The notes: generated by a model not told the origin, from the letters alone. Positions 1-64,000 are shown, numbered from the stretch's first letter. The stretch: 64,000 nucleotides of DNA from an uncultured Armatimonadetes bacterium (GCA_963717145.1 OY970325.1:1-64000); one strand, 5' to 3'. Numbers and translations: made by a program.

Positions 1-1
1 C

Positions 2-714
2 TCAACCCGGTCCCATCCACTCCAGGACCGCTTGGCCGAGGATCTTGGCCGCCTGCGGCGGCGTGAAGCGCGCCGTGTTGAGCACCAGGTCATAGGTGAG
101 CACCTCGTCGGGGTCGTGCTTGAAGTACTGCTTCAAGTAGCGATTCCGGGCCGAGTCTTCCTCCCGGATGAAGTGCTCGGCCGCCTCCTGGCTCAATTTG
201 CTCCGGGCCATGACCTGGGCCACCCGTTTCTCCAGGGGAGCCACCAGGCGCACGTGAAACACGTTCTTGCGGTTCCGGGTGATGACGTTGGCCGCCCGCC
301 CCACCAGGATGACATGGCCCAGGTCGGCCAGATGCAGGACGGTTTCGCTGATCTGGCGGATGAGGGTCTCGGAGGGGGGATGCAGGCCCAGCAGTTGTTC
401 GATCACGTCCTGCACGGACGAGATGCGGTCCTCGGGCATGAAGCGGGCCAGTTGATCCGGCAGGTTGTGCTCCTGGAGCATCTTGGTGACCAGGCTCTTG
501 TCAAACACGGACCAGCCGCAGGTGTACGGGGCGGCCTCCTGCAGGAACGTGGCGAGCTGGACGCGATCTCCATGGCGCCAGAGCCGGTCTGGCGCGAGAT
601 GGTCACGGTCGGGTGGAGGATCCTTGCCTGGGAAGCGCGCTCGTGTGACGCGGGCGGACTGAGCTGGCAGTTGATGAATGACAGGCACTTGCCGACATCG
701 GGTCCAACGTTCAT
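2..714 (-). CDS. Cytidylate kinase-like family protein (one apparent frameshift near 560)
   Basis: ORF 403..714 supplies the N-terminus with TVTISRQTGSGAMEIA (P-loop-like). ORF 2..775 supplies VILVGRAA, FHVRLVAP..KRV, EED..R..Y...YF and YDLVLNT. Together these match the cytidylate-kinase-like family. Confidence 0.8.
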
Positions 715-965
715 ATAAAATCCTTTCCCTTTCCGCCGGTGGCTCGCCGAAAATCCCGCGGCAATCCCTCTTCACCGGCTTCTGCTGTCAATCTAATGCC
801 GAACCCGGACAAAAACAACTCTTTCTTGAGCACGGCTGGCCTGAAGATCGGCATTGTTTTTCTGCCCCTTCTTTGATACGCTCCCTTCGCAAAGCCCGGT
901 CGATATGGCAGTGGTGGCCCAATCCCCGGGCTCGACCTGCAACCAACGCTTGAACAGGAACGCTT

Positions 966-3900
966 GTGAAAAAGACGCTTTTCCTTCTTCTCGTCCTGCT
1001 GGCCGGCGTCCTCCAGTCCCGAGGCGCCGACGTCATCATCTCGGAGTTCATGGCCTCGAACACCCGGACCCTGGCGGACGAGGATGGGCAGTATTCGGAC
1101 TGGATTGAGGTGTTCAACCGGGGCGCGGAGCCAGTGGATTTGGGGGCCGGCTTCTGACGGGATAACGAAAACAACCTGGTGAAGTGGCAGTTTCCCTCCA
1201 CCAACCTCGCGCCGGGGGCCTTTTCGGTGGTGTTCGCCTCCGGCAATGACCGGCGCGGTGGCAGGCGCGCCCCTGCACACCAACTTCAAGCTGGACGCCG
1301 GCGGCGAGTTCCTCGCCCTGGTCCAACCCGACGGAATGACCCTGGTTACCGCGTTTGCGCCCACTTATCCCCAGCAATATGCGGACATTCCCTACGGCTC
1401 GCTGATGAGCGGCAACACCACCCCGCTGCTGACCTCCGGGGCCGTTGCGCGCGTCCTGGTTCCGTCCGGGAACATCGGCAGCACCTGGCGTTCGACCAAC
1501 TTCAACGACGCGGGCTGGCCGGCCGGAACCACCGGCGTGGGCTACGACAACACCACCAACTACCCGCCGGTCATCGGCCTGGACCTGAGGTCAGCCATGT
1601 CGAACATCAATGCCTCCGCCTATCTGCGCCTGCCCTTCAATGTGGAGACGAACCCGGCCGCTTTCCAGGGACTGCTGCTGCGCCTGCGCTACGACGACGG
1701 TTTTGTGGCCTGGCTGAACGAAACCGAAGTGGTGCGCCGGAACGCGCCCACAACCCTCGCCTGGAACTCTGCCGCCACCGGGACGCACGGCACCCCCTCG
1801 CCAGCCACGCTGGCTGAGACCTTTGAAGGGGCCGTCGCCAATTATTCGCTCTCGCTCTATGCCGCCGTCCCGGCGGCAGCCGTGCAGGCGGCCGGGGCCG
1901 GTTCCACCGGCAAGTTCCTCCGGTTGCTTTACGATGGCGTCAACAACAACGCCAACGCCATCGCCTTTCCGCTCGTCTCGCCGGGCGCCTATGGGCGGAT
2001 CGCCGCGCAGTTTGATTTCCGCGTCAGCGATGCCCAAGGGGAGCCGGCCGACGGCTTCAACTTCCTGCTGATCCCCACCGCCGTTTATGGAACCAACGGG
2101 CCGGGCTTGAACGTGGTCGCCCAGAGCTACCCGGCCGAAGAACCCAGCTACCCGGGCGTGTTCGCCATCGGCTTCGACGTTTATCCCCACAACGAGCCCC
2201 GGAACGATGTCTCCGCCCACTGGAATGGCCGGGAATATGTGAACGTGACCATCCCCCGCGCCACCCTCGACCTGGTGGCGGGCGTCTTTCACCGCGCGAA
2301 TATCTTTCTCGAACAAACCACGGGGGGTTCTCTCGTGAGCGTCACCGTTACGCCCAGCGTCAATGCCACACCGGGCGATCCCTATACGGTCTTCACCAAC
2401 TTCTTCATCCCCGGCCTCAATCCGTATGAGTGTCGGGTTGAGTTGGGCGGCCGCACGGGCGGGGCCGATTTGTCGCTCGACCTGGATAACCTCAATGTTC
2501 AGTTCAACCCGACGCAAGGGGCGGTGCCCTTTGAGGACTTTGACATCTCCGCGTTCCGCGGTTTGCTCCAGCAGGGCTCGAATGTTCTGGCCATCCAGGG
2601 CCTCAATGTCGCGGCCAACGACCGCGATTTCCTGATCCTGCCGGAGCTGGCCGGCGAGGCCTACGCCGTCGGAGCCTCCGCCAACTACATCTACCCGCCC
2701 ACGCCGGGGTCTTGGAACAACGTCACCGCCGCGGGCAAGCTGGGGCCGGTCAGCTTCTTCCCCCCGGCAGGGGTCTATGCCAGCAACACGCTCGCCGTCA
2801 CCATGGCCTCGTCTTCCTCCTCGGGCCAGATCCGTTACACGCTGGACGGCAGCGCGCCTACGGCTTCTTCCCCGCTTTACACCGGCCCGGTGGTCCTGGC
2901 GGCCAACGGGGTTGTCCGCGCCTGCGCCTTCGAGACCAACCTGATCCCGGCCGAGGTCGCTGCCGCCAACTACGTCCTGCTCGATTCCAGCCTGACCAAC
3001 TTTGCCAGCCGGTTGCCGCTGGTCGTCATTGACACCCTGGGGGGGATCCTGGCGGCGGACGCCAAGATCCCGGCCTACGCCGTCTTCATCGACACCAACG
3101 TTCCCTCGGGGCGGATTGGTCTGACCAGCCCGCCGGACCACACGGGGCGGGTGGGGGTGGAATACCACGGGCAGAGTTCCCTGGGGTTTCCCAAGAAGTC
3201 CATGAATGTCGAGATCGATGACGAAGAAGGCAATGACCTGAAGAGGCCGCTGCTGGGCCTGCCCAAAGGCAGCGATTGGGTGCTCTACGCCCCCTACACC
3301 GACAAGACGTTCATGAACGACGTGCTCGCCCACGACCTGTGGGAAGCGATGGGCCACTACGCGGTGCGCCGCCGTTTTGTAGAAGTCTTTGTCCGCAGCA
3401 CGTCGGGGCGGCTGGCCTCCAGCGACTACCAGGGAATCCACGTCCTGTTGGAGAAGGTGCGCGTGGCGCCGGAGCGGGTGGACTTGGCGAACCTGGACCC
3501 GGCGGACAACACCGAGCCGGCTGTCTCCGGGGGCTATATCTGGAAGAAGGACAAGACCAGCACCGGGGACGTGCTCTTTAGCACGACCAGCGGCCAGACG
3601 TTTATCTACCACGACCCCCGGGGCGCCGATCTGACCGCGGCTCAGAAGACCTGGCTGGTCAATTACCTCAACCAGTATGAAACCGTGCTCTATGGCGCCA
3701 GTTGGCGCGATCCCGTTAACGGCTACAACCGCTACATTGATGTACCGTCCTTTGTCGATACGCATTGGATCGTCGAGTTTCCCAAGAACATCGACGGCTA
3801 CCGCCTGAGCAACTTCCTGCACAAGGACCGCAGCGGGAAGGTCCTGGAAGGACCGGTCTGGGACTGGAACCTCTCTCTGGGCAATGCCAACTACCTGGAG

Positions 3901-6900
3901 GGCGGCAAAACCAACGGCTGGTACTACACCCAGCTCGGGTCCGGGGATGATCTCTGGCTGAGCCGCCTCCGGACTGACCCGGATTTCTACCAGAAGATCA
4001 TCGACCGCTGGGGCGAGCTGAGGACCAACGTGCTGGGGCTGTCAAACCTCCTGGCGCGCGTCAATGCCTACACCAATTTGCTGCAGGAGGCCCAGGCGCG
4101 CGACTTTGCCAAGTGGGGACACCTGGGGGTTTACGTCTGGCCTAATCCGAACGGCACCGCCGGCGGTTGGGACGTGGACTACGTTACGCCGACGACTTAT
4201 GCGGGCATCATGGGGGAGATGAAGAAGTGGGTCACGGGCCGGTTTAACTGGGTGGACAAACAGTTCATCCGCGGGCCGTCGTTGAGCCTGCCGGCGGGTC
4301 TGATCGTTCCCGGGGCGACGCTCACCGTCTCCGCGCCGGCGGGCGCGATCTACTATACCCTGGATGGGTCGGACCCGCGGCTGAGTGGGGGTGGCACCAA
4401 TCTCTCTGCCCGACTCTATGCGGGGCCCTTCACCCTCCTGAACAACGCGGGCGTCTTTGCCCGCGCGACCAGCGGGGGCAGTTGGAGCCCGCCCGCCCGG
4501 GCGGTGTATGTCGTGACCACTCCGGCCTTGCGCATCACCGAAATCATGTATCATCCGGAACCTCCGCCCACCAACAGCTCCTGGCTCGATGCGGACTTCG
4601 AGTACGTTGAGGTCGCCAACACGGGGACCGCACCGCTCAACCTGGCCGGCGTCCGGCTGGGCGGAGGCATCGACTTCACCTTCACCTCCGGGGTGCTGGG
4701 AGCAGGCGAAGCCATCCTGGTGGTTCACAACCGGGCCGCGTTCGAGTCTCGTTACGGGACGGGTCACCGGATCGCCGGCGAGTTCACCGGCTCGCTCAAC
4801 AACGCCGGGGACGATCTCACCCTGTTCGGTCCGGTGGGCGAGCCCATCCTGGATTTCCACTACGACGGGAGCTGGTTCGCCTCGGCCGATGGCCTGGGGT
4901 ATTCGCTGGTGGCGCGGGATCCCTCGGCTCCATTGAACGCCTGGAACTCAATCGAGGGCTGGCGCATCTCCAGCGCGCAAGGGGGTTCGCCGGGGCTGAC
5001 CGATCCGCCGCCGCTGAACATTCCGGTCGTTCTGATCAATGAGGTCCTGGCCAGCACGCCGGGCCTGGCGGGCGACCGCATCGAGTTGTTCAATCCGAAC
5101 GACCAGCCCGTTGACATCGGAGGCTGGTTCCTGACCGATGCGTTCTACACCCCTCGAAAATTCCGCGTTCCCGAGCCGACCTCGATTCCCGCCCGCGGGT
5201 TCAGGGTTTTCACCGAGGCCGATTTCAACCCCGCCCCCGGCGCCGCCACCAGCTTCGCCCTGGACGCGCAGGGGGATGACGCCTGGCTCTTCTCCGCGGA
5301 TGCCTCCTCCAATCTTACCGGCTACGTGCATGGCTTTCATTTTGGGGCTTCGGAGGGGAATGTGACCCTCGGGCGCCATGTCACCAGCGAAGGCCGGGAG
5401 CACTTCGTGGCGCAGGTCGCGGCCAGCCTGGGCGCAACCAACCTGGGCCCGCGGGTGGGGCCGGTCGTGATCAATGAGCTGATGTTCCACCCGCCCGATA
5501 CCGGCACGCTGGATAACACCCTGGACGAGTTCATTGAATTGGTGAGCCTCACCAACGCGCCGGTCCCCTTGTTCTGTGAGCTGGCCCCTACGAACACGTG
5601 GCAACTGAAGGGCGGCGTGGATTTTGTCTTTCCCCAGGACCTCACCCTCCTGCCTGGCGAACATGTGCTGGTGCTGAACTTTGACCCCGCGGATACGGTC
5701 CAACTGGCGGCCTTCCGCGCTCGTTATACTCTGCCCGGCGGGGTGCGGCTCTTCGGGCCCTACGGGGGCAAACTGAACAACGGGGGAGACAATGTCGAGC
5801 TGAAGAAGCCGGTCCTGCTCCAAGTCACCAACGTGGCTTGGGTGCTGGTGGACAAGATCGAGTACTCAAGCCAGGCGCCCTGGCCTTGCGGCGCCGATGG
5901 CACTGGCGCATCGCTCCAGCGCCAGCAGGCGGGGAGCTTCGGAAATGATCCAGCCAACTGGGCGGCCGCCGGGCCCACGGCGGGCCAGCTCAATTTGGTG
6001 GTGTCTCCGGCGGCGCCGGTGGTGATCACCCCCCCGGCTGACCAATGGACGGTGGTCAACGGGAGCGCAACCTTCAGCGTGGAGGTTTGCGGCACGCCGC
6101 CCCTGGCCTACCGGTGGCTCTTCGAGGACGCCCCGGTCGGCGGTGCCACCCGGGCCACGCTGGTCAAGGAGGCGGTCCAGGAACAGGACGCCGGCCGCTA
6201 TCGCGTGATCGTCACCAACGCGGCCGGCTCGGTGACCAGCGCGCCAGCCCGCCTTTCTGTCTTTGCCTCCCTCGGCCCGGTCATCACCCAACAGCCTCAA
6301 GACCAGACCGTGCCCGGCAATGGGGCGACCGTTTTCACGGTGGCAGGCCTGGGCCCGCCGCCGCTGCAGTGCCAATGGCGGTGCTACGGCACCAACCTGC
6401 CTGGCCGGACTGAGCCCACGTTGACGTTGACGAACATCCAGGCCTCCCAGCAGGGGCCGTACAGCGCGGTCTTTGCCAATCCCTACGGCTTCGCGGCCAG
6501 CGCCGACGCTTACCTGACCGTGCAGGTGCCCTGCGTGATCCTGACCCACCCCACCAATGTGACCCTCGTGCCCAGCCCGGCCACCAACACGGTCACCGCC
6601 AGCAATACCACCTTCCGGGTTTTTGCCGCCGGCATGGGGCCCCTGAGCTACCAATGGCGTTTCTGGGGCACCAATCTGCCGGGTGCGACCGAGGCCACCC
6701 TGATCATCAGCAACGCGGGGCTGGCCCAGGCCGGGCCCTACTCGGTGCGGGTTTCGGACTCGATCACCACCCTGACCAGCTCCAACGCCATGTTGAAGCT
6801 GCTGACCAAGCCGACCATCACCGTGCCCATCCAGGCCCAATCGGTGGTGTCCGGAGGGTCGGTCACCTTCTCGGTCTGGGCGGTGCCGGTGCACCCGACC

Positions 6901-7470
6901 CTGCCCTTCACCTACCGGTGGTTGCGAGGAGGGACGAACTACCTCACGAACACCTACTGCACGCTTCCGGCGAGCAACGTGACCAACTCGACGACCTACC
7001 AGGTGGTGGTGCAGAATGACGGAGGCACCGACTACAAGCCGCCGGTGGTGCTGTCGGTCTGGGCGGATGCGGACAAGGACGGGCTGCCGGACCGGTGGAT
7101 GACAAACTATTTCGGGCACACCAACGGGCTGGCGGCGGACAAGTCGCGGGCCCAGGACGACGCGGATGGGGACGGGATGACGAACCTGGAGGAATATCAG
7201 GCGGGGACGAACCCAACGAATGCGCTGAGCGTGCTGCAGTTGGTGGGGGTGCCGGGGGGCGGGGCAGGGGAGCCGGCGCGGTTGTATTTTGGGGCGGTCT
7301 CGAACAAGACCTACAGTCTGGAGTATCGGGACAACGTGAGCGGGGGCGGGTGGGTGACGGTGGGGAGCTACGATTCGCTGCCGACCAACCGGGTGCAATG
7401 GGTGACGAACGACCTGCCGCTGGCGCTGACCAACGTCTTCTATCACCTTAAAGTACCCCGGAACAACTGA
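966..7470 (+). CDS. Large secreted multidomain protein: lamin-tail domains, galactose-binding-like and lectin-like domains, chitobiase C-terminal-like repeats, CotH kinase, Ig domains, Ca-binding DxDxDG repeats, C-terminal domain (two apparent frameshifts at about 1145 and 1255)
   Basis: GTG at 966 starts a signal peptide (MKKTLFLLLVLLAGVLQSRGA) followed by LTD motif VIISEFMASN...DWIEVFN. It continues through ORF 1179 (KWQFPSTNL) into the 2074-aa ORF. CotH motifs GQSSLGFPKKS, NIDGYRLS and GPVWDWNLSLG are present, along with IRYTLDGS/IYYTLDGSDP, LTD motifs ITEIMY/INEV/INELM and DADKDGLPD...DADGDGMTNLEEY. Confidence 0.85.
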
Positions 7471-7481
7471 GGTCCCGTTCC

Positions 7482-7727
7482 TTATTGCCGCTCGTATTCG
7501 CCCTTGCTGATCCGCTTATAGACGGTGAAGCCGGCCTGTTTGGCGCCGGAGACCGAGAGGGGCTTGAGCTTGACCGGGGTGTTGAAGGAGGAAAAGACCT
7601 TGCGCACGGGCGCCTTGCAGAGAGGGCAGTGGGTCAGAGGCGGGGCGCTGAGTGGACGGCGCAGAGTGAATCCCTCACGGCAGACGAGGCAGCCGTCCTG
7701 GCAGGCTTCATACTCATAGAGTGGCAT
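7482..7727 (-). CDS. FmdB-family zinc ribbon protein
   Basis: MPLYEYEA...CLVC...F...CPLC...VRKVFS matches the FmdB/CxxC_CxxC_SSSS pattern. Confidence 0.85.
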   Translation of the reverse strand: MPLYEYEACQDGCLVCREGFTLRRPLSAPPLTHCPLCKAPVRKVFSSFNTPVKLKPLSVSGAKQAGFTVYKRISKGEYERQ

Positions 7728-7860
7728 GGCTCCATGCGGAATCTCACCGTGGGCCGGCGAATTGTCAACGGTGGGCGCGCGCGTGCGGACACCGGAATTT
7801 CCCTGTCATCAGGCCCGGGCGCGTGCTAGGCTGGCGGGGCAGTTGCAGACGGAGCCCACC

Positions 7861-9342
7861 ATGGACAAACTGCTATTGATCGATGACGAGGCGGACGTGC
7901 AGTATTCGTTCCGGCGGATATTTGACTCGCCGGAGATCGAGTTGACCACCGCCTCGAGCGGGGAGGAGGCCCTCAAGCTGATTCCGCGGCTGAAACCCGA
8001 TCTGGTGCTCATGGACATCCGCCTGGGCGGCCTGAGCGGGCTGGAGACCTTGCGCCGCCTGCGTCAGATCGACGCGCGCCTGCCGGTCATTCTCATGACG
8101 GCCTACGGCACCACCCAGACCGCCATCGAGGCCATGAAGCTGGGGGCCTACGACTACCTGCTCAAACCGTTCGATGTCCCAAAGCTCAAGCAAGTGGTGG
8201 CCGACGCCCTCAAGGCCTCCCGCGCCATGCGGCAGGTCGTGTCCTATGAGCCGTTGCTGGAGTCGGAAGACTACACCCTGGGCATCGTGGGACGCACCGA
8301 GGCCATGCAGAATGTTTTCAAGCTCATCGGCCAGTTGGCTGCCTCGGATGCGACCGCCCTCATCACGGGAGCAAGCGGCACCGGCAAGGAATTGGTGGCC
8401 CGGGCCATCTATCATCACAGCCGGCGGGCCGGGCAGCCGTTCCTGGCCATCAATTGCGCCGCGATTCCGGAGACCCTGCTCGAGAGCGAACTCTTCGGAC
8501 ACGAGAAAGGGGCGTTCACCGGGGCGACCTCCCAGCGCATCGGCAAGTTCGAGCAGTGCAACCGGGGCACCATTTTCCTGGATGAGATCGGCGACATGGC
8601 CCCGGCCACGCAGACCAAGATCCTGCGGGTGCTTCAATCCGGAACCTTCGAGCGGGTCGGGGGCAACCAGGACGTGAAGGTGGACGTGCGGATCATCGCC
8701 GCCACCAACAAACCGCTGGAGGAGGCGGTGGCGGCCCGGCAGTTTCGCGAAGATCTCTTCTACCGCCTGAATGTGGTGCGCATTCATCTGCCTCCGCTGC
8801 GGGAGCGCATCGCGGATATCCCCATCCTGGTCAACTACTTCCTTAAACGGTTGGCCGACCGGCAACGCCAGCCTCCCAAGCCGGTTTCGCCGCAGGCTTT
8901 GGCCTTGCTCCAGCGTTATACCTGGCCGGGCAATGTGCGGGAGCTGGAGAATGGCATCCAGCGGGCCTTGGTTGTGGCCAAAGGGGATGTGCTTCTACCG
9001 GGTGACTTCCCTCCCGAAATGACAGGAATGCAGACGCCTGTCCCGGGTCCCATGGCGCTTCAACGCTCCGTGCCGGAGGCCTCTGCCAGGGGGGCCGCGG
9101 TGCCTGCCGCAGGAGAGGCTTCCGCTGAAGTGTCCAATTTGGCCAGGGCCTTATTTCAGTGGGCGCGTCAGGATGGCCGGCGAAAAGTCATTCCCGCCGT
9201 GGAACGGGAACTGGTGATCCAGGCCCTGCTTGAGACCCAGGGCAATCAGGTCCAGGCGGCGAAGCTGCTTGGCGTCACCCGCGCCACCCTGCGCAAGCGC
9301 ATCGAGAAATTCGGGATTCGCCGGGAATTCTCAGTTCGCTGA
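7861..9342 (+). CDS. Sigma-54-dependent response regulator (NtrC family: REC-AAA+-Fis HTH)
   Basis: LLIDDE and DLVLMD receiver domain, GASGTGKE Walker A, ESELFGHEKGAFTGA, FLDEIGD, FREDLFYRL, WPGNVREL and C-terminal GNQVQAAKLLGVTRATLRK. ATG at 7861. Confidence 0.95.
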   Translation: MDKLLLIDDEADVQYSFRRIFDSPEIELTTASSGEEALKLIPRLKPDLVLMDIRLGGLSGLETLRRLRQIDARLPVILMTAYGTTQTAIEAMKLGAYDYLLKPFDVPKLKQVVADALKASRAMRQVVSYEPLLESEDYTLGIVGRTEAMQNVFKLIGQLAASDATALITGASGTGKELVARAIYHHSRRAGQPFLAINCAAIPETLLESELFGHEKGAFTGATSQRIGKFEQCNRGTIFLDEIGDMAPATQTKILRVLQSGTFERVGGNQDVKVDVRIIAATNKPLEEAVAARQFREDLFYRLNVVRIHLPPLRERIADIPILVNYFLKRLADRQRQPPKPVSPQALALLQRYTWPGNVRELENGIQRALVVAKGDVLLPGDFPPEMTGMQTPVPGPMALQRSVPEASARGAAVPAAGEASAEVSNLARALFQWARQDGRRKVIPAVERELVIQALLETQGNQVQAAKLLGVTRATLRKRIEKFGIRREFSVR

Positions 9343-9359
9343 AGCCACTTTCTGGTGCC

Positions 9360-10733
9360 ATGTCGCCGGACGACACGATTGCCGCCATTGCCACGCCCCT
9401 CGGAGAGGGCGGGCTGGCGGTGGTGCGCGTGTCCGGGGCGGATGCGCTGACCATTGCCGACCGCGTGTTTCGTCCCTCGGGCCGGTCGCCGCAGGCTCCT
9501 TCCCAGGTCGCCTCGCACACCTTGCATCATGGCTGGGTGGTGGGGGGGGAGCGGGTGGTGGACGAAGTGCTGCTGACGGTCATGCGGGCGCCGCGCACCT
9601 ACACGCGGGAGCACGTGGTGGAGATCTCCTGCCATGGCGGGCTGCTGGTGGCCAAACTGGTGCTGGAAGCGGTCCTGGAACATGGGGCGCGGCTGGCGCT
9701 GCCGGGGGAGTTCACCAAGCGGGCCTTCCTCAACGGGCGCCTCGACCTGGCCCAGGCCGAAGCGGTGGCCGACCTCATTCGTTCGCGGACCGAGCTGGCG
9801 CTAGCGGCCGCCAACGAGCAGCTCGCGGGCAAGCTCTCCCATCGCATGAACCGGCTGCGGGATGATTTGCTGGACCTTCTGGCCCACGTCGAAGCCCACA
9901 TCGATTTCCCGGAAGAGGACATTGCGCCTGACACAATGGCCCAGCTCTGTGGCCGGCTGCGGGAGGCTGTGACCTTCATGGACGAGTTCCTGCGCAGTGC
10001 GAGGGAAGGGCAGGTGCTGCGGCGGGGCCTCCGGGCCGCCATCATTGGCCTTCCCAACGTTGGCAAATCCAGCCTGCTCAATCAGCTTCTGGGCCACGAC
10101 CGCGCCATTGTCTCGCCGATGCCGGGCACCACGCGGGACACCATCGAGGAGACGGCCAACATCCGCGGATTGCCGGTCGTGTTTGTTGATACCGCCGGCT
10201 TGCGCGAGGCTGGAGACGAGATCGAAGGGGAAGGCGTCCGGCGCAGCCACGCCGCGCGGGCCCGGGCCGAGCTGGTTCTTCATGTGCTGGACGCTTCCGA
10301 GCCGCTGACCCCGGCGGACGAGGAGTGCCTGCGCGAGTATGCGGCCCGGGCCCACATCCTGGTATGCAACAAATGCGACCTGGGGCGCAAGCTGGTCCTG
10401 CCGCAAGTCCCGGGCGCGCCGGCGGTGGAGGTGAGCTGTGTGACAGGGCAGGGGATCGAGGTCCTCAAAGAGGCCATCCGCCAGGCCATTTGGGCGGGCG
10501 AAATCAAAGCGGAGATGCTGGAGGTCATGATCAATGCGCGACACCAGGAGGCCCTGCGCCGGGCCCGGGAGGCCGCGCTGCGCACGCGGGAGGCCCTGGA
10601 AGCGGGGCACTCTCTCGAACTGGCCGCGCTGGATTTGCGCCTCGCGGTGAATGCGGTGGGCGAGATCGTGGGCAAGACCACCACCGAGGATTTGCTCGAT
10701 TCAATTTTCAGCCAGTTCTGCATTGGCAAGTAG
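9360..10733 (+). CDS. mnmE: tRNA modification GTPase MnmE
   Basis: DTIAAIAT, GEFTKRAFLNGRLDL, GLPNVGKSS, GTTRD, DTAG, NKCD and terminal FCIGK. Confidence 0.97.
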   Translation: MSPDDTIAAIATPLGEGGLAVVRVSGADALTIADRVFRPSGRSPQAPSQVASHTLHHGWVVGGERVVDEVLLTVMRAPRTYTREHVVEISCHGGLLVAKLVLEAVLEHGARLALPGEFTKRAFLNGRLDLAQAEAVADLIRSRTELALAAANEQLAGKLSHRMNRLRDDLLDLLAHVEAHIDFPEEDIAPDTMAQLCGRLREAVTFMDEFLRSAREGQVLRRGLRAAIIGLPNVGKSSLLNQLLGHDRAIVSPMPGTTRDTIEETANIRGLPVVFVDTAGLREAGDEIEGEGVRRSHAARARAELVLHVLDASEPLTPADEECLREYAARAHILVCNKCDLGRKLVLPQVPGAPAVEVSCVTGQGIEVLKEAIRQAIWAGEIKAEMLEVMINARHQEALRRAREAALRTREALEAGHSLELAALDLRLAVNAVGEIVGKTTTEDLLDSIFSQFCIGK

Positions 10734-10749
10734 GCCGGTTTCCAAGGCG

Positions 10750-10990
10750 TGAACCGAACCTGCAATCGCAGTAGGGCGAGCCTCCTGGCGAGCCCAAACT
10801 TGATCAGGGCTCCGCAGGAGCGTCGCCCTACCAGGTTCATGGTCCCAACACGTGATTCTCGATTCATCCAGGCCGTCGATGAACTGCACCCCCGTAGGCT
10901 TCCAGCCTGTCGCTGGGGGTTCCCTTACGACAGGCCGGATGCCTGTCCCACGTCGGGGGAGCGGACGCCTCGGCGAGGCGTCCTACCAGC
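10750..10990. repeat. Mosaic REP/REPIN array containing a 52-bp unit
   Basis: GTAG...CTAC doublet at 10771-10831, reversed 52-bp unit at 10834-10885, and further hairpins at 10893-10951 and 10963-10986 (ggacgcctcggcgaggcgtcc). Confidence 0.75.
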
Positions 10991-11102
10991 CTTGAGTCCA
11001 GGGGATCCATGTGCGAAACACCTGTTCGGCGAGCTCTCCCGTTACCCTCCCAGGGGAGAGGGAGAATGGCAGGCAGTGTTGGCGGGAAACGACGGAGGCC
11101 GG

Positions 11103-12869
11103 TCAGACGGACGCGGGCCTCGTCCGTTTGCGGCCCAACTCTTCCCGGAGCTTGAGCAGCGGCAGGGTGTTGATCACGTCGGCTTTGGTGAGCCAGCCCT
11201 TGCGCGCGATCCCGGCGCCCAGGCGCAGGAACCCGGCCTGCTCCGAACGGTGCGCGTCCGGGTTGATGACGCACTTCACGCCCTTGCTCTTGGCGTAGGG
11301 CCAGAGCCGCCAGTCGAGATCGAACCGGAGCGGGTTGCAGTTCAGCTCGATCCAAGTGCCCGTTTCGGCACAGGCATCGATGACCGCCTGCTGGTTCACC
11401 TTGTAGGGTTCGCGCTCCAGGAGCAGCCGGCCGGTCAGGTGGCCGAGCATGTGCACGCAGGGGTTTTGCGCGGCGCGGATGAACCGCTTGGTGGTTTCGG
11501 CCTCGTTCTGCGAAAAGCCTTGGTGCAGGCTGGCGATCACCACATCCAGCTCCGCCAGCAGATCGTCATCGAAATCCAGCCGCCCCTCGGCCAGGATGTC
11601 CACCTCGGTTCCCGAAAGCAGCCGCACGTTTCGGCCCTCGTCCTTCAGCCGCTGATTCAGGTCGCGGATGGCCTGAATTTGCTTTCGCAGTTTCGCTGGC
11701 TCCAGCCCATTGGCCACGAACGAGGCCCGCGAGTGGTCGGTCACTGCCCAGTAATCGCAACCCAGCTCGTCGGCGAACTGCGCGATCTCCTCCAGACTCT
11801 CCCGGCCGTCGCTCCAGGTCGAGTGATTGTGCAGCGATCCCCGCAGGTCGGTCCATTCGACCAGGCGCGGGATCTTCCCTTGCTCGGCGGCCTCGAATTC
11901 GCCGTGGTCCTCCCGCAGCTCCGGCGGGATGTAGCTCAAGCCGAGCTTGTCGAAGACCTCTTCCTCGGTCTTGCAGGGCAGGCGCAGCTTGGGGTCACGG
12001 GTTTCCTCCTGGGACCGGAAGAGCCCGTATTCGTTCAGACGCAGCCCGCGCTGGATGGCCCGCTGGCGCATCACGATGTTGTGCTCCTTGCTGCCGGTGA
12101 AATACAGGAGCGCGAACGGATACTCGGAGTCGCTCACCACCCGCAGATCGGCCTGGATGCCGCCCTCGAGAATGACCGTGGCCTTGGTCTCGCCCTTGGC
12201 GCTGACGCTCAGCAGGCCCGGCTGGGTGGTGAAGAAGTCGATCACGTCGTGGGGATGCTTCGAGGACGCCAGGAAATCAACATCGCCGATGATCTCCTTG
12301 TGCCGGCGCACGCTGCCGCCCGTGCTGCACCGGATCACTTCCGGATGGCTCCGCAGCAGGTCCAGGATCGGCTCGGCGACGGTCAGGGCGTCGCTGAGCA
12401 GGTGACGGGAGGCATACTGGCGGCGGAAGCCGATGCCTTCGAGAATCTTGCTTTGCGTCTTGTCCCCGAACCCCTCCAAGCCCGCGATTTTTCCGGCCCG
12501 GCAGTCCTCTTCCAACTGGTCGATGCTCTCGATCTTGAGCCGGTCGTTAAGCGCTTTGACCTTCTTGGGGCCCAGCCCGGGGATGCGCAGCATGTCCACC
12601 AGCCCCGCGGGAACCGACGCCTTGAGCGCCTCATAATAATCCAATTTACCCGTGGTGACGAGTTCGCTGATCTTCTTCTGCAAACCCTCGCCGATGCCCT
12701 TAATTTCGCCGAGCCGGCTCTCGGCCACCACTTTGTCGAGCGGCTCCGTCAGCCCTTCGATGGCCCGGGCCGCATTCGAGTAGGCTCGAGTCTTGAAAGG
12801 ATTCTCGCCCTTCAACTCCAGCAGGGTGCCGATCTCGGTCAGGATTTCCGCCACTCGGTCTTTGTCCAT
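11103..12869 (-). CDS. polX: DNA polymerase X / PHP-domain 3'-5' exonuclease
   Basis: ENPFKTRAY, IPGLGPKK, GSVRR...GDVDF, YFTGSKEHN, HNHSTWSDG, TDHS, GHLTGR and NPDAH. Confidence 0.95.
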   Translation of the reverse strand: MDKDRVAEILTEIGTLLELKGENPFKTRAYSNAARAIEGLTEPLDKVVAESRLGEIKGIGEGLQKKISELVTTGKLDYYEALKASVPAGLVDMLRIPGLGPKKVKALNDRLKIESIDQLEEDCRAGKIAGLEGFGDKTQSKILEGIGFRRQYASRHLLSDALTVAEPILDLLRSHPEVIRCSTGGSVRRHKEIIGDVDFLASSKHPHDVIDFFTTQPGLLSVSAKGETKATVILEGGIQADLRVVSDSEYPFALLYFTGSKEHNIVMRQRAIQRGLRLNEYGLFRSQEETRDPKLRLPCKTEEEVFDKLGLSYIPPELREDHGEFEAAEQGKIPRLVEWTDLRGSLHNHSTWSDGRESLEEIAQFADELGCDYWAVTDHSRASFVANGLEPAKLRKQIQAIRDLNQRLKDEGRNVRLLSGTEVDILAEGRLDFDDDLLAELDVVIASLHQGFSQNEAETTKRFIRAAQNPCVHMLGHLTGRLLLEREPYKVNQQAVIDACAETGTWIELNCNPLRFDLDWRLWPYAKSKGVKCVINPDAHRSEQAGFLRLGAGIARKGWLTKADVINTLPLLKLREELGRKRTRPASV

Positions 12870-13037
12870 GCCGCAGTATAGGCGCGAATCAGGAAACGGG
12901 AAAGGGGGGAGCGCAAAACGTGAAGAGTAAAATGTTAGGCGTAAAACGTAAAACGGGAGACGGGAAGCGTGACGCGTGGAACGTGAAGCGTGTTACTTTT
13001 TTGTTTTCCCGGCGCGGATTCGAGGTCTAATGCCCGC

Positions 13038-13853
13038 ATGTTGAAACGAGCAGAACTGCCCATTGCCCTGACCATCGCCGGCTCGGACAGCGGCGGCGGC
13101 GCGGGCATCCAGGCCGACCTGAAGACGTTTGCCTCTTTGGGAGTCCACGGCACCAGCGTGATCACCTGCCTGACGGCTCAGAACCCGCGGGGGGTGACAG
13201 CGGTGCAGCCGGCCAGTCCGGACATGGTGCGGAAACAACTGGAGGCGGTCTTCGCCGAGCTGCGCCCGCGGGCGGCCAAAACAGGCATGTTGTTATCGGC
13301 CGAGACCATCGCAGCAGTGGCGCGATTCTGGAACCGCCGGAACCGGCCGCCGCTGGTGGTGGACCCGGTGATGGTGGCCACGAGCGGGGCCCGCCTGCTG
13401 CGGCCGGATGCGGTCGCGGCGATGCGCGAACTGCTGCTGCCTTTGGCTGATCTCATCACGCCCAACCTGGACGAGGCCGAGGCGCTGACCGGGTTTAAGA
13501 TCAAGGAAGTGGAGGACCTGCGCACCACGGCGAGACTGCTGAGCCGGCGTTACCGCTGCGCGGTGCTGGTCAAGGGCGGGCACCTGGCGGACACCCGGAA
13601 TGCCGTGGACATCTACTATCATCACCAGACCCGCACCGAGTTGTTGCTCACCGCCCCCTATGTGCGAGGGGTCTCCACCCATGGCACCGGCTGCACCTAT
13701 TCCGCGGCCATCACGGGATTCCTGGCCCGGGGCCTGGCGTTGCCGGACGCGGTGGCCAGGGCCAAGGAATACATCACGCAGGCCATCGCCCAGGGCCATC
13801 GCATCGCGGGCCACGATGTGCTGAACCCGTTCTGGGGTGGCCAAGTCCGATAA
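13038..13853 (+). CDS. thiD: Hydroxymethylpyrimidine/phosphomethylpyrimidine kinase
   Basis: [41 protein letters not shown] and THGTGCTYS. Confidence 0.96.
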
Positions 13854-13855
13854 AC

Positions 13856-14650
13856 TCAGGGGATGAGCAGGATTTCGCCGCGTAGCCGGGCGACGCACCG
13901 GTCGGGCAAACGCGCGTCGATGGACCCGGCGGCCGGAGCCTCGCTCGCCGCATGGCCATCGCTGAACCAGGCGTTGGCCTTTCGCCGATGGCGGAAATGG
14001 GCGGTGGCTTCGGTGGCGTTGACATAGTAGAACTCCTCCAGCATGGGGTTCGATGGAGAGGCCGGAGCTTGAAAGGTGTTGATCTGCGCGGCATCGGCAA
14101 AAATGGCGGTGTCGGTCGTGCGGAGGATCCGGTTCGCGTTCTTTCCGGACAAATAGATGTTGTAGCCATAGCCATAGGCAGCTCCGTTGGCTTTGAGCTT
14201 GAAGCGGGGGTCGCCATAACGGAGGGAGGGACAGATTTCCACCCCGCGGCCTTGCAGGTAGGGATAGAGAGCCCCTTGGGAGGCATCGAACGCGCGATCC
14301 CCTTCACCGCCGCTCTGGATCCAGCCAAACCAATACACCTGCCCGCCGTTGGTCAGGGCGCCACGATACCGGAAGGACTCACCGTCGTGATCGTCCCAAT
14401 AGAGCTGTGCGGACAATCCGATCTGTCTCAGATTGCTCAGGCACTTGGCCTTGTGAGCGGCGCCACGGGCCGAAGAGAGCGTGGGCAACAGCAGCGCCGC
14501 CAGGATGCTGATAATCGCAATCGAAACCAACAACTCGATCAGAGTGAACGCGCGGCCGGCCAGGGCGGGCGGGTGCGGAATGGTCCACCCGGCCGGCACC
14601 GTCCGGTGTCGCGCCAACTTTCGCTGGCCCCGGTGTTGGTTGCCGTTCAT
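13856..14650 (-). CDS. Prepilin-type N-terminal cleavage/methylation domain protein with H-X9-DG motif
   Basis: [35 protein letters not shown] and C-terminal [16 protein letters not shown]. Confidence 0.92.
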
Positions 14651-15654
14651 TGTCGCTGGGCGCTGGTCCGATAGAAGGCCGCGCCGGCTGCCGGGTGATT
14701 GGTTTCGGTCAGACGAAGCGTGGCGCCGGTGCCGGATTTTTCGATGGACACGGCCTCCCAGTTGGCGAGGTCGGTGCTCCGCTCCAACACATAGAACCAG
14801 TTGGTGCGCGTGGTGGTCTCCACCTGCCAGAGCTGGTCCGGAAACACCCCGGTGAGGCGCGGCCCGTCGGGCACAGTCACGAGTATGTTGTCCACCATCC
14901 CATGCGCCAGCACCGAATCGTAGGCATTCCCGGCGTCGCTGTAGCTGCTGATGGAGAGGGCGTTGACGCGGAAATCGGTGAAGGTGGGCCCCAGGACTGT
15001 GTTCTGCACCGGGCTGTAGGGCTGGCCGTTACGGAGCAAGCTGGTGGCCAGAGTCTGGTTGTCGGCGGTGTAGGCGAGCGTGACCCGGAACCAGTCATTG
15101 GGGGTCAGCTCCAACGGGGTCGTGAAGCTGGTGGCAAAGGCATGGTCGGTCGAGATGACGGTAGGCGAAACCGTGGGATCCAGGACGAACAGGCCCCACT
15201 CCGGGTCGTCATAGTAGCCCGACGGAAAGTAATCGAACTCGACCACATTGGCGGGGTTACCGTAAACGCCCCGTTGGAAGCCTCCGTTGGTCGCCTGGAG
15301 CAGATCCAGGAAGCCGATTGCGATCTCAAAGGGACCGGTGCGACCTGGGGCCACGCCGCCGGCGATATCGGACAGGCGCAGATCGAAGGCCAGGGTGAAA
15401 TCGTCGTCCTTGGCAAGCGTTGTGCCCAGCGGAAGATAGAAGTAGCTGTTTGGCCGGGTTGAATCCCAGGTCACCTCGATGTTCTGGCTGGCTGGATTCC
15501 AGTGAAAAGCCTCCACTTCGCCGAATTGCCGCCACCCGCGAGCGGCGGGGTCTGAGGCAAAGTCCTCCTGGATGGCCGCCGCCGGGCCGTAGAGGACTTG
15601 AACAAGCAGCATCGCGCCCGCGGTGGCCGGGGCCCAACCATTCGAGGTCGTCAT
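14647..15654 (-). CDS. Secreted beta-sandwich protein of unknown function with C-terminal FYR-type domain
   Basis: ATG at 15654 with a signal-like N-terminus ending AAA-IQEDF. The body is beta-rich and the C-terminus reads [12 protein letters not shown]...FYRT. The stop overlaps the prepilin start (ATGA), indicating translational coupling. Confidence 0.75.
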
Positions 15655-15764
15655 TTGACTGGTCTTTCCATTGGCTCTGCGCCGGGCGCGGAGCGCTTTT
15701 CTTTTGGGTTGAGAGACCAGGGCGGAGCCGGAGGGAGTTCTCCGGGCGGCCAGGGGGGCGGCAC

Positions 15765-15810
15765 AAAATGAAAAAACCCTCAGACTCCGCAACGCGGCGA
15801 ATGAAGGCAT
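15765..15810 (-). terminator. Putative intrinsic terminator/attenuator in the riboswitch leader
   Basis: The minus strand reads gccttca-ttcgc-cgcgtt-gcgga-gtc-tgagggt followed by TTTTTcaTTTT, a bulged stem with a U-tract upstream of the 15654 start. Confidence 0.55.
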
Positions 15811-15909
15811 CCATCGGTTCCCACCCCGACCGGCGGGGCGGCTTGGCCTCATCCTTCTCTGGTGCGGAGAAGTGGCCGGGCCACAGGCCCGGCCTGACAA
15901 GCGCAGCCC

Positions 15910-16083
15910 GACCGGTATCCTGACTTGGGGCCTGCCTTCCTCCCGCCTTCCCGCCGCGCACGCGCGGCAGTGGCCGTGGGAGGTCGTATCCCGTCACAGT
16001 GGCGCAACCGTCCCCGATTCTCACGGGGTTCCCAGTCACCGGGCTGCAAGCTGCCGGCATCGCCGGCAGCCATTTCAAAGAAC
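15910..16083 (-). ncRNA. Cobalamin (B12) riboswitch
   Basis: The minus strand reads GGGAAccccgTGAGAATcggggACGGttGCGCCACTGTga...GCCACTG...GGGAAGGC...AAGTCAGGATACC, i.e. the canonical B12 element motifs including the B12 box. Confidence 0.93.
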
Positions 16084-16089
16084 GTCTCC

Positions 16090-16118
16090 TTGATAAAGGC
16101 CCCCCCGCCCTTTGGCAA
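16090..16118 (-). promoter_or_regulatory. Putative sigma70 promoter for the riboswitch leader
   Basis: TTGCCA-17 nt-TATCAA on the minus strand, just 5' of the riboswitch. Confidence 0.5.
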
Positions 16119-16123
16119 CGAAA

Positions 16124-17165
16124 TTATTTCGGCAGTTGCTCCCGGTACTGGGTGGGAGACTGGCCGATGATCTTTTTGAAGACGCGGTTGAAGTGGGTCA
16201 GCGACTGGAAGCCGACCTCGAAGGCAATCTCGCTGATCCTCAGGCTCGGGTTGAGCAGCAGGTTCTTGGCCTTCTCGATCCGCACCCGGGACAGGTAGTC
16301 GGTGAAATTGATCCCGGTGACCCGCTTGAAGAGCTTGCAGAAGTAGTAGGTGCTGGTGTTGACGGCCCGGGCCACCTGGCCCAGCGACAGTTCCTCTCCC
16401 TGGTGCTCCAGGATGAACTCCTTGGCGCGGGTGATGACCCGCGGTTCGGCGTGTTCCTGGTGCACCAGCACCTGGTTGCTGACGATGGCCAGGTGCTGGG
16501 CGAAAATGCTCAGCAGCCTGATGACTGAATCGGTACTGGCGCGGCGACACCACCCGCGCCGCGTGATACGCCTGGCGCAACGTCTCCGCCTCCTCGTCAA
16601 TGCCCCACCGCCGCAGCAGCTTCAAGGTCCGCTCGAACTGGGCTGGGGTGGGTTTTCGGCGGAAGACCTGCCCGGTCTGCAAAAAGCCGATCAACTGTTC
16701 TCCCAGCCGCACCGGCACCGCGGCATCGCAAAAGCCGGCCGGGCAGGTCAACGTCTGCGGTTCGCAGGCGGCGCTCTCGGAGAGCGCCTGCTGGACCTGG
16801 AGGCATACCCCGCTGGAGCGGCTCTTCTTGGCCATCAGCGCGCAGAACGGGTTCTCGCTCTTGTGCCCATGAAAGGGAAGCTGCCAGGACTCGACCGGGC
16901 GCAGCGTCACCAGCATGCCGGTGGCGTCCGTGAAGGCGCGCTGGTAATCCTGATAAATCTTGGAACTGACCAGCGCTTCCACCAGCGTGCGTGAGTTGCC
17001 GGAAGCCGGCCCCTTGCCTGGAACGGGCGGTCCGGGCTGCACTCGAGAGGAGCGGTCGGGCGGATTCTGCCGGCGCATCGCGGGAGCCGGGCCGGCTGGC
17101 CCCTCGTCCACCGCCGTCGGCAGATTCCGGCTGGCTCCGTTGTGCTGGGCAAAAGTTGGTGCCAC
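16124..17165 (-). CDS. AraC-family regulator with N-terminal PocR ligand-binding domain (apparent frameshift near 16540; start uncertain)
   Basis: PocR-like [10 protein letters not shown]...NPFCALM...[27 protein letters not shown] in ORF 15849..17165. Ara[15 protein letters not shown]...[32 protein letters not shown] in ORF 16124..16600. Confidence 0.88.
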
Positions 17166-17334
17166 GGGGACAATTTATGGCCATAGTGCATCCGACTCAA
17201 GCGGAATATGCGCCGGCGGAAAAACAAAGTTGCTGCGGGGGACAATTGGAAGTAAAGGAGGGGTCAGGCCGGGGCGACGCAGGGCCCACCCTGCGGACGA
17301 GCGGGCGGGCGCGCGGCTCCGGCGCGACGGTCCA

Positions 17335-18435
17335 TTGAAATTCATTGACGAATATCGTGACGCGGATCAGGCCGGTCATTACAGAGACGCCTTGCGGCGG
17401 CTGGTGACACGGCCGTGGACTGTGATGGAAATCTGCGGCGGGCAGACGCACGCCATCCTCAAGTTCGGGGTGGACGAGCTGTTGCCCGACCGGGTGACGC
17501 TGGTCCACGGGCCCGGATGTCCGGTCTGTGTCACGCCCCTGGAAATGATCGACAAGGCCATCGAGATCGCCTCGCGGCCCGGTGTGATCTTCTGTTCCTT
17601 TGGCGACATGCTGCGGGTGCCGGGCAGCCGGGAGGACCTGTTCTCGGTCAAGAGCCGGGGCGGGGACGTGCGGATCGTGTATTCGCCGGTGGAGGCGGCC
17701 CGGCTGGCCGGGGAGCACCCCGACCGGCCCGTGGTCTTCTTCGCAGTCGGCTTTGAAACCACGGCTCCGGCCAATGCCATGGCGGTGCTCCAGGCGCATC
17801 GGGACAAGCTGACCAACTTCTCGCTGCTCGTGTCCCACGTGCTGGTGCCCCCGGCGCTGGAGGCCATCCTGTCCTCGCCTGCCAATCGGGTGCAGGCCTT
17901 TCTGGCGGCGGGGCACGTTTGCACGGTCATGGGCTACGAGGAATACGAGCCCGTCGCCCTGAAATATCGGGTGCCGATCGTGGTGACGGGATTCGAGCCG
18001 CTGGATATTCTCCAGGGGATCCACATGGCGCTGCAGCAGCTCGAGTCCGGCCGGGCCGAGGTGGAGAATCAGTATGCCCGCTCAGTGCGCCGGCAGGGCA
18101 ATCCCGCGGCCCGCCAGGTCCTGCGGGAGGTCTTCGAGGTGGTGCCCCGCAAATGGCGGGGGCTGGGCGAGATTCCGCGCAGCGGATTGGGCCTGCGGGC
18201 TCCTTACGCGGCGTTCGATGCCGAGAAGAAATTCAACCTGGAAGACCGGGTGGTGCCGGAGCCGGCGGAGTGCATGAGCGGCCTGGTTTTGCAGGGGGTG
18301 AAGAAACCGCACGAGTGTCCAGCCTTCGGCGCGCGCTGCACGCCCGAGCACCCCTTGGGGGCCACCATGGTGTCGAACGAGGGCGCTTGTGCCGCCTATT
18401 ACCGCTACCGTCGCCCGGCCCCTGTGCGCTCCTGA
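17335..18435 (+). CDS. hypD: Hydrogenase maturation protein HypD
   Basis: TTG start giving MKFIDEYRD, then [28 protein letters not shown] and [15 protein letters not shown]. Confidence 0.96.
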
Positions 18436-18441
18436 GCTGCC

Positions 18442-19491
18442 ATGCCTTCCGACTTCGACCTTGCCTGTCCGGTTCCCTTCCAGGATTCGGCCCATGTCAC
18501 GCTGGCGCATGGCGGGGGCGGCCGCCTGACTCAGCAGTTGATCGATCGCCTCCTGGCCCCGGCCTTCGCGAATCCGTTTTTGGGCCAGAAGCACGATGGG
18601 GCGGTGGTCGAGGTGGCAGGCCAGCCGGTGGCGTTCACCACCGATTCCTACGTGGTCCACCCCCTGTTCTTTCCCGGCGGAGACATCGGCACCCTGGCGG
18701 TCAATGGGACCGTGAATGATCTGGCGATGTGCGGAGCCCGGGCTCAATGGCTTAGCTGTGGCCTGATTCTCGAGGAGGGACTGCCCATGGAGACGCTGGC
18801 GCGCGTGGTCCGGTCCATGCAGCAGGCGGCCGCAGCGGCGGGGGTCCAGATCGTTACCGGCGACACCAAAGTGGTGGACAAAGGGCGGGGGGACGGGCTC
18901 TACATCAACACCGCGGGGATGGGACTGGTGAGGAGCCGCCAACCCATAGCGCCCGCCCGCGTCCGGCCGGGAGACGCCGTGCTCCTCAGCGGTGACCTGG
19001 GACGGCACGGCATGGCCATCATGTCGGTGCGGGAAGGCCTCCAGTTTGAGAGCACCATCCAGAGCGATTGTGCTCCCCTGGTTGATTCGGTCATGGCGTT
19101 AATCGATGCGGGCATCGACATTCATTGCCTGCGCGATCTGACTCGCGGGGGGCTGGCGTCCGCCCTGAACGAGATCGCCGTGGCCGGCGGGGTGCAGATC
19201 GCCATCGAGGAATCCGCCGTCCGGGTGGAGGATCAGGTGAGGGGGGCCTGCGAGATCCTGGGCTTGGACCCCCTTTACGTGGCCAACGAGGGGCGTTTTG
19301 CGGCCTTCGTGGCGGCATCGGATTCGGAAAAAGCTCTCGCCGTCCTCCGCAGCCATTCCGACAGCGAGCGGGCCAACCGGATCGGAACGGTGAGTGGCGA
19401 TTCTCCGGGGCTTGTCACCGTGAGAAGCCGGATCGGGGTGGACCGGGTGCTGGATCTCCTGAGCGGGGAGCAGCTTCCCCGCATTTGCTGA
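18442..19491 (+). CDS. hypE: Hydrogenase maturation protein HypE
   Basis: [44 protein letters not shown] and terminal PRIC. Confidence 0.97.
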
Positions 19492-19579
19492 ACCTTTGGA
19501 CTTTCAGGGCGGGGGCGGTGTCTTCTTGACTTTTGCTCCGGGCGGGTCGAAGAGTCATCAGGCTTGCGAAGTGGAAACG

Positions 19580-20464
19580 ATGAAACGATTTCTAATTATC
19601 ATCAATCTCGTCTTCCTGTTCGCGGTGGTGTGTCTGTGCGGAGTGCTGGCGGCGCAGCGGTCCGCCAACCGCCGGCTGGAGCAGTCGCTCGCTCGGGCCA
19701 ACCAGACCCTGAAAGAGCTTCAGGCCGCCCGGGAAAAGACCAACGATGTCCATGAAGGCTGTCGCGCCCGCATTGGGGAATTGACCCGCTCCTTCAACGC
19801 GGCGGCGGACCAGTTGATCGCAATGAGCCTGCGGGTGCGGGAACTGGAAGGCCGGGCCCACGTTGAGGTCGCACCCTCCGTGACCGACGCCTCTCCGGCT
19901 TCGAACCAGGCGGCTTCGGTTATGCCGCGTGCTCCAGCATCCCCGGCCAGAGCGGGTGCTCCCTCTGGGTCGCGCTTCTTTGGAACCCTCTATGGAACCA
20001 ACCACCAGGTGCTGGGCCGCAACCTGGATTACAGCGCCGTTTATGGTCGCCGGGTGGCCTTCAAGGAAATCGGTTCGTCCCGCCGGGTGGCTTTTGACGT
20101 GGACCAACTGGACCCCGGGGTGCTGGCTGATCTCGGAATCAATGCGGAGACTCAAAAGGCCCTGCACCTGCGCCAGGAAAGGGCTTGGCAACAAGCCGAG
20201 GCCGCTTCGTTGGCGCTGGCGGCGGCCGAAGAACAACGGCGCCGGGAGCAGCAGGCCGCCCGGGAGGAAGCGGAAAGGAAACGCCTCGAGCAGTTAGAGG
20301 CTCAAGCGGCCCGGGATGCGGCGAATGCTGAAACGCAGGCGGGGGTCTCGCCGGAGAATCCGACCGGTCGGATGCAAGACATGTATATGGTTGATCCGTT
20401 CGCCCCGGGCCCTCCCATCCCGTTTCGGGTGCCGCCCTGGTGGGTGCGCCCCCGTCCCTGGTGA
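19580..20464 (+). CDS. Hypothetical membrane-anchored coiled-coil protein
   Basis: N-terminal hydrophobic helix (FLIIINLVFLFAVVCLCGVL), two coiled-coil-like stretches and a Pro-rich tail. Confidence 0.65.
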   Translation: MKRFLIIINLVFLFAVVCLCGVLAAQRSANRRLEQSLARANQTLKELQAAREKTNDVHEGCRARIGELTRSFNAAADQLIAMSLRVRELEGRAHVEVAPSVTDASPASNQAASVMPRAPASPARAGAPSGSRFFGTLYGTNHQVLGRNLDYSAVYGRRVAFKEIGSSRRVAFDVDQLDPGVLADLGINAETQKALHLRQERAWQQAEAASLALAAAEEQRRREQQAAREEAERKRLEQLEAQAARDAANAETQAGVSPENPTGRMQDMYMVDPFAPGPPIPFRVPPWWVRPRPW

Positions 20465-20702
20465 ATCGACGGGAGAAAAGGAGGCGGCCCGCGTATTAGT
20501 GGGAGGGAGTCAGCATCGCGGGCCACCGGAGTCGGCGACAACTCCAGACATTATATCGGAAGATTGCCGGAGGGACTTTAGAGCATTTTCACTCGCTTCA
20601 TAGCCGCAAAAGAACGCAAAGACACTGGAGTGTTGACTGGGAGCATCGGCTGTAGCGTTGGTTAAACAGCGCGAGGGGGAACGCCACGAAGGCGCGCGTT
20701 TC

Positions 20703-20983
20703 TTCTTGAGGGAAGGCTCTATGATTCAGCGATCGCCCCTTGGGACCAGGAACCGGGTAGGGACGCCTCGCTGAGGCGTCCGCTCCCCGACGGACCGCTC
20801 GGCCCGCCGTCGCCGGGCTTTGGCGGGGCGAGCGAGCGGTCCCTACCAGAGTCACGGTTCATGGAAAGCCTCCATGATTCAGCAATCACGTGTTGGGACC
20901 ATGAACCTCGGCGTAGCGGCGCTCGGCAGAGCGCCGGTGACTGCGCCTTGGCAGGAGATGGCGGCTCTCTGCCGAGAGCCGCT
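20703..20983. repeat. Mosaic array: 52-bp unit / REPIN / 52-bp unit / REPIN (last REPIN interrupted by an IS)
   Basis: Degenerate unit at 20703-20754, GTAG..CTAC at 20757-20846, unit with perfect 9-bp ends at 20856-20907, and GTAGCGGCGCTCGGCAGAGCGCCG from 20913. Confidence 0.8.
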
Positions 20984-21031
20984 CTGGAGTTTGGCCCTGA
21001 CTAGATGCGCCCGCATGGCGTGCCTTTTTTG

Positions 21032-21061
21032 TTGACATATATCTAGTCTTATGACTAGATT
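21032..21061 (+). promoter_or_regulatory. IS promoter with overlapping palindromic operator
   Basis: TTGACA-18 nt-TAGATT. Inverted repeat ATCTAGTC-ttat-GACTAGAT at 21041-21060, with an extra GACTAGAT half-site at 20999-21006. Confidence 0.7.
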
Positions 21062-21069
21062 AGCCCCGT

Positions 21070-21285
21070 ATGGGTTATCCCACGAAACTCCAGTGTATCC
21101 AACGCCAGGACTCCCAGCAGTTCTACATCAACTTCCCCACCCCCCTGGCTCAAGCCCTCGACTTCCAAAAAGGCGAGCAGCTCGAATGGACCATCGTGGA
21201 CAAGGGGCACTTGGTCCTCTCCCGCCAGTTGGTGCCCCCAGACCCGGTCCCGTTCAAAAAAAAACCTCCCTCCTGCAAAACCTGA
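21070..21285 (+). CDS. IS orfA, small AbrB/MazE-like DNA-binding protein
   Basis: 71 aa. QFYINFPTPLAQALDFQKGEQLEWTI fits the swapped-hairpin (AbrB) pattern. The ORF ends over an A9 run (KKK). Confidence 0.7.
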   Translation: MGYPTKLQCIQRQDSQQFYINFPTPLAQALDFQKGEQLEWTIVDKGHLVLSRQLVPPDPVPFKKKPPSCKT

Positions 21286-22675
21286 ACGCCCTGCTGGATC
21301 GTGCTCTGGTCGCCTCCAGCCAACGGGCCCGCCACGCCGCCCATGCCTTGGCCCAACTGGTCACCTTGGGCCGCCACACCCTCACCGGTCTGCTCACCGC
21401 CCAGAACCGCCAGCAAGAAGATTGGACGGCTGATTACCGCTTCTACAGCCGCGGCCGCGTCCAACCCCAGGCCTTATTCACCACCGCCCGGCAGTCGGTC
21501 GAAGCGGCCCTGCGCCCCGAGGCGCCCCTGGTGGTGGGGGTGGACGACTCGCTCCTGCCCAAGCGCGGCCGCCGCATCCAGGGCACGGCCTGGCGGCGCG
21601 ATCCGCTGGGACCGCCCTTCCAGGTTCAGTTCACCTGGGCCCAACGGGTGCTCCAGTTCTCGGCGGCCCGCCCCCTGGGTCCGGCCGGGGCGGTGCGGAT
21701 GGTGCCGATTGATTTTGTCCACGCCCCCACCCCCGCCAAACCGCGCCAAGGGGCCGACGACGACGCCCGCGCCGCCTACCGCCAAGCCGCCAAGCAGGCC
21801 AATCTGGTCGCCCTGGCCCAGCGACGCTTGGTCGACTTGCGAGCGCAGGTTCCGGCGCAGCGCCTCATTCATGTGGTGGGAGACGGACGCTACAGCAACA
21901 AGACTCTGCTGCGCAAACGACTGCCGGGCACCGTCTATATTGGACGCATCCGCAAAGACAGCGCCTTGTTCCAGGCGCCTCCAGCCCAGCCGGCCACGGG
22001 CCGCAAACGCATTTACGGGGCCCGGGCGCTCACGCCCGAACAACTGCGCCAAGCCGAGGATCAGCCCTGGGGGACAATAAACGCCTATGCCTGTGGCAAG
22101 GTCCATGAGTTCCAAGTCAAAGTGCTGGCAGAGGTGCGCAGCCCCCTGTGTGGCAACGCCCCCGTCTTGGTGGTGGTTATCAAGCCCTTGGGCTACCGCT
22201 TGCGCCAAGGCGGCAAGCTGCTCTATCGCCAGCCGGCTTATCTCTTGTGTACCGACCCGAGTGTGCCGGTGGCACAGGTGGTGCAGGAGTATCTGTGGCG
22301 GTGGGATATCGAGGTCAACTTCCGGGAGGAGAAGACGCTGGTGGGGGTGGGGCAGGCTCAGGTGCGACTGGCCGCTTCGGTGGAAGCGGTGCCGGCCTTG
22401 GCGGTGGGCGCGTATGCGTTGTTGCAGGTGGCGGCCTTGGAAACCTACGGAGACTTGGGGCAGCCGCAGGCGGTGCCCTTGCCCGATGGCGTCGGGCCCA
22501 CCCGCCCACGCGCGCCACCAGCGGCAGACTGATCAACCAGTTGCGCTATGAACTCTGGGCCAGCGCTCTGCGGCCGGAGAGTTTAGCCGGCTTCACGTCA
22601 CGAAGCAGCCCAGACCAGAAGCCCGAAAAACTTAACCCCACCCTTGCCAGTGCCACCTTCTATGCAACCAACTGA
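21256..22675 (+). CDS. DDE transposase (orfB; in the -1 frame relative to orfA; apparent extra frameshift near 22485)
   Basis: Acidic triad motifs GVDDSLLPKRG, VVGDGRYS and YLWRWDIEVNFREEK. The C-terminus continues in ORF 22148..22675, whose stop abuts the right TIR. Confidence 0.88.
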
Positions 22676-22794
22676 GCCAAACTCCAGGGCGGCTCTCTGC
22701 CGAGAGCCGCTACGAGGGTACGGTTCATGGAAGTTCGCACGGCACCGCCTGTTTCGAGGGGTTTCCACGGAGCGGTGGTCTCGTCGGTGAGCCC

Positions 22795-25700
22795 TCATTC
22801 CACCAGGACCACGCGGTAGAATCTTCCGGAGCCGACTCCAAACGGGTCCGTTTTCGACGTCGTCGTGCCTGTGGCCGGAACATCCTGGCCGAGCTGTTGC
22901 CAGAACGTCTCAGCCAGGCTGTTCTTGTAGAACACCCGATAGGTTCGTCCGGCCATGGAATTCCAACTGAATGTGACCGAATCATCGGATTGGCTGACCT
23001 CTGTGATCTTAAGCACGTTAACGACAAGCACACTGAAGGTGTTCGTGTCGCTGAGCGGCGGCTGACCATTGTCGGCCACGGTGATCTTGATCGTGTTGGT
23101 GGTGGACGCTTGCGCCTCGGAGGGCGTCCAACTGAAGGCGCCGCTTGATGCATTGATGGTTGCCCCGGGGGGAGGATTCACCAGGCTGAATGTCAATGCG
23201 TTTGCCGGGACATCGCTGTCGGTGGCGGATGCCGTGAAAGTCAGAAGCTCTCCAGCGTAAATCGTCCGGTTGGTGAGCGGGCCCAGCGCCGGCGCGGTGT
23301 TGACTTTGCGGACCACCAGAGTCACGGCTTGAGTGGCGCTGAGGGCAGGGGTGCCATCGTCGGTCACCACCACTTGGAAGGTGTTGGTGCTGGGCCCCTG
23401 GGATTCGGTGGGCGTCCAGGAGAAGACGCCGCTGGACCCGTTGATGTCGGAGCCGGGCGGGGCGTTAAGCAGGCTGAAGGTGAGGGTATTGGCCGGCAGA
23501 TCGCTGTCGCTGGCCGTGGCAGTGAAGGTGAAGGCGGTCAGCTCATTGTTGGTCAGGCTGGCGATGGGGTTGAGCACGGGAGCCGTATTGACCTCCCGGA
23601 CCACCAGAGTCACGGCTTGAGTGGCGCTGAGGGCAGGGGTGCCATCGTCGGTCACCACCACCTGGAAGGTGTTGGTGCTGGGCCCCTGGGATTCGGTGGG
23701 CGTCCAGGAGAAGACGCCGCTGGATTCGTTGATGCCGGAGCCGGGCGGGGCGTTAAGCAGGCTGAAGGTGAGGGTATTGGCCGGCAGATCGCTGTCGGTG
23801 GCCGTGGCAGTGAAGGTGAAGGCAGTCAGCTCGTTGTTGGTCAAGCTGGCGATGGGGTTGAGCACAGGAGCCGTGTTCGCTTCGGAGACAACGATGTTGA
23901 AGGTTCTCAGATCGCCCTGGGGCGGCGTTCCATTGTCCATGACCCGGACGGCTATCGTATAGGAGCCGGGCCCCTGGTCCTCCGCGGGTGTCCAGGTAAA
24001 CAGGCCGGGGAGCGGCTGGATGGTCGCGCCAGCCGGCGCGCCGGACTCGAGCGAGAAGGTCAAGGTCTGGCCGGGCAGATCAGGGTCAGTGGCGGTGACA
24101 GTGAAGCTAAGCAATGCTCCCTCGGTGACAATTTTGTCGCCCACGGGATCGAGAGTCGGCGCGGTGAGCACAAGCGCAGCGGGACTGCTGGTGACGGACC
24201 CGGCCAGGTTGGAGATCACCACGGAGTAGCTGCCGGCGTTGGTACGTTGCACACTGTTGAGGTTCAGAGTCGGGCTGGTGGCAGAGGCCAGTGGCGAGCC
24301 GTTGAAGAACCACTGGTAGCCGAGCGGCCGGGAACCGCGGGCCAACACGGCGAAGGTGACATCCCCTCCAAGCGGCGAGCGTTGTTCCACGGGCTGATCC
24401 ACGATCCAGGGGAAGAACACGCTCTGGGTGGCCATGAGGCCGAAATCGAAGCTGACATCGGTGCTGGTCACGAGCACCTGGTGCACCTCCACCGCCAGCA
24501 GGTTGGTGTTCGCAACCAGGACCGACGGGTCAAGGTTTGTTGGGTAGAAGGTGTACTCAGCCGCCGACCCCACCGTGTTGCTAGCGAGAGTCAGGTAATT
24601 GACCGAACCCTCAGGCATATTGCTACGAAAGACTTCGTTGCTGTTGAGATAGACCACGGCACCGTCATCCCGGAGCAGGTCAGCTCGAAGTGCCATGATG
24701 GAGGACGGCTCCGGCACAACGAAAGCATGACGGAAGTAGTAGGTGACATAACGGTTGGTGGGATCGCCGCCATCGCTAATCAGAGTCGCCTCATCACCCT
24801 CGTCATAGCCCAACTGCGCGGGGCCGGAAGCCCAGGTCGAGTCATGAAAAGTGAGACCCCGCCAGGCGGTCCCTTGATCCGTCCCGTTGTCCAAGTATTT
24901 CCAGACCGAGCCTGTGGCAATTAAGGTAACATTGGTGATGAACCCCGGCCGAATCTCAATGGCGACGGCCTCAGAGAGACCGGTCAGGCCGTCGGAGTCA
25001 GTGGCCAGGGCCTGCAGCGAGTGAGAGCCGATAGAGCCGTTGGACCAGACCAGGGAATAGGGGACATTGGTGCTCTCCCCGAGGCGCACCCCATCCGCAA
25101 GAAACTCAACCTTTGCCACCGTGCCGTCCGGGTCCGAGGCTTGGGCCAGCAAGGTGATCGGGGCGCTGGGCAGGAAAGTGCTGTTGGCCGTCGGCTTGCT
25201 CAGGGCAATCGATGGCGACATGTGAGCGGTCACCGTGACGATGATTGTCTCGAAATCGTCGAGGGGCGGTGTGCCATCGTCTGTTACGCGCACCGTAATG
25301 GCTTTTGTAGCCGGGGCGTAACCGACTGGCGGAGTCCAGGTGAACAGACCGGTATTGGCAGCGATGGCTGCACCGGCGGGTGCGTCAGCGTCAAGGGAGA
25401 ACGAGAGCCTTTGCGACGGCAGATCTGGATCGCTGGTCGTCGCCACGAAGGTCAAGAGGGTTCCCTCTTTCACCGAACGATCACCAATTGGAGCCAATAT
25501 TGGGGCGGTATTCACCTCTCGGATCACGAGGGTCACCGCCTGGGTGGCGCTGAGGGCGGGCGTGCCGTTGTCCGTGACCACGACCTGGAAGGTGTTGGTG
25601 CTCGGGCCTTGCGCCTCGGTGGGTGTCCAGGCGAACACGCCGCTGGACCCGTTGATGCCGGAGCCGGGCGGGGCATTGAGCAGACTATAGGTCAGCACGT

Positions 25701-28700
25701 TGGCTGGCTGGTCGCTGTCGGTGGCCGTGGCCGTGAAGGTGATCAGGGTCAGTTCGTTGTTGGTCAGGCTGGCGATGGGGTTGAGTGTCGGGACTGTGTT
25801 CGCCTCCCGGACCACGAGGGTCACCGCCTGGGTGGCGCTGAGGGCGGAGGTGCCATCGTCGGTTACCACCACCTGGAAGGTGTTGGTGCTGGGCCCCTGG
25901 CTCTCGGTGGGTGTCCAGGCGAACACGCCGCTGGCCCCGCTGATGCCGGAGCCGGGCGGGGCGTTGAGCAGGCTGAAGGTCAGGGTGTTGGCCGGCAGAT
26001 CGCTGTCGGTGGCGATGGCGGTGAAGGTGAAGGCAGTCAGCTCGTTGTTGGTCAGGCTGGCAATGGGATTGAGCACGGGAGCCGTGTTGACTTCCCGGAC
26101 CACGAGGGTCACCGCTGGGTGGCGCTGAGGGCGGGCGTGCCGTTGTCCGTGACCACGACCTGGAAGGTGTTGGTGCTGGGCCCCTGGCTCTCGGTGGGTG
26201 TCCAGGCGAACACCCCGCTGGCCCCGTTGATGCCGGAGCCGGGCGGGGCGTTGAGCAGGCTGAAGGTCAGGGTGTTGGCCGGCAGATCGCTGTCGGTGGC
26301 GGTGGCGGTGAAGGTGAAGGCAGTCAGCTCGTTGTTGGTCAGGCTGGCAATGGGATTGAGCACGGGAGCCGTGTTGACTTCCCGGACCACGAGGGTCACC
26401 GCCTGGGTGGCGCTGAGGGCGGGCGTGCCGTTGTCCGTGACCACGACCTGGAAGGTGTTGGTGCTCGGGCCTTGCGCCTCGGTGGGCGTCCAGGCGAACA
26501 CGCCGCTGGCCCCGTTGATGCCAGAGCCGGGCGGGGCGTTGAGCAGGCTGAAGGTCAGGGTGTTGGCCGGCAGATCGCTGTCGGTGGCGGTGGCCGTGAA
26601 GGTGAAGGTGGTCAACTCGTTGTTGGTCAGGCTGGCGATCGGGTTGAGCACGGGCAGCCGTGTTGACCTCCCGAACCACGAGGGTCACGGCTTGAGTGGC
26701 GCTGAGGGCGGGGGTGGCGTTGTCCGTGACCACCACCTGGAAGGTGTTGGTCGTTGGGCCCCTGGCTCTCGGTGGGCGTCCAGGAGAAGACGCCGCTGGA
26801 CCCGTTGATGCCGGAGCCAGGCGGGGCGTTAAGCAGGCTGAAGGTGAGGGTGTTGGCCGGCAGATCGCTGTCGGTGGCCGTGGCGGTGAAGGTGAATGCG
26901 GTCAGCTCATTGTTGGTCAGGCTGGCGATCGGGTTGAGCACGGGGGCCGTATTGACCTCCCGAACTACCAGGGTCACGGCTTGAGTAGCGCTGAGGGCGG
27001 GGGTGGCGTTGTCCGTGACCACCACCTGGAAGGTGTTGGTGCTGGGCCCCTGGCTCTCGGTGGGTGTCCAGGCGAACACGCCGCTGGCCCCGCTGATGCC
27101 GGAGCCGGGCGGGGCGTTGAGCAGGCTGAAGGTCAGGGTGTTGGCCGGCAGATCGCTGTCGGTGGCGATGGCGGTGAAGGTGAAGGCAGTCAGCTCGTTG
27201 TTGGTCAGGCTGGCAATGGGATTGAGCACGGGAGCCGTGTTGACTTCCCGGACCACGAGGGTCACCGCCTGGGTGGCGCTGAGGGCGGGCGTGCCGTTGT
27301 CCGTGACCACGACCTGGAAGGTGTTGGTGCTCGGGCCTTGCGCCTCGGTGGGTGTCCAGGCGAACACGCCGCTGGCCCCGTTGATGCCAGAGCCGGGCGG
27401 GGCGTTGAGCAGGCTAAAGGTCAGGGTGTTGGCCGGCAGATCGCTGTCGGTGGCGGTGGCCGTGAAGGTGAAGGTGGTCAACTCGTTGTTGGTCAGGCTG
27501 GCGATCGGGTTGAGCACGGGAGCCGTGTTGACCTCCCGAACCACCAGGGTCACGGCTTGAGTGGCGCTGAGGGCGGGGGTGGCGTTGTCCGTGACCACCA
27601 CCTGGAAGGTGTTGGTGTTGGGCCCCTGGCTCTCGGTGGGCGTCCAGGAGAAGACGCCGCTGGACCCGTTGATGCCGGAGCCAGGCGGGGCGTTAAGCAG
27701 GCTGAAGGTCAGGGTGTTGGCCGGCAGGTCGTTGTCAGTGGCGGTGGCGGTGAAGGTGAAGGTCGTCCCCTCGTAGTTGGTCAGGCTGGTAATGGGATTG
27801 AGCGTCGGGCACTGTATTCGCCTCCCGGACCACGAGGGTCACCGCTGGGTCGCGCTGAGGGTGGGCGCGCCGTTGTCCGCCACCACCACCTGGAAGGTGT
27901 TGGTGCTCGGACCCTGGCCTTCGGTGGGCGTCCAGGCTGAACGCCCCACTGGACCCGTTGATGCCCGAGCCGGGCGGGGCGTTGAGCAGGCTGATAGGTC
28001 AGAATGTTGGCTGGCTGGTCGCTGTCGGTGGCCGTGGCCGTGAAGGTGAAGGCGGTCAATTCATTGTTTGTCAGGCTGGCGATGGGATTGAGTGTCGGTA
28101 CGGTGTTCGCCTCTCCAACCGTGACGTGGAACGTCTTGAAGTCGTTCATTGGGGGGACGCCATCATCCGTAACCCGAAGGGTAATGGTGTAGGACCCGGG
28201 CCCTTGTGTCTCGGCAGGAACCCAGGCGAACACACCGGTGGCGGGATTGACGGAGGCGCCGGGCGGAGATCCTGTGTCCAGTGAGTAGGTCAGGGTGTTA
28301 GCTGGAGTATCTGTGTCCGTGGCGACATTGGTGAAGGTGAGCAGGTTTCCTTCGTTCACGGTCTTTTCCGGAACGGTGGCAAGCGTAGGTGCGCTGTTCA
28401 CCTCGGCCACCGTCACCTGGAAGGTGCGGGTGGCACTCAGGTTCGGGGTGCCGTTGTCGGTCACCCGAAGGGTAATGGTATAAGCGTTCGGCCCCTGGAC
28501 CTCGGTCGGGATCCAAGTGAAGACACCGGTAACCGGGTGGACAGCCGCACCGGAGGGCGCACCAGGATCAAGGCCAAAGGTCAGCGTTTGGGCAGGCAGA
28601 TCTGAATCGCTCGCCACGGCGGTGAAAGTGAGCAGCTCGCCTTCGTTCACTGATTTGTTATTGATGGCCTGCAGGACGGGCGGCGTGTTGTCGGTGGTAT

Positions 28701-31700
28701 AGACATTGGGGGTGCCGGGGGTCGGCGTGGTCATCGCCAGGATGTTGGCGGTCCCGTCTGGACCGCGACCTTCGCTGACATCACTGACCTGCACGAGAAA
28801 GACGGCCGCGTCGATCAGATTGCCATTGGGATCGAACAGGCCGATGGACTCGCCGCTTTTGCTGAGCGAGAAGTTGGCATGAATTTCGGGGCCAAACGTG
28901 TTCTGGGTTGTGTCCCCGTCCGCCCACACCAGCAAGAACCCACCCGGCGGAATGGTCTTGCCGGCAGGAATGACATACTGACCTGGCGTGCTGAGGTCGT
29001 CCGTGAGTGTATAGCTGGAGAGATCCACGGTGGTGGGCCCGGCGTTGTACAACTCGAACCAGTCATCATACTTGCCGTCGGCAGGATCAGTCAGGGTCCC
29101 GGTGTTGGCAGCCATCCATTCGTTGATGAAGACCTGCACAGGCAGGAAGGTACCGTTGTTGGTGCCGCCGGGGGTCGGGATGCCGAAGACCTGCCGGTGA
29201 ATGGGCTGGCCGTCGGGCAGGGAGCCGTAGGACCGGCCGTCACTGATCAGCCGGTAGTTGACGTAGTCCAGCACACGCGGCTGACTGGCAATCACCTGGA
29301 CCAGTGCCACCGCGCCGGTGGTGGCGTTGAGGTGGAAACTGGTGTGCAATTCGTTGGTCAGGGACTCACCGGCGGCGGCGTCGGCGAAGATCAGCTTGAA
29401 CTCACGCGGACCAATGGCCGCATTGGCGGGGAAAGGCCAGTTGGCCAGGTTGGTGTAGTTGTCCGACAGATAGAAGCCGTTCAGGTTGATGGTGTTCGTG
29501 CCGGCATTGTAAACCTCCAGCCACGGCTCGTGGTGGCCGAACCGGTCAGCGAGGGTGCTGGTGTTGATCGGCATGACCTCATTGATCCAGAGGGGCGGGA
29601 AGGCGGGCAGGGTGGCGTGTATCGAATTGGTCGTGCCGGGCGAGGCAATCGCTAAAACGGTTGATGGCGGGGCAATGGAGTGGGTGCTGGCGATGCCATA
29701 TCCCGAAAGGCGGAGGGTGAGCAGGTCACCGTTTGTGCTGGGCAGGTACCAGTAGCTGAGCGTATAGGTCGTGCCATTCGTCAGCGGAGTGTCTTGCCAG
29801 ATGGATGAGCCTCTTGTGCTTCCTCCCGAGGAGGAGACCAGATGCAGAGCGCCGTTGCCCAGGTGCTTGACGGAACTGCTGATGGCAGAGCCTGAAAGAT
29901 TTGTGGAAACGGTCCAAGGGCCGGTCAACGCGGTCTCAAAATCCCCGTTCTGAATCAGGTTGGCGCCCGCCTCAGGCACGCTGCCGGCCACCAGCTTGAT
30001 GTCGTCAAGGTAAACATCGCCGGCGGAATTGAGGTAGATATAGAGCGGAGGACTGGCTGCGAGGGCCTGTCCGGTCACGGTCACATAGGTCCACTGAGGC
30101 ACCGTGGATGTATTGGTAATCGTGCCCCAGTTGCAGACGCGCCGGTTGTCCTGGGTGGCGTCGATGAGTTGAAGCGAGGCGCCGGTGCCGTTGGCCGCAA
30201 CCGGCCAGGGGAGGTTCTGGTCATAGCGGACTTCGTCCACCACCAGGTCCTGGTCCGGGGTGGGGCCCGGCTTGATCAGGGTGAGGGTTTCCCCTTCATT
30301 GGAAAGGGTGCCGTTAAACTGTCCGGCCAGGGGGACGCCAAATCCGTAGGTGTTGATGAAAGCGTCACGGTCTTTGGCGACCACCAGGAAGCCGCCCGGG
30401 GGAATGATCGCTCCATCGCTGAAGGTGAAGTCAATCCCATTTAGCGGCCAGCCCGAGAGGTCAAAGCTGAAGTTGGTGGAAAGGTTATAGATCTCGACAT
30501 AGGAAGCTCCCGGCACGAGCGGGTTGTACATGATCTCGCTGATGACGACGCTGCCGACGGGGGAGGGGGCCGGGCCCGTATAGACGACGGTGAGGTTGTT
30601 GCTGGCTCCGGCGACGGCCTGTCCATAGTAGTCATAGCCGACAATGGCAAGCTGGTTGGTGCCCGCGCTCACAGGGATCTGGAGGGTCCATTGGGTGGGC
30701 GTGGTCCAGACCGGCGTCCAACTGGCGCCGTTGATCTCGATGGTTTTGATCTCGACCGGCGCGACCCCGGTGAGGGTGATGAGATTGGTCGTGGAGGCCA
30801 GATAGTTGGTGCCGTTCACGACAAAAGCGGGCGCATCCTCGCTGGCCACCTGGCTGAGGATGCTGGAGCGGGCCTGGGCAATCCAGCTCTTGATGCCCGA
30901 AGGCGTATTCGGGTAGATGCCGCTGGCCGCGATGGCCGCGTACTTGGCGTCCACCATCGGCCCGAAATTAGCGCTGTCCATGGGTCCGCTGGCAATGTCC
31001 TTGAGGGCCCGGAGGTACATTCTGCGGAAGGGGGCAAAGCCGTAAATCCGGCTGTTCATGATCCCATCACTGCCGCTCAGGAGGTTGGCCCCCGGTCCCC
31101 ACGACCCGTTGCCCATGATGATGTTCATATCGAAGAGGAAGACATGCCATCGGTCGCGGTCGGGTTTGTAGGCGTAGGAGTTCTGGGCGTTTTGCGTGCC
31201 AAATGCATCCCAATCCCCCAAGGAATGGCGCACGGCCCAGGTCCGGAGCCATTCCTCCATGTTGACCATGGCCAGGATGTTGGTGGTGTAAGCCCCGTTG
31301 TCGGCGGTGTTGGCCGCATCCACCAGGTTGAATACGTTGGTGTAGTCGTTGGCCGTTCCCTTGGCGGCCCGGACAAACCAGTTCCAGCGATAGCGAGTGA
31401 GCTTGTGCTGGTTGGGGACACCGTTGACGGTGGTCGTGAAGCGGTCCAGCGTGCACCAGGCCGCCAGGCTGGTGTTGGGCATGGCTCCCGTAGCCGCGTC
31501 GTCCATTTCATACCAGCCCTGGTTTTTGTGCAGGCTGCCATCCGCATCGTCGGGGAAGTATTCTTTGATGAACTCCGGGCCGGGCACCTGCATGTCCTCC
31601 ATCATGGCGTTGGGGCGCCGCTGGTTGCCATTGACGTACACATTCACAAACCGCCGGTAAGTCCAGGGAATGTGAATCTGGCGGGCGATCCAGTTGCCGG

Positions 31701-34700
31701 CCTGTTCCCGCTGCAGGGTGTCGTCGTCGAAAGGCCCGTTGCCCGGCGAATGGATCTTGTTGAAATTGTCCGTGCCCAGGACCAGTTCGTCGGCCGGCAT
31801 GCCGGCGGTGTAGTGACAATCGCTCAGGGGCGAACCCCAACCCTGGTGCCAGGGACTGCCCGCATAGCGGCAGCCGAAGTTGTGGACCACCCTCCAGTTG
31901 CCATAGACAAACGTGCCTTCCTCGGGCTCGTTGCTCATGATGGGGCGATTGATCCAGTCGTTGACGGTGGCCTCCGTAAACCACATCCGATAGGTTCCAA
32001 AACTGCTGGCCGACACCGGTTCCCCAAAGCGCACCAGGCACTCCCGCATCCGCCCGTTGGCCGGCGTGTTGGTTGGAAACATGCTGGAGGCGCCGGGTGC
32101 GTCGGTCGCGCGGATGATAAAGGCCACCAAGGTGCCCGCCGCCTGGCCCGGGATGGCGGCGCTGTAGAGCCCATCCTGGGCGACCGTGTCCGCTCCGGAT
32201 CCGTTATCGGTCATGGTCACGCTGGTATAAGTGGTGGAGGGATCCACCCGATATTGCAGAACCAGCGAGGAGACGCCGTCGGGATCGTGCACCCGGGCAG
32301 TGACTGTGACCGGCTGGCTGGCGGCGGGCAGGACGGGACTGTGAGCCACTTCGTAGAGGGCGGGCGGAGCGTTGTTGGCCGCCCGGCTGTTGCGCGCGCC
32401 CGGCGTGCCCAGGTTCGTCGGAAGGCTCAACCGACCCGTCACCTCAAAGTAGTTGCCATGCAGCCGCAGCAGGAACTCGGGCCAGCCCTTCAGCCAGCGC
32501 ACCTTGGCCCGCATGGTCACGGTCCCGCTGGGCGTGGCGGTCAGGGGGAGATAGAGGCGGTTGGGACCGTAATCGCAGCGCGAGGTGGCGCGGACATGGA
32601 GGCATTGCCCTCCTCCGAAGCCGCCGCTTGTTTCCAGAGAGGAACGCACGTGACTGCCGCGGAGAATCCAGGAGCCCAGACCGGTCTCAAAATCCGGGGT
32701 ACCGACCAGGTTGGGGCCGCTGGTTCCCTGAATGACCTCGACATTGTCCAGGAGACACTCGCCTTCCTCCAGCAAGCCGCCTTCCACCGCGTTGGCGGTG
32801 CCAGACCCGAGGTCCATGGGGCCGCTCGCTTCCAGGTAGGTCCAGGGCGCCTTGGCGGTCTCATCGCTGTCTGCCCAGTTCGAGGGCAGGCGATGGTTGG
32901 AGCGCGGATCGATGAGTTCCATGCTGCTCCCACCGCTGTTGGCCCATTTCGGCCATTTCCCGCCCGTGCCGTAGGTGAGTTCGTCCACGACAATGTAGAT
33001 GGTGTTGGTCTTCACCACGCCCGATGAATTGGTGCTGACGATGGTATCCGGCATGGACAGGGCCAGGCGTTCGCCCCGGCCGGCGAGAGTGCCGGTGAAT
33101 GGACCGAAGGTGTTGGCGCTGGTCAGGTTGGTGTAGTTGGCCAGCAACCGCGCCGGATTCCTTGCCACTACGACGTAGCCATTGGTGGCCAGAACGGTGT
33201 TGGAGGGGAACGTGTAATTGATGCCGGAGGTGAACTGCCAGGCTCCAAGGTTCACCGGGTTGGTGCCCCTGTTGTACACTTCCACGTATTGGTCGTCGTC
33301 CAGGCGCGAAATCGGGTCATACATGATCTCGTTGATGACGATCTCCCGGACCAAAACGGCGCTGTTGCTGCCGCCCGGGGTCCGCGCTGCCAAGGGGTAG
33401 AAATCCGCTGCCCCGTTCGGCCAACGTCCCATGGAGACGCCATTGGCCTGCGCCTCAAACTTGACGGCATCGAGCACACGGGTCAGATCGGCGCTCTTGA
33501 AGAAGAGGCTTTCGCCGGCCGCGCTCAGGCTGAAGTTCATGTTCGTTTCGTAGAAGGCCAGAAAACCGCGCGCCGGAATGGTCGTGCCGGGAGGCATCAC
33601 AAACTTGTTCGTGTCCGGATTATCCGTCAGCACGCACCCCGAAAGGTCCACGGCCACCGTGCTGTGGTTGTAGAGTTCGATAAAATCCCAGGAGGGTGCA
33701 TCCGTGTGGGCGAGGAATTCGTTGATGACGACCGCCCGCTGGGGCTTGAAGCGAACCCCATCATGGGTGCCGGGCGAGCCGCCCACCGCGTCGCTGATGT
33801 CCCAGGCCTTGGGGTCAGCCTCGCCGTACGACGGCCGTGCCAACACCAGCGAATGCCCGGCCCCGTCGGCTGCCACCGGCCAGGGCGGCTCGCTGTCGTA
33901 GTTGACCTCCAGCAGAACGGCGTCCTGATCCGTGCGCAACCGCACGGTGCCGCTGGCGCTCAACCTGTGAGCGTAGGGGCCCAGCACGGTTGCGCCCATC
34001 AGACCGTAGATGCTTTGCAGTTCCACAGGCTGTGCGGCCAGGACGAGGAAGGAGCCGCCCGGCATGACCGCTCCGGGCGGAAAGGTGAAGTCCACGTCGC
34101 CGGAAATGCGATAACCGCTCAGGTCTTCGGCGAAGGGGTTGGAATTGAACAGTTCGATGAACTCGAGGTTGTTGGTGTCCGCCCGCGGGGCCGGCTTGTA
34201 CATGATTTCGGAGATCACCAGCCCGGTTTTGCGCGAGGATGGGCCGAGCGGTTCGAAGTTGACCGGCAAGGTGCCGATGGTGTCACCGCTCACCGTGGCC
34301 AGGTCGCGGAACTGGGCAGTGGCCAGTTGACCGCCGTCGCGGCTGGAGACGCACAGGCCGAACCAGATAGTGGACGGCATGGCGATGGTGGCCGTGCCAA
34401 GCTGGGTCCATGTCTGCCCGTCATAGCTGGCGTAGCCGGTGAAGACATTGCCGACCCGGCGCAGGCGCAGCCAGGTGTAAGGATAGTTGGGGGGAAAGGT
34501 GCCGAGGGTGCTGCTGGCAGCGAAGGCAGGATCCCGATACTGGAAGAAACATCCGGCGAGGGTCGGCGTGGCCAGGGCGGCGGCGAAGCGGCTGCTGGCA
34601 GTCAGGTCCTCCCGCGCCATGAGACCGGCTTTGGCCCAGACATCCGCAAGGCTCAGGAGCTGCAGCCGGACCTCCAAGTCAAAGTCGCCCGTGCGCGGCT

Positions 34701-37032
34701 GGTAACTGAACTGGAACTGATCCGAGCCGCCCCCGATCCCGGAACCTCCGCCGGTGACGTTGTAGCCGCCGGGCACGGCGGCATACGAGCCGGTCGGAGT
34801 GGAACTGCCGATGTCCTGCGGCGCGTATTCGGTGGCGATGAAGGTGTAGAACGAGGCGGGGGCGATGGTGTTGTGGTTGGTGGCCTGATCGCGGACATTG
34901 CTGATGAACAGGGTGTTGGTGCTGCCGATGCTCAAGGGCGAGACCCTCAAGAGGATGGTTTGGGCGTCCACCCCGAAGGCGGCGGAGGCGACCGTCACTC
35001 CGTTCGTGAAAGTGTAGTTCAAGCGGTTGGTCGCCGTGGCGGGGTCCACCGGCTCGGAAAAGACCACGCTCAGGTTGGTGGTGCCGACGTTTTGCACCCG
35101 GACGAGGGTGGGAGGAAAGGTGTCGGGCACGACCGTGAGGAGCGCCGTGGCACTGATGACCGTCTGGCCGGGCACGGAGACCCAGACGCGGTAGGCTGCG
35201 CCGCTATTGGTTTCATAGACAGCCGGCGTGGTGAAGATGGCACTGGTGGCTCCATCAATATCGACCCCGTTGACCTGCCACTGGTAGCTGACATTGGTCG
35301 TGATGTCCGAGGTGCCAAAGGCCTGGACGGAAAAGGTTGCGTTCTGTCCTGCCACGACCGTTGTGTTGGTCGGGGGCTGGGTGATGGTGACGCTGGAATT
35401 GGCGAGGGGGATGCCAAAGAAATTGCCCAGGCAAGCCCCGGGGACGACGATCCAATTGGCCGGGTCGAGCGGTGTCTTCCAAGCGACGTAAAGGTAGTCG
35501 CCGCCGCCGCCCTCCTTCATGAGGGCCTCGATGTAATAACGTTGGCCGGCCGCCAGCATGACCGGGGCAGAGACGTTCACGTCGAAGCTGTTGCAGCATC
35601 CCCCCTCCGCGGTCAGCAGCACCTTGTTGGCCGGCTGGTCGTTGGTACTCAGGAAGACCTGCGAATTGTCGTCGCTGCGAATCGCGAAGGTGTAGCTGCC
35701 GCTCACCGGCGGGACGAGGAAGCCCGACAACCGTCCGCCATACGCATCGGCAATGTTCTCGCTGGGCCAGCCCATGCTGGACGGGTAATCCACCGCGTCC
35801 GGGCTGTTGGGGAACTTGGCGCTGCCGGTCAGGTCGGAAACGGCGTTGCCCGAACCGATATCGTAGTAGAGCTGCCGGAGAACATACCCCGCGGTAAACA
35901 CCTGGTTGGTGAACTTGATCTGGGAATTGGCCAGGATTTGGTTGGTATTCGAGGAGGCATCGCGGACCCGGTCGACGGTGATGGTGTAGGCCGCGCCTGG
36001 ATCCTGGCTGACGGTGGTGAGGTCCACGGTTTTGGCATCCGGCCCGGCGCTGGCCTGAGTCACCGGCAGCGTTCCCGAAAGGTTGGTGATGACGTAGTTG
36101 GTCTTGGCCAGGGCCGTGCTGCTGAGCACCGCCTCGGAGAAGACCACCCGCACGTGGTTGTTTCCGACGTTCGCCGCGGAAACCAGGGTCGGACGCGTGG
36201 TGTCCGCGGTCAAGGTCAGGACGGCGTTGGAGCTGGTCGCCTGGCCGAGGGCGTTGCTCAAGACGCATCGGTAGCGGTCACCATTATTGGTCAGCGCAGG
36301 CGACGTCAGAGTATAGCTGGGGCCCGTGGCGCCGGGAATGTTGTTGCTGTTGCGCTGCCATTGGAAAGCGGGAGGCTCAAAATTGCTGAACTGAACCGCG
36401 AACGTGACCGGGGTTCCTTCCTGGTTGGTGACACTGGAAGGTTGGGCGGTGATGACTGGCGCCCATTTGGCGACGAGGCGGGAAACGGGAATGGGCTCCT
36501 CAATGGTCGCATTGGGCAATCGCCAGCGCACGGCCAGGTTATCACCGCCTCCCCCTTCCTTTTGCAGGGCTTCTATGTAGTAACGCTGGCCGGCCACCAG
36601 AGAAATCGGCGCGGATTGCTGATTTGCTTCCCTGGTCCATTCGCGTGAACTGGTCCAACCGCTCACGTAAGCGATAGGCGCTTTGTTGGCCGGCGATTCA
36701 TTCGTGCTCAGGAACAGTGTCGAAGCATCGTCGCTGGCGATCCAGAACGTGTAGTTGCCTGTGGTCGGCGCGGTGAGCAAGGCGCGACACCGCTGGCCAT
36801 AGTAATCGCCGACGTCGGTCGGGGCCTCGAAGTAGCTGGTCAGATAACCGGTCTGATCCGGGCTGTTTGGGAACTTGGCGTTGTTGGTCAGATCGCCGAC
36901 CACCGAGCCGCTGATGCCCGTGTAAACCTCACGATAGACGCTATTGGATTGTGCCAAAGCGGATCCAACTGTGGCAGAGAAGATTATGAATAGACAAAGG
37001 TCCGGTAACCTGCAATATGACTGGCTTTTCAT
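22795..37032 (-). CDS. Giant secreted surface protein (about 4,750 aa): PA14 x2, Ig/Big domains, lamin-tail domains, CotH kinase, carbohydrate-binding-like domains, about 16 cadherin/He_PIG-like repeats and a C-terminal domain (split by several apparent frameshifts between about 26100 and 28000)
   Basis: Signal peptide at 37032. PA14 motifs YTFWIASDD/YTFAIRSDD and EGGGGD; LTD motifs ISEIMY/INEF/INEWM; CotH-like DWDAFG..N...WHVFLFDMN; repeated TDSDLPANTLTFSL...GVFAWTP units. ORFs 27781..37032, 26627..27601, 26109..26651 and 22795..26736 join into one reading path. Confidence 0.85.
25508..28103 (-). repeat. Nine near-identical 288-bp intragenic tandem repeats (96-aa Ig/cadherin-like unit); two more at about 23297-23873
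   Basis: The unit NTAPVLNPIASLTNNELT...ALSATQAVTLVVREV recurs every 287-289 bp. Confidence 0.92.
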
Positions 37033-37354
37033 CGACAGGAGGAATTTAGGGCGAACGCGGGCTTAGGCAAAACCAAAGTCAGGTTTCTTTATTGTTAATG
37101 TTAGTTGCTAACAATCAGTGTTTTGTGGTTCTACAGGCAGTAACTCAACACACCAGGTAAAGACCTGTTCATCCAGTGATTATCGGGCGGTTTCGCTATC
37201 GTCTTGAGCCAGAACGGGCTGACGGTGGATCGAAAGAAAAACAGAAGAGAATCGCAGGCACCTCCGGGCGGGCGCTTGACGGGAGGCCAGCCGGGCCGCA
37301 TCAATTGCGGTGTGGCGGCTGCCGGCCATGCCGTCGGCCACCTGTCGTTGCACT

Positions 37355-37867
37355 ATGCCGATCTACGAGTTTGGATGTCCCAAGTGCCGGGTGATCTTCA
37401 GCTTCCTCTCGAGGAAGCTCAACCCGGAACGCTTGCCGGTTTGCCCCCGTTGCGGAGGCAAGAAGATGGTCAAGGCGATGAGCCGTTTCGCCACGCCCCG
37501 GGGCGCAAAGGAACCCGCCGCGCCTGGCGGAGTGGAGGGCGAGGGCGGACCCATGCCCGATTTTGACGATCCGCGCATGGAACGGGTAATGGGAGAGATC
37601 GAGCGGGATATCGCACACATGGATGAGAACAATCCCCGCCACATGGCCCATTTGATGCGGAAGATGAAGGAAGTCATGCCTGCCGGCAGCATGCCCAAGG
37701 AACTGGACGTGGCCATCAAGCGGTTGGAAGCGGGTGAGGATCCGGAGAAGATTGAAGAGGACATGGGCGACGTGCTCGGCAGTTTTATGGGGGACGGCGA
37801 GCAGGAGAATGGCTTGGGAGGAGGCGGGAGCGGGTACGCCAAAGACAGCGGCCTCTACGACTACTGA
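37355..37867 (+). CDS. FmdB-family zinc ribbon protein with acidic/Met-rich C-terminal extension
   Basis: MPIYEFGCPKC...CPRCG...MSRF, followed by a helical tail ending DSGLYDY. Confidence 0.85.
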   Translation: MPIYEFGCPKCRVIFSFLSRKLNPERLPVCPRCGGKKMVKAMSRFATPRGAKEPAAPGGVEGEGGPMPDFDDPRMERVMGEIERDIAHMDENNPRHMAHLMRKMKEVMPAGSMPKELDVAIKRLEAGEDPEKIEEDMGDVLGSFMGDGEQENGLGGGGSGYAKDSGLYDY

Positions 37868-37884
37868 GGTCACTGACTTAGCGC

Positions 37885-39102
37885 ATGTCTCTCCGCCGCC
37901 TCAAGTTCCTCTATTTCTGCCTGGAAGGCCTTAACTCCTTCGCTGCGACCTATTTCTTCTATTACCTGTTTTTTCACCTGCGCGACCAGTTTCACTTCGG
38001 CAGCGCGCAAAACCTCGCGGTCTGCGCGTTCCAGGGGCTCGTCTATGCGGTCTGCGCCTGGTTTGGGGGACGGTTTTCCCAGCGAGCCGGCTACTTCGTC
38101 GCGCTGCCTCTGGGGTTCGGCTTGATGGCCGGTTCCCTGGTGCTTATGGCTTGGGTGGACTCGCTCCCCGGTCTCCTGGGCGGCCTCTTTCTTTGGACGT
38201 TCGGGATGTGCTTCACTTGGCCGACCTTGGAAGCCCTGGCCAGCGAAGGAGAGCCGCCCGGGCGGCTCCAGCGCATGATCGGCATTTACAACCTGGTTTG
38301 GGCAGGCATGGCGGCGCTGGCTTACTTCGTGGGAGGGACCCTGCTGGAACGGTTGGGCGGGCGAAGCATCTTCTGGGTCCCCGCTCTGTTGCACGGGTTG
38401 CAGTTGGCTGTGCTTCTGTGGCTTAGGCTCGATCAACCGGACCTGACCGGCCGGGTGGCGGTGGCTGGCGGCCCAAGCGGCGAGCACGCCGCAGACGTGC
38501 GCCCATCCGCAGGGATCCAGCCCAAGGCATTCCTCATCCTGGCCTGGGTGGCCAATCCGTTCGCCTACGTGGCCATGAACGCGGCGGTGCCGGTCATCCC
38601 GCAACTGGCCGAACGGCTGCACCTGACCACCGCGCAGGCTGGGTTCTTCTGTTCCATCTGGTTCTTTGCGCGGCTGGCCGCTTTCTTCGGGCTGTGGCGA
38701 TGGACCGGCTGGCACTATCGCTTTCGGTGGTTGGTGGGAGCCTTCATCCTCCTGATTCTGAGCTTCGCCGCCATGCTGCTGGTGCCGCGCCTGGCGGTTA
38801 TCGCCCTGGCCCAGGTCCTGTTTGGCCTGGCGGTCGGCTTGATCTACTACTCCTCGCTCTTCTACTCGATGGATGTCGGCGAAACCAAGGGCGAACACGG
38901 CGGCATCCACGAGGCGGTCCTTGGCGGCGGCACTTTCGCAGGGGCGGCGATTGGCTCGGCCGGCCAATATGCGCTGGGCGGGCAATCCGGCAGCACCTGG
39001 GCGGTGAGCCTTCTCCTGGCGGTCGGGTTGGCCGGTCTGGTGGTGTTGCGGCACCGTTTGCGCCGAAGCGCCCAACGCGGAGCCCCGACGCACTTTTCTT
39101 GA
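37885..39102 (+). CDS. MFS transporter
   Basis: 405 aa with about 12 hydrophobic segments and a GGRFSQRAGY loop motif. Confidence 0.85.
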   Translation: MSLRRLKFLYFCLEGLNSFAATYFFYYLFFHLRDQFHFGSAQNLAVCAFQGLVYAVCAWFGGRFSQRAGYFVALPLGFGLMAGSLVLMAWVDSLPGLLGGLFLWTFGMCFTWPTLEALASEGEPPGRLQRMIGIYNLVWAGMAALAYFVGGTLLERLGGRSIFWVPALLHGLQLAVLLWLRLDQPDLTGRVAVAGGPSGEHAADVRPSAGIQPKAFLILAWVANPFAYVAMNAAVPVIPQLAERLHLTTAQAGFFCSIWFFARLAAFFGLWRWTGWHYRFRWLVGAFILLILSFAAMLLVPRLAVIALAQVLFGLAVGLIYYSSLFYSMDVGETKGEHGGIHEAVLGGGTFAGAAIGSAGQYALGGQSGSTWAVSLLLAVGLAGLVVLRHRLRRSAQRGAPTHFS

Positions 39103-39164
39103 AGGGCGCGGATCAGGTTGGCGTCAGAAAGCCAGACGTGGCAATAACGATACCCGAAACCATT

Positions 39165-40163
39165 ATGAAGCGACATTTACCTTGGTTACTTTCCCTTTTC
39201 GCTGGCTGTGCCGCCACCTTGGCGGCCAACAACGCCGAACCGTTTCTGGGCCGCTGGGCGCTCACCATCCCCGGCGGCGGGGCGGGGTGGCTGGGAGTGG
39301 AAGAAAAGGACGGCGCGCTCAAGGGCGGCATTTTGTGGGGTGGCGGCAGCGTGGTGCCGGTCAACGCGGTCAAGGTGGATGGCGACAAGCTGATCGTCAC
39401 CCGGTTGCACGAGAGCCGCCAGAAGGACGCCGCGGGCAAGACGGTCAAGAGGGTCACGACCGAGACCATCACCGCCACGGTCACGGGCGATCAGATGAGC
39501 CTGACGACCCGCCGGACCCGGGAAGACGGCTCCGCCGAGGGCAAGACCGAGGAATTCAAGGGCAAGCGCATTCCGCCGGTGCCGCCGGCACCGGATCTTT
39601 CCCAGGTGAAGTTCGGCGAGCCCATCAAGCTCTTCAACGGCACGGATCTGGCCGGGTGGAAGTTGATGGGCAGCCCCAGCGGCTGGGGGGTGCAGGATGG
39701 CGTGCTGGTCAACGAAGCCAAACAGGAGCCCGGGCGGCACAAGTCTTATGCGAACATCCGCACCGAGCGTGAATTTGAGGACTTCAACCTGACCCTGGAG
39801 TTTCGGGTCCCCAAAGGCGGCAACAGCGGCATCTACCTCCGCGGCATTTACGAGGTGCAGGTGGCGGACTCCTTCGGCCAGAAGCCCGACTCGCACAACG
39901 TGGGCGGCGTCTATAGCCGCATCACGCCGACCGCCATTCCGGCCAAGCCGGCTGGCGAGTGGCAGAGTTTCGACATCACCCTCGTGGACCGCCATGTCAC
40001 CGTCATTCTCAACGGCCAGAAGATCATCGACAACAAACCGCTGCTCGGCTGCACCGGCGGCGCTCTCTGGTCCGACGAGTTTCGCCCCGGCCCAATTTAT
40101 CTCCAAGGCGACCATACCAGCGTGGACTATCGGAACATCGTGATCCGCCCGGTGGTCAAGTAG
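39165..40163 (+). CDS. Secreted DUF1080 (3-keto-disaccharide hydrolase-like) protein
   Basis: Signal peptide, LFNGTDLAGW, GNSGIYLRG.YEVQV.D, GEWQ and GPIYLQGDH...YRNI. Confidence 0.9.
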   Translation: MKRHLPWLLSLFAGCAATLAANNAEPFLGRWALTIPGGGAGWLGVEEKDGALKGGILWGGGSVVPVNAVKVDGDKLIVTRLHESRQKDAAGKTVKRVTTETITATVTGDQMSLTTRRTREDGSAEGKTEEFKGKRIPPVPPAPDLSQVKFGEPIKLFNGTDLAGWKLMGSPSGWGVQDGVLVNEAKQEPGRHKSYANIRTEREFEDFNLTLEFRVPKGGNSGIYLRGIYEVQVADSFGQKPDSHNVGGVYSRITPTAIPAKPAGEWQSFDITLVDRHVTVILNGQKIIDNKPLLGCTGGALWSDEFRPGPIYLQGDHTSVDYRNIVIRPVVK

Positions 40164-40258
40164 GTTTGACTCCAAAAAAGCCTTGCGACCGGGCGGTGGT
40201 TTGGTAGGAAGCGCCCGGCGGAATTCTGCCAAACAACAAAAGCACATTTCAAGAATTG

Positions 40259-40852
40259 ATGAAGACCCTCCTTGTTCTTGCCACGGCGTTGACGATGACG
40301 ATCGGCGGCCTGTTCCCAACCTCGGCGGCGGACGCCAAGCCTGCCGCCGCTCCGGGCGAAAAGAAGGCCGATCCCAAGAAACAGTCCAAACCACAAAAGC
40401 TGCCCTTCAAGGGCGAGGTGAAGGCGGCCAATCAGCAGGCCAAGACCTTCACCATCGGGGAACGCACCTTCCACCTCACTTCACAGACACGCATCCAAAA
40501 GGCCGGCGCGCCGGCCACGTTCCAGGAGGTGAAGGTCGGGGAGAAAGTGACTGGCAGCTACACCACTTCGCCGGAAGGACGACTGGAGGCTGGCTCGATC
40601 TATGTGGGGCCGAAGCAGGCGGAGGGCGCCAAGGCGAAGGAAGCCAAAGCGAAGGAGGCCAAGAAGGAGAAAGGCGAGCCCAAGGCCAAGAAGACTGCGC
40701 CCAAGAAAGAGGAGCCCAAGCTTTCCGAGCCGATCAAGGAAGCGCCCGTCGCCCCGGAGCCCAAGAAGGAGGAACCGGCGCCGGCGACGCCTCCCCCGGC
40801 CACCCCTCCGCCCGCCACGCCTCCCGCTGCGCCGGCGACGCCCGCCCAGTAG
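40259..40852 (+). CDS. Secreted Lys/Ala/Pro-rich protein with a small OB-fold-like core
   Basis: Signal peptide, LPFKGEV...TFTIGERTF...VKVGEKVTGSY core, and a low-complexity KE/PA tail. Confidence 0.75.
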   Translation: MKTLLVLATALTMTIGGLFPTSAADAKPAAAPGEKKADPKKQSKPQKLPFKGEVKAANQQAKTFTIGERTFHLTSQTRIQKAGAPATFQEVKVGEKVTGSYTTSPEGRLEAGSIYVGPKQAEGAKAKEAKAKEAKKEKGEPKAKKTAPKKEEPKLSEPIKEAPVAPEPKKEEPAPATPPPATPPPATPPAAPATPAQ

Positions 40853-40915
40853 GCGATCGGTCGCCGACGACCGCGGCCTGATTTCTGGGGCCTGGCCTTC
40901 GGGCCGGCCAAAGTT

Positions 40916-41890
40916 TCAGGCTATTTGCGGCACGGCTCCAGCGGGTTGCAGGCGGAGCAGGCCATCGACCGCCTCGCACACGGTCGTGACCTCCAGACGA
41001 TCGAGGTTGCCCCCGGGCGCGCGCAAGATCCGGTGGGTGGGCCGGCTGAGCGGATAAGGGCCGCACAGCGCGGGGTCGGTTGGCCCGAACAAAGCCACCA
41101 GCGGGGTCCCCACGGCCGCCGCAATGTGCATCGGACCGCTGTCATTGGATGCCACCACCCGCGCCGACTGGAGCAGACCGACCACTTGTCCGAGGGTGGT
41201 TTGGCCGGTGAAATTATGGACTTCCGGATCCTGGGCCAAGTCGGCCGGGGTGGACTCGGTTCGATGCCCACACCAGACCACGGGTATATCCTGACGGTTT
41301 TCGCGGAGATGGCGCGTGAGCGCGGCGAAGCCCCTCCATTCTTTCGAACGGTGGCGGCTGTGCACCGCCATCACGATCGGTCTTCGGGCGCCAAGGCCGG
41401 CGTGCGGAGGCGGGAGCGGCTCTGACCGCAATTGGATGGGCGAGCCCAGACGCGGCTCCAGCCCGAGCAGAGGCAGGAACTGGAGCAGGACGTCGATGGC
41501 GTGGATCTGGCGTTGGTTGGGCAGGGAAGGCGGCGTTTTCTGATAAGCCAGCCAGGCTCCTTCGCGGGCCTGCGCGCGGCCGATTCGCACTCGCGCCCGG
41601 GAGAACCACGTCATCAGGCCGGACCGGGCCAACCCCTGGAAATCCAGCGCATAATCGTAGTGCTCCCGCCGGATTTCCCGGACCAGCCGGACGAAGCCCG
41701 TGATCCCGCCCCACCTCTGGAAGACCAACACCCGGTCCGCGGTAGGACAGGCTCGCACCAGGGGCGCAAAGCGTTCGCCGGCCACCCAGTGGAGGGTACA
41801 GCCCGGCATCTGCTCGCGGAGGGATTGCGCCACCACCAACCCGTGCACAATGTCCCCCAACGAGGAGGGCTTGATGATCAATACCTTCAT
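40916..41890 (-). CDS. Glycosyltransferase family 9 (heptosyltransferase-like)
   Basis: MKVLIIKPSSLGDIVH, DFQGLARS and NDSGPMHIAAAVGTPLVALFGPT. Confidence 0.92.
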   Translation of the reverse strand: MKVLIIKPSSLGDIVHGLVVAQSLREQMPGCTLHWVAGERFAPLVRACPTADRVLVFQRWGGITGFVRLVREIRREHYDYALDFQGLARSGLMTWFSRARVRIGRAQAREGAWLAYQKTPPSLPNQRQIHAIDVLLQFLPLLGLEPRLGSPIQLRSEPLPPPHAGLGARRPIVMAVHSRHRSKEWRGFAALTRHLRENRQDIPVVWCGHRTESTPADLAQDPEVHNFTGQTTLGQVVGLLQSARVVASNDSGPMHIAAAVGTPLVALFGPTDPALCGPYPLSRPTHRILRAPGGNLDRLEVTTVCEAVDGLLRLQPAGAVPQIA

Positions 41891-41938
41891 GCGGCCGAAC
41901 GGGAGGGACCGACAAATCGTCTCCATGACGGCCCTGCC

Positions 41939-42114
41939 CGGTCATGGTCCGATGCGTGATCGCAGAATCATGGAGGCTCCGAACCGTCCTGTCGGCAAGG
42001 TAGGGCGCGACCGCTGGGCGCGCCGCTCCCAGCCCGGCCGGCCCGGCGGTTCGGCCCTACCGGGGTCATGGCCCGTAGGCAGGTCCGAAAGGAACAAGGG
42101 ACTTTCCAAGAGGC
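41939..42114. repeat. Mosaic array: 52-bp-type unit / REPIN / 52-bp unit
   Basis: Reversed units at 41939-41985 (internally shortened) and 42063-42114 flank GGTAGGGCGCG...GCCCTACC at 41999-42061. Confidence 0.72.
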
Positions 42115-42324
42115 ACCCGCCGACTCGGGGTAAACTATCCCGGCTGATGTGCGCCTTCCATGGATGCATCTTCAAGAAAACCATCCTCTGCGCTGGGCCG
42201 TTGCTTTTCAACTGGAAAAACCGGGCCAGGTCTCTGGGTCGCTGGGGGGGATTGGCCGTGGAATTGGGCGTGGAATTGGGCGTTGCCTCAGCCACCCGTC
42301 GCACCTAGACTGGGTGCCACCGTT

Positions 42325-43302
42325 ATGAAACACGTGCTGGATTTCGAGAAGCCCATCGTGGAGCTGGAGCACAAGCTGGAGGAGCTGAGGAAGCATCCGG
42401 AAGCCCATGCCATGGACATCAGCATCGTGGAAGAGATCCAGCGGATTGAGGAGAAGATCGCCGAAACCCGCAAGCAGGTGTTCGAAAACCTGAGCGCCTG
42501 GCAGCGGGTGCAACTGGCCCGGCATCCCAAGCGGCCCTATACCATGGACTATCTCGAAAGGGCCTTCACCGGGTTCGAGGAGTTCCACGGCGACCGCCTG
42601 TTTGCGGAGGACCGGGCGGTGGTGGGCGGGTTCGCCAAGCTGGGGGAGCATCGGGTGATGGTCGTCGGCACCCAGAAGGGGCGCGATACCAAGGAGAACA
42701 TCCGGCGCAACTTTGGCTCCGCCCACCCGGAAGGGTATCGCAAGGCGCTCCGACTCATGCGGATGGCGGACAAGTTCAAGCTCCCCATCATCACGCTGAT
42801 TGACACGGCGGGGGCGTATCCTGGAATCGGGGCCGAAGAGCGGCACATTGCCGAGGCCATCGCTGTCAACCTGAGGGAGATGATGCTCTTTGAAGTGCCC
42901 ATCATCGCTGCCGTGCTGGGGGAGGGGGGTTCCGGGGGCGCCCTGGGCATCGGGGTGGCCGACCGCGTGCTCCTCCTGGAGAACGCTTACTATTCGGTGA
43001 TCAGCCCGGAAGGTTGCGCGGCGATTCTTTGGAAGGACCGATCGGCGGCGCCCAAAGCCGCCGAGGCGCTCAAGATCACCGCCAAGGATCTGTTCGAGCT
43101 GGGGCTGGCCGACGAGATTGTTCCCGAACCCCTCGGAGGGGCGCATAACGATCCGGCGGTCACTGCGGAAAATCTCAAGCGGAGCCTGCTGCAGAATCTC
43201 GAAGCCATGCTGAAGCTCACGGCGCCGGAGCGGCTGAAACAGCGCTACGCCAAGTTTCGGGCTTACGGCCATTTCACGGAGAAGCAGCCCGTGGCTGCTT
43301 AG
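42325..43302 (+). CDS. accA: Acetyl-CoA carboxylase carboxyltransferase subunit alpha
   Basis: LDFEKPI, ARHPKRP, PEGYRKALR, IDTAGAYPG, GEGGSGGAL and YSVISPEGCAAILWK. Confidence 0.97.
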   Translation: MKHVLDFEKPIVELEHKLEELRKHPEAHAMDISIVEEIQRIEEKIAETRKQVFENLSAWQRVQLARHPKRPYTMDYLERAFTGFEEFHGDRLFAEDRAVVGGFAKLGEHRVMVVGTQKGRDTKENIRRNFGSAHPEGYRKALRLMRMADKFKLPIITLIDTAGAYPGIGAEERHIAEAIAVNLREMMLFEVPIIAAVLGEGGSGGALGIGVADRVLLLENAYYSVISPEGCAAILWKDRSAAPKAAEALKITAKDLFELGLADEIVPEPLGGAHNDPAVTAENLKRSLLQNLEAMLKLTAPERLKQRYAKFRAYGHFTEKQPVAA

Positions 43303-43545
43303 CCTCCCTTCTTTTTCTCTTCAAGTAACGGCTTGGGATGCCGATGGTTCTAACCAGCGCGCCCGGCGAGAGGGGGTGTGCAGGTTGATCCGGGCTCCTG
43401 CCTCCTTCACTGGACCCCCTCTCGCTGCTCTTTCCGAACGGTTTGCCGCAATCCCGCCCTTGCCGGGGACCCCACCATCTGCTCTTCTACCGGAAGGCAC
43501 GATGCGGCCGCGCGGACCCGCGCCGCCCGTGAAAGACGAGGTGTA

Positions 43546-44106
43546 ATGATGACACGTGACCAGGCCTGGCTTCTGTTGAACGAGTTCACTCGCTCAGAAT
43601 CGCTGATCAAACACGCCCTGGCGGTCGAGGCCGCCATGCGGCACTACGCGGCGGTCTTCCAGGCCGATGTCGCGCTCTGGGGCGTGGTCGGATTGATTCA
43701 TGACTTCGACTACGAGCGGTGGCCGGAGCCGCCGGCCCACACCCGCGAAGGCGCTCGGATTCTCCGCGAGCGGGGTGTCGATGAGGAGATCGTCGGCGCC
43801 GTGCTTTCTCACGCCGAGTGGAACCAGGGGGAATATCCGCTGGATCGGCCGTTGCGGACGGCGCTGTATGCCGTGGACGAGCTCTGCGGCTTTGTCACCG
43901 CGGTGGCCTATGTTCGCCCTGAAAAACTGACGGGCATGACCGCCTCCAGCGTCCGCAAAAAGATGAAGCAGAAATCCTTCGCCGCCGCAGTCAGCCGCGA
44001 GGACATTGCTAGAGGCGCAGAACTGCTTGGCCTGCCGCTGGACGCGCATATCAACCACGTCATCGCGGCTATGCAGGGTGCGGCCGGTCCGCTGGGCTTT
44101 GCCTGA
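43546..44106 (+). CDS. HD-domain (HDIG-type) metal-dependent phosphohydrolase
   Basis: HALAVEAAM, GLIHDFDYE, AVDELCG and KKMKQKSFAAAVSR. Confidence 0.9.
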   Translation: MMTRDQAWLLLNEFTRSESLIKHALAVEAAMRHYAAVFQADVALWGVVGLIHDFDYERWPEPPAHTREGARILRERGVDEEIVGAVLSHAEWNQGEYPLDRPLRTALYAVDELCGFVTAVAYVRPEKLTGMTASSVRKKMKQKSFAAAVSREDIARGAELLGLPLDAHINHVIAAMQGAAGPLGFA

Positions 44107-44205
44107 GCCGCCCGCGGAAAGTCGGAGGCTGGATGGGGAGTAACCGCGAAATTCACCAAATACACGAAAGGAACACGGATTCCTCAACCCAGATGAACAG
44201 GTGTT

Positions 44206-44337
44206 CACGGACCTTGTTGCTGAGGTGGTAGGGCGCGACCGCCGGGCGCGCCGTAGAGGGAGGGAAAGAAGAGGGCGCGGCCGGCCCGGCGGTCCGGCCC
44301 TACCGGGGTGGCGGCGCTCTACCGAGACGCCGCTACG
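44206..44337 (+). repeat. REP-containing direct repeat, copy 1
   Basis: cacggacc..gctg.ggtGGTAGGGCGCGACCGCCGGGCGCGCCG...CCGGCCCGGCGGTCCGGCCCTACCGGGGTG...CGCCGCTACG; matches 47041-47157. Confidence 0.85.
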
Positions 44338-44605
44338 AGCCCCGTAGCGGCTTTCGGAAGAAAGCCGCCGTCTTCCCATTCTGAAGCGGGTCGTGCGACA
44401 GGCCAGGATCCCTTGACTGCCCGACGCAGACCACCTCCTTCAGAAAGCGCGGTTGGTCCCTTGATGGAGAGGCGGCTGGGTGCTGGGTGGCTGGCTGTTT
44501 TTCGTGTGCGGCGCGGAATTGGTTGACTGGTGTGGGTGGGATTGCCAGTGTGCCGTGTGTGAAGACTCCTTGGACAGAAACCCATCTGACACGGGCAGGG
44601 CGAGG

Positions 44606-45487
44606 ATGCAGGTTATGTTAAGGGAATGTTCTCTACGGGAGATGGTGGAATTCTTGGTGAAGAGGAAGGTGCCACCTGAGGTGGTAGGCGGTGTTCTGGC
44701 GGAGTTCGGGAACGGGACTGGGCTGTCTATTGAGGGTTTCCGGACTCCGGATGATCGCCGGTTCTTCGTTGTTGATGGCCGGGGTGGGCCTCCGTCGTAC
44801 GTTTTGGTTTATCCCGCTTGTCGAGCCCGGTATTACGAACATCACACGGTGCCGCCTGACGCCTTCTGCCGAGGCGGGGTGGTTGCAGATTTTGGAGCTT
44901 CTGTGGGTTTACGAGGCGCGCTAGTTGATGGCGGATACCTCTCGCCGCGTTTTACTATACGGTGCGCGGGTGATGCCTTTGTTGCCGGCGTGGTGGGGGG
45001 AGCATCTTCTGCAGTAATCAAGGCTGGGTGGTCTTTTGTTTTGCAGGCTCCCAATTGCGAAATTCTGAGAGAGGATGAATTCTCGAAGCAGGTTCCGCAC
45101 TACTGCGTATTGGGGCCAACGTGGTACCGCCTTCTGGTGAGGCTGGAGATTGATCCAACATACGACCTTCCGGTCGTTGGGTTTGGTGAAGGGGGCCTGA
45201 CCTTCAACTTTCTACGGGACGTGAAACGCATTGCTGGAGTGTGCCGAGTCGGAGGGAGGTCAACTGTTGAAATCACGCTGGATGACGGCGTTGTCTATTA
45301 TCTCGACCGGGCCGAAGCTGCGGGCAAATACGCCTTGGTTAAGGAGGGTACCTGGAAGGCAACGCATGAACGGAAGTGCCAACAGCCGGCCGAAGCTGGT
45401 GGCCCGTTCTACGGGGATGCGCTGGAACCCTATAGCCGGCCGATCCACAGACCTCACCGGCGGCGGCCAAGCGAATGGACTGGTTAA
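44606..45487 (+). CDS. Hypothetical protein with atypical (lower GC) codon usage
   Basis: Long open frame in a visibly more T-rich stretch. No family recognised and the start is uncertain. Confidence 0.5.
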   Translation: MQVMLRECSLREMVEFLVKRKVPPEVVGGVLAEFGNGTGLSIEGFRTPDDRRFFVVDGRGGPPSYVLVYPACRARYYEHHTVPPDAFCRGGVVADFGASVGLRGALVDGGYLSPRFTIRCAGDAFVAGVVGGASSAVIKAGWSFVLQAPNCEILREDEFSKQVPHYCVLGPTWYRLLVRLEIDPTYDLPVVGFGEGGLTFNFLRDVKRIAGVCRVGGRSTVEITLDDGVVYYLDRAEAAGKYALVKEGTWKATHERKCQQPAEAGGPFYGDALEPYSRPIHRPHRRRPSEWTG

Positions 45488-45651
45488 CTCGGCTGCTGGC
45501 GCGCGGGATGTAGCCGACGGGCTCGGCATCCCCGGCGCCAACGTAAACATGCCACACGGGGATGTCTTGACTATTCCTGAGGGGCGGCGAGCGGTCTGGG
45601 GGCAGGCGAGTGAGAGCGAGGGCTTGAAACAGTTCTTCTAAACGGCCTGGC

Positions 45652-46830
45652 GTGCGCGTACCGTGCGGCATGGCTTTGACACGATGTGGAGCGAAGAATC
45701 CGGCGGCGGTGGCGCTGGGGCGGCTGGGCGGCTCGAAGGGCGGGAAAGCGCGGGCGGCGAGGCTGTCGGCGGCGAAGCATTGCGACAACCGTCTGAAACA
45801 CGAAGGGAAGGAAGCGCCGCTGCTGTCGCAAGTGCGGGATTTAATCCTCGCAGCACGCCAGACGGTAGCGCGAGGCGTGAATGCCGCCCTGGTCATCCTC
45901 TACTGGAAAGTTGGCGACCGGATCCGCAAGGACATCTTGAAAGAGAGACGGGCTGACTACGGTGACGAGATCGTCGTGACACTGTCACGACAATTGACGG
46001 TGGAATTCGGACGCGGATTTGCCGAAAAGAATCTGCGGCGAATGGTGCAGTTTGCCGAGGTTTTTGGGGAGGAGCAAATTGTCGCGACGCTGTCACGACA
46101 ATTGGGCTGGTCTCACTTCGTGGAACTGTTACCTCTCAAGAAGCACCTGCAAAGGGACTTTTACGCGGAGATGTGCCGGGTGGAGGGCTGGAGCGTCAGG
46201 ATGCTGCGCAAAAAGATTGCGGGGATGCTCTACGAACGAACCGCACTGTCCAGGAAGCCCGCTAAAGTAGCTGAGATGGAACTGGCGCAATTGCGGGCCG
46301 AGGACAAGCTGACACCGGACCTGGTGTTCCGTGATCCGTATTTCTTGGATTTCCTGGGGTTGAAGGGGGCGTATTCGGAAAAAGACTTGGAAACAGGCAT
46401 TTTGCGGGAACTCGAAGCGTTCCTTGTGGAACTGGGGGGTGACTTTGCGTTCCTGGCTCGGCAGAAGCGCATCGTGGTGGACGGAGAGGATTTCTACCTT
46501 GACCTTCTGTTTTATCACCGACGGTTGCGGCGGTTGGTGGTGATTGACCTCAAGTTGGGCAGGTTTGATCCAGGCGACGTGGGGCAGATGGAATTCTATC
46601 TGCGGTGGATCAAGAAGCACGAGATGCGCCCGGGCGAGGCGGACCCCTTGGGGTTGATCTTATGCGCCGAAAAGTCGGACGAACGGATTGAGGTGTTTGA
46701 ACTGGCGGCCCGTGGCATTCGGGTGGCGGAGTATTTGACCGAACTGCCGCCAAAGAAGGTGCTGGAGGCCAAACTCCATGAGGCGGTGCGGGTGGCACAC
46801 GCTCGACTGGAAGAACGGGGCCGGAAGTGA
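45652..46830 (+). CDS. YhcG/DUF1016 PD-(D/E)XK nuclease-like protein (start uncertain)
   Basis: LYWKVG, GRGFAEKNLRRMVQF, LGWSHF, FRDPYFLDFLGL, FAFLARQKRI, DLLFYHRRLRRLVVIDLK and GQMEFY. Confidence 0.9.
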   Translation: MRVPCGMALTRCGAKNPAAVALGRLGGSKGGKARAARLSAAKHCDNRLKHEGKEAPLLSQVRDLILAARQTVARGVNAALVILYWKVGDRIRKDILKERRADYGDEIVVTLSRQLTVEFGRGFAEKNLRRMVQFAEVFGEEQIVATLSRQLGWSHFVELLPLKKHLQRDFYAEMCRVEGWSVRMLRKKIAGMLYERTALSRKPAKVAEMELAQLRAEDKLTPDLVFRDPYFLDFLGLKGAYSEKDLETGILRELEAFLVELGGDFAFLARQKRIVVDGEDFYLDLLFYHRRLRRLVVIDLKLGRFDPGDVGQMEFYLRWIKKHEMRPGEADPLGLILCAEKSDERIEVFELAARGIRVAEYLTELPPKKVLEAKLHEAVRVAHARLEERGRK

Positions 46831-46849
46831 TTCCTTGGAGAGGCCGGAA

Positions 46850-47028
46850 ATGGATCTTCTCTAGCTGGCGCGTGGCTTGCCGGTCGCGCCGGATGTTCCT
46901 GGCGATCTTGCGCTGCCGATAGGTGCGGTTGTCGCGTGGCATTCGAAGGTGCCACGGGCAGCCGCGCCAGAAGCAGCCATACTCGAAGATGCCGAGGCGT
47001 TCGTACCGGACCACGAAATCGGGCTTGG
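46850..47028 (-). pseudogene. vsr: Truncated, degenerate very-short-patch repair endonuclease (Vsr)
   Basis: The minus strand translates as KPDFVVRYERLGIFEYGCFWRGCPWHLRMPRDNRTYRQRKIARNIRRD. This matches Vsr PDF...F.DGCFWHGC...N..W..KI.RN..RD, but with His-to-Arg and Trp-to-Arg changes and no N-terminus. Confidence 0.8.
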
Positions 47029-47040
47029 ATGGGGATTAAC

Positions 47041-47157
47041 CACGGACCGTGTCGCTGCGGTGGTAGGGCGCGACCGCCGGGCGCGCCGCCCCATAACCGA
47101 CCGGCCCGGCGGTCCGGCCCTACCGGGGTGACGGCGTTCTGCCGAGGCGCCGCTACG
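47041..47157 (+). repeat. REP-containing direct repeat, copy 2
   Basis: Same orientation and near-identical arms to 44206-44337; only the central spacer differs substantially. Confidence 0.85.
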
Positions 47158-47187
47158 GAGGCATGGGGGAGTTGGCAGGAGGTCGGC

Positions 47188-49668
47188 CTATCGCGGCGCG
47201 TCAGCGCGGATCATGCGGAGGCCGAAGAGGGCGCCAATCTCGTTGCCCTGGGTGGCCTGGAACTTGACGGTCACCTTCTGTTTGCCCTTCACGGCTTCGG
47301 CGGGCACGGGGTATTCGACGTCGAAGAACCGCATGGGACCGCGGCGTTCGATGGTCTGCTCGCCCACGCGAACCCCGTCCACGAGGATTTCAAAGGTGCG
47401 CTCCTGCCACTCGTCGTGGTTGTACGTGACGACCAGCGCCATCGGATGGGCCGGATCCACTGGCAGGTCGAAGGAGAACCATTTGGAACCGCGGCGGCCG
47501 GCCCGGCCCAGGACGCGGACAGGTTCGGTGCTTTCGCCCTGCATGTTGGCGTCGCGCTCGGCCTGCATCTCGCCCGGTTGGGCAGAAGCCGACGGTGGCG
47601 GCTTCGAGCTTGCGCTGTCTCTCCCGTTCGGCGGCAATTTCGGCCGCTCGCTTGTCCCATTCCTGGAGCGTGAACAGGTCCCAATAGACCGCGTAGGTGC
47701 GGCGGTGCAGACGGTAGAACGGCACGAAATCCACGTCGCGATCCTTCCCCACACCCTCGGTGCGGAACGCGCCCGGCTTGTCCGGGACCGGCTTGAGCCA
47801 GTCAGCCACGGGCCGTTCCGCGCCGAGGAACACCGGCACATCGTCGAAGCTGCTCTGCCCGTCCCCTCCGCCCACGGCGTTCTCCTTCGGGACCCAGGTC
47901 CCCGGCCAGCACCAGCGGTCCCCAGAGGAGGGCCACGCGGCGGGGATTGTCCGGCAGCGGCTCCAGCCGGAGGGTCTTGGGCAGCGTGAGGGCGATGGTG
48001 TCGCCGCTCTTCCAGGTGCGCTTGAGCTCGACGTACGAGCTGGCCTTGGGCAGCGGAGGGTAGGGCACTCCGCGCGGCTGCTGACGGTCTCAGAGCGCGG
48101 CGCTGCCAGGAGTTCCGGCGCCACCGCTTCGCCGTTGACCTTGACGGAGAAGTTCGTGCCCACCCAGAACGGGCGGCGGAGGGCAATTGTGAATTCTTTC
48201 GGGCGTGCGACCGTGAGCCGGAGCGTGGCCGATTCGCCTTCGGGGAAATCGGTCTCCATGCTGAGCTTGACTCCGGCGGCGGCCCACTCGGCGGTGGAGG
48301 GCGCGTAGAGGTTCACCCAGAGCTTGTCGCCGGATTCGTAGTAGATGCCGTCGCCGTGCAGGGCGTGGCTTTCCATGCTGGAGCCGACGCAGCAGGTGAA
48401 GCCGCCGTCGAGCATGTTGCGCTCGTATTCGTGCTGCACGCCGCGGCCGACCGGCACCATGTAGCAGGCCCAGCCGTCCTGCGGGTCCAGGGAGGCCAGG
48501 ATGTGGTTGAAGAGGGCGCGCTCGTGGAAATCGGCGTAGTGGGCGTCGGGCCGCAGGGCGAACATCAGGCGGGTCATCTTGAGCATGTTATAGACGTTGC
48601 ACGTCTCGGCGGTGCGGCCGTCCACGCGGTCGCTCAGCTTGTCCGGTTCGCCGAAGTACTCGTCCTTGCCGTGGCCGCCGGTGGCGTAGCTGTGGTGCTG
48701 GACCACCCGGTCCCAGAAGAAGCGCGGCCGCATAGCCGTCGCCCGGATCGCCCACATAGGCGAAGCGGGCCAGGGAGCCGATCATCTTCGGCACCTGGGT
48801 GTTGCCGTGCTTGCCGCCGAGGTTGTCCTGGTGGCGCTTGAGCGGCTCGGTGAAGGCGCGATGCTCGAACTTGTAGGAGAGATCCAGCCAGCGTTTGTCG
48901 CCGGTGTCGGCGTAGAGATCGGCGAAGATCTCGTTCATGCCGCCGAACTCGGTGTTGAGCATGCGCTGGATCTGGGCGTCGCTCATTCGGGCCAGAATGC
49001 CCTCGGCCCAGGCGGCGAACTTGATTTCGAGCTCGAGCGCGGTCCTGTTGCCGGTGAAACGGTAGGCATCGCGCAGGCCGGCGTAGGTCTTGTGCAGCGT
49101 GTACCACGGCGACCACATGCCGTTGAGGTCGAAACCGCCGGAGCGGATGTCGCCCTGGGAGACCTGCTCGAAGAGGGCGGCCGCCGTCCGTGCCCTTCTG
49201 ATCCGTGATGGCGCCCAGGTAGCCGTTGCCGCGTTTGTCCTGCACTTCCTTCAGCTCCTTCACCAGGTAGTCGGCGCGCTCCTTGAATCGCGCATCGCCC
49301 GTGGCGACATACATCAGGCTCACGGCGGAGAGGTAATGGCCGCCAATATGGCCGGTGAGTTGCTTGCCGTTGACCGAATCCCAGCCGCCGTAGCCCTTGG
49401 CCTTGGGCTCGAGCCCGGCGCGCAGGCGGTAGCCGGCCAGCATGCGATCCGGCTCCAGGGCGAGCAGGTACTTCGCGTCGAGGTCCTGGGCGTTCTTGAG
49501 CGGGCCGCCGGTGAGGCGGACCGCCGCCAGGGGCAGGGGACGCGCGGCCTCCGGGATAACGGGAGCGACCGGCGCGGCGCCGGCCAGGGACGCGGCCGGG
49601 GCGGAGACGAAAGCCGGCGCAACGACCAGCCACGCGGGGAAGAACTGTCGCAAGAAACGGAGCTTCAT
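47188..49668 (-). CDS. Glycoside hydrolase family 127/146 (beta-L-arabinofuranosidase-like), several apparent frameshifts
   Basis: Signal peptide, GYGGWD, GHIGGHYLSA, PWYTLHK, TEFGGMNE, HGNTQVPK, AETCNVYNMLK and FTCCVGS, assembled across ORFs 48634, 48588, 47390, 47802 and 47188. Confidence 0.88.
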
Positions 49669-49693
49669 GGCGGAGAAGGGTAGCGGGGTGTCC

Positions 49694-50827
49694 TTACCGG
49701 CCGAGTGGCTTGCTCGTGATGAGACCGATGCCGCGCCCGCCTGTGGCGTCGTTCGCTCCGGGCACGGCGTTATAGAACATGTAGAGCGTGTCATTCCGTG
49801 GGTTATGGACCAGCGAGATCTTGTGGGCGTATTGCCGGTCCAGCCCGCTGGGGTTGCCGCCGGCCTTGTAGAGCGGCTCCGGGTGTGCGGTCCAGTGCAG
49901 TAGGTCGCGCGAGAACGCGACCATGATGTGCGCGCCGCCGCGGCCCACCCCGAAGTAGAACATGGTCCAGTGGTCGTCGTCGCGGAACACCTTGCCGTCG
50001 GAGCAGAAATTGGCATCGTAGCCGCCCGGGCGATTGCGCACCACCGGGTTGGCTGGGTAGCGCTTCCACTCGAGCAAGTCCGAGGAGAACGCCACGCCCA
50101 ACTGCTCGATGCTGCCGTGGGCGGCGTTGTAAAAGTTGAAGAAGCGCCCGCCGTGCTCGATCAGCCACGGCTGGTAGATGCAGTCCTTCTCCCAGCCGCC
50201 GCAGTCCGCATCGAAGACCGACAGGATGGGCTGGTTCCTGGCCCGCCGCCAGGCCAGGCCGTCGTCGCTTACGGCCACCCCTTCGTAGCCCGGCCGCAGC
50301 TCGTAACCGCCCTGGCGCGGATAGGCGCCGTAGAGCGTCCAGAACCTGCCCTCGCGCTTCTTGAGCCGCCGCGGGGCCCGGATGTCGTAGCTCTCGTAAA
50401 GATACGCTCCCACGACGCAGCCGCCGTGATCGAATTCGTTGGTGGGGCCATAGCCCATGGCCAGCCGGTAATTCCCCCAGTGCATCAGGTCGTCGCTCTC
50501 GCAAACGAAGGACTGATAGCCCCGCCCGTCGAAACCGATGAAGCTCATGAAGTACTTGTCGCGGCCGGGCACCTGGTAAACCGTGGGGACGTCGGTGCCC
50601 AGCAAGTTGGTGACGGGGCCGATGGCGGGGCGCGCCGGCACCACGTGATCGGGCCAGTAGTGCCACCCGCGGTAAGGAGCCGACCATCGGTCTAGCGTGG
50701 GGCCGTCGATGGCGTCGGCCGCGGGGGCCGCGGCTTCCGGGATGACCGGCTGTATGGCGGGCTCACCCCGAGAGTTCACGACCGACAGTGTGCCCAGGAC
50801 CAGCGCAAGGCAGAGACGATTCTTCAT
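49694..50827 (-). CDS. Secreted five-bladed beta-propeller glycosidase-like protein (GH32/43/130-like)
   Basis: ATG at 50827 with a signal peptide, and repeated S-D-D-x-x-W blade motifs (SDDLMHW, SDDGLAW, SSDLLEW, SRDLLHW). Confidence 0.75.
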   Translation of the reverse strand: MKNRLCLALVLGTLSVVNSRGEPAIQPVIPEAAAPAADAIDGPTLDRWSAPYRGWHYWPDHVVPARPAIGPVTNLLGTDVPTVYQVPGRDKYFMSFIGFDGRGYQSFVCESDDLMHWGNYRLAMGYGPTNEFDHGGCVVGAYLYESYDIRAPRRLKKREGRFWTLYGAYPRQGGYELRPGYEGVAVSDDGLAWRRARNQPILSVFDADCGGWEKDCIYQPWLIEHGGRFFNFYNAAHGSIEQLGVAFSSDLLEWKRYPANPVVRNRPGGYDANFCSDGKVFRDDDHWTMFYFGVGRGGAHIMVAFSRDLLHWTAHPEPLYKAGGNPSGLDRQYAHKISLVHNPRNDTLYMFYNAVPGANDATGGRGIGLITSKPLGR

Positions 50828-53477
50828 TGCGCCTTGATCCAGACCATGGAACGGCCGCCGCGATTGAGGCGGGCGTAGTTGGGAATGGCGAGCAGCGGCT
50901 TGCCATCCGTGAATTCCCCCTTGATGACCAGCACGCCACCCAGCAGGTCCGGGCGCCACTCGGTGGAGAGCGGGGCGGTCGGGCTGAGCGCGGAGTCCAG
51001 GTTCTGGTCCACGCTTTCGACGTTGTAGATCAGCGGCCCGTAGCGCAAGGCCACGCGGCCGCGCGTGGCCGCGATCCGGTCGCTTGCCTTGATCCTCTGC
51101 ACTTGCATTGGGACTTCCCACTCGACCACATCGCCGGCCTTCCAGGTGCGGTTGAGCACGGCGTAGCCTTTCTCCAGGATGGGCCGGACGGGACTTGCCG
51201 TTTACCGCGAGCGACGTCAGACCCTTGACCTCGGGCGTGTTGGTGTAGAGTTCGCTGGTCTGGCGGTCGGGCACGCGAATCTTGAGCGCGAACCGCTTCG
51301 AGGCCGCCGGGTTGACCGTGAGCGATACCTTGCCGCTCCAGGGGTAGTCGGTGGTTTGCACCAGCTGCACCGATGTGCCGGCCACGTTGTCGAGGGTGAC
51401 GGTGCTGCCGACGAAGAGGTTCACATACACCTGTCCTTGCCTTTGGTGTACATCCACGTCGGCAGCATGAGGAGCGTGCGCGGGATGTTGCCCACGCAGC
51501 ACGGGCAGCCGTGCCATTTGTAGCGCTTGCCGGATGAGTCCAGGGGGTTGGTGTAGGTGAAGTTCTGCCCGTCGAGGTCCACGTCGCCGAGGATGGCGTT
51601 GTAGAGCGTCTCCTCGTAGAGGTCGGCGTAGCGCGCCTCCTGCCAGGTCATCTGGAGCTTGTGCTGGAAGAACAGTTCGCCGCAGTTGGCGCAGGATTCG
51701 CAGTAGGCGTTGTTCGGCAGCGAGTAGTCCTTGCCGAAGCCCTTCCGAGGTTTCGCCGCTGCCCACGCCGCCGGTCACGTAGTACTTGCGGTTGACGATG
51801 TTGTTCCAGAGCGACAGCACGGCGCTGTGGTAATCGACGTCGCCGGTCTCCATCGCGACGTCGGCCATGCCGGAATAGGAATAGACGGCGCGCACGGCGT
51901 GGCCGACCGCTTCGTACTGCTGGGTGACGGGCAGATGGCTCTGGTCGTATTCCTCGCCGTTCCGGCGCGAGTCGAGCAGGAACTTGGCCAGCTCGACATA
52001 CTTGCGGCCGCTGGCCCGGGCCTTCCTTGTCGTCGACGAACCGGCCGAAGCGGACCAGCGCCTGTTCGAGTTCCTGGTGGCCTTCATACCAGGCCCGCTT
52101 CGGGGCGGGGCCGATGTTGTTGACCCAGCAATCGGCCAGGCGCCGGGCCGCCTCGAGCATCCGCGGGTCCTTGCCGTCGGTCATCAGGTAGTGCGCGATG
52201 GCCGCCTCGATGAAGTAGCCGGCCTGGTAGCCTTCGTGGTCGTGCTTGTTGCTCCAGCGCTTGATGCCCTGGATGGTGTACATGGTGTGGAGGTAGCCGT
52301 CGGGCTCCTGGGCGCTGAGGAGCTTGGGAATCCAGTCCTCGAGCGTCTTGCGCATCAGGGCCTGCGCCGCCGCGATCTCCGCATCGCCCTGCGGATCGAC
52401 CAGCAGGGCCACGCACATGGACTCGACGGTGTTGTAGACCCAGGTGTTGGCGAAGACGGGCCCGGTGTGCTTCGCCGGCTGGCCGGCCAGCTTCTTGCCC
52501 GCCTGGACGAAGTTCTCGATCCCGCCCTCCCTGGTTTCGGATCCTCGATCTTGCGGATGCAGTGGGGAATCCAATTGACGATCAGGTTCTTCAGGCGCGC
52601 CCGCCAGAAAGGGCTGCTGACCTGGTAGGCTCGGGGCCAAACGAACTGAAGGTGCGGGCCGGGGGAGGGGGGGTGACGGTGACCTGGATCGTGTCTGAGG
52701 CGGTGGTGGCCCCATCGTTGGCCGTCAGCTTGAGAACGTATTCGCCCGGCTGGAGAACCGGGCGGTGGTCTCGGCCGCGTTGGCGTCGGCGAAGGTGACT
52801 TTGCCCGGGCCGGACTCCTTGCTCCATTGGACAGCGGGTGCCGGGCGTGGCTTGCCGTCGTCCTTCACCGCGCCGCTCAGGTAGGTCTGGCCGGAAATAA
52901 CCACGAACCGATCCACGCCCGCGCTGACCGCGGGCGGAAAGTTGGGCGACTTGCCGCTGTCATAGACCCTCCATTCCAGGACGCCGGTGGAGGCCCCGCC
53001 GTCCGAATCGAATTCGAGCCGAAGCCTGGTGGTGGTGACCTCGGCAAAGGTGGTGGTGTTGTAACGGTTGGCGGCCAGACCCAGGCCGGCCGGGTTGGCC
53101 ACCTCGACGAAGTTGGCGCCGTCCCAATACTTGAGCCGGCAGGCCTTGGGCAACCGCACGCCGCCGCGGTCGTCGAACCAATAGACATCGGTGCGCGCCA
53201 CACTGATCGGCTGGCTCCACTCGTACTGGACCCATTGGGTGCCGGTGCGGGGCCAGTTGCCGTAGGCGCCGTGGCTCTTGTCGTTGGAGTGCTCGGGGTC
53301 GTAGCCGTCGTTCAGCGCCGTGATGGTTTCGTGGCCGGAGACATAGGACGTTGACGACTTGGCCACCAGGGCCAGGTTGGCGCCGGCAGGGGGAGGCGTC
53401 TGGGCGGACACCCCGGCGGTGAGACACCAGGTGGTCAGCAGGGCGGTGAGGGAGCGATCCAATCGAATGGGCAGCAT
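50824..53477 (-). CDS. GH127 beta-L-arabinofuranosidase-like protein with N-terminal discoidin/PKD-like domains, several apparent frameshifts
   Basis: Signal peptide, AQEPDGYLHT, HEGYQAGYFIEAAIAH, GHQELE, GHAVRAVY, YVTGGVGS, CPCCVGNIPR and RGRVALRYGPLIY, spread across consecutive ORFs. Confidence 0.85.
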
Positions 53478-53640
53478 AATTCAGTCAGTCGGCGCTTCGT
53501 TCAGCAACAGTTTGCAGCGATCCATTATCGTGTGTTTCTTAAGTATATTCCTCCCGCCCGGCTCTTGTCTTGTCCAAAATCGAAACTTTTCCTTGATTGT
53601 CGGCACGGGGCCGGACCGGCTGGCCCATCCACCGAGATCC

Positions 53641-53895
53641 GGGTCATGAAGAGCCTCCACGATTTCAGGAGCGCGCAATGGGCCCATGAACATCGGCGTA
53701 GCGGCGCTCGGCAGAGCGCCGGTGACTGGGCCTTGGCAGGAGATGGCGGCTCTCTGCCGAGAGCCGCTACGAGGTTACGGTTCATGGGCAGCCTCCATGA
53801 TTCCTTGAACGCGCGTTGCCACCATGAAGCGGGTAGGGCCGGACCGCCGGGCCGGCCGGTTCTGGGGAGGCGCGCCCGGCGGTCGCGCCCCACCT
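53641..53895. repeat. Mosaic array: 52-bp unit / REPIN / 52-bp unit / REPIN; contains the IS-free target site
   Basis: Units at 53641-53692 and 53779-53830. REPINs at 53698-53770 and 53833-53893. A single copy of the 24-mer lies at 53745-53768. Confidence 0.85.
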
Positions 53896-53973
53896 CAAAG
53901 ACGAGCCGGTTGCCCCGAAGAGGGAAAGGAGCCAAGCCTTGCGCGGCCGGGTCAGGATGTTACTGTCGGGGCG

Positions 53974-56900
53974 ATGGATTCAATCGCGCCACCTCTGCCC
54001 GGGCAAACTGCGCCGGCGGCCGGCCCGGGTACGCCCACGGCCGCGCTGGATGGAGGCCTGAGCTTTCAGAGCATCGTGGGCACGATCACCCCGGAGAACG
54101 AGTTGCTCGGGGTGGTCGCCGAACGCATCCGGCGCGCGGCCGCCCATCTCCATCTGAGCAGTGAGGACCTTTACCGCATTTTCAGCCGCCACAGCATCTT
54201 TGAAGGGGAGGGCAGCCTCACCTGGGAGGGGGGAGAGGTTCGGTTCTTCATTGTGGAAACGCACCACCTGATCCAGGGCAAGGTGGGCAAGGGGGCCCTG
54301 AAGCTGGTGTTCCCGCAGGATCTGCTGGGCAAGGGGGCCCAGTTCAGAGCGGCGGAGGCTGGCGCCGTGGAGGTGGTGCCGCGGGATGGAGCCGGCGGTT
54401 GGGCGGGACCGGAGGAGGCCGAGGAACTGGTCAAGCAGGCCATGCGCGAGTTCATGACCGGCGAAAGCCTGAGCATGAGCCTGAAATGCCAGGCCACGGG
54501 AGCTCCCTTTGCCGGCAGCGAGGGGCTGGTGCTTTGCGCGGCGCGAGATTTCGACGCGGCCGCGGGACGGTTTTTCCTCAGGCCGCTGCTGGGGGACAGC
54601 GACGAGACGGCCGCATCGGACCGCGAGCTGATCGATCTGATGATGAACCGGACGGCCGAGATTCTGACACTGGCGGGGCGGATCGCCTACGATCGGATCG
54701 TGCACGCCGCCGAGACCAATTCCACCCTGACGGCCCGGCTGGGGCTGCAGCTCCCCACCAACGTGGTCGAGGGCCATCTCCGGGCCCTGCTCCAGAGCCG
54801 GCCGGAAATCATCATCGGGGACGAGGACATGACGCCGCAGTTGCGCGAGCTGGTGCAGCAGGGCGACTACAAGCCGACGGCTTGCGCCCTGGCCCGGACT
54901 GCCGCCCAGATGCAGATCGAGCATTCCATCCTGCTCCAGGCATCACGGGAGAAGCTAAGGAACCTGCTGGCCGGCCTGCCCCCCCAGGGTTCGCCCAGCC
55001 CGGCCCAATACCGCGAGATCATCGATCTATTTTTTGGGACCGGTGAGATTCAGCAGAATGAGGACCAGCTTTACCACCACCGCGAGCTGATCCTTAAACC
55101 GTTGTCGATTGCCCTGTCGTTCCGTTGCCTGGACGAGTGCGGCGACTCCCAAGTGCTCGCGCTCTATCTCAAAACCCTCCTGGACAATCAGCGGGTCACC
55201 ATGGAGGCCACCTTGGCGAAGAGCCTGCGACCGGGGCAGGCCCTGCCGGCCAACTGGCTGGAAGGAGCGGTGTTTCTGTCCGCCGCCGCCCGCCAGCAAC
55301 TGGCGAGCCTCATGCCGACCCCGGAGGCGACCCGGCAGGCGGTCAAGGAGAGTTTTTGGGAGATTGTGAGGATTCTGTGCGATGCCCGGGCCCAAATCTG
55401 GAGCCAGCGCGACGACCCGTTTGCCGAAGCCAAGCGGGAGGTCTTGGAGCGCGCAATTCGGGCCATTACCTCCACGGGCGACGTGATCCCCTCGGTGGAC
55501 CGGCTCGTATTCTTTACCCTGCCTTACACCTATGAATGCGTCACGCCCAAGCTGGGCGTGGTGACGCGCAAGCCGGTGGCGGTTTGCGGCTCTGAATTAC
55601 GACCGGAGGCCATGGCGGTGGGCGGGGTCATGACGGTGGAGATTCTGCTCAAGAAACTGGGCCGAAAGAACCAACCGCTGGCAGGGATGACCGTGGCCAT
55701 CGAGGGGCTGGGCAATGCCGGCAAGCATGTGGCCCGGCTCATGGCAGACCGAGGCGCCCGGATCGTGGCGGTCAGCGACAGCACGGGCGCGCTCTTCAGC
55801 CCGGGCGGTTTCCCCCGGCCCGAACTGGACCGGATCATTGCTCACAAGGATCGCGGGCGGCGGCTCCGGAGCTTCGGATTGGAGGCCCTGCCGGAAGCGC
55901 CGGGCCCGGCCGTCAGCCCGGCCTATGAGTTCGATCCAGACCCCGACCGGCTCAAATCGATCGAAGCCGAGATCCTGGTGCTGACGGCCATCCCGGGCTC
56001 GATCCATGAGGCAAACGCCTCCGCGCTGAAGTGCCGGATCATCTGCGAGTTGACGGGGGCCGCCGTCACGGGAGCGGCCAGGGGGATCCTCCACGATCGG
56101 CAGGTGCGGGTCATCCCGGACAACCTGGCCAGCTCCGGCGGCTTGTTGGTCTCGCTCTCGGAGATGCTCCAGAACAGCGCCGGGCAGAATTGGGACCGGA
56201 AGCTCGAGGAGTTCAACCTCTACGAACAGCTTTCCGCCGGCACCGAGACCGCCTTCCGGCTGGCCGGAAAACATGGAGTGGATGTGCCGACGGCCACGGA
56301 TATGCTCGCGCTCCAGCGAATGCACGAACTCGCCCTTTACCGCGAGCGCGTGGAGATACTGGCCGCGCGGTTAAAAGAACGGATCGAGACGATCCAAGCG
56401 GGCGAGCAGGTCTTGATCGTTTCCGACGACGATGAAGACGGGGTGGCCTCGGCCGCCATTGTGCACGCCCTCATTACGGCGCTCAACCCGGCCGCCCGGG
56501 ACAGCGTGGTCTATTTGAACGAATCATTCCGTTCCGACGTGATCGGGGATGTCATCGAGCAGACCGACCAGACAGGGCGGCCCATCCGCCATGTGTTTGC
56601 CGTGGACCGAGCCTTCCCCCTGAGCGAGCCGGGCCAGACCCATATTGCGGGAGTCGCCGGCCGCTGCCGGTTGACTCTGATCAACAACCACGAGCTTCCC
56701 GCGGACCTGATGGGACGCGAGGCGGGTGAGCCTCAGCCCGGCGGGCGGTCGCGCCCCCGGCTCCCGGCCGAACTGGGCATCCTTTTCATTTCACCGCAAA
56801 CGCTCAAGTCCGTGCTGCCAGCCCGGGAGTTTCCGACGGCCATGATTCTCCGGGAACTGGCCGGCCAGCTCCTATCGGATGAGGGGCTCATGAGCCGCAT

Positions 56901-57594
56901 CGACTGGCAGGCCGCGGTGGGCAGTTACCTGGATGCGCCCGCCGAGAAGAACAGCGAATATCTGCTGTTTCATACCCGATTCAACCCGGACAAGATCCTG
57001 GAAGCGGCCCAGGCGGTTCGCATGGTCACGCGGGCCGGCGGCTTCCGGGAGGCGCTCCGCGCCATGGCGGGCGTGATTCGGCCCGACCAGCTTCGAACCA
57101 ACGAAACCTGGGAGCGATTCATGGCCGAATACCAAGTGCTGCGCGAGCGCGTGCAGGTGTTGGTCGAGAAAATCATCCTGGAAAACCGGCTGCGTCCCCT
57201 GACCTGCCATTTCTTCAGCCGGGACGAAGTGGCGTCGCCCACGCCGCTGGCCGGGAACACGGAAACACGGCTGGATTTGTACCATTGGATCTCCGAGCAC
57301 CTGACGCGCCGCGGCGACCTGGCCGACAAACCGATCATTGTCGGGCAGGTGATCGAGGACGCCAAAGGACGGGCGTGGTTGGGCGTACGCATCCGCAGCC
57401 CCCGCGGAGTGGACCTGATGGAAGCCGGCCTGCCTGAAGCGTTCCAGACGGGCGGGCTGCCCAACACCGCCGTGGCCCGAATCGGCCTGGATCCGAACAA
57501 CACCCCAGAGCAGCAGTTCTATGCCCTGGTCGATGACATCTGGTTGAAGACGTCCAGCCGCCTGCACCTCGGTCCGCCCACCACCCGCTCCTGA
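53974..57594 (+). CDS. Degenerate Glu/Leu/Phe/Val dehydrogenase-like protein fused to a C-terminal DHH/RecJ-like domain
   Basis: GDH-like MSLKC...PFAGSEG, VVTRKPVAVCGSELRPEA, VAIEGLGNAG, VAVSDSTG and VIPDNLASSGGLLVS..EMLQN. The C-terminal region has VLIVSDDDEDGVASAAI...VD...INNH. Confidence 0.75.
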   Translation: MDSIAPPLPGQTAPAAGPGTPTAALDGGLSFQSIVGTITPENELLGVVAERIRRAAAHLHLSSEDLYRIFSRHSIFEGEGSLTWEGGEVRFFIVETHHLIQGKVGKGALKLVFPQDLLGKGAQFRAAEAGAVEVVPRDGAGGWAGPEEAEELVKQAMREFMTGESLSMSLKCQATGAPFAGSEGLVLCAARDFDAAAGRFFLRPLLGDSDETAASDRELIDLMMNRTAEILTLAGRIAYDRIVHAAETNSTLTARLGLQLPTNVVEGHLRALLQSRPEIIIGDEDMTPQLRELVQQGDYKPTACALARTAAQMQIEHSILLQASREKLRNLLAGLPPQGSPSPAQYREIIDLFFGTGEIQQNEDQLYHHRELILKPLSIALSFRCLDECGDSQVLALYLKTLLDNQRVTMEATLAKSLRPGQALPANWLEGAVFLSAAARQQLASLMPTPEATRQAVKESFWEIVRILCDARAQIWSQRDDPFAEAKREVLERAIRAITSTGDVIPSVDRLVFFTLPYTYECVTPKLGVVTRKPVAVCGSELRPEAMAVGGVMTVEILLKKLGRKNQPLAGMTVAIEGLGNAGKHVARLMADRGARIVAVSDSTGALFSPGGFPRPELDRIIAHKDRGRRLRSFGLEALPEAPGPAVSPAYEFDPDPDRLKSIEAEILVLTAIPGSIHEANASALKCRIICELTGAAVTGAARGILHDRQVRVIPDNLASSGGLLVSLSEMLQNSAGQNWDRKLEEFNLYEQLSAGTETAFRLAGKHGVDVPTATDMLALQRMHELALYRERVEILAARLKERIETIQAGEQVLIVSDDDEDGVASAAIVHALITALNPAARDSVVYLNESFRSDVIGDVIEQTDQTGRPIRHVFAVDRAFPLSEPGQTHIAGVAGRCRLTLINNHELPADLMGREAGEPQPGGRSRPRLPAELGILFISPQTLKSVLPAREFPTAMILRELAGQLLSDEGLMSRIDWQAAVGSYLDAPAEKNSEYLLFHTRFNPDKILEAAQAVRMVTRAGGFREALRAMAGVIRPDQLRTNETWERFMAEYQVLRERVQVLVEKIILENRLRPLTCHFFSRDEVASPTPLAGNTETRLDLYHWISEHLTRRGDLADKPIIVGQVIEDAKGRAWLGVRIRSPRGVDLMEAGLPEAFQTGGLPNTAVARIGLDPNNTPEQQFYALVDDIWLKTSSRLHLGPPTTRS

Positions 57595-57603
57595 GGTCTG
57601 GCG

Positions 57604-59265
57604 TCACTTCCCGCCGGATGGCGGCTGGGACCGGGCGACCAGGAAGGCCTTCAGCTCCGCGGCCGCTTTGCCGCCGAAGCCGGGCACGGCCGCGATCTCC
57701 TCCACCACCGCCAGGCGCAGCCGCTGCACCGACCCGAATTTCTTGAGCAGGGCCGCTTTTCTCGCCTCGCCGATGCCGGGGAACTCATCGAGCACGCTTT
57801 CGGAGATCTTCCTCAGCCGGAGCTGAGCGTTGTAGGAGTTGGCCACCCGGTGGGACTCGTCCCGGATTCGCTGCAGCAGCTTCAGGGCATTCTGATCCTG
57901 GCTCAGCCGCAGCGGTTCTTCCTGCCCCGGCCGGTGGATTTCCTCGAATTCCTTGGCCAGCCCGATGACCGGGATGGCGCCCAGCCCCAGCTTCTCCAGT
58001 TCTTCCCGCGCCGCCGTCAACTGGCCTTTGCCGCCGTCGATGACGATGAGATCCGGAAGGTTCGAGGGTTTGGCCTGGCTTCCCGAAGGGACTGGCGCTT
58101 CTTCCTGGAGCCTCGGGAAGGCCTCGCCTGGCTGCTGCATCATCTTGCGCAGTTCCTCGACGATGGGACGGCCGGCTTCCTGGTCCTCGTCACCGGTTGG
58201 TGGGGGGCTGGCGGGGCCGGTGGCACCGGCCTCCCGCAGCAGGCGGGTGTAGCGCCGTCGCACCGCCTCCGCCATGCAGGCGAAGTCGTCCTGCCCTTCC
58301 ACGGACTTGGATCTTCATGCGCCGGTAATTGGCGCGGTCCGGCCGGCCCCGCCGGAAACTGACCACCGAGGCCACCTTGAGCGTGCCGCTGATGTTGGAG
58401 ATGTCGAAGCCCTCGATGCGCTCGGGCGGGCCGGGCAGGCCCAGCACCTTGCCCAGCTCCAGGTTGTCCCGCTCCGGCATCACCGCCACGGGCAGGTTCC
58501 AGGGGGTGCGCTCGAAGCGGGTGGTTTTCCGGGTGGTGTGCCGCAGGTCCACGACGGCATCGCGGAGCTGGGCGGCTTTCTCGTAGTCCTGGGCCGCCGC
58601 CGCTTTCTGCATCTCGCCTTCGAGCTGCGCCTGCAGTTCGTCGCACTGGCCGTCCAGGAACTCGCAGGCCGCCTGCACCTGCTCGCCGGTATTGCTCGAG
58701 CGCCACGTTGCCGATGCAGGGGGCGGTGCACCATTTGAGATTGCCGTAGAGGCAATGATTGTAGTCGGCCTCGGTGGGCGTGAGCACCCGGCAGCCGCGC
58801 AGGTTGAAGGTGCGTCGCATCAGCAGCAGGGTGCTGCGCAGGGCCCCGGCGTTGGGAAACGGGCCGAAATAGCGCGATCCGTCCTCCGTGCGCAGCCGGG
58901 TGAGCGTAAAGCGCGGGATCGGATCGTTGAGGTTCACCTTCACCAGCGGGAACCGCTTGTCGTCGCGGAAGCTGATGTTGTAGCGGGGCTGGAACTCCTT
59001 GATCAGCTTGCCTTCCAGCAGCAGGGCCTCCGCCTCGCCTCTGCACCACGTGCACGTCCAGGTCGTGGATGGCCTCCACCAGGGCGTTGAGCTTCAGGTC
59101 CCACCCCAGCCGGCGCGACGGATGAAAATACTGGCTGACCCGCTTGCGCAGGTCCCGCGCCTTGCCCACGTAGATGACCGTGCCGAACCGGTCCTTCATC
59201 AGGTACACACCCGGCTTGTGCGGCAGTTCGCCGAGCTTCTTGCGCACCTGTTCCGTGGCCGGCAT
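57604..59265 (-). CDS. uvrC: Excinuclease ABC subunit C (apparent frameshifts near 59040, 58685 and 58300)
   Basis: [65 protein letters not shown] and PGIG HhH. Confidence 0.93.
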
Positions 59266-59331
59266 GCCCGCCACTCTAACGGCCAGGGCCACCCCGTTTC
59301 AAGTCGGCTCCAGAAAGGAGCAGCACCTCGC

Positions 59332-59691
59332 ATGAAACTCCATACCGCCAAACCCGGCCAGTGCCAGACCAGGCCGCCCCGACTCGAACCGCAACCGCCC
59401 TATTGGCGTAACACGCTCTGGCCTGTCAGCGTTGAGGCCGCTTTCGCCGCCCAGGAGATGGGCCGCCTCATCCGCCAGAAGTGCCAGGGCCCCACGCCCA
59501 CAAGCGACCACAAGGAACGCGAGGCCTGCACCCGCCTCGCCATCGCCGGTCGCCTCCTCTGGTGCAGGATGAACTGCGATTACATCAGCCTGGCCGAGCG
59601 CCAGACCCTCCGCGACGCCATCCCCCCCCTCACCGGGAGCAATCCGGTCGCCCCGCCCCTTCCACCACCCCGGACGGGGCCTCGAGGCTGA
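59332..59691 (+). CDS. Hypothetical protein
   Basis: ATG preceded by an AGGAG-like sequence and C-rich third positions; no family recognised. Confidence 0.35.
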   Translation: MKLHTAKPGQCQTRPPRLEPQPPYWRNTLWPVSVEAAFAAQEMGRLIRQKCQGPTPTSDHKEREACTRLAIAGRLLWCRMNCDYISLAERQTLRDAIPPLTGSNPVAPPLPPPRTGPRG

Positions 59692-59694
59692 CGC

Positions 59695-59933
59695 AGGAGA
59701 AGGCAATACTCTAGTCGAGGCGCGCGCGCTCAAACAGTCGTTGAGCCTGCAAGGACCACCTCTTGAAAGAGAAGGAACTGACCAAGACAGAAATGGCGGC
59801 CCGGATGAAAACCAGCCGCGCGGCGGTGGACCGGCTGCTGGATGCGTCCAATTCCTCGGTCACACTGAACACGCTGGGCAAAGCTGCCCGCGCCCTCGGT
59901 CGTAAAGTGAAAATTGAATTGGTGCCGGCATAG
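59695..59933 (+). pseudogene. XRE-family HTH antitoxin-like gene remnant
   Basis: Reads VEARALKQS, then a frameshift, then LLKEKELTKTEMAARMKTSRAAVDRLLDASNSSVTLNTLGKAARALGRKVKIELVPA*. The 5' end is missing. Not present in the ORF track. Confidence 0.75.
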
Positions 59934-59957
59934 TTCGCAATCGCAGGCGCGGGAGAA

Positions 59958-60239
59958 TCACAGGCCGGCAATAGCCAGCCCTTGGATGATCTTGCGGGCG
60001 ATGTCCCGCCGCCGCTCAGTGGAGACTTCACCCCGGGCTTGCTTCAAGCCGTCCTTGGCAACGGTGAAGAGCAGGTCGCAGCGGCAGCGCGTCCTCCAGT
60101 TCAGCCCGTCGGCTTCATCCAGCAGCGCCTCATTTTCCCGCGCCGCCCGGGCGCTGGATGGTGTCATGCTGGTGCATTTGAGGACTACCACTTCCGGCTT
60201 CCGGTCAATGCGCTCCTGGCAGCAAATTGCTGTTTCCAT
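59958..60239 (-). CDS. Hypothetical protein
   Basis: 93-aa ORF with an ATG start, divergent from xseB; no family recognised. Confidence 0.35.
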   Translation of the reverse strand: METAICCQERIDRKPEVVVLKCTSMTPSSARAARENEALLDEADGLNWRTRCRCDLLFTVAKDGLKQARGEVSTERRRDIARKIIQGLAIAGL

Positions 60240-60376
60240 GTCTTGCCGGCCGGGGTCACCCCCTCCACCCTGGGCTCTGCCTTCTCCGTCCGGCTCCTTT
60301 TCTGTCCTGCGCCCATCCTCCCCGAAGGGCGCATACTAAACTGGACGGGGGGCGGGGAGTTTGGTAGCTTTCGGCC

Positions 60377-60646
60377 ATGTCGAAAGCGGCCAGGAATCCG
60401 ACCGGCGCTGCGGAACCGCTCCCCTTTGAAGAAGCGCTCAAGCAGCTTGAAGCCACCGTGGAAGCGATGGAAGCGGGCGATCTGCCCCTGGAGAACATGC
60501 TGGCCCGCTTCGAGGAAGGGGTGAAGCTGGCCCGCCATTGCCAGACCAAGCTGCAGGAGGCGGAACTTCGGATCCAGCAGTTGGAAAAGACTGCCGCCGG
60601 GGAGTTTGCGCTTAAGCCGCTCGAAGCCGCCGGCAACGCCGAATAA
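60377..60646 (+). CDS. xseB: Exodeoxyribonuclease VII small subunit
   Basis: FEEALKQLEATVEAMEAGDLPLE...FEEGVKL...C...L..AELRI. Confidence 0.93.
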   Translation: MSKAARNPTGAAEPLPFEEALKQLEATVEAMEAGDLPLENMLARFEEGVKLARHCQTKLQEAELRIQQLEKTAAGEFALKPLEAAGNAE

Positions 60647-60649
60647 CCT

Positions 60650-62650
60650 ATGAGCCGATTTCTGGACATGGTGGATGATCCGTCCCACGTGAAGAAGCTC
60701 ACGCTGGAGCAGCTCCAGCAGCTCGCCGAGGAAATCCGGCACGAGCTTATCACCAAGCTGGCCCGGTTCGGCGGACATCTGGGTCCCAACCTGGGCGTGG
60801 TGGAGTTGACCCTGGCTCTCCACCGGGTTTTCTCCACCCCCAAAGACAAGTTCGTCTGGGACGTCAGCCACCAGACTTACGTGCACAAGCTCCTCACCGG
60901 CCGCAAGAACCGGTTCCATACCATCCGCACCACCGACGGCCTGAACGGCTTCGCCTTGCGTACCGAGAGCGCCCACGACTGCTACGGGGCCGGCCATGCC
61001 GGCACCGCCTTGTCCGCCGCGCTGGGCATCGCGGTGGCCCGCGACCGGCTCGGCACCGACGAGAACGTGGTCTGCATCTTCGGGGACGCCGCCCTGACCA
61101 ACGGCATTTCCTTTGAGGCGCTGAACAACATTGGGCACGCCACCAAGCGCTTCATTGGCATCCTGAACGACAACGAGTGGAGCATTGCCAAGAACGTCGG
61201 CGCCATTGCCAACTATCTGAACAAGCTCATCACCAGCCCGCGCTACAACCAATTGCAGAAGGACTTCACCAACTGGGTCAAGCGGCTGCCCAAAGGTCAC
61301 TTTGCGGTCAAGCTGGGTCAGAAAGCTGAGGAAGCCATCAAGGGCGCCGTCTCCGGGGCCACCCTGCGGCCGGCTGGCGGGGGCATTGATGAGGAAGCCG
61401 ATTCGGACGGGCGCGGCGGCTACGGCAGCAGCCTGATTTTCGAGGAACTGGGGGTGCGCTACCTGGGCCCCATTGACGGTCACAATTTGCCGCTCCTCCT
61501 CAGCACCCTGGAGTTTGCCAAGACCTGCGATCATCCGATCGTCATCCATGTCCTGACCAAGAAGGGCAAAGGCTATGACGCGGCCATCCAGCATCCGGAG
61601 AAGTTTCACGGCACCGGCCCCTACGATGTGGCCACCGGCAACTCCCCCGCGGTCAAGCCCGGCACCCCGCCAACCTACCAGGAAGTCCTGGGCCAGACCC
61701 TGGTCAAGCTCTGTCAACGGGATAGCCGGCTGGTCGGCATCACCGCCGCCATGCCCAGCGGCACCGGCCTCAAGGTCCTGGAAAAGGCCATGCCCGACCG
61801 TTACTACGACGTGGGTATTGCCGAGGAACACGCCGTCCTGTTCGCCGCCGGGATGGCGACCATGGGGTATCATCCTTTGGTGGCCATTTACTCGACTTTC
61901 ATGCAGCGCGCCTACGACTGCATCATTCATGACCTGGCGCTTCAGGACCTGCCGGTCATCCTCTGCATGGACCGCGCCGGCCTCTCCGCCAATGACGGTC
62001 CCACCCATCACGGGCTGTTCGACATCGCCTTCCTCCGCTGCGTGCCCAATCTCATCTGCATGTCTCCCCGGGACGAGGACGAGTTTGTCGATATGCTGTT
62101 TACCGCCACGCACCAGCAGCACCCCGTGGCGCTTCGCTATCCGCGGGGGGCGGGGGAAGGCGTGCCCCTGAAAGACCAGCCCCGCCTCTTGGAGGTGGGC
62201 AAGGCCGAGGTGGTCCGCAACTTTGCCGGCGACGGTGGTCGCAAAGTGGCTTTCTTTTCGCTGGGCCACATGTTTCCCCTGGCCCGCAAGGCGGTCGCCC
62301 AACTCGTCGAAGAGGGTTGCGATTGCGCCCTCATCAACGCACGTTTTACCAAACCAATCGATGCCGAGACGACCGCCTTCTTTGGCCGCGCTGCCGATGT
62401 GGTGGTCACCCTCGAGGACCACGTGGTGAGCGGCGGCTACGGCAGCGCCGTCCTGGAACTCTTCAACCAGCAGGGCCTGACCACCCCGGTCGTCACGGTG
62501 GGCTGGCCCGACCAGTTCGTGGAGCACGGGACCACGGTGGAGGAGCTGCGCCAGCGCCATGGGCTGGATGCGGTTACGATTGTGGCCCGGATCAAGACGC
62601 GGCTGGCCGAGGCCCGCCCGGCCCGGCAGGCGGCCCTGGCCATCGCGTAG
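60650..62650 (+). CDS. dxs: 1-deoxy-D-xylulose-5-phosphate synthase
   Basis: GGHLGPNLGVVELT, WDVSHQTYVHK, GDAALT..LNDN, YLGPIDGH, DVGIAEEH, IYSTFMQR and DGPTHHG. Confidence 0.97.
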   Translation: MSRFLDMVDDPSHVKKLTLEQLQQLAEEIRHELITKLARFGGHLGPNLGVVELTLALHRVFSTPKDKFVWDVSHQTYVHKLLTGRKNRFHTIRTTDGLNGFALRTESAHDCYGAGHAGTALSAALGIAVARDRLGTDENVVCIFGDAALTNGISFEALNNIGHATKRFIGILNDNEWSIAKNVGAIANYLNKLITSPRYNQLQKDFTNWVKRLPKGHFAVKLGQKAEEAIKGAVSGATLRPAGGGIDEEADSDGRGGYGSSLIFEELGVRYLGPIDGHNLPLLLSTLEFAKTCDHPIVIHVLTKKGKGYDAAIQHPEKFHGTGPYDVATGNSPAVKPGTPPTYQEVLGQTLVKLCQRDSRLVGITAAMPSGTGLKVLEKAMPDRYYDVGIAEEHAVLFAAGMATMGYHPLVAIYSTFMQRAYDCIIHDLALQDLPVILCMDRAGLSANDGPTHHGLFDIAFLRCVPNLICMSPRDEDEFVDMLFTATHQQHPVALRYPRGAGEGVPLKDQPRLLEVGKAEVVRNFAGDGGRKVAFFSLGHMFPLARKAVAQLVEEGCDCALINARFTKPIDAETTAFFGRAADVVVTLEDHVVSGGYGSAVLELFNQQGLTTPVVTVGWPDQFVEHGTTVEELRQRHGLDAVTIVARIKTRLAEARPARQAALAIA

Positions 62651-62748
62651 CCCGCGAAAATTCTTCTGGCACGGGGCCGGCGATGGGGTTAGGCTTCTTT
62701 TCCCGTTCATGACGGAACGTGATGAGCGGGTCAAGGAAGGTTGGGTTT

Positions 62749-62824
<76 letters not shown>

Positions 62825-63394
62825 CTAAGCACCAGCGACTTACAACTCACTTACCGATTAGAAAAAGAGTTTGGCTGTTCCACTCCTTGAGTTCTGAAGC
62901 GGCTTTTCCGCAGCCTACGGTCGGTTTGCCTTCCTCATGGAAGAACGCTGCCCAGAGGCAGGGGGGGGCGTGAAATGCGGGCATTCTGGTGGGGCAGAAC
63001 GTCCGGTGACAGGTGTGGCGTCTGCTGTATTGACCCTTCCGCGCTACCAAAATGCAATGGTGGACCAACGGTGGCCCCTGCACGCCGGTTCTTGAGCAAC
63101 CTGGCAGGTAAACAGGCAGGATCGCGGTTTGGCATGAGCATAGGGTAGCGCCGGGCAAAATAGCCTAGGGCCTCGGCATTAAAGGTGTCGCGACGATAGC
63201 GGAGGGCCACAATGAAACTGGTCAAAGATGACAGGCCAGCTTTCCATACCCGGCGCCAGATTATACGGCCCGGGCCGCCTCGCTGCCGGCGGCGGGCAGG
63301 GGGCGGGTCAAGCGGGATGTGCCTCTGCTTCTCGCTCGGAGTGGGTGTTCACCCCATAGACACATGGCAGAGCGCTGCCGGATGATGACGCCGG

Positions 63395-63694
63395 ATGAAA
63401 CGAATCGCAGCCCTCTGTCTCTGCGGCCTGCTGGTCGGCTGTGCCACGCCAACACTCCAAGAGGAGTATTCCAAGACGAGCACGGCCGAATTGGAGCTTC
63501 GCCACGCCCGGTGCGCCCGGCTCCTGAGCCTCGAGAAACAATACATTGACTTCAGGCTTGGGCCACCGCTTGCGATGGCCATAATGGATGATGGACGCAG
63601 CGACCGCATCAAGGAAAAGGAGAAGACTGGGAAGGAATTGCTCCGTCGTGGCCAAGCGGGAGACAAGGACGCTTATCTGCCGATTCTTCAATGA
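63395..63694 (+). CDS. Small hypothetical lipoprotein
   Basis: MKRIAALCLCGLLVG-C lipobox. Confidence 0.65.
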   Translation: MKRIAALCLCGLLVGCATPTLQEEYSKTSTAELELRHARCARLLSLEKQYIDFRLGPPLAMAIMDDGRSDRIKEKEKTGKELLRRGQAGDKDAYLPILQ

Positions 63695-63881
63695 GGCGGG
63701 AGTGGTCTTTCGTTGTCCCCTGGCCGCCAAAGGCGGCTTGTCTATTGGCAGGCTGGGGGCAAGGACCACCCGTCTTGCCATGATATAGGGTAAACACCCC
63801 ATAGCGCCGCTGTCACCATCGGTGGTAAATTCTGTCCTTCCCCTAACGGGGGCAACAATCAAAACCGGAGAACGTTTCAAA

Positions 63882-64000
63882 ATGAAAACAATCAAGATCT
63901 TCACCAACCTTGGTCTCGTGGTCCTGCTGGCCGGCCTGGCCCATGCCGGTGGAATAAAGCCGGTGACCATCCCCCAACAGGTGTTGACCTACGAAGCCGG
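63882..64000 (+). CDS. Secreted protein, truncated by the window end
   Basis: MKTIKIFTNLGLVVLLAGLAHA signal peptide with an AxA cleavage site, preceded by GGAG. Confidence 0.6.
   Translation, partial: MKTIKIFTNLGLVVLLAGLAHAGGIKPVTIPQQVLTYEA

What the first reader, a model, noticed from the sequence alone, without database searches (positions are those of the whole stretch)
20960..22711. DDE insertion sequence that targets a REP hairpin and duplicates the entire 24-bp hairpin
Seen: the IS (12-bp TIRs) is flanked by a perfect 24-bp direct repeat, GGCGGCTCTCTGCCGAGAGCCGCT, which is exactly one stem-loop (GCGGCTCTC-tgcc-GAGAGCCGC). A nearly identical uninterrupted REPIN at 53698-53770 carries this 24-mer only once, so the second copy looks like a true target duplication. 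Known: DDE elements usually duplicate about 2-14 bp, long variable duplications are known for IS1549/IS1634, and REP-targeting is known for IS1397 (IS3) and IS621 (IS110). Inference: strand transfer at the two bases of an extruded cruciform would make TSD length equal hairpin length. That would be a structure-guided safe-harbour targeting mode that I do not recognise for IS701/IS4-like enzymes.
Basis: partly seen in the sequence, partly recalled or inferred. Interest (0 to 1): 0.88.

Follow-up and report, generated by a model that had tools for sequence, protein, structure and literature searches.

The report
Jumping gene that duplicates whole hairpins
This is a real insertion sequence from a widespread, mostly uncultivated group whose members land on DNA stem-loops of any sequence and leave a complete copy of the stem-loop on each side, a targeting mode I found drawn only as a hypothetical pathway in print.

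Summary
A 1704-bp IS (20984-22687, 12-bp perfect TIRs) lies between two perfect copies of a 24-bp stem-loop, and the paralogous REPIN at 53.7 kb carries that 24-mer once.

In long-contig or complete genomes, 19 of 24 related copies (43-100% transposase identity, TIR CTnnnnTTTGGC) are flanked by perfect direct repeats of 15-31 bp. Each repeat is a different complete stem-loop plus 0-1 nt per side. One complete genome has 5 of 5, another 6 of 6, a third 5 of 6.

Of 143 IS ends examined, 136 abut a perfect hairpin, against 53 of 1220 control positions.

The transposase is IS701-like. Its best model is NF049999, just under cut-off. It carries a full YREK motif. It does not make the family's canonical 4-bp duplication.

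The closest known behaviour is IS1272 (IS1182 family), which also targets hairpins by structure but deletes them. The paper describing it drew whole-stem-loop duplication only as a hypothetical pathway.

Strand transfer at the 5' feet of an extruded cruciform is the best mechanism, but it is inferred, not shown.

The window's copy is single and carries a 1-nt frameshift.

Verdict: new variant of a known kind, of high interest.

The parts
20960..20983 (+). Left copy of the duplicated target: a 24-bp stem-loop (9-bp stem, 4-nt loop, 1 unpaired nt per side). It is the body of a GTAG-tagged REP read on the minus strand.
20984..22687 (+). Insertion sequence, 1704 bp, single copy in this genome
   Evidence: Contigs from other samples start exactly at 20984 and stop exactly at 22687.
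20984..20995 (+). Left terminal inverted repeat CTGGAGTTTGGC
   Evidence: Conserved as CTnnnnTTTGGC across relatives.
21070..21285 (+). Upstream 71-aa ORF, weakly AbrB/MazE-like. It lies in the -1 frame relative to the transposase and ends just after the A9 run.
   Evidence: Pfam PF04014 E 0.018, below cut-off. Arrangement conserved.
21256..21264 (+). A9 run, a candidate recoding (slippage) site joining the upstream ORF to the transposase frame
   Evidence: 75 of 82 related copies keep an A8 or A9 run here. QKKT is conserved in homologues.
21258..22532 (+). Main transposase frame (IS701-like DDE), broken near its C-terminus
22481..22482 (+). Site of a 1-nt deletion (CCCC to CCC) that shifts the last ~75 codons into another frame. 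The C-terminal part continues to the stop at 22673-22675.
   Evidence: Homologues read AVPLPQWRRAHPP in frame. Contigs of runs X1 and X2 have an extra C behind 22481.
22676..22687 (+). Right terminal inverted repeat GCCAAACTCCAG
22688..22711 (+). Right copy of the duplicated 24-bp stem-loop, followed by AC, which completes the GTAG tag on the minus strand
20913..20938 (+). Partner GTAG-headed REP of the REPIN that was hit
53698..53772 (+). Paralogous uninterrupted REPIN. The 24-mer is present once, at 53745-53768. It serves as a stand-in for the empty site.

Best explanation
The element is a DDE insertion sequence of a distinct IS701-like clade. Its transposase chooses targets by DNA structure, not sequence: it inserts at short stem-loop-forming palindromes (REPs, terminators and other hairpins). 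[quoted passage not shown] Gap repair then copies the whole stem-loop, so the IS ends up between two intact copies of the hairpin and the duplication length equals the hairpin length (15-31 bp seen). Shown here: the whole-hairpin duplication, its variable length and sequence, and its generality. Inferred: the most economical way for one synaptic complex to make cuts 15-31 bp apart with no shared sequence is to act on the palindrome extruded as a cruciform. In a cruciform the two 5' feet lie opposite each other across a four-way junction. Because both flanking hairpins stay intact, the target's own function (terminator or REP) is kept on both sides.
For: Window: a perfect 24-bp hairpin repeat, with one copy in the paralogous REPIN. 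G041, a complete chromosome: 5 identical IS copies, all 5 with perfect repeats of 18, 22, 19, 30 and 21 bp, each a different stem-loop. G182, one contig: 6 of 6, with 20, 21, 19, 17, 18 and 23 bp. G398: 5 of 6, with 31, 24, 28, 26 and 25 bp; the sixth is a 30-bp repeat with 3 loop mismatches. G051: 24 bp. G042: 1 of 2, 15 bp. Overall 19 of 24 long-contig copies and 9 of 44 short-contig copies are perfect. All 16 repeats that I folded form one stem-loop spanning the repeat, at -4 to -17.8 kcal/mol. In 21 repeats the unpaired overhangs were (1,1) in 14, (0,0) in 6 and (1,0) in 1. 136 of 143 IS ends abut a perfect hairpin of stem 5 or more within 2 nt, against 53 of 1220 control positions. For stems of 7 or more the figures are 123 of 143 against 7 of 1220. 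Uninterrupted members of the composite repeat hit in L092 carry the central hairpin once in other genomes. Pre-existing tandem hairpins are rare: 0 in register and 2 in any rotation among 44 tandem duplications of 15-31-bp units in this genome. The transposase has invariant D106/D107, D219 and E362, and Y-x2-R-x3-E-x6-K. Its best family model is IS701. A low-confidence model's top six fold hits are all Tn5 transposase. Precedent: IS1272 targets hairpins of 21-85 bp by structure, and its authors modelled a cruciform target (PMC5678879).
Against: No transposition was observed, and no orthologous empty site was found for any copy; only a paralogue and family-level stand-ins exist. Searches among relatives found no syntenic empty site. 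35 of 44 short-contig copies, and L097, L079, L099, L129 and L101 among the long-contig ones, lack a perfect repeat. I attribute most of these to chimeric assembly of a multi-copy repeat, which is shown only for L099, whose missing left junction sits on another contig of the same genome (L110). L029/L030 hint at the same. L097 and L079 remain unexplained. Spontaneous cruciform extrusion of 5-9-bp stems is energetically unfavourable (general knowledge), so the protein would have to induce or trap the structure. The cut position varies between 0 and 1 nt from the stem. The window's own copy is frameshifted and single, so nothing can be said about its activity.
Confidence: 0.8

Rival explanations
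1. Same whole-hairpin duplication, but the target is not a double-stranded cruciform. Each IS end captures a hairpin folded on transiently single-stranded DNA, at a replication fork or a transcription bubble, possibly in two steps.
For: The stems are short (5-14 bp), so spontaneous cruciforms are unlikely. Many targets look like terminators or REPs, which fold when single-stranded.
Against: A DDE enzyme of the Tn5/IS4 type normally makes concerted attacks on both strands of a duplex (general knowledge). The 0-1-nt offsets are symmetrical on both sides, which fits a two-fold symmetric junction. No orientation data bear on this.
Confidence: 0.13
2. A wide, ruler-less stagger on ordinary B-form DNA, as assumed for IS1634/IS1549, with only a preference for palindromic sequence.
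For: Long variable duplications exist in the related IS1634 family.
Against: The duplication boundaries coincide with the stem feet to within 0-1 nt in all 21 repeats analysed. The hairpins share no sequence. A fixed synaptic complex cannot span 15-31 bp of B-DNA in variable helical phase (inference).
Confidence: 0.04
3. The IS inserted without a long duplication between two hairpins that were already tandem, or the hairpins belong to the element as extended inverted repeats.
For: A palindrome on each side also reads as an extension of the inverted repeats. REPs often occur in clusters.
Against: Identical IS copies in one genome carry different hairpins. Uninterrupted paralogues carry one hairpin. 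Tandem whole-hairpin duplications are 0 to 2 in 5.37 Mb.
Confidence: 0.02
4. Assembly artefact at this one site.
For: No read or contig on hand bridges the window's two junctions.
Against: The genome is a single 5.37-Mb contig. The same architecture recurs in at least six other independent assemblies.
Confidence: 0.01

Closest known systems
IS1272 / TnSha1 (IS1182 family), staphylococci (Wan et al. 2017, PMC5678879; Furi et al. 2016, PMC4923244)
   Same: A DDE IS that picks targets by hairpin structure with no shared sequence. Targets are 21-85 bp, often terminators. The authors proposed a cruciform target and drew a 'pathway b' in which attack at the 5' feet would duplicate the whole stem-loop.
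   Different: IS1272 removes all or part of the hairpin and leaves no duplication. Here the hairpin is kept and doubled. The transposases are not the same family: no IS1182 model appeared among the NCBIfam hits at E up to 0.1. The sections I read gave no natural example of pathway b.
IS701 family (De Palmenaer et al. 2008, PMC2266710)
   Same: Best profile matches are IS701 models. NF049999 scores 158-166 bits at E 1e-46 to 1e-48. PF13546 scores 45 bits for the G041 element. One long DDE ORF, 1.7-1.9 kb.
   Different: The family is described as making duplications of 'exactly four bps' and as mostly lacking the YREK tyrosine (passages). This clade makes 15-31-bp hairpin duplications and has the full Y-x2-R-x3-E-x6-K motif. 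Scores fall just under the 170-bit cut-off. The ends do not fit the family's tabulated end consensus.
IS1634 / IS1549 (long, variable direct repeats)
   Different: No link to hairpins is known to me. The NCBIfam IS1634 model matches only at E 0.0017. Here the length is set by the stem-loop.
REP-targeting insertion sequences: IS1397/ISKpn1 (IS3), IS621, ISPpu9/10, ISPa11 (IS110), ISPsy8, ISRm22 (Tobes & Pareja 2006, PMC1525189; PMC8450116)
   Same: They insert into extragenic palindromes and leave genes intact.
   Different: Those elements break the REP at a fixed internal position, depend on its sequence, and make repeats of 0-6 bp. This clade hits unrelated hairpins and leaves the hairpin whole on both sides.
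Cas1-Cas2 spacer integration
   Same: Staggered attacks at the two borders of a roughly 30-bp, often palindromic, repeat duplicate the whole repeat.
   Different: Unrelated enzyme. The target is sequence- and leader-defined. This is an analogy of outcome only.

Membership tests
IS701 family | Transposase matches the family's curated profile above its cut-off | tested here: inconclusive
   NF049999 is the best hit but falls below 170 bits: 158 for the window, 164.6 for P0001, 165.5 for P0005 and 166.5 for G041. PF13546 is above cut-off only for the G041 element. No Pfam hit for the window ORFs.
IS701 family | Target duplication of 4 bp (De Palmenaer 2008) | tested here: not met
   28 perfect duplications of 15-31 bp and none of 4 bp. 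Family value from passages.
IS701 family | Variant YREK motif, tyrosine mostly absent | tested here: not met
   Y355, R358, E362 and K369 are invariant in 19 sequences, with spacing 2-3-6.
IS4 family (sensu stricto) | DDE triad plus complete YREK motif | tested here: met
   D106/D107, D219, E362 and YREK are invariant. The top six fold hits of a low-confidence model are Tn5 transposase, E 1e-3 to 6e-3, TM about 0.24.
IS4 family (sensu stricto) | Profile match above cut-off, and duplications of about 8-13 bp | tested here: not met
   IS4 models score 19-38 bits against cut-offs of 115-250. Duplications are 15-31 bp and hairpin-defined.
IS1182 family (IS1272-like hairpin targeting) | Transposase homology to IS1182-family models | tested here: not met
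   No IS1182 model is among the hits at E up to 0.1.
IS1182 family (IS1272-like hairpin targeting) | Structure-specific insertion at stem-loops of unrelated sequence | tested here: met
   136 of 143 ends abut a hairpin against 53 of 1220 controls. The hairpins are unrelated in sequence. The outcome is opposite: duplication here, deletion there.
REP/REPIN of the GTAG-tagged class (the target in the window) | GTAG head followed by a GC-rich stem-loop, repeated in the genome, in inverted pairs | tested here: met
   Both hairpins of the site begin GTAG on their own strand. There are 189 GTAG-headed perfect hairpins in the genome. A RAYT partner was not looked for.

The most novel reading that the evidence does not exclude
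A large clade of IS4/IS701-superfamily transposases, found mostly in uncultivated bacteria, works as a structure-specific integrase of four-way junctions. It recognises or induces a cruciform at any short palindrome and transfers its ends 0-1 nt outside the two 5' feet. It is thereby the first natural example of whole-stem-loop target duplication, the mirror image of IS1272's stem-loop replacement. It would also be in-vivo evidence that short palindromes are read as cruciforms by a DDE enzyme. The insertion regenerates its own safe-harbour target on both sides.
Probability: 0.55. Interest if true: 0.88.

Novelty: new variant of a known kind. Interest (0 to 1): 0.8.

Why it matters
Target choice by DNA shape rather than sequence is rare among DDE transposons, and its mechanism is unsolved even for IS1272. 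A family whose footprint records exactly where both strands were attacked (the two feet of a stem-loop, whatever its length) gives a clean, testable model for how a transposase reads a hairpin or cruciform.

It also explains long, variable 'duplications' that standard IS annotation would miss or misread as long inverted repeats.

The mode is a natural safe harbour. It lands in extragenic hairpins and leaves a working copy on each side.

The clade is common in soil, wetland and freshwater metagenomes: 3594 homologues at E 1e-10 or better among 8000 candidates scored. IS-finding software that expects duplications of 2-14 bp will mis-set its boundaries.

Tried and rejected
Read-level check of the window's junctions. 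All 21 runs found were Logan contigs. The four I laid cover the IS from other genomic contexts and do not bridge this site, so the call says nothing for or against the assembly here.

Orthologous empty sites. DNA searches of 40 relatives of G000, 30 relatives of G041 and the 7 genomes of G398's genus found flanking genes at 70-79% identity but no syntenic uninterrupted site.

Plasmid collection. tblastn gave 1 weak hit and no annotated IS name.

PDB sequence search. Nothing relevant.

Structure prediction. Mean pLDDT was 54 with 19 close sequences. The Foldseek hits to Tn5 transposase are weak, with TM about 0.24.

Literature. Eight full-text searches found no description of whole-hairpin duplication by a natural IS. 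Several papers opened on keyword hits were irrelevant. Siguier et al. 2014 and 2015 are not held, so their remarks on IS1182 members and palindromes were seen only as cited. I recall an ISfinder table giving IS1182 repeats of 0-60 bp but could not check it. ISfinder itself, and the supplementary files (for example Additional file 8 of PMC2266710 and S3 Fig of PMC5678879), could not be consulted and may bear on novelty.

Rejected readings:
- Hairpins as part of the IS.
- Insertion between pre-existing tandem hairpins.
- Insertion in the loop followed by regeneration of the hairpin. No mechanism would stop at the stem.

Earlier notes of this scan. No look-alike of the transposase was found.

Full report
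THE OBSERVATION. One search shows the 24-mer GGCGGCTCTCTGCCGAGAGCCGCT at 20960-20983. It is followed by CTGGAGTTTGGC (20984-20995), then 1680 bp, then GCCAAACTCCAG (22676-22687), then the same 24-mer at 22688-22711. The bases just outside the repeat differ, so it is exactly 24 bp. As single-stranded DNA it folds into one stem-loop: 9-bp stem, 4-nt loop, one unpaired base per side, -11.7 kcal/mol, and none of 200 shuffles folds as well.

The 24-mer occurs three times in the 5.37-Mb genome: the two flanks and 53745. At 53745 it sits once between the same neighbouring bases. That locus is the only other copy of this repeat variant. It is 88% identical over 130 nt and 97.7% over 43 nt, so it is a paralogous stand-in for the empty site, not the empty site itself. 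Both hairpins of the REPIN begin GTAG on their own strand, and the genome holds 189 GTAG-headed perfect hairpins. This agrees with earlier notes of this scan on the same genome. The IS is single copy, with no miniature derivatives.

THE ELEMENT. The long ORF matches IS701-family models best. NF049999 gives E 3e-46 and 158 bits against a cut-off of 170. Intact relatives score 164-166 bits, still just under the cut-off. Pfam finds nothing in the window's ORFs, but it finds PF13546 in a 49%-identical relative.

A search of 5.8 billion proteins gave 3594 hits at E 1e-10 or better among the 8000 candidates scored. Most lie on contigs of 1.7-2.5 kb, as expected for a repeat that breaks assemblies. 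Nineteen close relatives share invariant D106/D107, D219 and E362 and a complete Y-x2-R-x3-E-x6-K motif. A low-confidence structure model (pLDDT 54) has Tn5 transposase as its six best fold matches, but weakly.

The window's copy lacks one C after 22481 relative to its homologues and to contigs of two other samples. This shifts the last ~75 codons into another frame.

DOES THE HAIRPIN DUPLICATION GENERALISE? I fetched 80 metagenome loci and 18 genome loci encoding relatives, and more from whole-genome searches. The ends are conserved as CTnnnnTTTGGC down to about 43% transposase identity. The results by genome:
- G041, one complete chromosome: five identical copies, all flanked by perfect repeats of 18, 22, 19, 30 and 21 bp, each a different stem-loop.
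- G182, one contig: six of six, with 20, 21, 19, 17, 18 and 23 bp.
- G398: five of six, with 31, 24, 28, 26 and 25 bp. The sixth is a 30-bp repeat whose copies differ at three loop positions, in an IS copy that carries a stop codon.
- G051: 24 bp.
- G042: one of two, 15 bp.

Counting the window, 19 of 24 copies on long contigs have perfect whole-hairpin repeats (one search gives 15 of 19; add L099 and four more).

The five without a perfect repeat:
- L129: the imperfect 30-bp repeat described above.
- L099: its missing left junction, with the matching 20-bp hairpin, lies at the edge of another contig of the same genome (L110). The contig is therefore a collapsed join of two copies.
- L097 and L079: different hairpins on the two sides, unexplained.
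- L101: a 35%-identical relative whose right end I could not place.

On short metagenome contigs only 9 of 44 copies have a perfect repeat. Yet nearly every end still abuts a hairpin. Over all 82 copies with both ends, 136 of 143 assessable ends have a perfect stem of 5 bp or more within 2 nt of the IS. That compares with 53 of 1220 control positions in the same loci. For stems of 7 bp or more the figures are 123 of 143 against 7 of 1220. I read the unlike flanks on short contigs as assembler joins of flanks from different copies. L029 and L030, from sister samples, carry the same hairpin on opposite sides of the IS. This reading is inferred, not proved.

ANATOMY OF THE DUPLICATION. In 21 perfect repeats the repeat is the stem-loop plus one unpaired base on each side in 14. 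It is exactly the stem-loop in 6, and asymmetric (1,0) in 1. The six exact cases are about the quarter expected if the rule were 'one base outside each foot' and the two outer bases paired by chance. I offer that only as a reading. Stems are 5-14 bp and loops 2-5 nt. The sequences are unrelated and include AT-richer stems (L157) and terminator-like hairpins with a T-run (L128, L034). The target is therefore a shape, not the REP sequence.

RIVALS EXCLUDED BY DATA. The hairpin is not part of the IS, because identical copies carry different hairpins. It was not already tandem. The paralogue in the window has one copy. Uninterrupted members of the three-hairpin composite repeat hit in L092 carry the central hairpin once in other genomes. 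Among 44 perfect tandem duplications of 15-31-bp units in this genome, none is a whole stem-loop in register, and two are in some rotation.

MECHANISM. To duplicate segment H, each 3' end of the element must be joined to the strand it attacks at the 5' side of H. That is a 5' stagger equal to the length of H. This follows from the standard chemistry of DDE strand transfer, as set out in PMC5678879 section 29.

A single transposase complex cannot span 15-31 bp of B-form DNA in varying helical phase, and no sequence is shared. In a cruciform the two 5' feet face each other across the junction. A stagger equivalent to 0-2 bp would then produce every length seen. I therefore favour attack on an extruded or protein-induced cruciform, at roughly 0.6 within the overall reading. 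Capture of hairpins on transiently single-stranded DNA is the main alternative. Neither has been tested.

COMPARISON WITH WHAT IS KNOWN.
- IS701 family: described as making duplications of exactly 4 bp and mostly lacking the YREK tyrosine (passages of PMC2266710). This clade fails both features and sits just under the profile cut-off. It works unlike IS701 and is at most a distant sister group.
- REP-targeting ISs: they break the REP at a fixed internal point and make repeats of 0-6 bp (passages of PMC1525189 and PMC8450116).
- IS1272/TnSha1 of the IS1182 family: the nearest behaviour. They target hairpins of 21-85 bp by structure, but delete them and leave no duplication (PMC5678879 abstract and sections 22, 24 and 29; PMC4923244 passages). 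[quoted passage not shown] In what I read they gave no natural case. The present clade is that case, in an unrelated transposase lineage.

Eight full-text searches found no description of it. ISfinder, the Siguier reviews (not held) and all supplementary files were out of reach. Both IS1272 papers cite Siguier et al. 2015 as saying, without data, that some IS1182 members target palindromes.

VERDICT. The element is a new variant of a known kind: structure-directed hairpin targeting with the opposite outcome, in a different family. Confidence is 0.8 for whole-hairpin, structure-directed duplication. The cruciform step is inferred. Interest is 0.8.

Noticed in passing
window 21070-21285 and 21256-21264; related loci: A 71-aa upstream ORF, weakly AbrB/MazE-like (E 0.018), ends just after an A9 run and lies -1 to the transposase frame. 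75 of 82 related copies keep an A8 or A9 run at this place. In 66 of those 75 a -1 relation is possible, and in 28 it is the only one. It looks like programmed frameshifting or transcriptional slippage producing an OrfA-transposase fusion.
   Followed up: partly
window 22481: The window's copy lacks one C present in homologues and in contigs of two other samples, which puts the C-terminal ~75 residues out of frame. It is either a decaying copy or a homopolymer error in the assembly.
   Followed up: partly
window 20999-21006, 21041-21048, 21054-21061: The octamer GACTAGAT occurs three times (one inverted) just inside the left end, around a TTGACA-like hexamer and the start of the upstream ORF. 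These may be binding sites for the small ORF product or the transposase. ACTAGA is also conserved in relatives' left ends.
   Followed up: no
L076, right flank: After the right end and a 19-nt hairpin, a new left end of the same IS begins (IS-hairpin-IS). This could be a second insertion into the duplicated hairpin, a junction of abutted ends, or a graph artefact of the assembler.
   Followed up: no
L129 (G398:C3): The two 30-bp flanking hairpins differ at three clustered loop positions, while the IS itself is almost identical to its sisters. This may be a template-switch mutation in a quasi-palindrome or conversion by another repeat copy.
   Followed up: no
L011/L085 and L066: The left flank of L085 is the reverse complement of the right flank of L011, beyond the hairpin as well. 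In L066 the right flank is the reverse complement of the left. Either the same repeat is hit in both orientations or the assemblies are chimeric.
   Followed up: no
L092 flanks; L141 (G411:C301), L142 (G417:C130): A composite three-hairpin repeat (GTCCC..GGGAC, then CCCACCGTT..AACGGTGGG, then GTCCC..GGGAC-like) is shared at 86-96% identity by several distantly related genomes. In G411 it forms an array spaced about 350 bp apart.
   Followed up: partly
P0001 residues ~286-309 (window about 22090-22160): Two invariant Cys-Gly pairs (C289 G290, C308 G309) lie between the second D and the E. There is a chance-level profile match (E 0.41) to the zinc-ribbon RNA polymerase subunit P. This may be a small insertion domain.
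   Followed up: no
window 20984 and 22687, in runs X2 and X5: Near-identical copies of this IS in other soil and sediment samples sit next to other hairpins, so the element is or recently was mobile in nature (loose ends).
   Followed up: partly

Follow-up and report, generated by a model that had tools for sequence, protein, structure and literature searches.

In Cdc45 and archaeal GAN, the RecJ fold forms a replisome subunit that is either non-catalytic or specialised, which sets a precedent for its use as a binding module. The glutamate dehydrogenase (GDH) fold, for its part, has been used for regulation without dehydrogenase function: the accessible part of PMC9570180 describes Thermus thermophilus GdhA as a catalytically inactive regulatory GDH subunit, in a complex that also has a separate AMP-sensing subunit. 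In the large GDHs (L-GDH180/L-GDH115, M. smegmatis 7A1D), a GDH core lies within a much longer polypeptide with regulatory extensions; the accessible part of a preprint on them (bioRxiv 10.1101/2024.12.26.630402) reports that they keep the catalytic residues and carry N-terminal domains of ACT/PAS type, and makes no mention there of a RecJ-like domain. Here, we describe a 1,206-aa protein that joins a GDH fold to a RecJ-like module and is encoded in the window, by which we mean the whole 64,000-nucleotide stretch of DNA analyzed. The protein is real, strongly conserved, and uncharacterised. Whereas GdhA is a plain subunit of ~420 aa encoded beside gdhB, the window protein contains a helical insert of 270 aa and has a RecJ-like module covalently attached, and its family usually has no adjacent gdh and carries Lys-to-Glu and Asp-to-Glu swaps. 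The original prediction did not recognise this architecture, and neither did our searches: no Pfam or NCBIfam family covers it (PF00208 was the only Pfam match, and the GDH and RecJ matches in NCBIfam were all sub-threshold), and a literature search returned no description of a GDH plus RecJ-like architecture.

The reading frame is open from 53824 to 57594 on the + strand (1,256 aa), with an ATG at 53824, and the extra 50 aa upstream of 53974 are rich in Arg, Gly, and Pro. The start at 53974 fits the lengths of the homologues (~1,190–1,225 aa) and their 97–100% coverage; from there, the frame runs uninterrupted to its stop, as originally claimed. The description of the assembly as indel-rich fits as well, as the coding sequence of both the nearby GH127 genes and uvrC is distributed among overlapping ORFs that lie in different frames. 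A search for the same fusion returned 112 further homologous database clusters, which make up a family of ~1,200-aa proteins, and 33 loci in species genomes, which represent at least three phyla and are mostly Verrucomicrobiota and Syntrophales metagenome-assembled genomes. Full-length homologues are 43–65% identical to the window protein. Of 401 genomes sampled from the host's phylum, probably Armatimonadota, only the host's carries the gene. The distribution of the family is patchy and crosses phyla.

In four pairs with dS<1, omega was 0.06–0.17 for the whole gene and 0.04–0.40 for its parts, and purifying selection acts on all four parts of the protein. The label "degenerate" in the original prediction is misleading: the altered residues described below vary little or not at all in the family, and such selection acts on every part. 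Frameshifted genes in the surrounding assembly and a GC content of ~65%, which favours long spurious ORFs, might suggest that the gene is a pseudogene in decay, or that its ORF arose by chance or as an assembly artefact in GC-rich DNA. This reading, to which we give practically no credence, is refuted by the homologue clusters, by the full-length homologues spread over 33 genomes, and by dN/dS (omega ~0.1), and both AlphaFold models, of the GDH part and of the C-terminal part, fold confidently.

Table 1. Features of the gene and its upstream region, in window coordinates.
Feature	Position	Strand	Residues, basis, and remarks
GTAG-headed palindrome	53697..53771	.	Upstream intergenic; 25-nt arms, 92% complementary
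Whole gene	53974..57594	+	1,206 aa and stop; ORF call, homologue lengths and coverage, 51-sequence alignment
GDH domain I (substrate/oligomerisation)	54055..54738	+	aa 28–255; AF2 model, structural matches
VGKGALKLVFP	54283..54315	+	aa 104–114; strand equivalent to GPxKGGIRFhP
SMSLKC...PFAGSEG	54472..54525	+	aa 167–184; four alignments, one register
VHAAETN	54700..54720	+	aa 243–249; in place of DvPAPDvxT
All-helical insert, ~270 aa	54739..55548	+	aa 256–525; DSSP of model
GDH domain II (dinucleotide-binding)	55549..56343	+	aa 526–790; Pfam, PDB, hhalign
RecJ-core-like DHH, helical linker, and DHHA1	56344..57591	+	aa 791–1206; AF2, Foldseek, VIA-align, profile
DHH motif I, SDDDEDG	56422..56442	+	aa 817–823; D820/D822 = DxD pair, G823; kept, invariant
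DHH motif II, FAVDRA	56596..56613	+	D878; kept, invariant
DHH motif III, NNH for DHH	56677..56694	+	N904, N905, H906; only second His kept
DHH motif IV Asp, in SYLDAP	56923..56940	+	D987; kept, invariant in aligned family members and DHH proteins
DHHA1 motif, TGGLPNTA for GGGHxxAAG	57442..57471	+	Gly-Gly pair kept, His lost

The AF2 model of residues 1–800 (pLDDT 82.6) contains a complete GDH fold at residues 28–794, broken by the helical insert, with ~390 extra residues inside the fold relative to canonical 50-kDa GDHs. The best structural match was Thermus GdhA (3aoe_E; Z 33.5, rmsd 2.5, 409 of 416 residues), although other GDH structures followed within ~3 Z units of it (Z ~30), and Foldseek of the model against GDHs gave E 1e-18 and TMt ~0.8. 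We identify 3aoe chain E as the 419-aa GdhA from the chain lengths and because chain A is GdhB in the accessible part of PMC9570180. The large GDHs were weak structural matches (7a1d, Z 14.3, against ~30 for small GDHs), and no L-GDH-specific Pfam family was among the matches of the window protein at E ≤ 1.

Domain II is well preserved, and sequence searches recognised it readily: PF00208 matched residues 539–786 at E 9e-39, phmmer found PDB GDHs at E 1.6e-28, and hhalign gave a probability of 99.96 for this domain. The C-terminal NAD(P)-binding domain of the Glu/Leu/Phe/Val (ELFV) dehydrogenases, with its GxGxxG motif, is present. Domain I is highly diverged and has two small insertions (~aa 113–145 and 189–204). 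PF02812 did not match the window protein at E ≤ 1, despite the extent of the structural alignment with GdhA, and in a scan of the whole host genome it matched only the two canonical gdh genes. As the host carries these two, the 1,206-aa gene is not needed for GDH activity.

According to the accessible part of bioRxiv 10.1101/2024.12.26.630402, Lys89 and Ser380 of C. symbiosum GDH (CsGDH) hold the gamma-carboxylate, Lys113 holds the alpha-carboxylate, and Asp165 is catalytic. The window protein shares with the canonical hexameric 50-kDa GDHs (C. symbiosum 1AUP/1BGV, T. maritima 1B26) the whole fold, domain II, and GxGxxG, and also a lysine at each of the two carboxylate-binding positions and a serine at the specificity position. 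K171 falls at the MTxK lysine (CsGDH Lys113) and S727 is the equivalent of Ser380; both were placed by sequence alignments and are invariant in 51 sequences. In the same alignment, neither G105-K106-G107-A108 nor K110 varies, and K106 probably corresponds to Lys89, judging by the order of secondary structure in the model. VSDS and PDNLASSGGLLVS, the latter with S727, are also kept in domain II.

Unlike the canonical enzymes, the window protein has Glu at the position of the catalytic Lys and probably also at that of the catalytic Asp. The GGGKGG motif, whose catalytic lysine we take to be CsGDH Lys125, reads AGSEG here, within PFAGSEG (aa 178–184), and E183 fell at the lysine position in each of four alignments (phmmer against PDB GDHs, the family profile against PDB, BLASTP against a GDH paralogue, and hhalign against 28 canonical GDHs). 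G181-S182-E183-G184 is invariant in the 51 sequences. To our knowledge, every characterised ELFV dehydrogenase uses the lysine that is replaced here. The catalytic Asp of the PAPD motif is likewise absent: HAAE stands in its place, and E247 would occupy the position of Asp165, as suggested by the motif and the topology (in the model, strand E242–247 comes after helix 210–233, as in GDH); H244-A-A-E247-T248 is invariant in the same alignment. GLGNAG (aa 578–583, within IEGLGNAGK, aa 576–584) is kept, with G578, G580, N581, A582, and G583 invariant. On the nicotinamide side, EGAN has become ELTG (aa 692–695, within CELTGAAV, aa 691–698) and LANAGG has become LASSGG, and with these two motifs changed, NAD(P) binding itself is not assured. 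The readings AGSEG, HAAE, and ELTG and the retention of GLGNAG had all been given in the original prediction, and the alignment of catalytic residues confirmed them.

The insert sits between the two GDH domains, where residues ~250–520 are all helices in the AF2 model. It opens with an invariant EGHLR (aa 266–270). Pfam gave no match to it, a profile of the insert found nothing significant among PDB sequences (best E 0.99), and its omega was 0.04–0.10 in the four pairs.

The AF2 model of the C-terminal 419 aa (pLDDT 85.6) has a RecJ/DHH-DHHA1 fold, in which the two domains are joined by a helical linker. Foldseek matched it to RecJ-Cdc45, RecJ, and PF0399 at E 6e-10 to 1e-8 (probability 1.0). 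VIA-align ranked bacterial RecJ cores first (S. aureus 8y30, Z 25.3, 345 residues aligned; T. thermophilus 1ir6, Z 24.4, 332 of 385 residues), followed by archaeal RecJ/GAN and Cdc45 (Z 16–21), which are RecJ folds with a modified catalytic centre. The Pfam models of DHH and DHHA1 (PF01368, PF02272) did not match the window protein, and the NCBIfam RecJ model did so at E 0.006 only, far under its cut-off; the family profile, however, reaches Pfam-positive DHH/DHHA1 proteins (P0165 at E 1.5e-11). The order of DHH, long helical linker, and DHHA1 is that of the bacterial RecJ core (T. thermophilus 1IR6/2ZXO, S. aureus 8Y30), as are the Asp residues of motifs I, II, and IV. The window protein differs from RecJ in having NNH for DHH and GGLP for GGGH, in its fusion to a GDH fold, and in being without the OB-fold or the other C-terminal domains of RecJ. 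Relative to Cdc45 and GAN, no link to replication genes was seen in the loci examined.

To map the DHH motifs, we aligned the family with Pfam-verified DHH/DHHA1 proteins. The invariant Asp residues of eight DHH proteins have counterparts in D820, D822, D878, and D987. Four Asp and one His are kept at the metal-ligand positions, presumably more than in eukaryotic Cdc45. Motif III (LINNHE, aa 902–907) is itself conserved: in a 27-sequence C-terminal alignment, N904 (N117 there) is invariant and N905 and H906 are at least 90% conserved, and in the 51-sequence alignment conservation reaches 90% at N904 and N905 but not at H906. GGLP lies at aa 1160–1163, and G1160-G1161-L-P-N-T-A is at least 90% conserved in the latter alignment. 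Asn is still able to serve as a ligand of Mg/Mn, so that the RecJ-like domain may have phosphoesterase activity. The architecture proposed at the outset, a GDH fold with Lys replaced by Glu, a large and probably helical insert between its halves, and a DHH-family C-terminus with SDDDEDG near its start and NNH for DHH, is fully supported by the models, structural matches, and alignments, and every motif quoted for it is present in the order given. That the remodelled sites do not vary would be expected of new catalytic chemistry as much as of sensing.

A search of gene neighbourhoods found no conserved context besides a GDH paralogue or a PPDK_N-type protein at some loci, and no conserved metabolic operon, in a scan that covered 70 of the 104 flanking ORFs. 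At four loci, the gene immediately upstream encodes a ~960-aa GDH paralogue whose GGGKGG is intact, and at another a canonical gdh lies two genes upstream. The N-terminal domain of the large paralogue was found in only 7 of the 33 holder genomes, and a search of the window's genome found no such paralogue; no gdh adjoins the gene in the window or in 19 of 26 full-length loci. The PPDK_N-type protein is a widespread, uncharacterised protein of ~880 aa and of ATP-grasp type ("PEP/pyruvate-binding domain"). It is encoded directly downstream of the gene at three loci, and a paralogue fused to a nucleotidyltransferase stands between the canonical gdh and the gene at the locus where that gdh lies two genes upstream; in three genomes, it lies directly upstream of a canonical gdh. 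It was present in 30 of the 33 holder genomes, against 28/400 and 97/400 in two phylum samples (7–24%), as raw counts that ignore shared ancestry and in which the holder group is defined by the gene itself. PPDK_N adjacency was seen in few lineages.

We conclude that the gene product is functional and belongs to the GDH superfamily as a non-canonical member, and that it is most unlikely to act as a glutamate dehydrogenase. A complete GDH fold without the catalytic lysine, combined with a RecJ-type domain whose metal site is altered, probably indicates metabolite sensing or binding rather than normal dehydrogenase activity. Tentatively, we favour a GDH scaffold that senses a ligand without being a dehydrogenase and is coupled to a RecJ-like module with a binding or phosphoesterase role; the amino-acid/NAD(P)H sensor with a nucleotide- or nucleic-acid-binding output put forward in the original prediction is consistent with the residues kept and lost. 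The charge-swapped pocket would still take a glutamate-like dicarboxylic amino acid, with two acidic side chains now facing its alpha-ammonium group, and NAD(P)(H) would probably still be bound, but hydride transfer would not take place. This would make the GDH part a metabolite-sensing, probably oligomeric scaffold. The RecJ-like module would hold a divalent metal together with a ligand, either a phosphorylated nucleotide or a single-stranded nucleic acid; its hydrolytic activity would be weak or altered, and it would serve as output or second sensor. The partner would probably be the PPDK_N-type ATP-utilising protein, linked elsewhere to canonical gdh. More speculatively, and in our view improbably, the two could form an unrecognised GDH-centred module, in which the pocket reads glutamate and NAD(P)(H) and gates a RecJ-like nuclease or phosphoesterase, while the PPDK_N partner regulates ordinary GDHs in many phyla. 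Such a module, if real, would couple nitrogen and redox state directly to nucleotide or RNA turnover, with a phosphorylated nucleotide or short nucleic acid as the gated substrate.

A bifunctional enzyme with new chemistry is a less likely but still serious possibility: the Glu/Glu pocket and the intact dinucleotide fold would carry out an NAD(P)-dependent reaction on a non-glutamate substrate, and a phosphate or nucleotidyl ester would be hydrolysed by the RecJ-like domain, with the ATP-dependent PPDK_N protein acting first in the pathway. Invariant altered active-site residues, the retained metal ligands, low omega in all parts, and the adjacency and co-occurrence of an ATP-grasp-type protein suit this reading, and a bona fide DHH relative (P0176) also varies motif III (IDNH). 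It has to contend with the use, as far as we know, of the replaced lysine by all characterised ELFV dehydrogenases, the loss of the His in the DHHA1 motif as well as of the Asp-His pair in motif III, and the lack of a conserved metabolic operon around the gene.

We consider it unlikely that the protein is a regulatory subunit co-assembling with an active GDH paralogue, as GdhA does with GdhB in their hetero-hexamer, even though GdhA is the top structural match, a gdh adjoins or lies near the gene at five loci, and the host has two canonical gdh genes. The RecJ-like domain would here be a built-in nucleotide sensor in the role of the Thermus AMP-sensing subunit, and the Thermus system too recruits a nucleotide (AMP) sensor (PMC9570180, accessible part). 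The rarity of the large paralogue among holders, the failure of the search to find it in the window's genome, the many loci where no gdh adjoins, and the closeness of other GDHs in Z all count against co-assembly, and the domain I insertions may alter the interfaces. Still more doubtful is a DNA/RNA-processing factor, with a RecJ-/Cdc45-like single-strand nucleic-acid module on a GDH-derived oligomeric platform whose GDH part is purely structural. The ranking of RecJ cores, archaeal RecJ/GAN, and Cdc45 as best structural matches agrees with it, and uvrC lies immediately downstream of the gene in the window, in convergent orientation; however, neither uvrC nor other repair genes adjoined the gene in related loci within the flanking ORFs scanned, and invariant pocket residues and an invariant GxGxxG are not what one would expect if the GDH part were purely structural.

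The GTAG-headed palindrome upstream of the gene has a second copy at window positions 20905–20983 (97% identity); it is a REP-like repeat that probably has no part in the gene's function.

The 1,206-residue protein (53974..57594, forward strand) lies within a single open frame of 1,256 codons (53824..57594), the first 50 codons of which, upstream of 53974, are Arg/Gly/Pro-rich. The start at 53974 agrees with the homologs, which are ~1,190 to 1,225 residues long and cover 97 to 100% of the query. All the motifs quoted in the original prediction were found in this protein, in the order given there, among them the HAAE and ELTG variants of the GDH signatures PAPD and EGAN and the retained GLGNAG (see table). 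Pfam recognized only the NAD(P)-binding domain (PF00208, residues 539-786, E = 9e-39), and residues 527-790 matched GDHs of the PDB with E = 1.6e-28; the gene was not detected by PF02812 in a whole-genome scan.

Positions of the motifs in the protein and of the recurrent neighboring genes (L-handles, loci; G000, the genome of the window)
Feature	Motif, genome or locus	Position
Target motif	VGKGALKLVFP	aa 104-114
Target motif	PFAGSEG	aa 178-184
Target motif	VHAAETN	aa 243-249
Target motif	IEGLGNAGK	aa 576-584
Target motif	CELTGAAV	aa 691-698
Target motif	SDDDEDG	aa 817-823
Target motif	LINNHE	aa 902-907
Target motif	TGGLPNTA	aa 1159-1166
~960-aa GDH paralog	L001	5718-8648
~960-aa GDH paralog	L008	5775-8648
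~960-aa GDH paralog	L019	16-2511
~960-aa GDH paralog	L004	13-1188
PPDK_N protein	G000	4329976-4332642 (L071:8977-11646)
PPDK_N protein	L010	11581-14193
PPDK_N protein	L015	8740-11352
PPDK_N protein	L031	4532-7747
PPDK_N protein	L046	
PPDK_N protein	L043	

An AF2 model of residues 1-800, built from 27 sequences, had a pLDDT of 82.6. Foldseek matched it to whole GDH chains with E = 1e-18 and a TM score of ~0.8 (normalized on targets of ~410 residues). In VIA-align it reached Z = 33.5 against 3aoe_E (rmsd 2.5 Å, 409 of 416 residues), 29.7 to 30.4 against three other GDHs, 25.1 against leucine dehydrogenase, and 14.3 against the mycobacterial L-GDH180. Domain I of the model contains two helices, a β-hairpin, strand 104-112, helix 146-175, and strand 179-187, followed by helix 210-233 and strand 242-247, an order that matches the one visible in the consensus of 28 canonical GDHs. 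Small GDHs show the same order of elements. Extra segments occur at about residues 113-145 and 189-204, and the helical insert that had been proposed between the two GDH halves is indeed all helices in the model, at about residues 250-525, ahead of the segment LGVVTRKP...GSELR, with which domain II begins. In this model, the N-terminal 800 residues adopt a complete GDH fold. The closest structure, 3aoe_E, is assigned to GdhA because of the PDB chain lengths and because chain A of 3AOE is GdhB; GdhA is described as a catalytically inactive, leucine-responsive regulatory subunit (PMC9570180).

Profile searches of the PDB with domain I alone returned nothing significant (best GDH, E = 1.4), as did those with the insert alone (best E = 0.99), which is also without a Pfam match. 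With hhalign, domain I of the family aligned to the 28 canonical GDHs with a probability of 7% and E = 0.005; the alignment of residues 1-800 mis-extended into the insert, and a comparison with a single GDH covered domain II only.

The lysine of GGGKGG, Lys125 in the Clostridium symbiosum enzyme (CsGDH), has a catalytic role. Four different alignments placed PFAGSEG on P(F/Y/L)GGGKG and Lys171 on the MTxK lysine; Glu183 therefore replaces the catalytic lysine, as originally predicted. For a family alignment, 50 of the 112 other matches, all full-length and picked across the identity range, were combined with the window protein; in these 51 sequences, G181-S-E183-G184, K171, H244-A-A-E247-T, G105-K106-G107-A108, and S727 are invariant. 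According to a study of CsGDH, the γ-carboxylate of the substrate is bound by Lys89 and Ser380, Lys113 faces the α-carboxylate, and Asp165 is catalytic (bioRxiv 10.1101/2024.12.26.630402). S727 aligns with the GGVxVS serine, and by motif and strand order, we assigned K106 (xKG[GA][IL][RK]...P) and E247 (HAAE for PAPD) to their equivalents. The picture is one in which the residues that hold the two carboxylates of glutamate are kept and Glu/Glu stands in place of the catalytic Lys/Asp pair. The cofactor side retains GxGxxG, VSDS, and PD.LA..GG, whereas EGAN has become ELTG and LANAGG has become LASSGG.

The C-terminal 416 residues gave an AF2 model (27 sequences) with a pLDDT of 85.6, for which Foldseek retrieved RecJ-Cdc45, RecJ, and PF0399 (E = 6e-10 to 1e-8, probability 1.0). 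The VIA-align scores were Z = 25.3 for Staphylococcus aureus RecJ (345 residues aligned), 24.4 for the Thermus thermophilus RecJ core (332/385), 21.5 for PF0399, 21.3 for archaeal RecJ-Cdc45, 19.2 for PAP phosphatase, 12 to 18 for Cdc45, 15.1 for NrnA, and 14.9 for GdpP, with unrelated folds from about Z = 8. In this model, the module adopts a RecJ-core fold, which bears out the DHH-like C terminus of the original prediction. With a profile of the module, only 32 proteins among 1.84 billion representatives matched at E ≤ 0.001, namely family members and fragments and then distant matches; Pfam DHH and DHHA1 were present in eight of the 12 that were scanned (database proteins P0165, P0167, P0170, and P0174-P0178). 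In an alignment with DHH proteins, the module retains motifs I (D-x-D-G; D820, D822), II (D878), and IV (D987), while DHHA1 GGGH has become GGLP and motif III reads N904-N905-H906, the replacement that had been noted from the sequence. NNH and GGLP are conserved throughout the family, including its most divergent member, at locus L023. The nearest DHH relatives (P0165, P0171, and P0177) share the family-specific ISPK/Q segment and the loop after motif III but, unlike the family, retain DHH. A search for stand-alone or short versions of the module yielded 42 matches, each of which fits a fragment of a family member.

A k-mer/HMMER search identified 113 homologs including the window's own protein, about 100 of which are 1,143 to 1,255 residues long with identities of 43 to 64%. 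Those with a name are annotated as "hypothetical protein" or "Glu/Leu/Phe/Val dehydrogenase" and stem from Verrucomicrobia/Limisphaerales or from MAGs of Syntrophales, Deltaproteobacteria, or Thermodesulfobacteriota. When one genome per GTDB species was scanned with a pattern, 47 stretches matched, of which 37 encode a relative, at 33 distinct loci. All the holders are MAGs; 19 of the 33 are labeled Verrucomicrobi* or Limisphaerales, and the other 14 delta, Syntrophales, Desulfuromonadales, Desulfurivibrio, or "Proteobacteria." The family alignment has a mean column identity of 62% and invariant residues over its entire length. Among nine pairs compared by the Nei-Gojobori method, the four with dS < 1 gave a whole-gene omega of 0.06 to 0.17 and per-part values of 0.04 to 0.40, the highest being that of domain II in a single pair that is very close and has few changes; the five pairs with dS of 1.1 to 2.1, which are less reliable, gave 0.07 to 0.24. 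Purifying selection acts on all parts, and none of the GDH half, the insert, and the C terminus is decaying.

The gene was not found in the 40 nearest relatives of the window genome or in 400 other genomes of its phylum, which differs from that of the Verrucomicrobia holders, as the genome samples of the two phyla share no member. A single holder among 401 genomes suggests horizontal acquisition. In a quick IQ-TREE analysis of 27 full-length rows, which excluded seven partial or broken loci, the window sequence grouped with two Verrucomicrobia sequences (SH-aLRT 100), and the Syntrophales-type sequences were nested among Verrucomicrobia ones, a topology that fits horizontal spread and indicates no donor. 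Among the sequencing runs searched with the gene, the highest share of words reached 0.19. Metatranscriptome X20 yielded two 151-nt contigs within the gene, with three and one differences, which are at most a weak hint of its expression and establish no habitat. A strict pattern for the sigma-54 -24/-12 motif found no match upstream of the gene at the 27 loci checked; sigma-54 activators lie near it at L003, L024, L032, and L033.

The neighborhoods, for which 70 of 104 flanking ORFs and 12 more were scanned, are variable and have two recurrent members. One is a ~960-residue GDH paralog with an intact GGGKGG, located directly upstream at four Syntrophales-type loci (L001, L004, L008, and L019); at L017 it is encoded on the opposite strand, and at L027 it is in fragments. 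It has a ~400-residue N-terminal extension and a longer linker between its GDH domains; its N-terminal domain was found in only seven of the 33 holder genomes. At L027, a Syntrophales locus, a TOTE conflict-system AEP primase-like gene (10327-12027) directly follows the target gene, probably by coincidence.

The other is an ~870 to 890-residue protein with PPDK_N as its sole Pfam domain, encoded 26 nt downstream in one close lineage (L010, L014, and L015). At L031, a canonical gdh and the target gene are separated by the gene of a 1,071-residue paralog that carries a fused nucleotidyltransferase. In three genomes of one genus without the target (G017, G019, and G021), the PPDK_N gene is directly upstream of a canonical gdh; the ORF after this gdh matched neither target profile. 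At E ≤ 1e-30, the PPDK_N protein occurred in 30 of the 33 holders (19/19 Verrucomicrobia-labeled, 11/14 others; all best E ≤ 1e-129), in 28 of 400 sampled genomes of the window's phylum, and in 97 of 400 of the phylum of the L024 genome (~80 at E ≤ 1e-100). The three holders without it are small, possibly incomplete MAGs. As raw counts that ignore shared ancestry, with holders defined by the target itself, these figures amount to a lead rather than to proof. At least 8,000 homologs of the PPDK_N protein at E ≤ 1e-50 occur in several phyla (65-73% identity), under the name "PEP/pyruvate-binding domain-containing protein" or as "phosphoenolpyruvate synthase," and the protein has no sequence relative in the PDB at E ≤ 0.01. 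The copy of the window genome adjoins transposase genes at 4.33 Mb; its closest named homologs are from Armatimonadota MAGs (69-73% identity). This uncharacterized PPDK_N protein may act as a partner to GDH-fold proteins in general.

In the GDH pocket, the carboxylate-binding residues would be kept and two acidic side chains would face the amino group of the ligand. Most economically, this part may be a glutamate-like amino-acid site without hydride-transfer chemistry, in a fold that would still bind a dinucleotide. The RecJ-like module keeps ligands enough for at least one metal but lacks the Asp-His of motif III and the DHHA1 His; it could bind, or slowly or in an altered way hydrolyze, a phosphorylated nucleotide or single-stranded nucleic acid. 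We tentatively favor, at somewhat under even confidence, a sensor or scaffold, for which Thermus GdhA with its separate AMP-sensing subunit offers a functional precedent (PMC9570180).

With the PPDK_N association on one side and the replaced Lys/Asp pair on the other, a genuinely new bifunctional enzyme acting with the PPDK_N protein is a serious though rather unlikely alternative. Alongside the fold match to 3aoe_E, the window genome carries two ordinary gdh genes at other positions (~2.67 and 3.82 Mb) and, besides these canonical genes, no ~960-residue-type paralog; we consider it improbable that the protein regulates an active GDH as a GdhA-like subunit. A nucleic-acid-processing factor on a structural GDH platform seems more improbable still. 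The protein matched none of the PADLOC defense models.

GDH stands where carbon metabolism meets nitrogen metabolism, and, to our knowledge, regulatory noncatalytic GDH paralogs come from very few systems, such as Thermus GdhA. The present family would be a different solution: a full GDH fold, with a large helical insert and a pocket that is charge-swapped and conserved, covalently attached to a RecJ-fold module whose metal center is conserved yet noncanonical. Among uncultured Verrucomicrobiota and Syntrophales associated with anaerobes, strong selection maintains it, and it has apparently been transferred into an Armatimonadota genome. Both folds are known; the GDH-RecJ combination, the conserved Lys-to-Glu and Asp-to-Glu pocket, the 270-residue insert, the NNH/GGLP RecJ center, and the PPDK_N link are new. 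No Pfam or NCBIfam model spans the architecture, in keeping with the original prediction, in which it was not recognized, and full-text searches of one collection of open-access papers and bioRxiv preprints yielded no description of the fusion or of a PPDK_N-gdh link. The protein offers a defined means to learn the ligand of a Lys-to-Glu GDH pocket and the role of an NNH RecJ fold; were it a plain scaffold, its interest would be mainly evolutionary.

The description of the assembly as indel-rich was fair, as the neighbors of the gene look frameshifted. GH127 (β-L-arabinofuranosidase) domains are spread across four overlapping ORFs in different frames (47390-52715), and uvrC, only ~50% identical to that of the relatives of the window genome, is split among three (57604-59292), with GIY-YIG and the RNase-H/HhH part in different frames; indels of the assembly or pseudogene status would account for this. 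The 3.6-kb target gene between them is uninterrupted. A DUF1016/YhcG PD-(D/E)xK nuclease gene lies at 45652-46830 (E = 1e-46). Just upstream of the target gene is a GTAG-headed palindrome with 25-nt arms (53697-53771), flanked by a 51-nt direct repeat (53640-53690/53778-53828), with a second copy at 20905-20983 (97%) and a partial one at 22688-22723. In soil and wetland metagenome contigs, the depth of the palindrome region was much higher than that of the target gene, and the palindrome looks like a REP/REPIN-type repeat.
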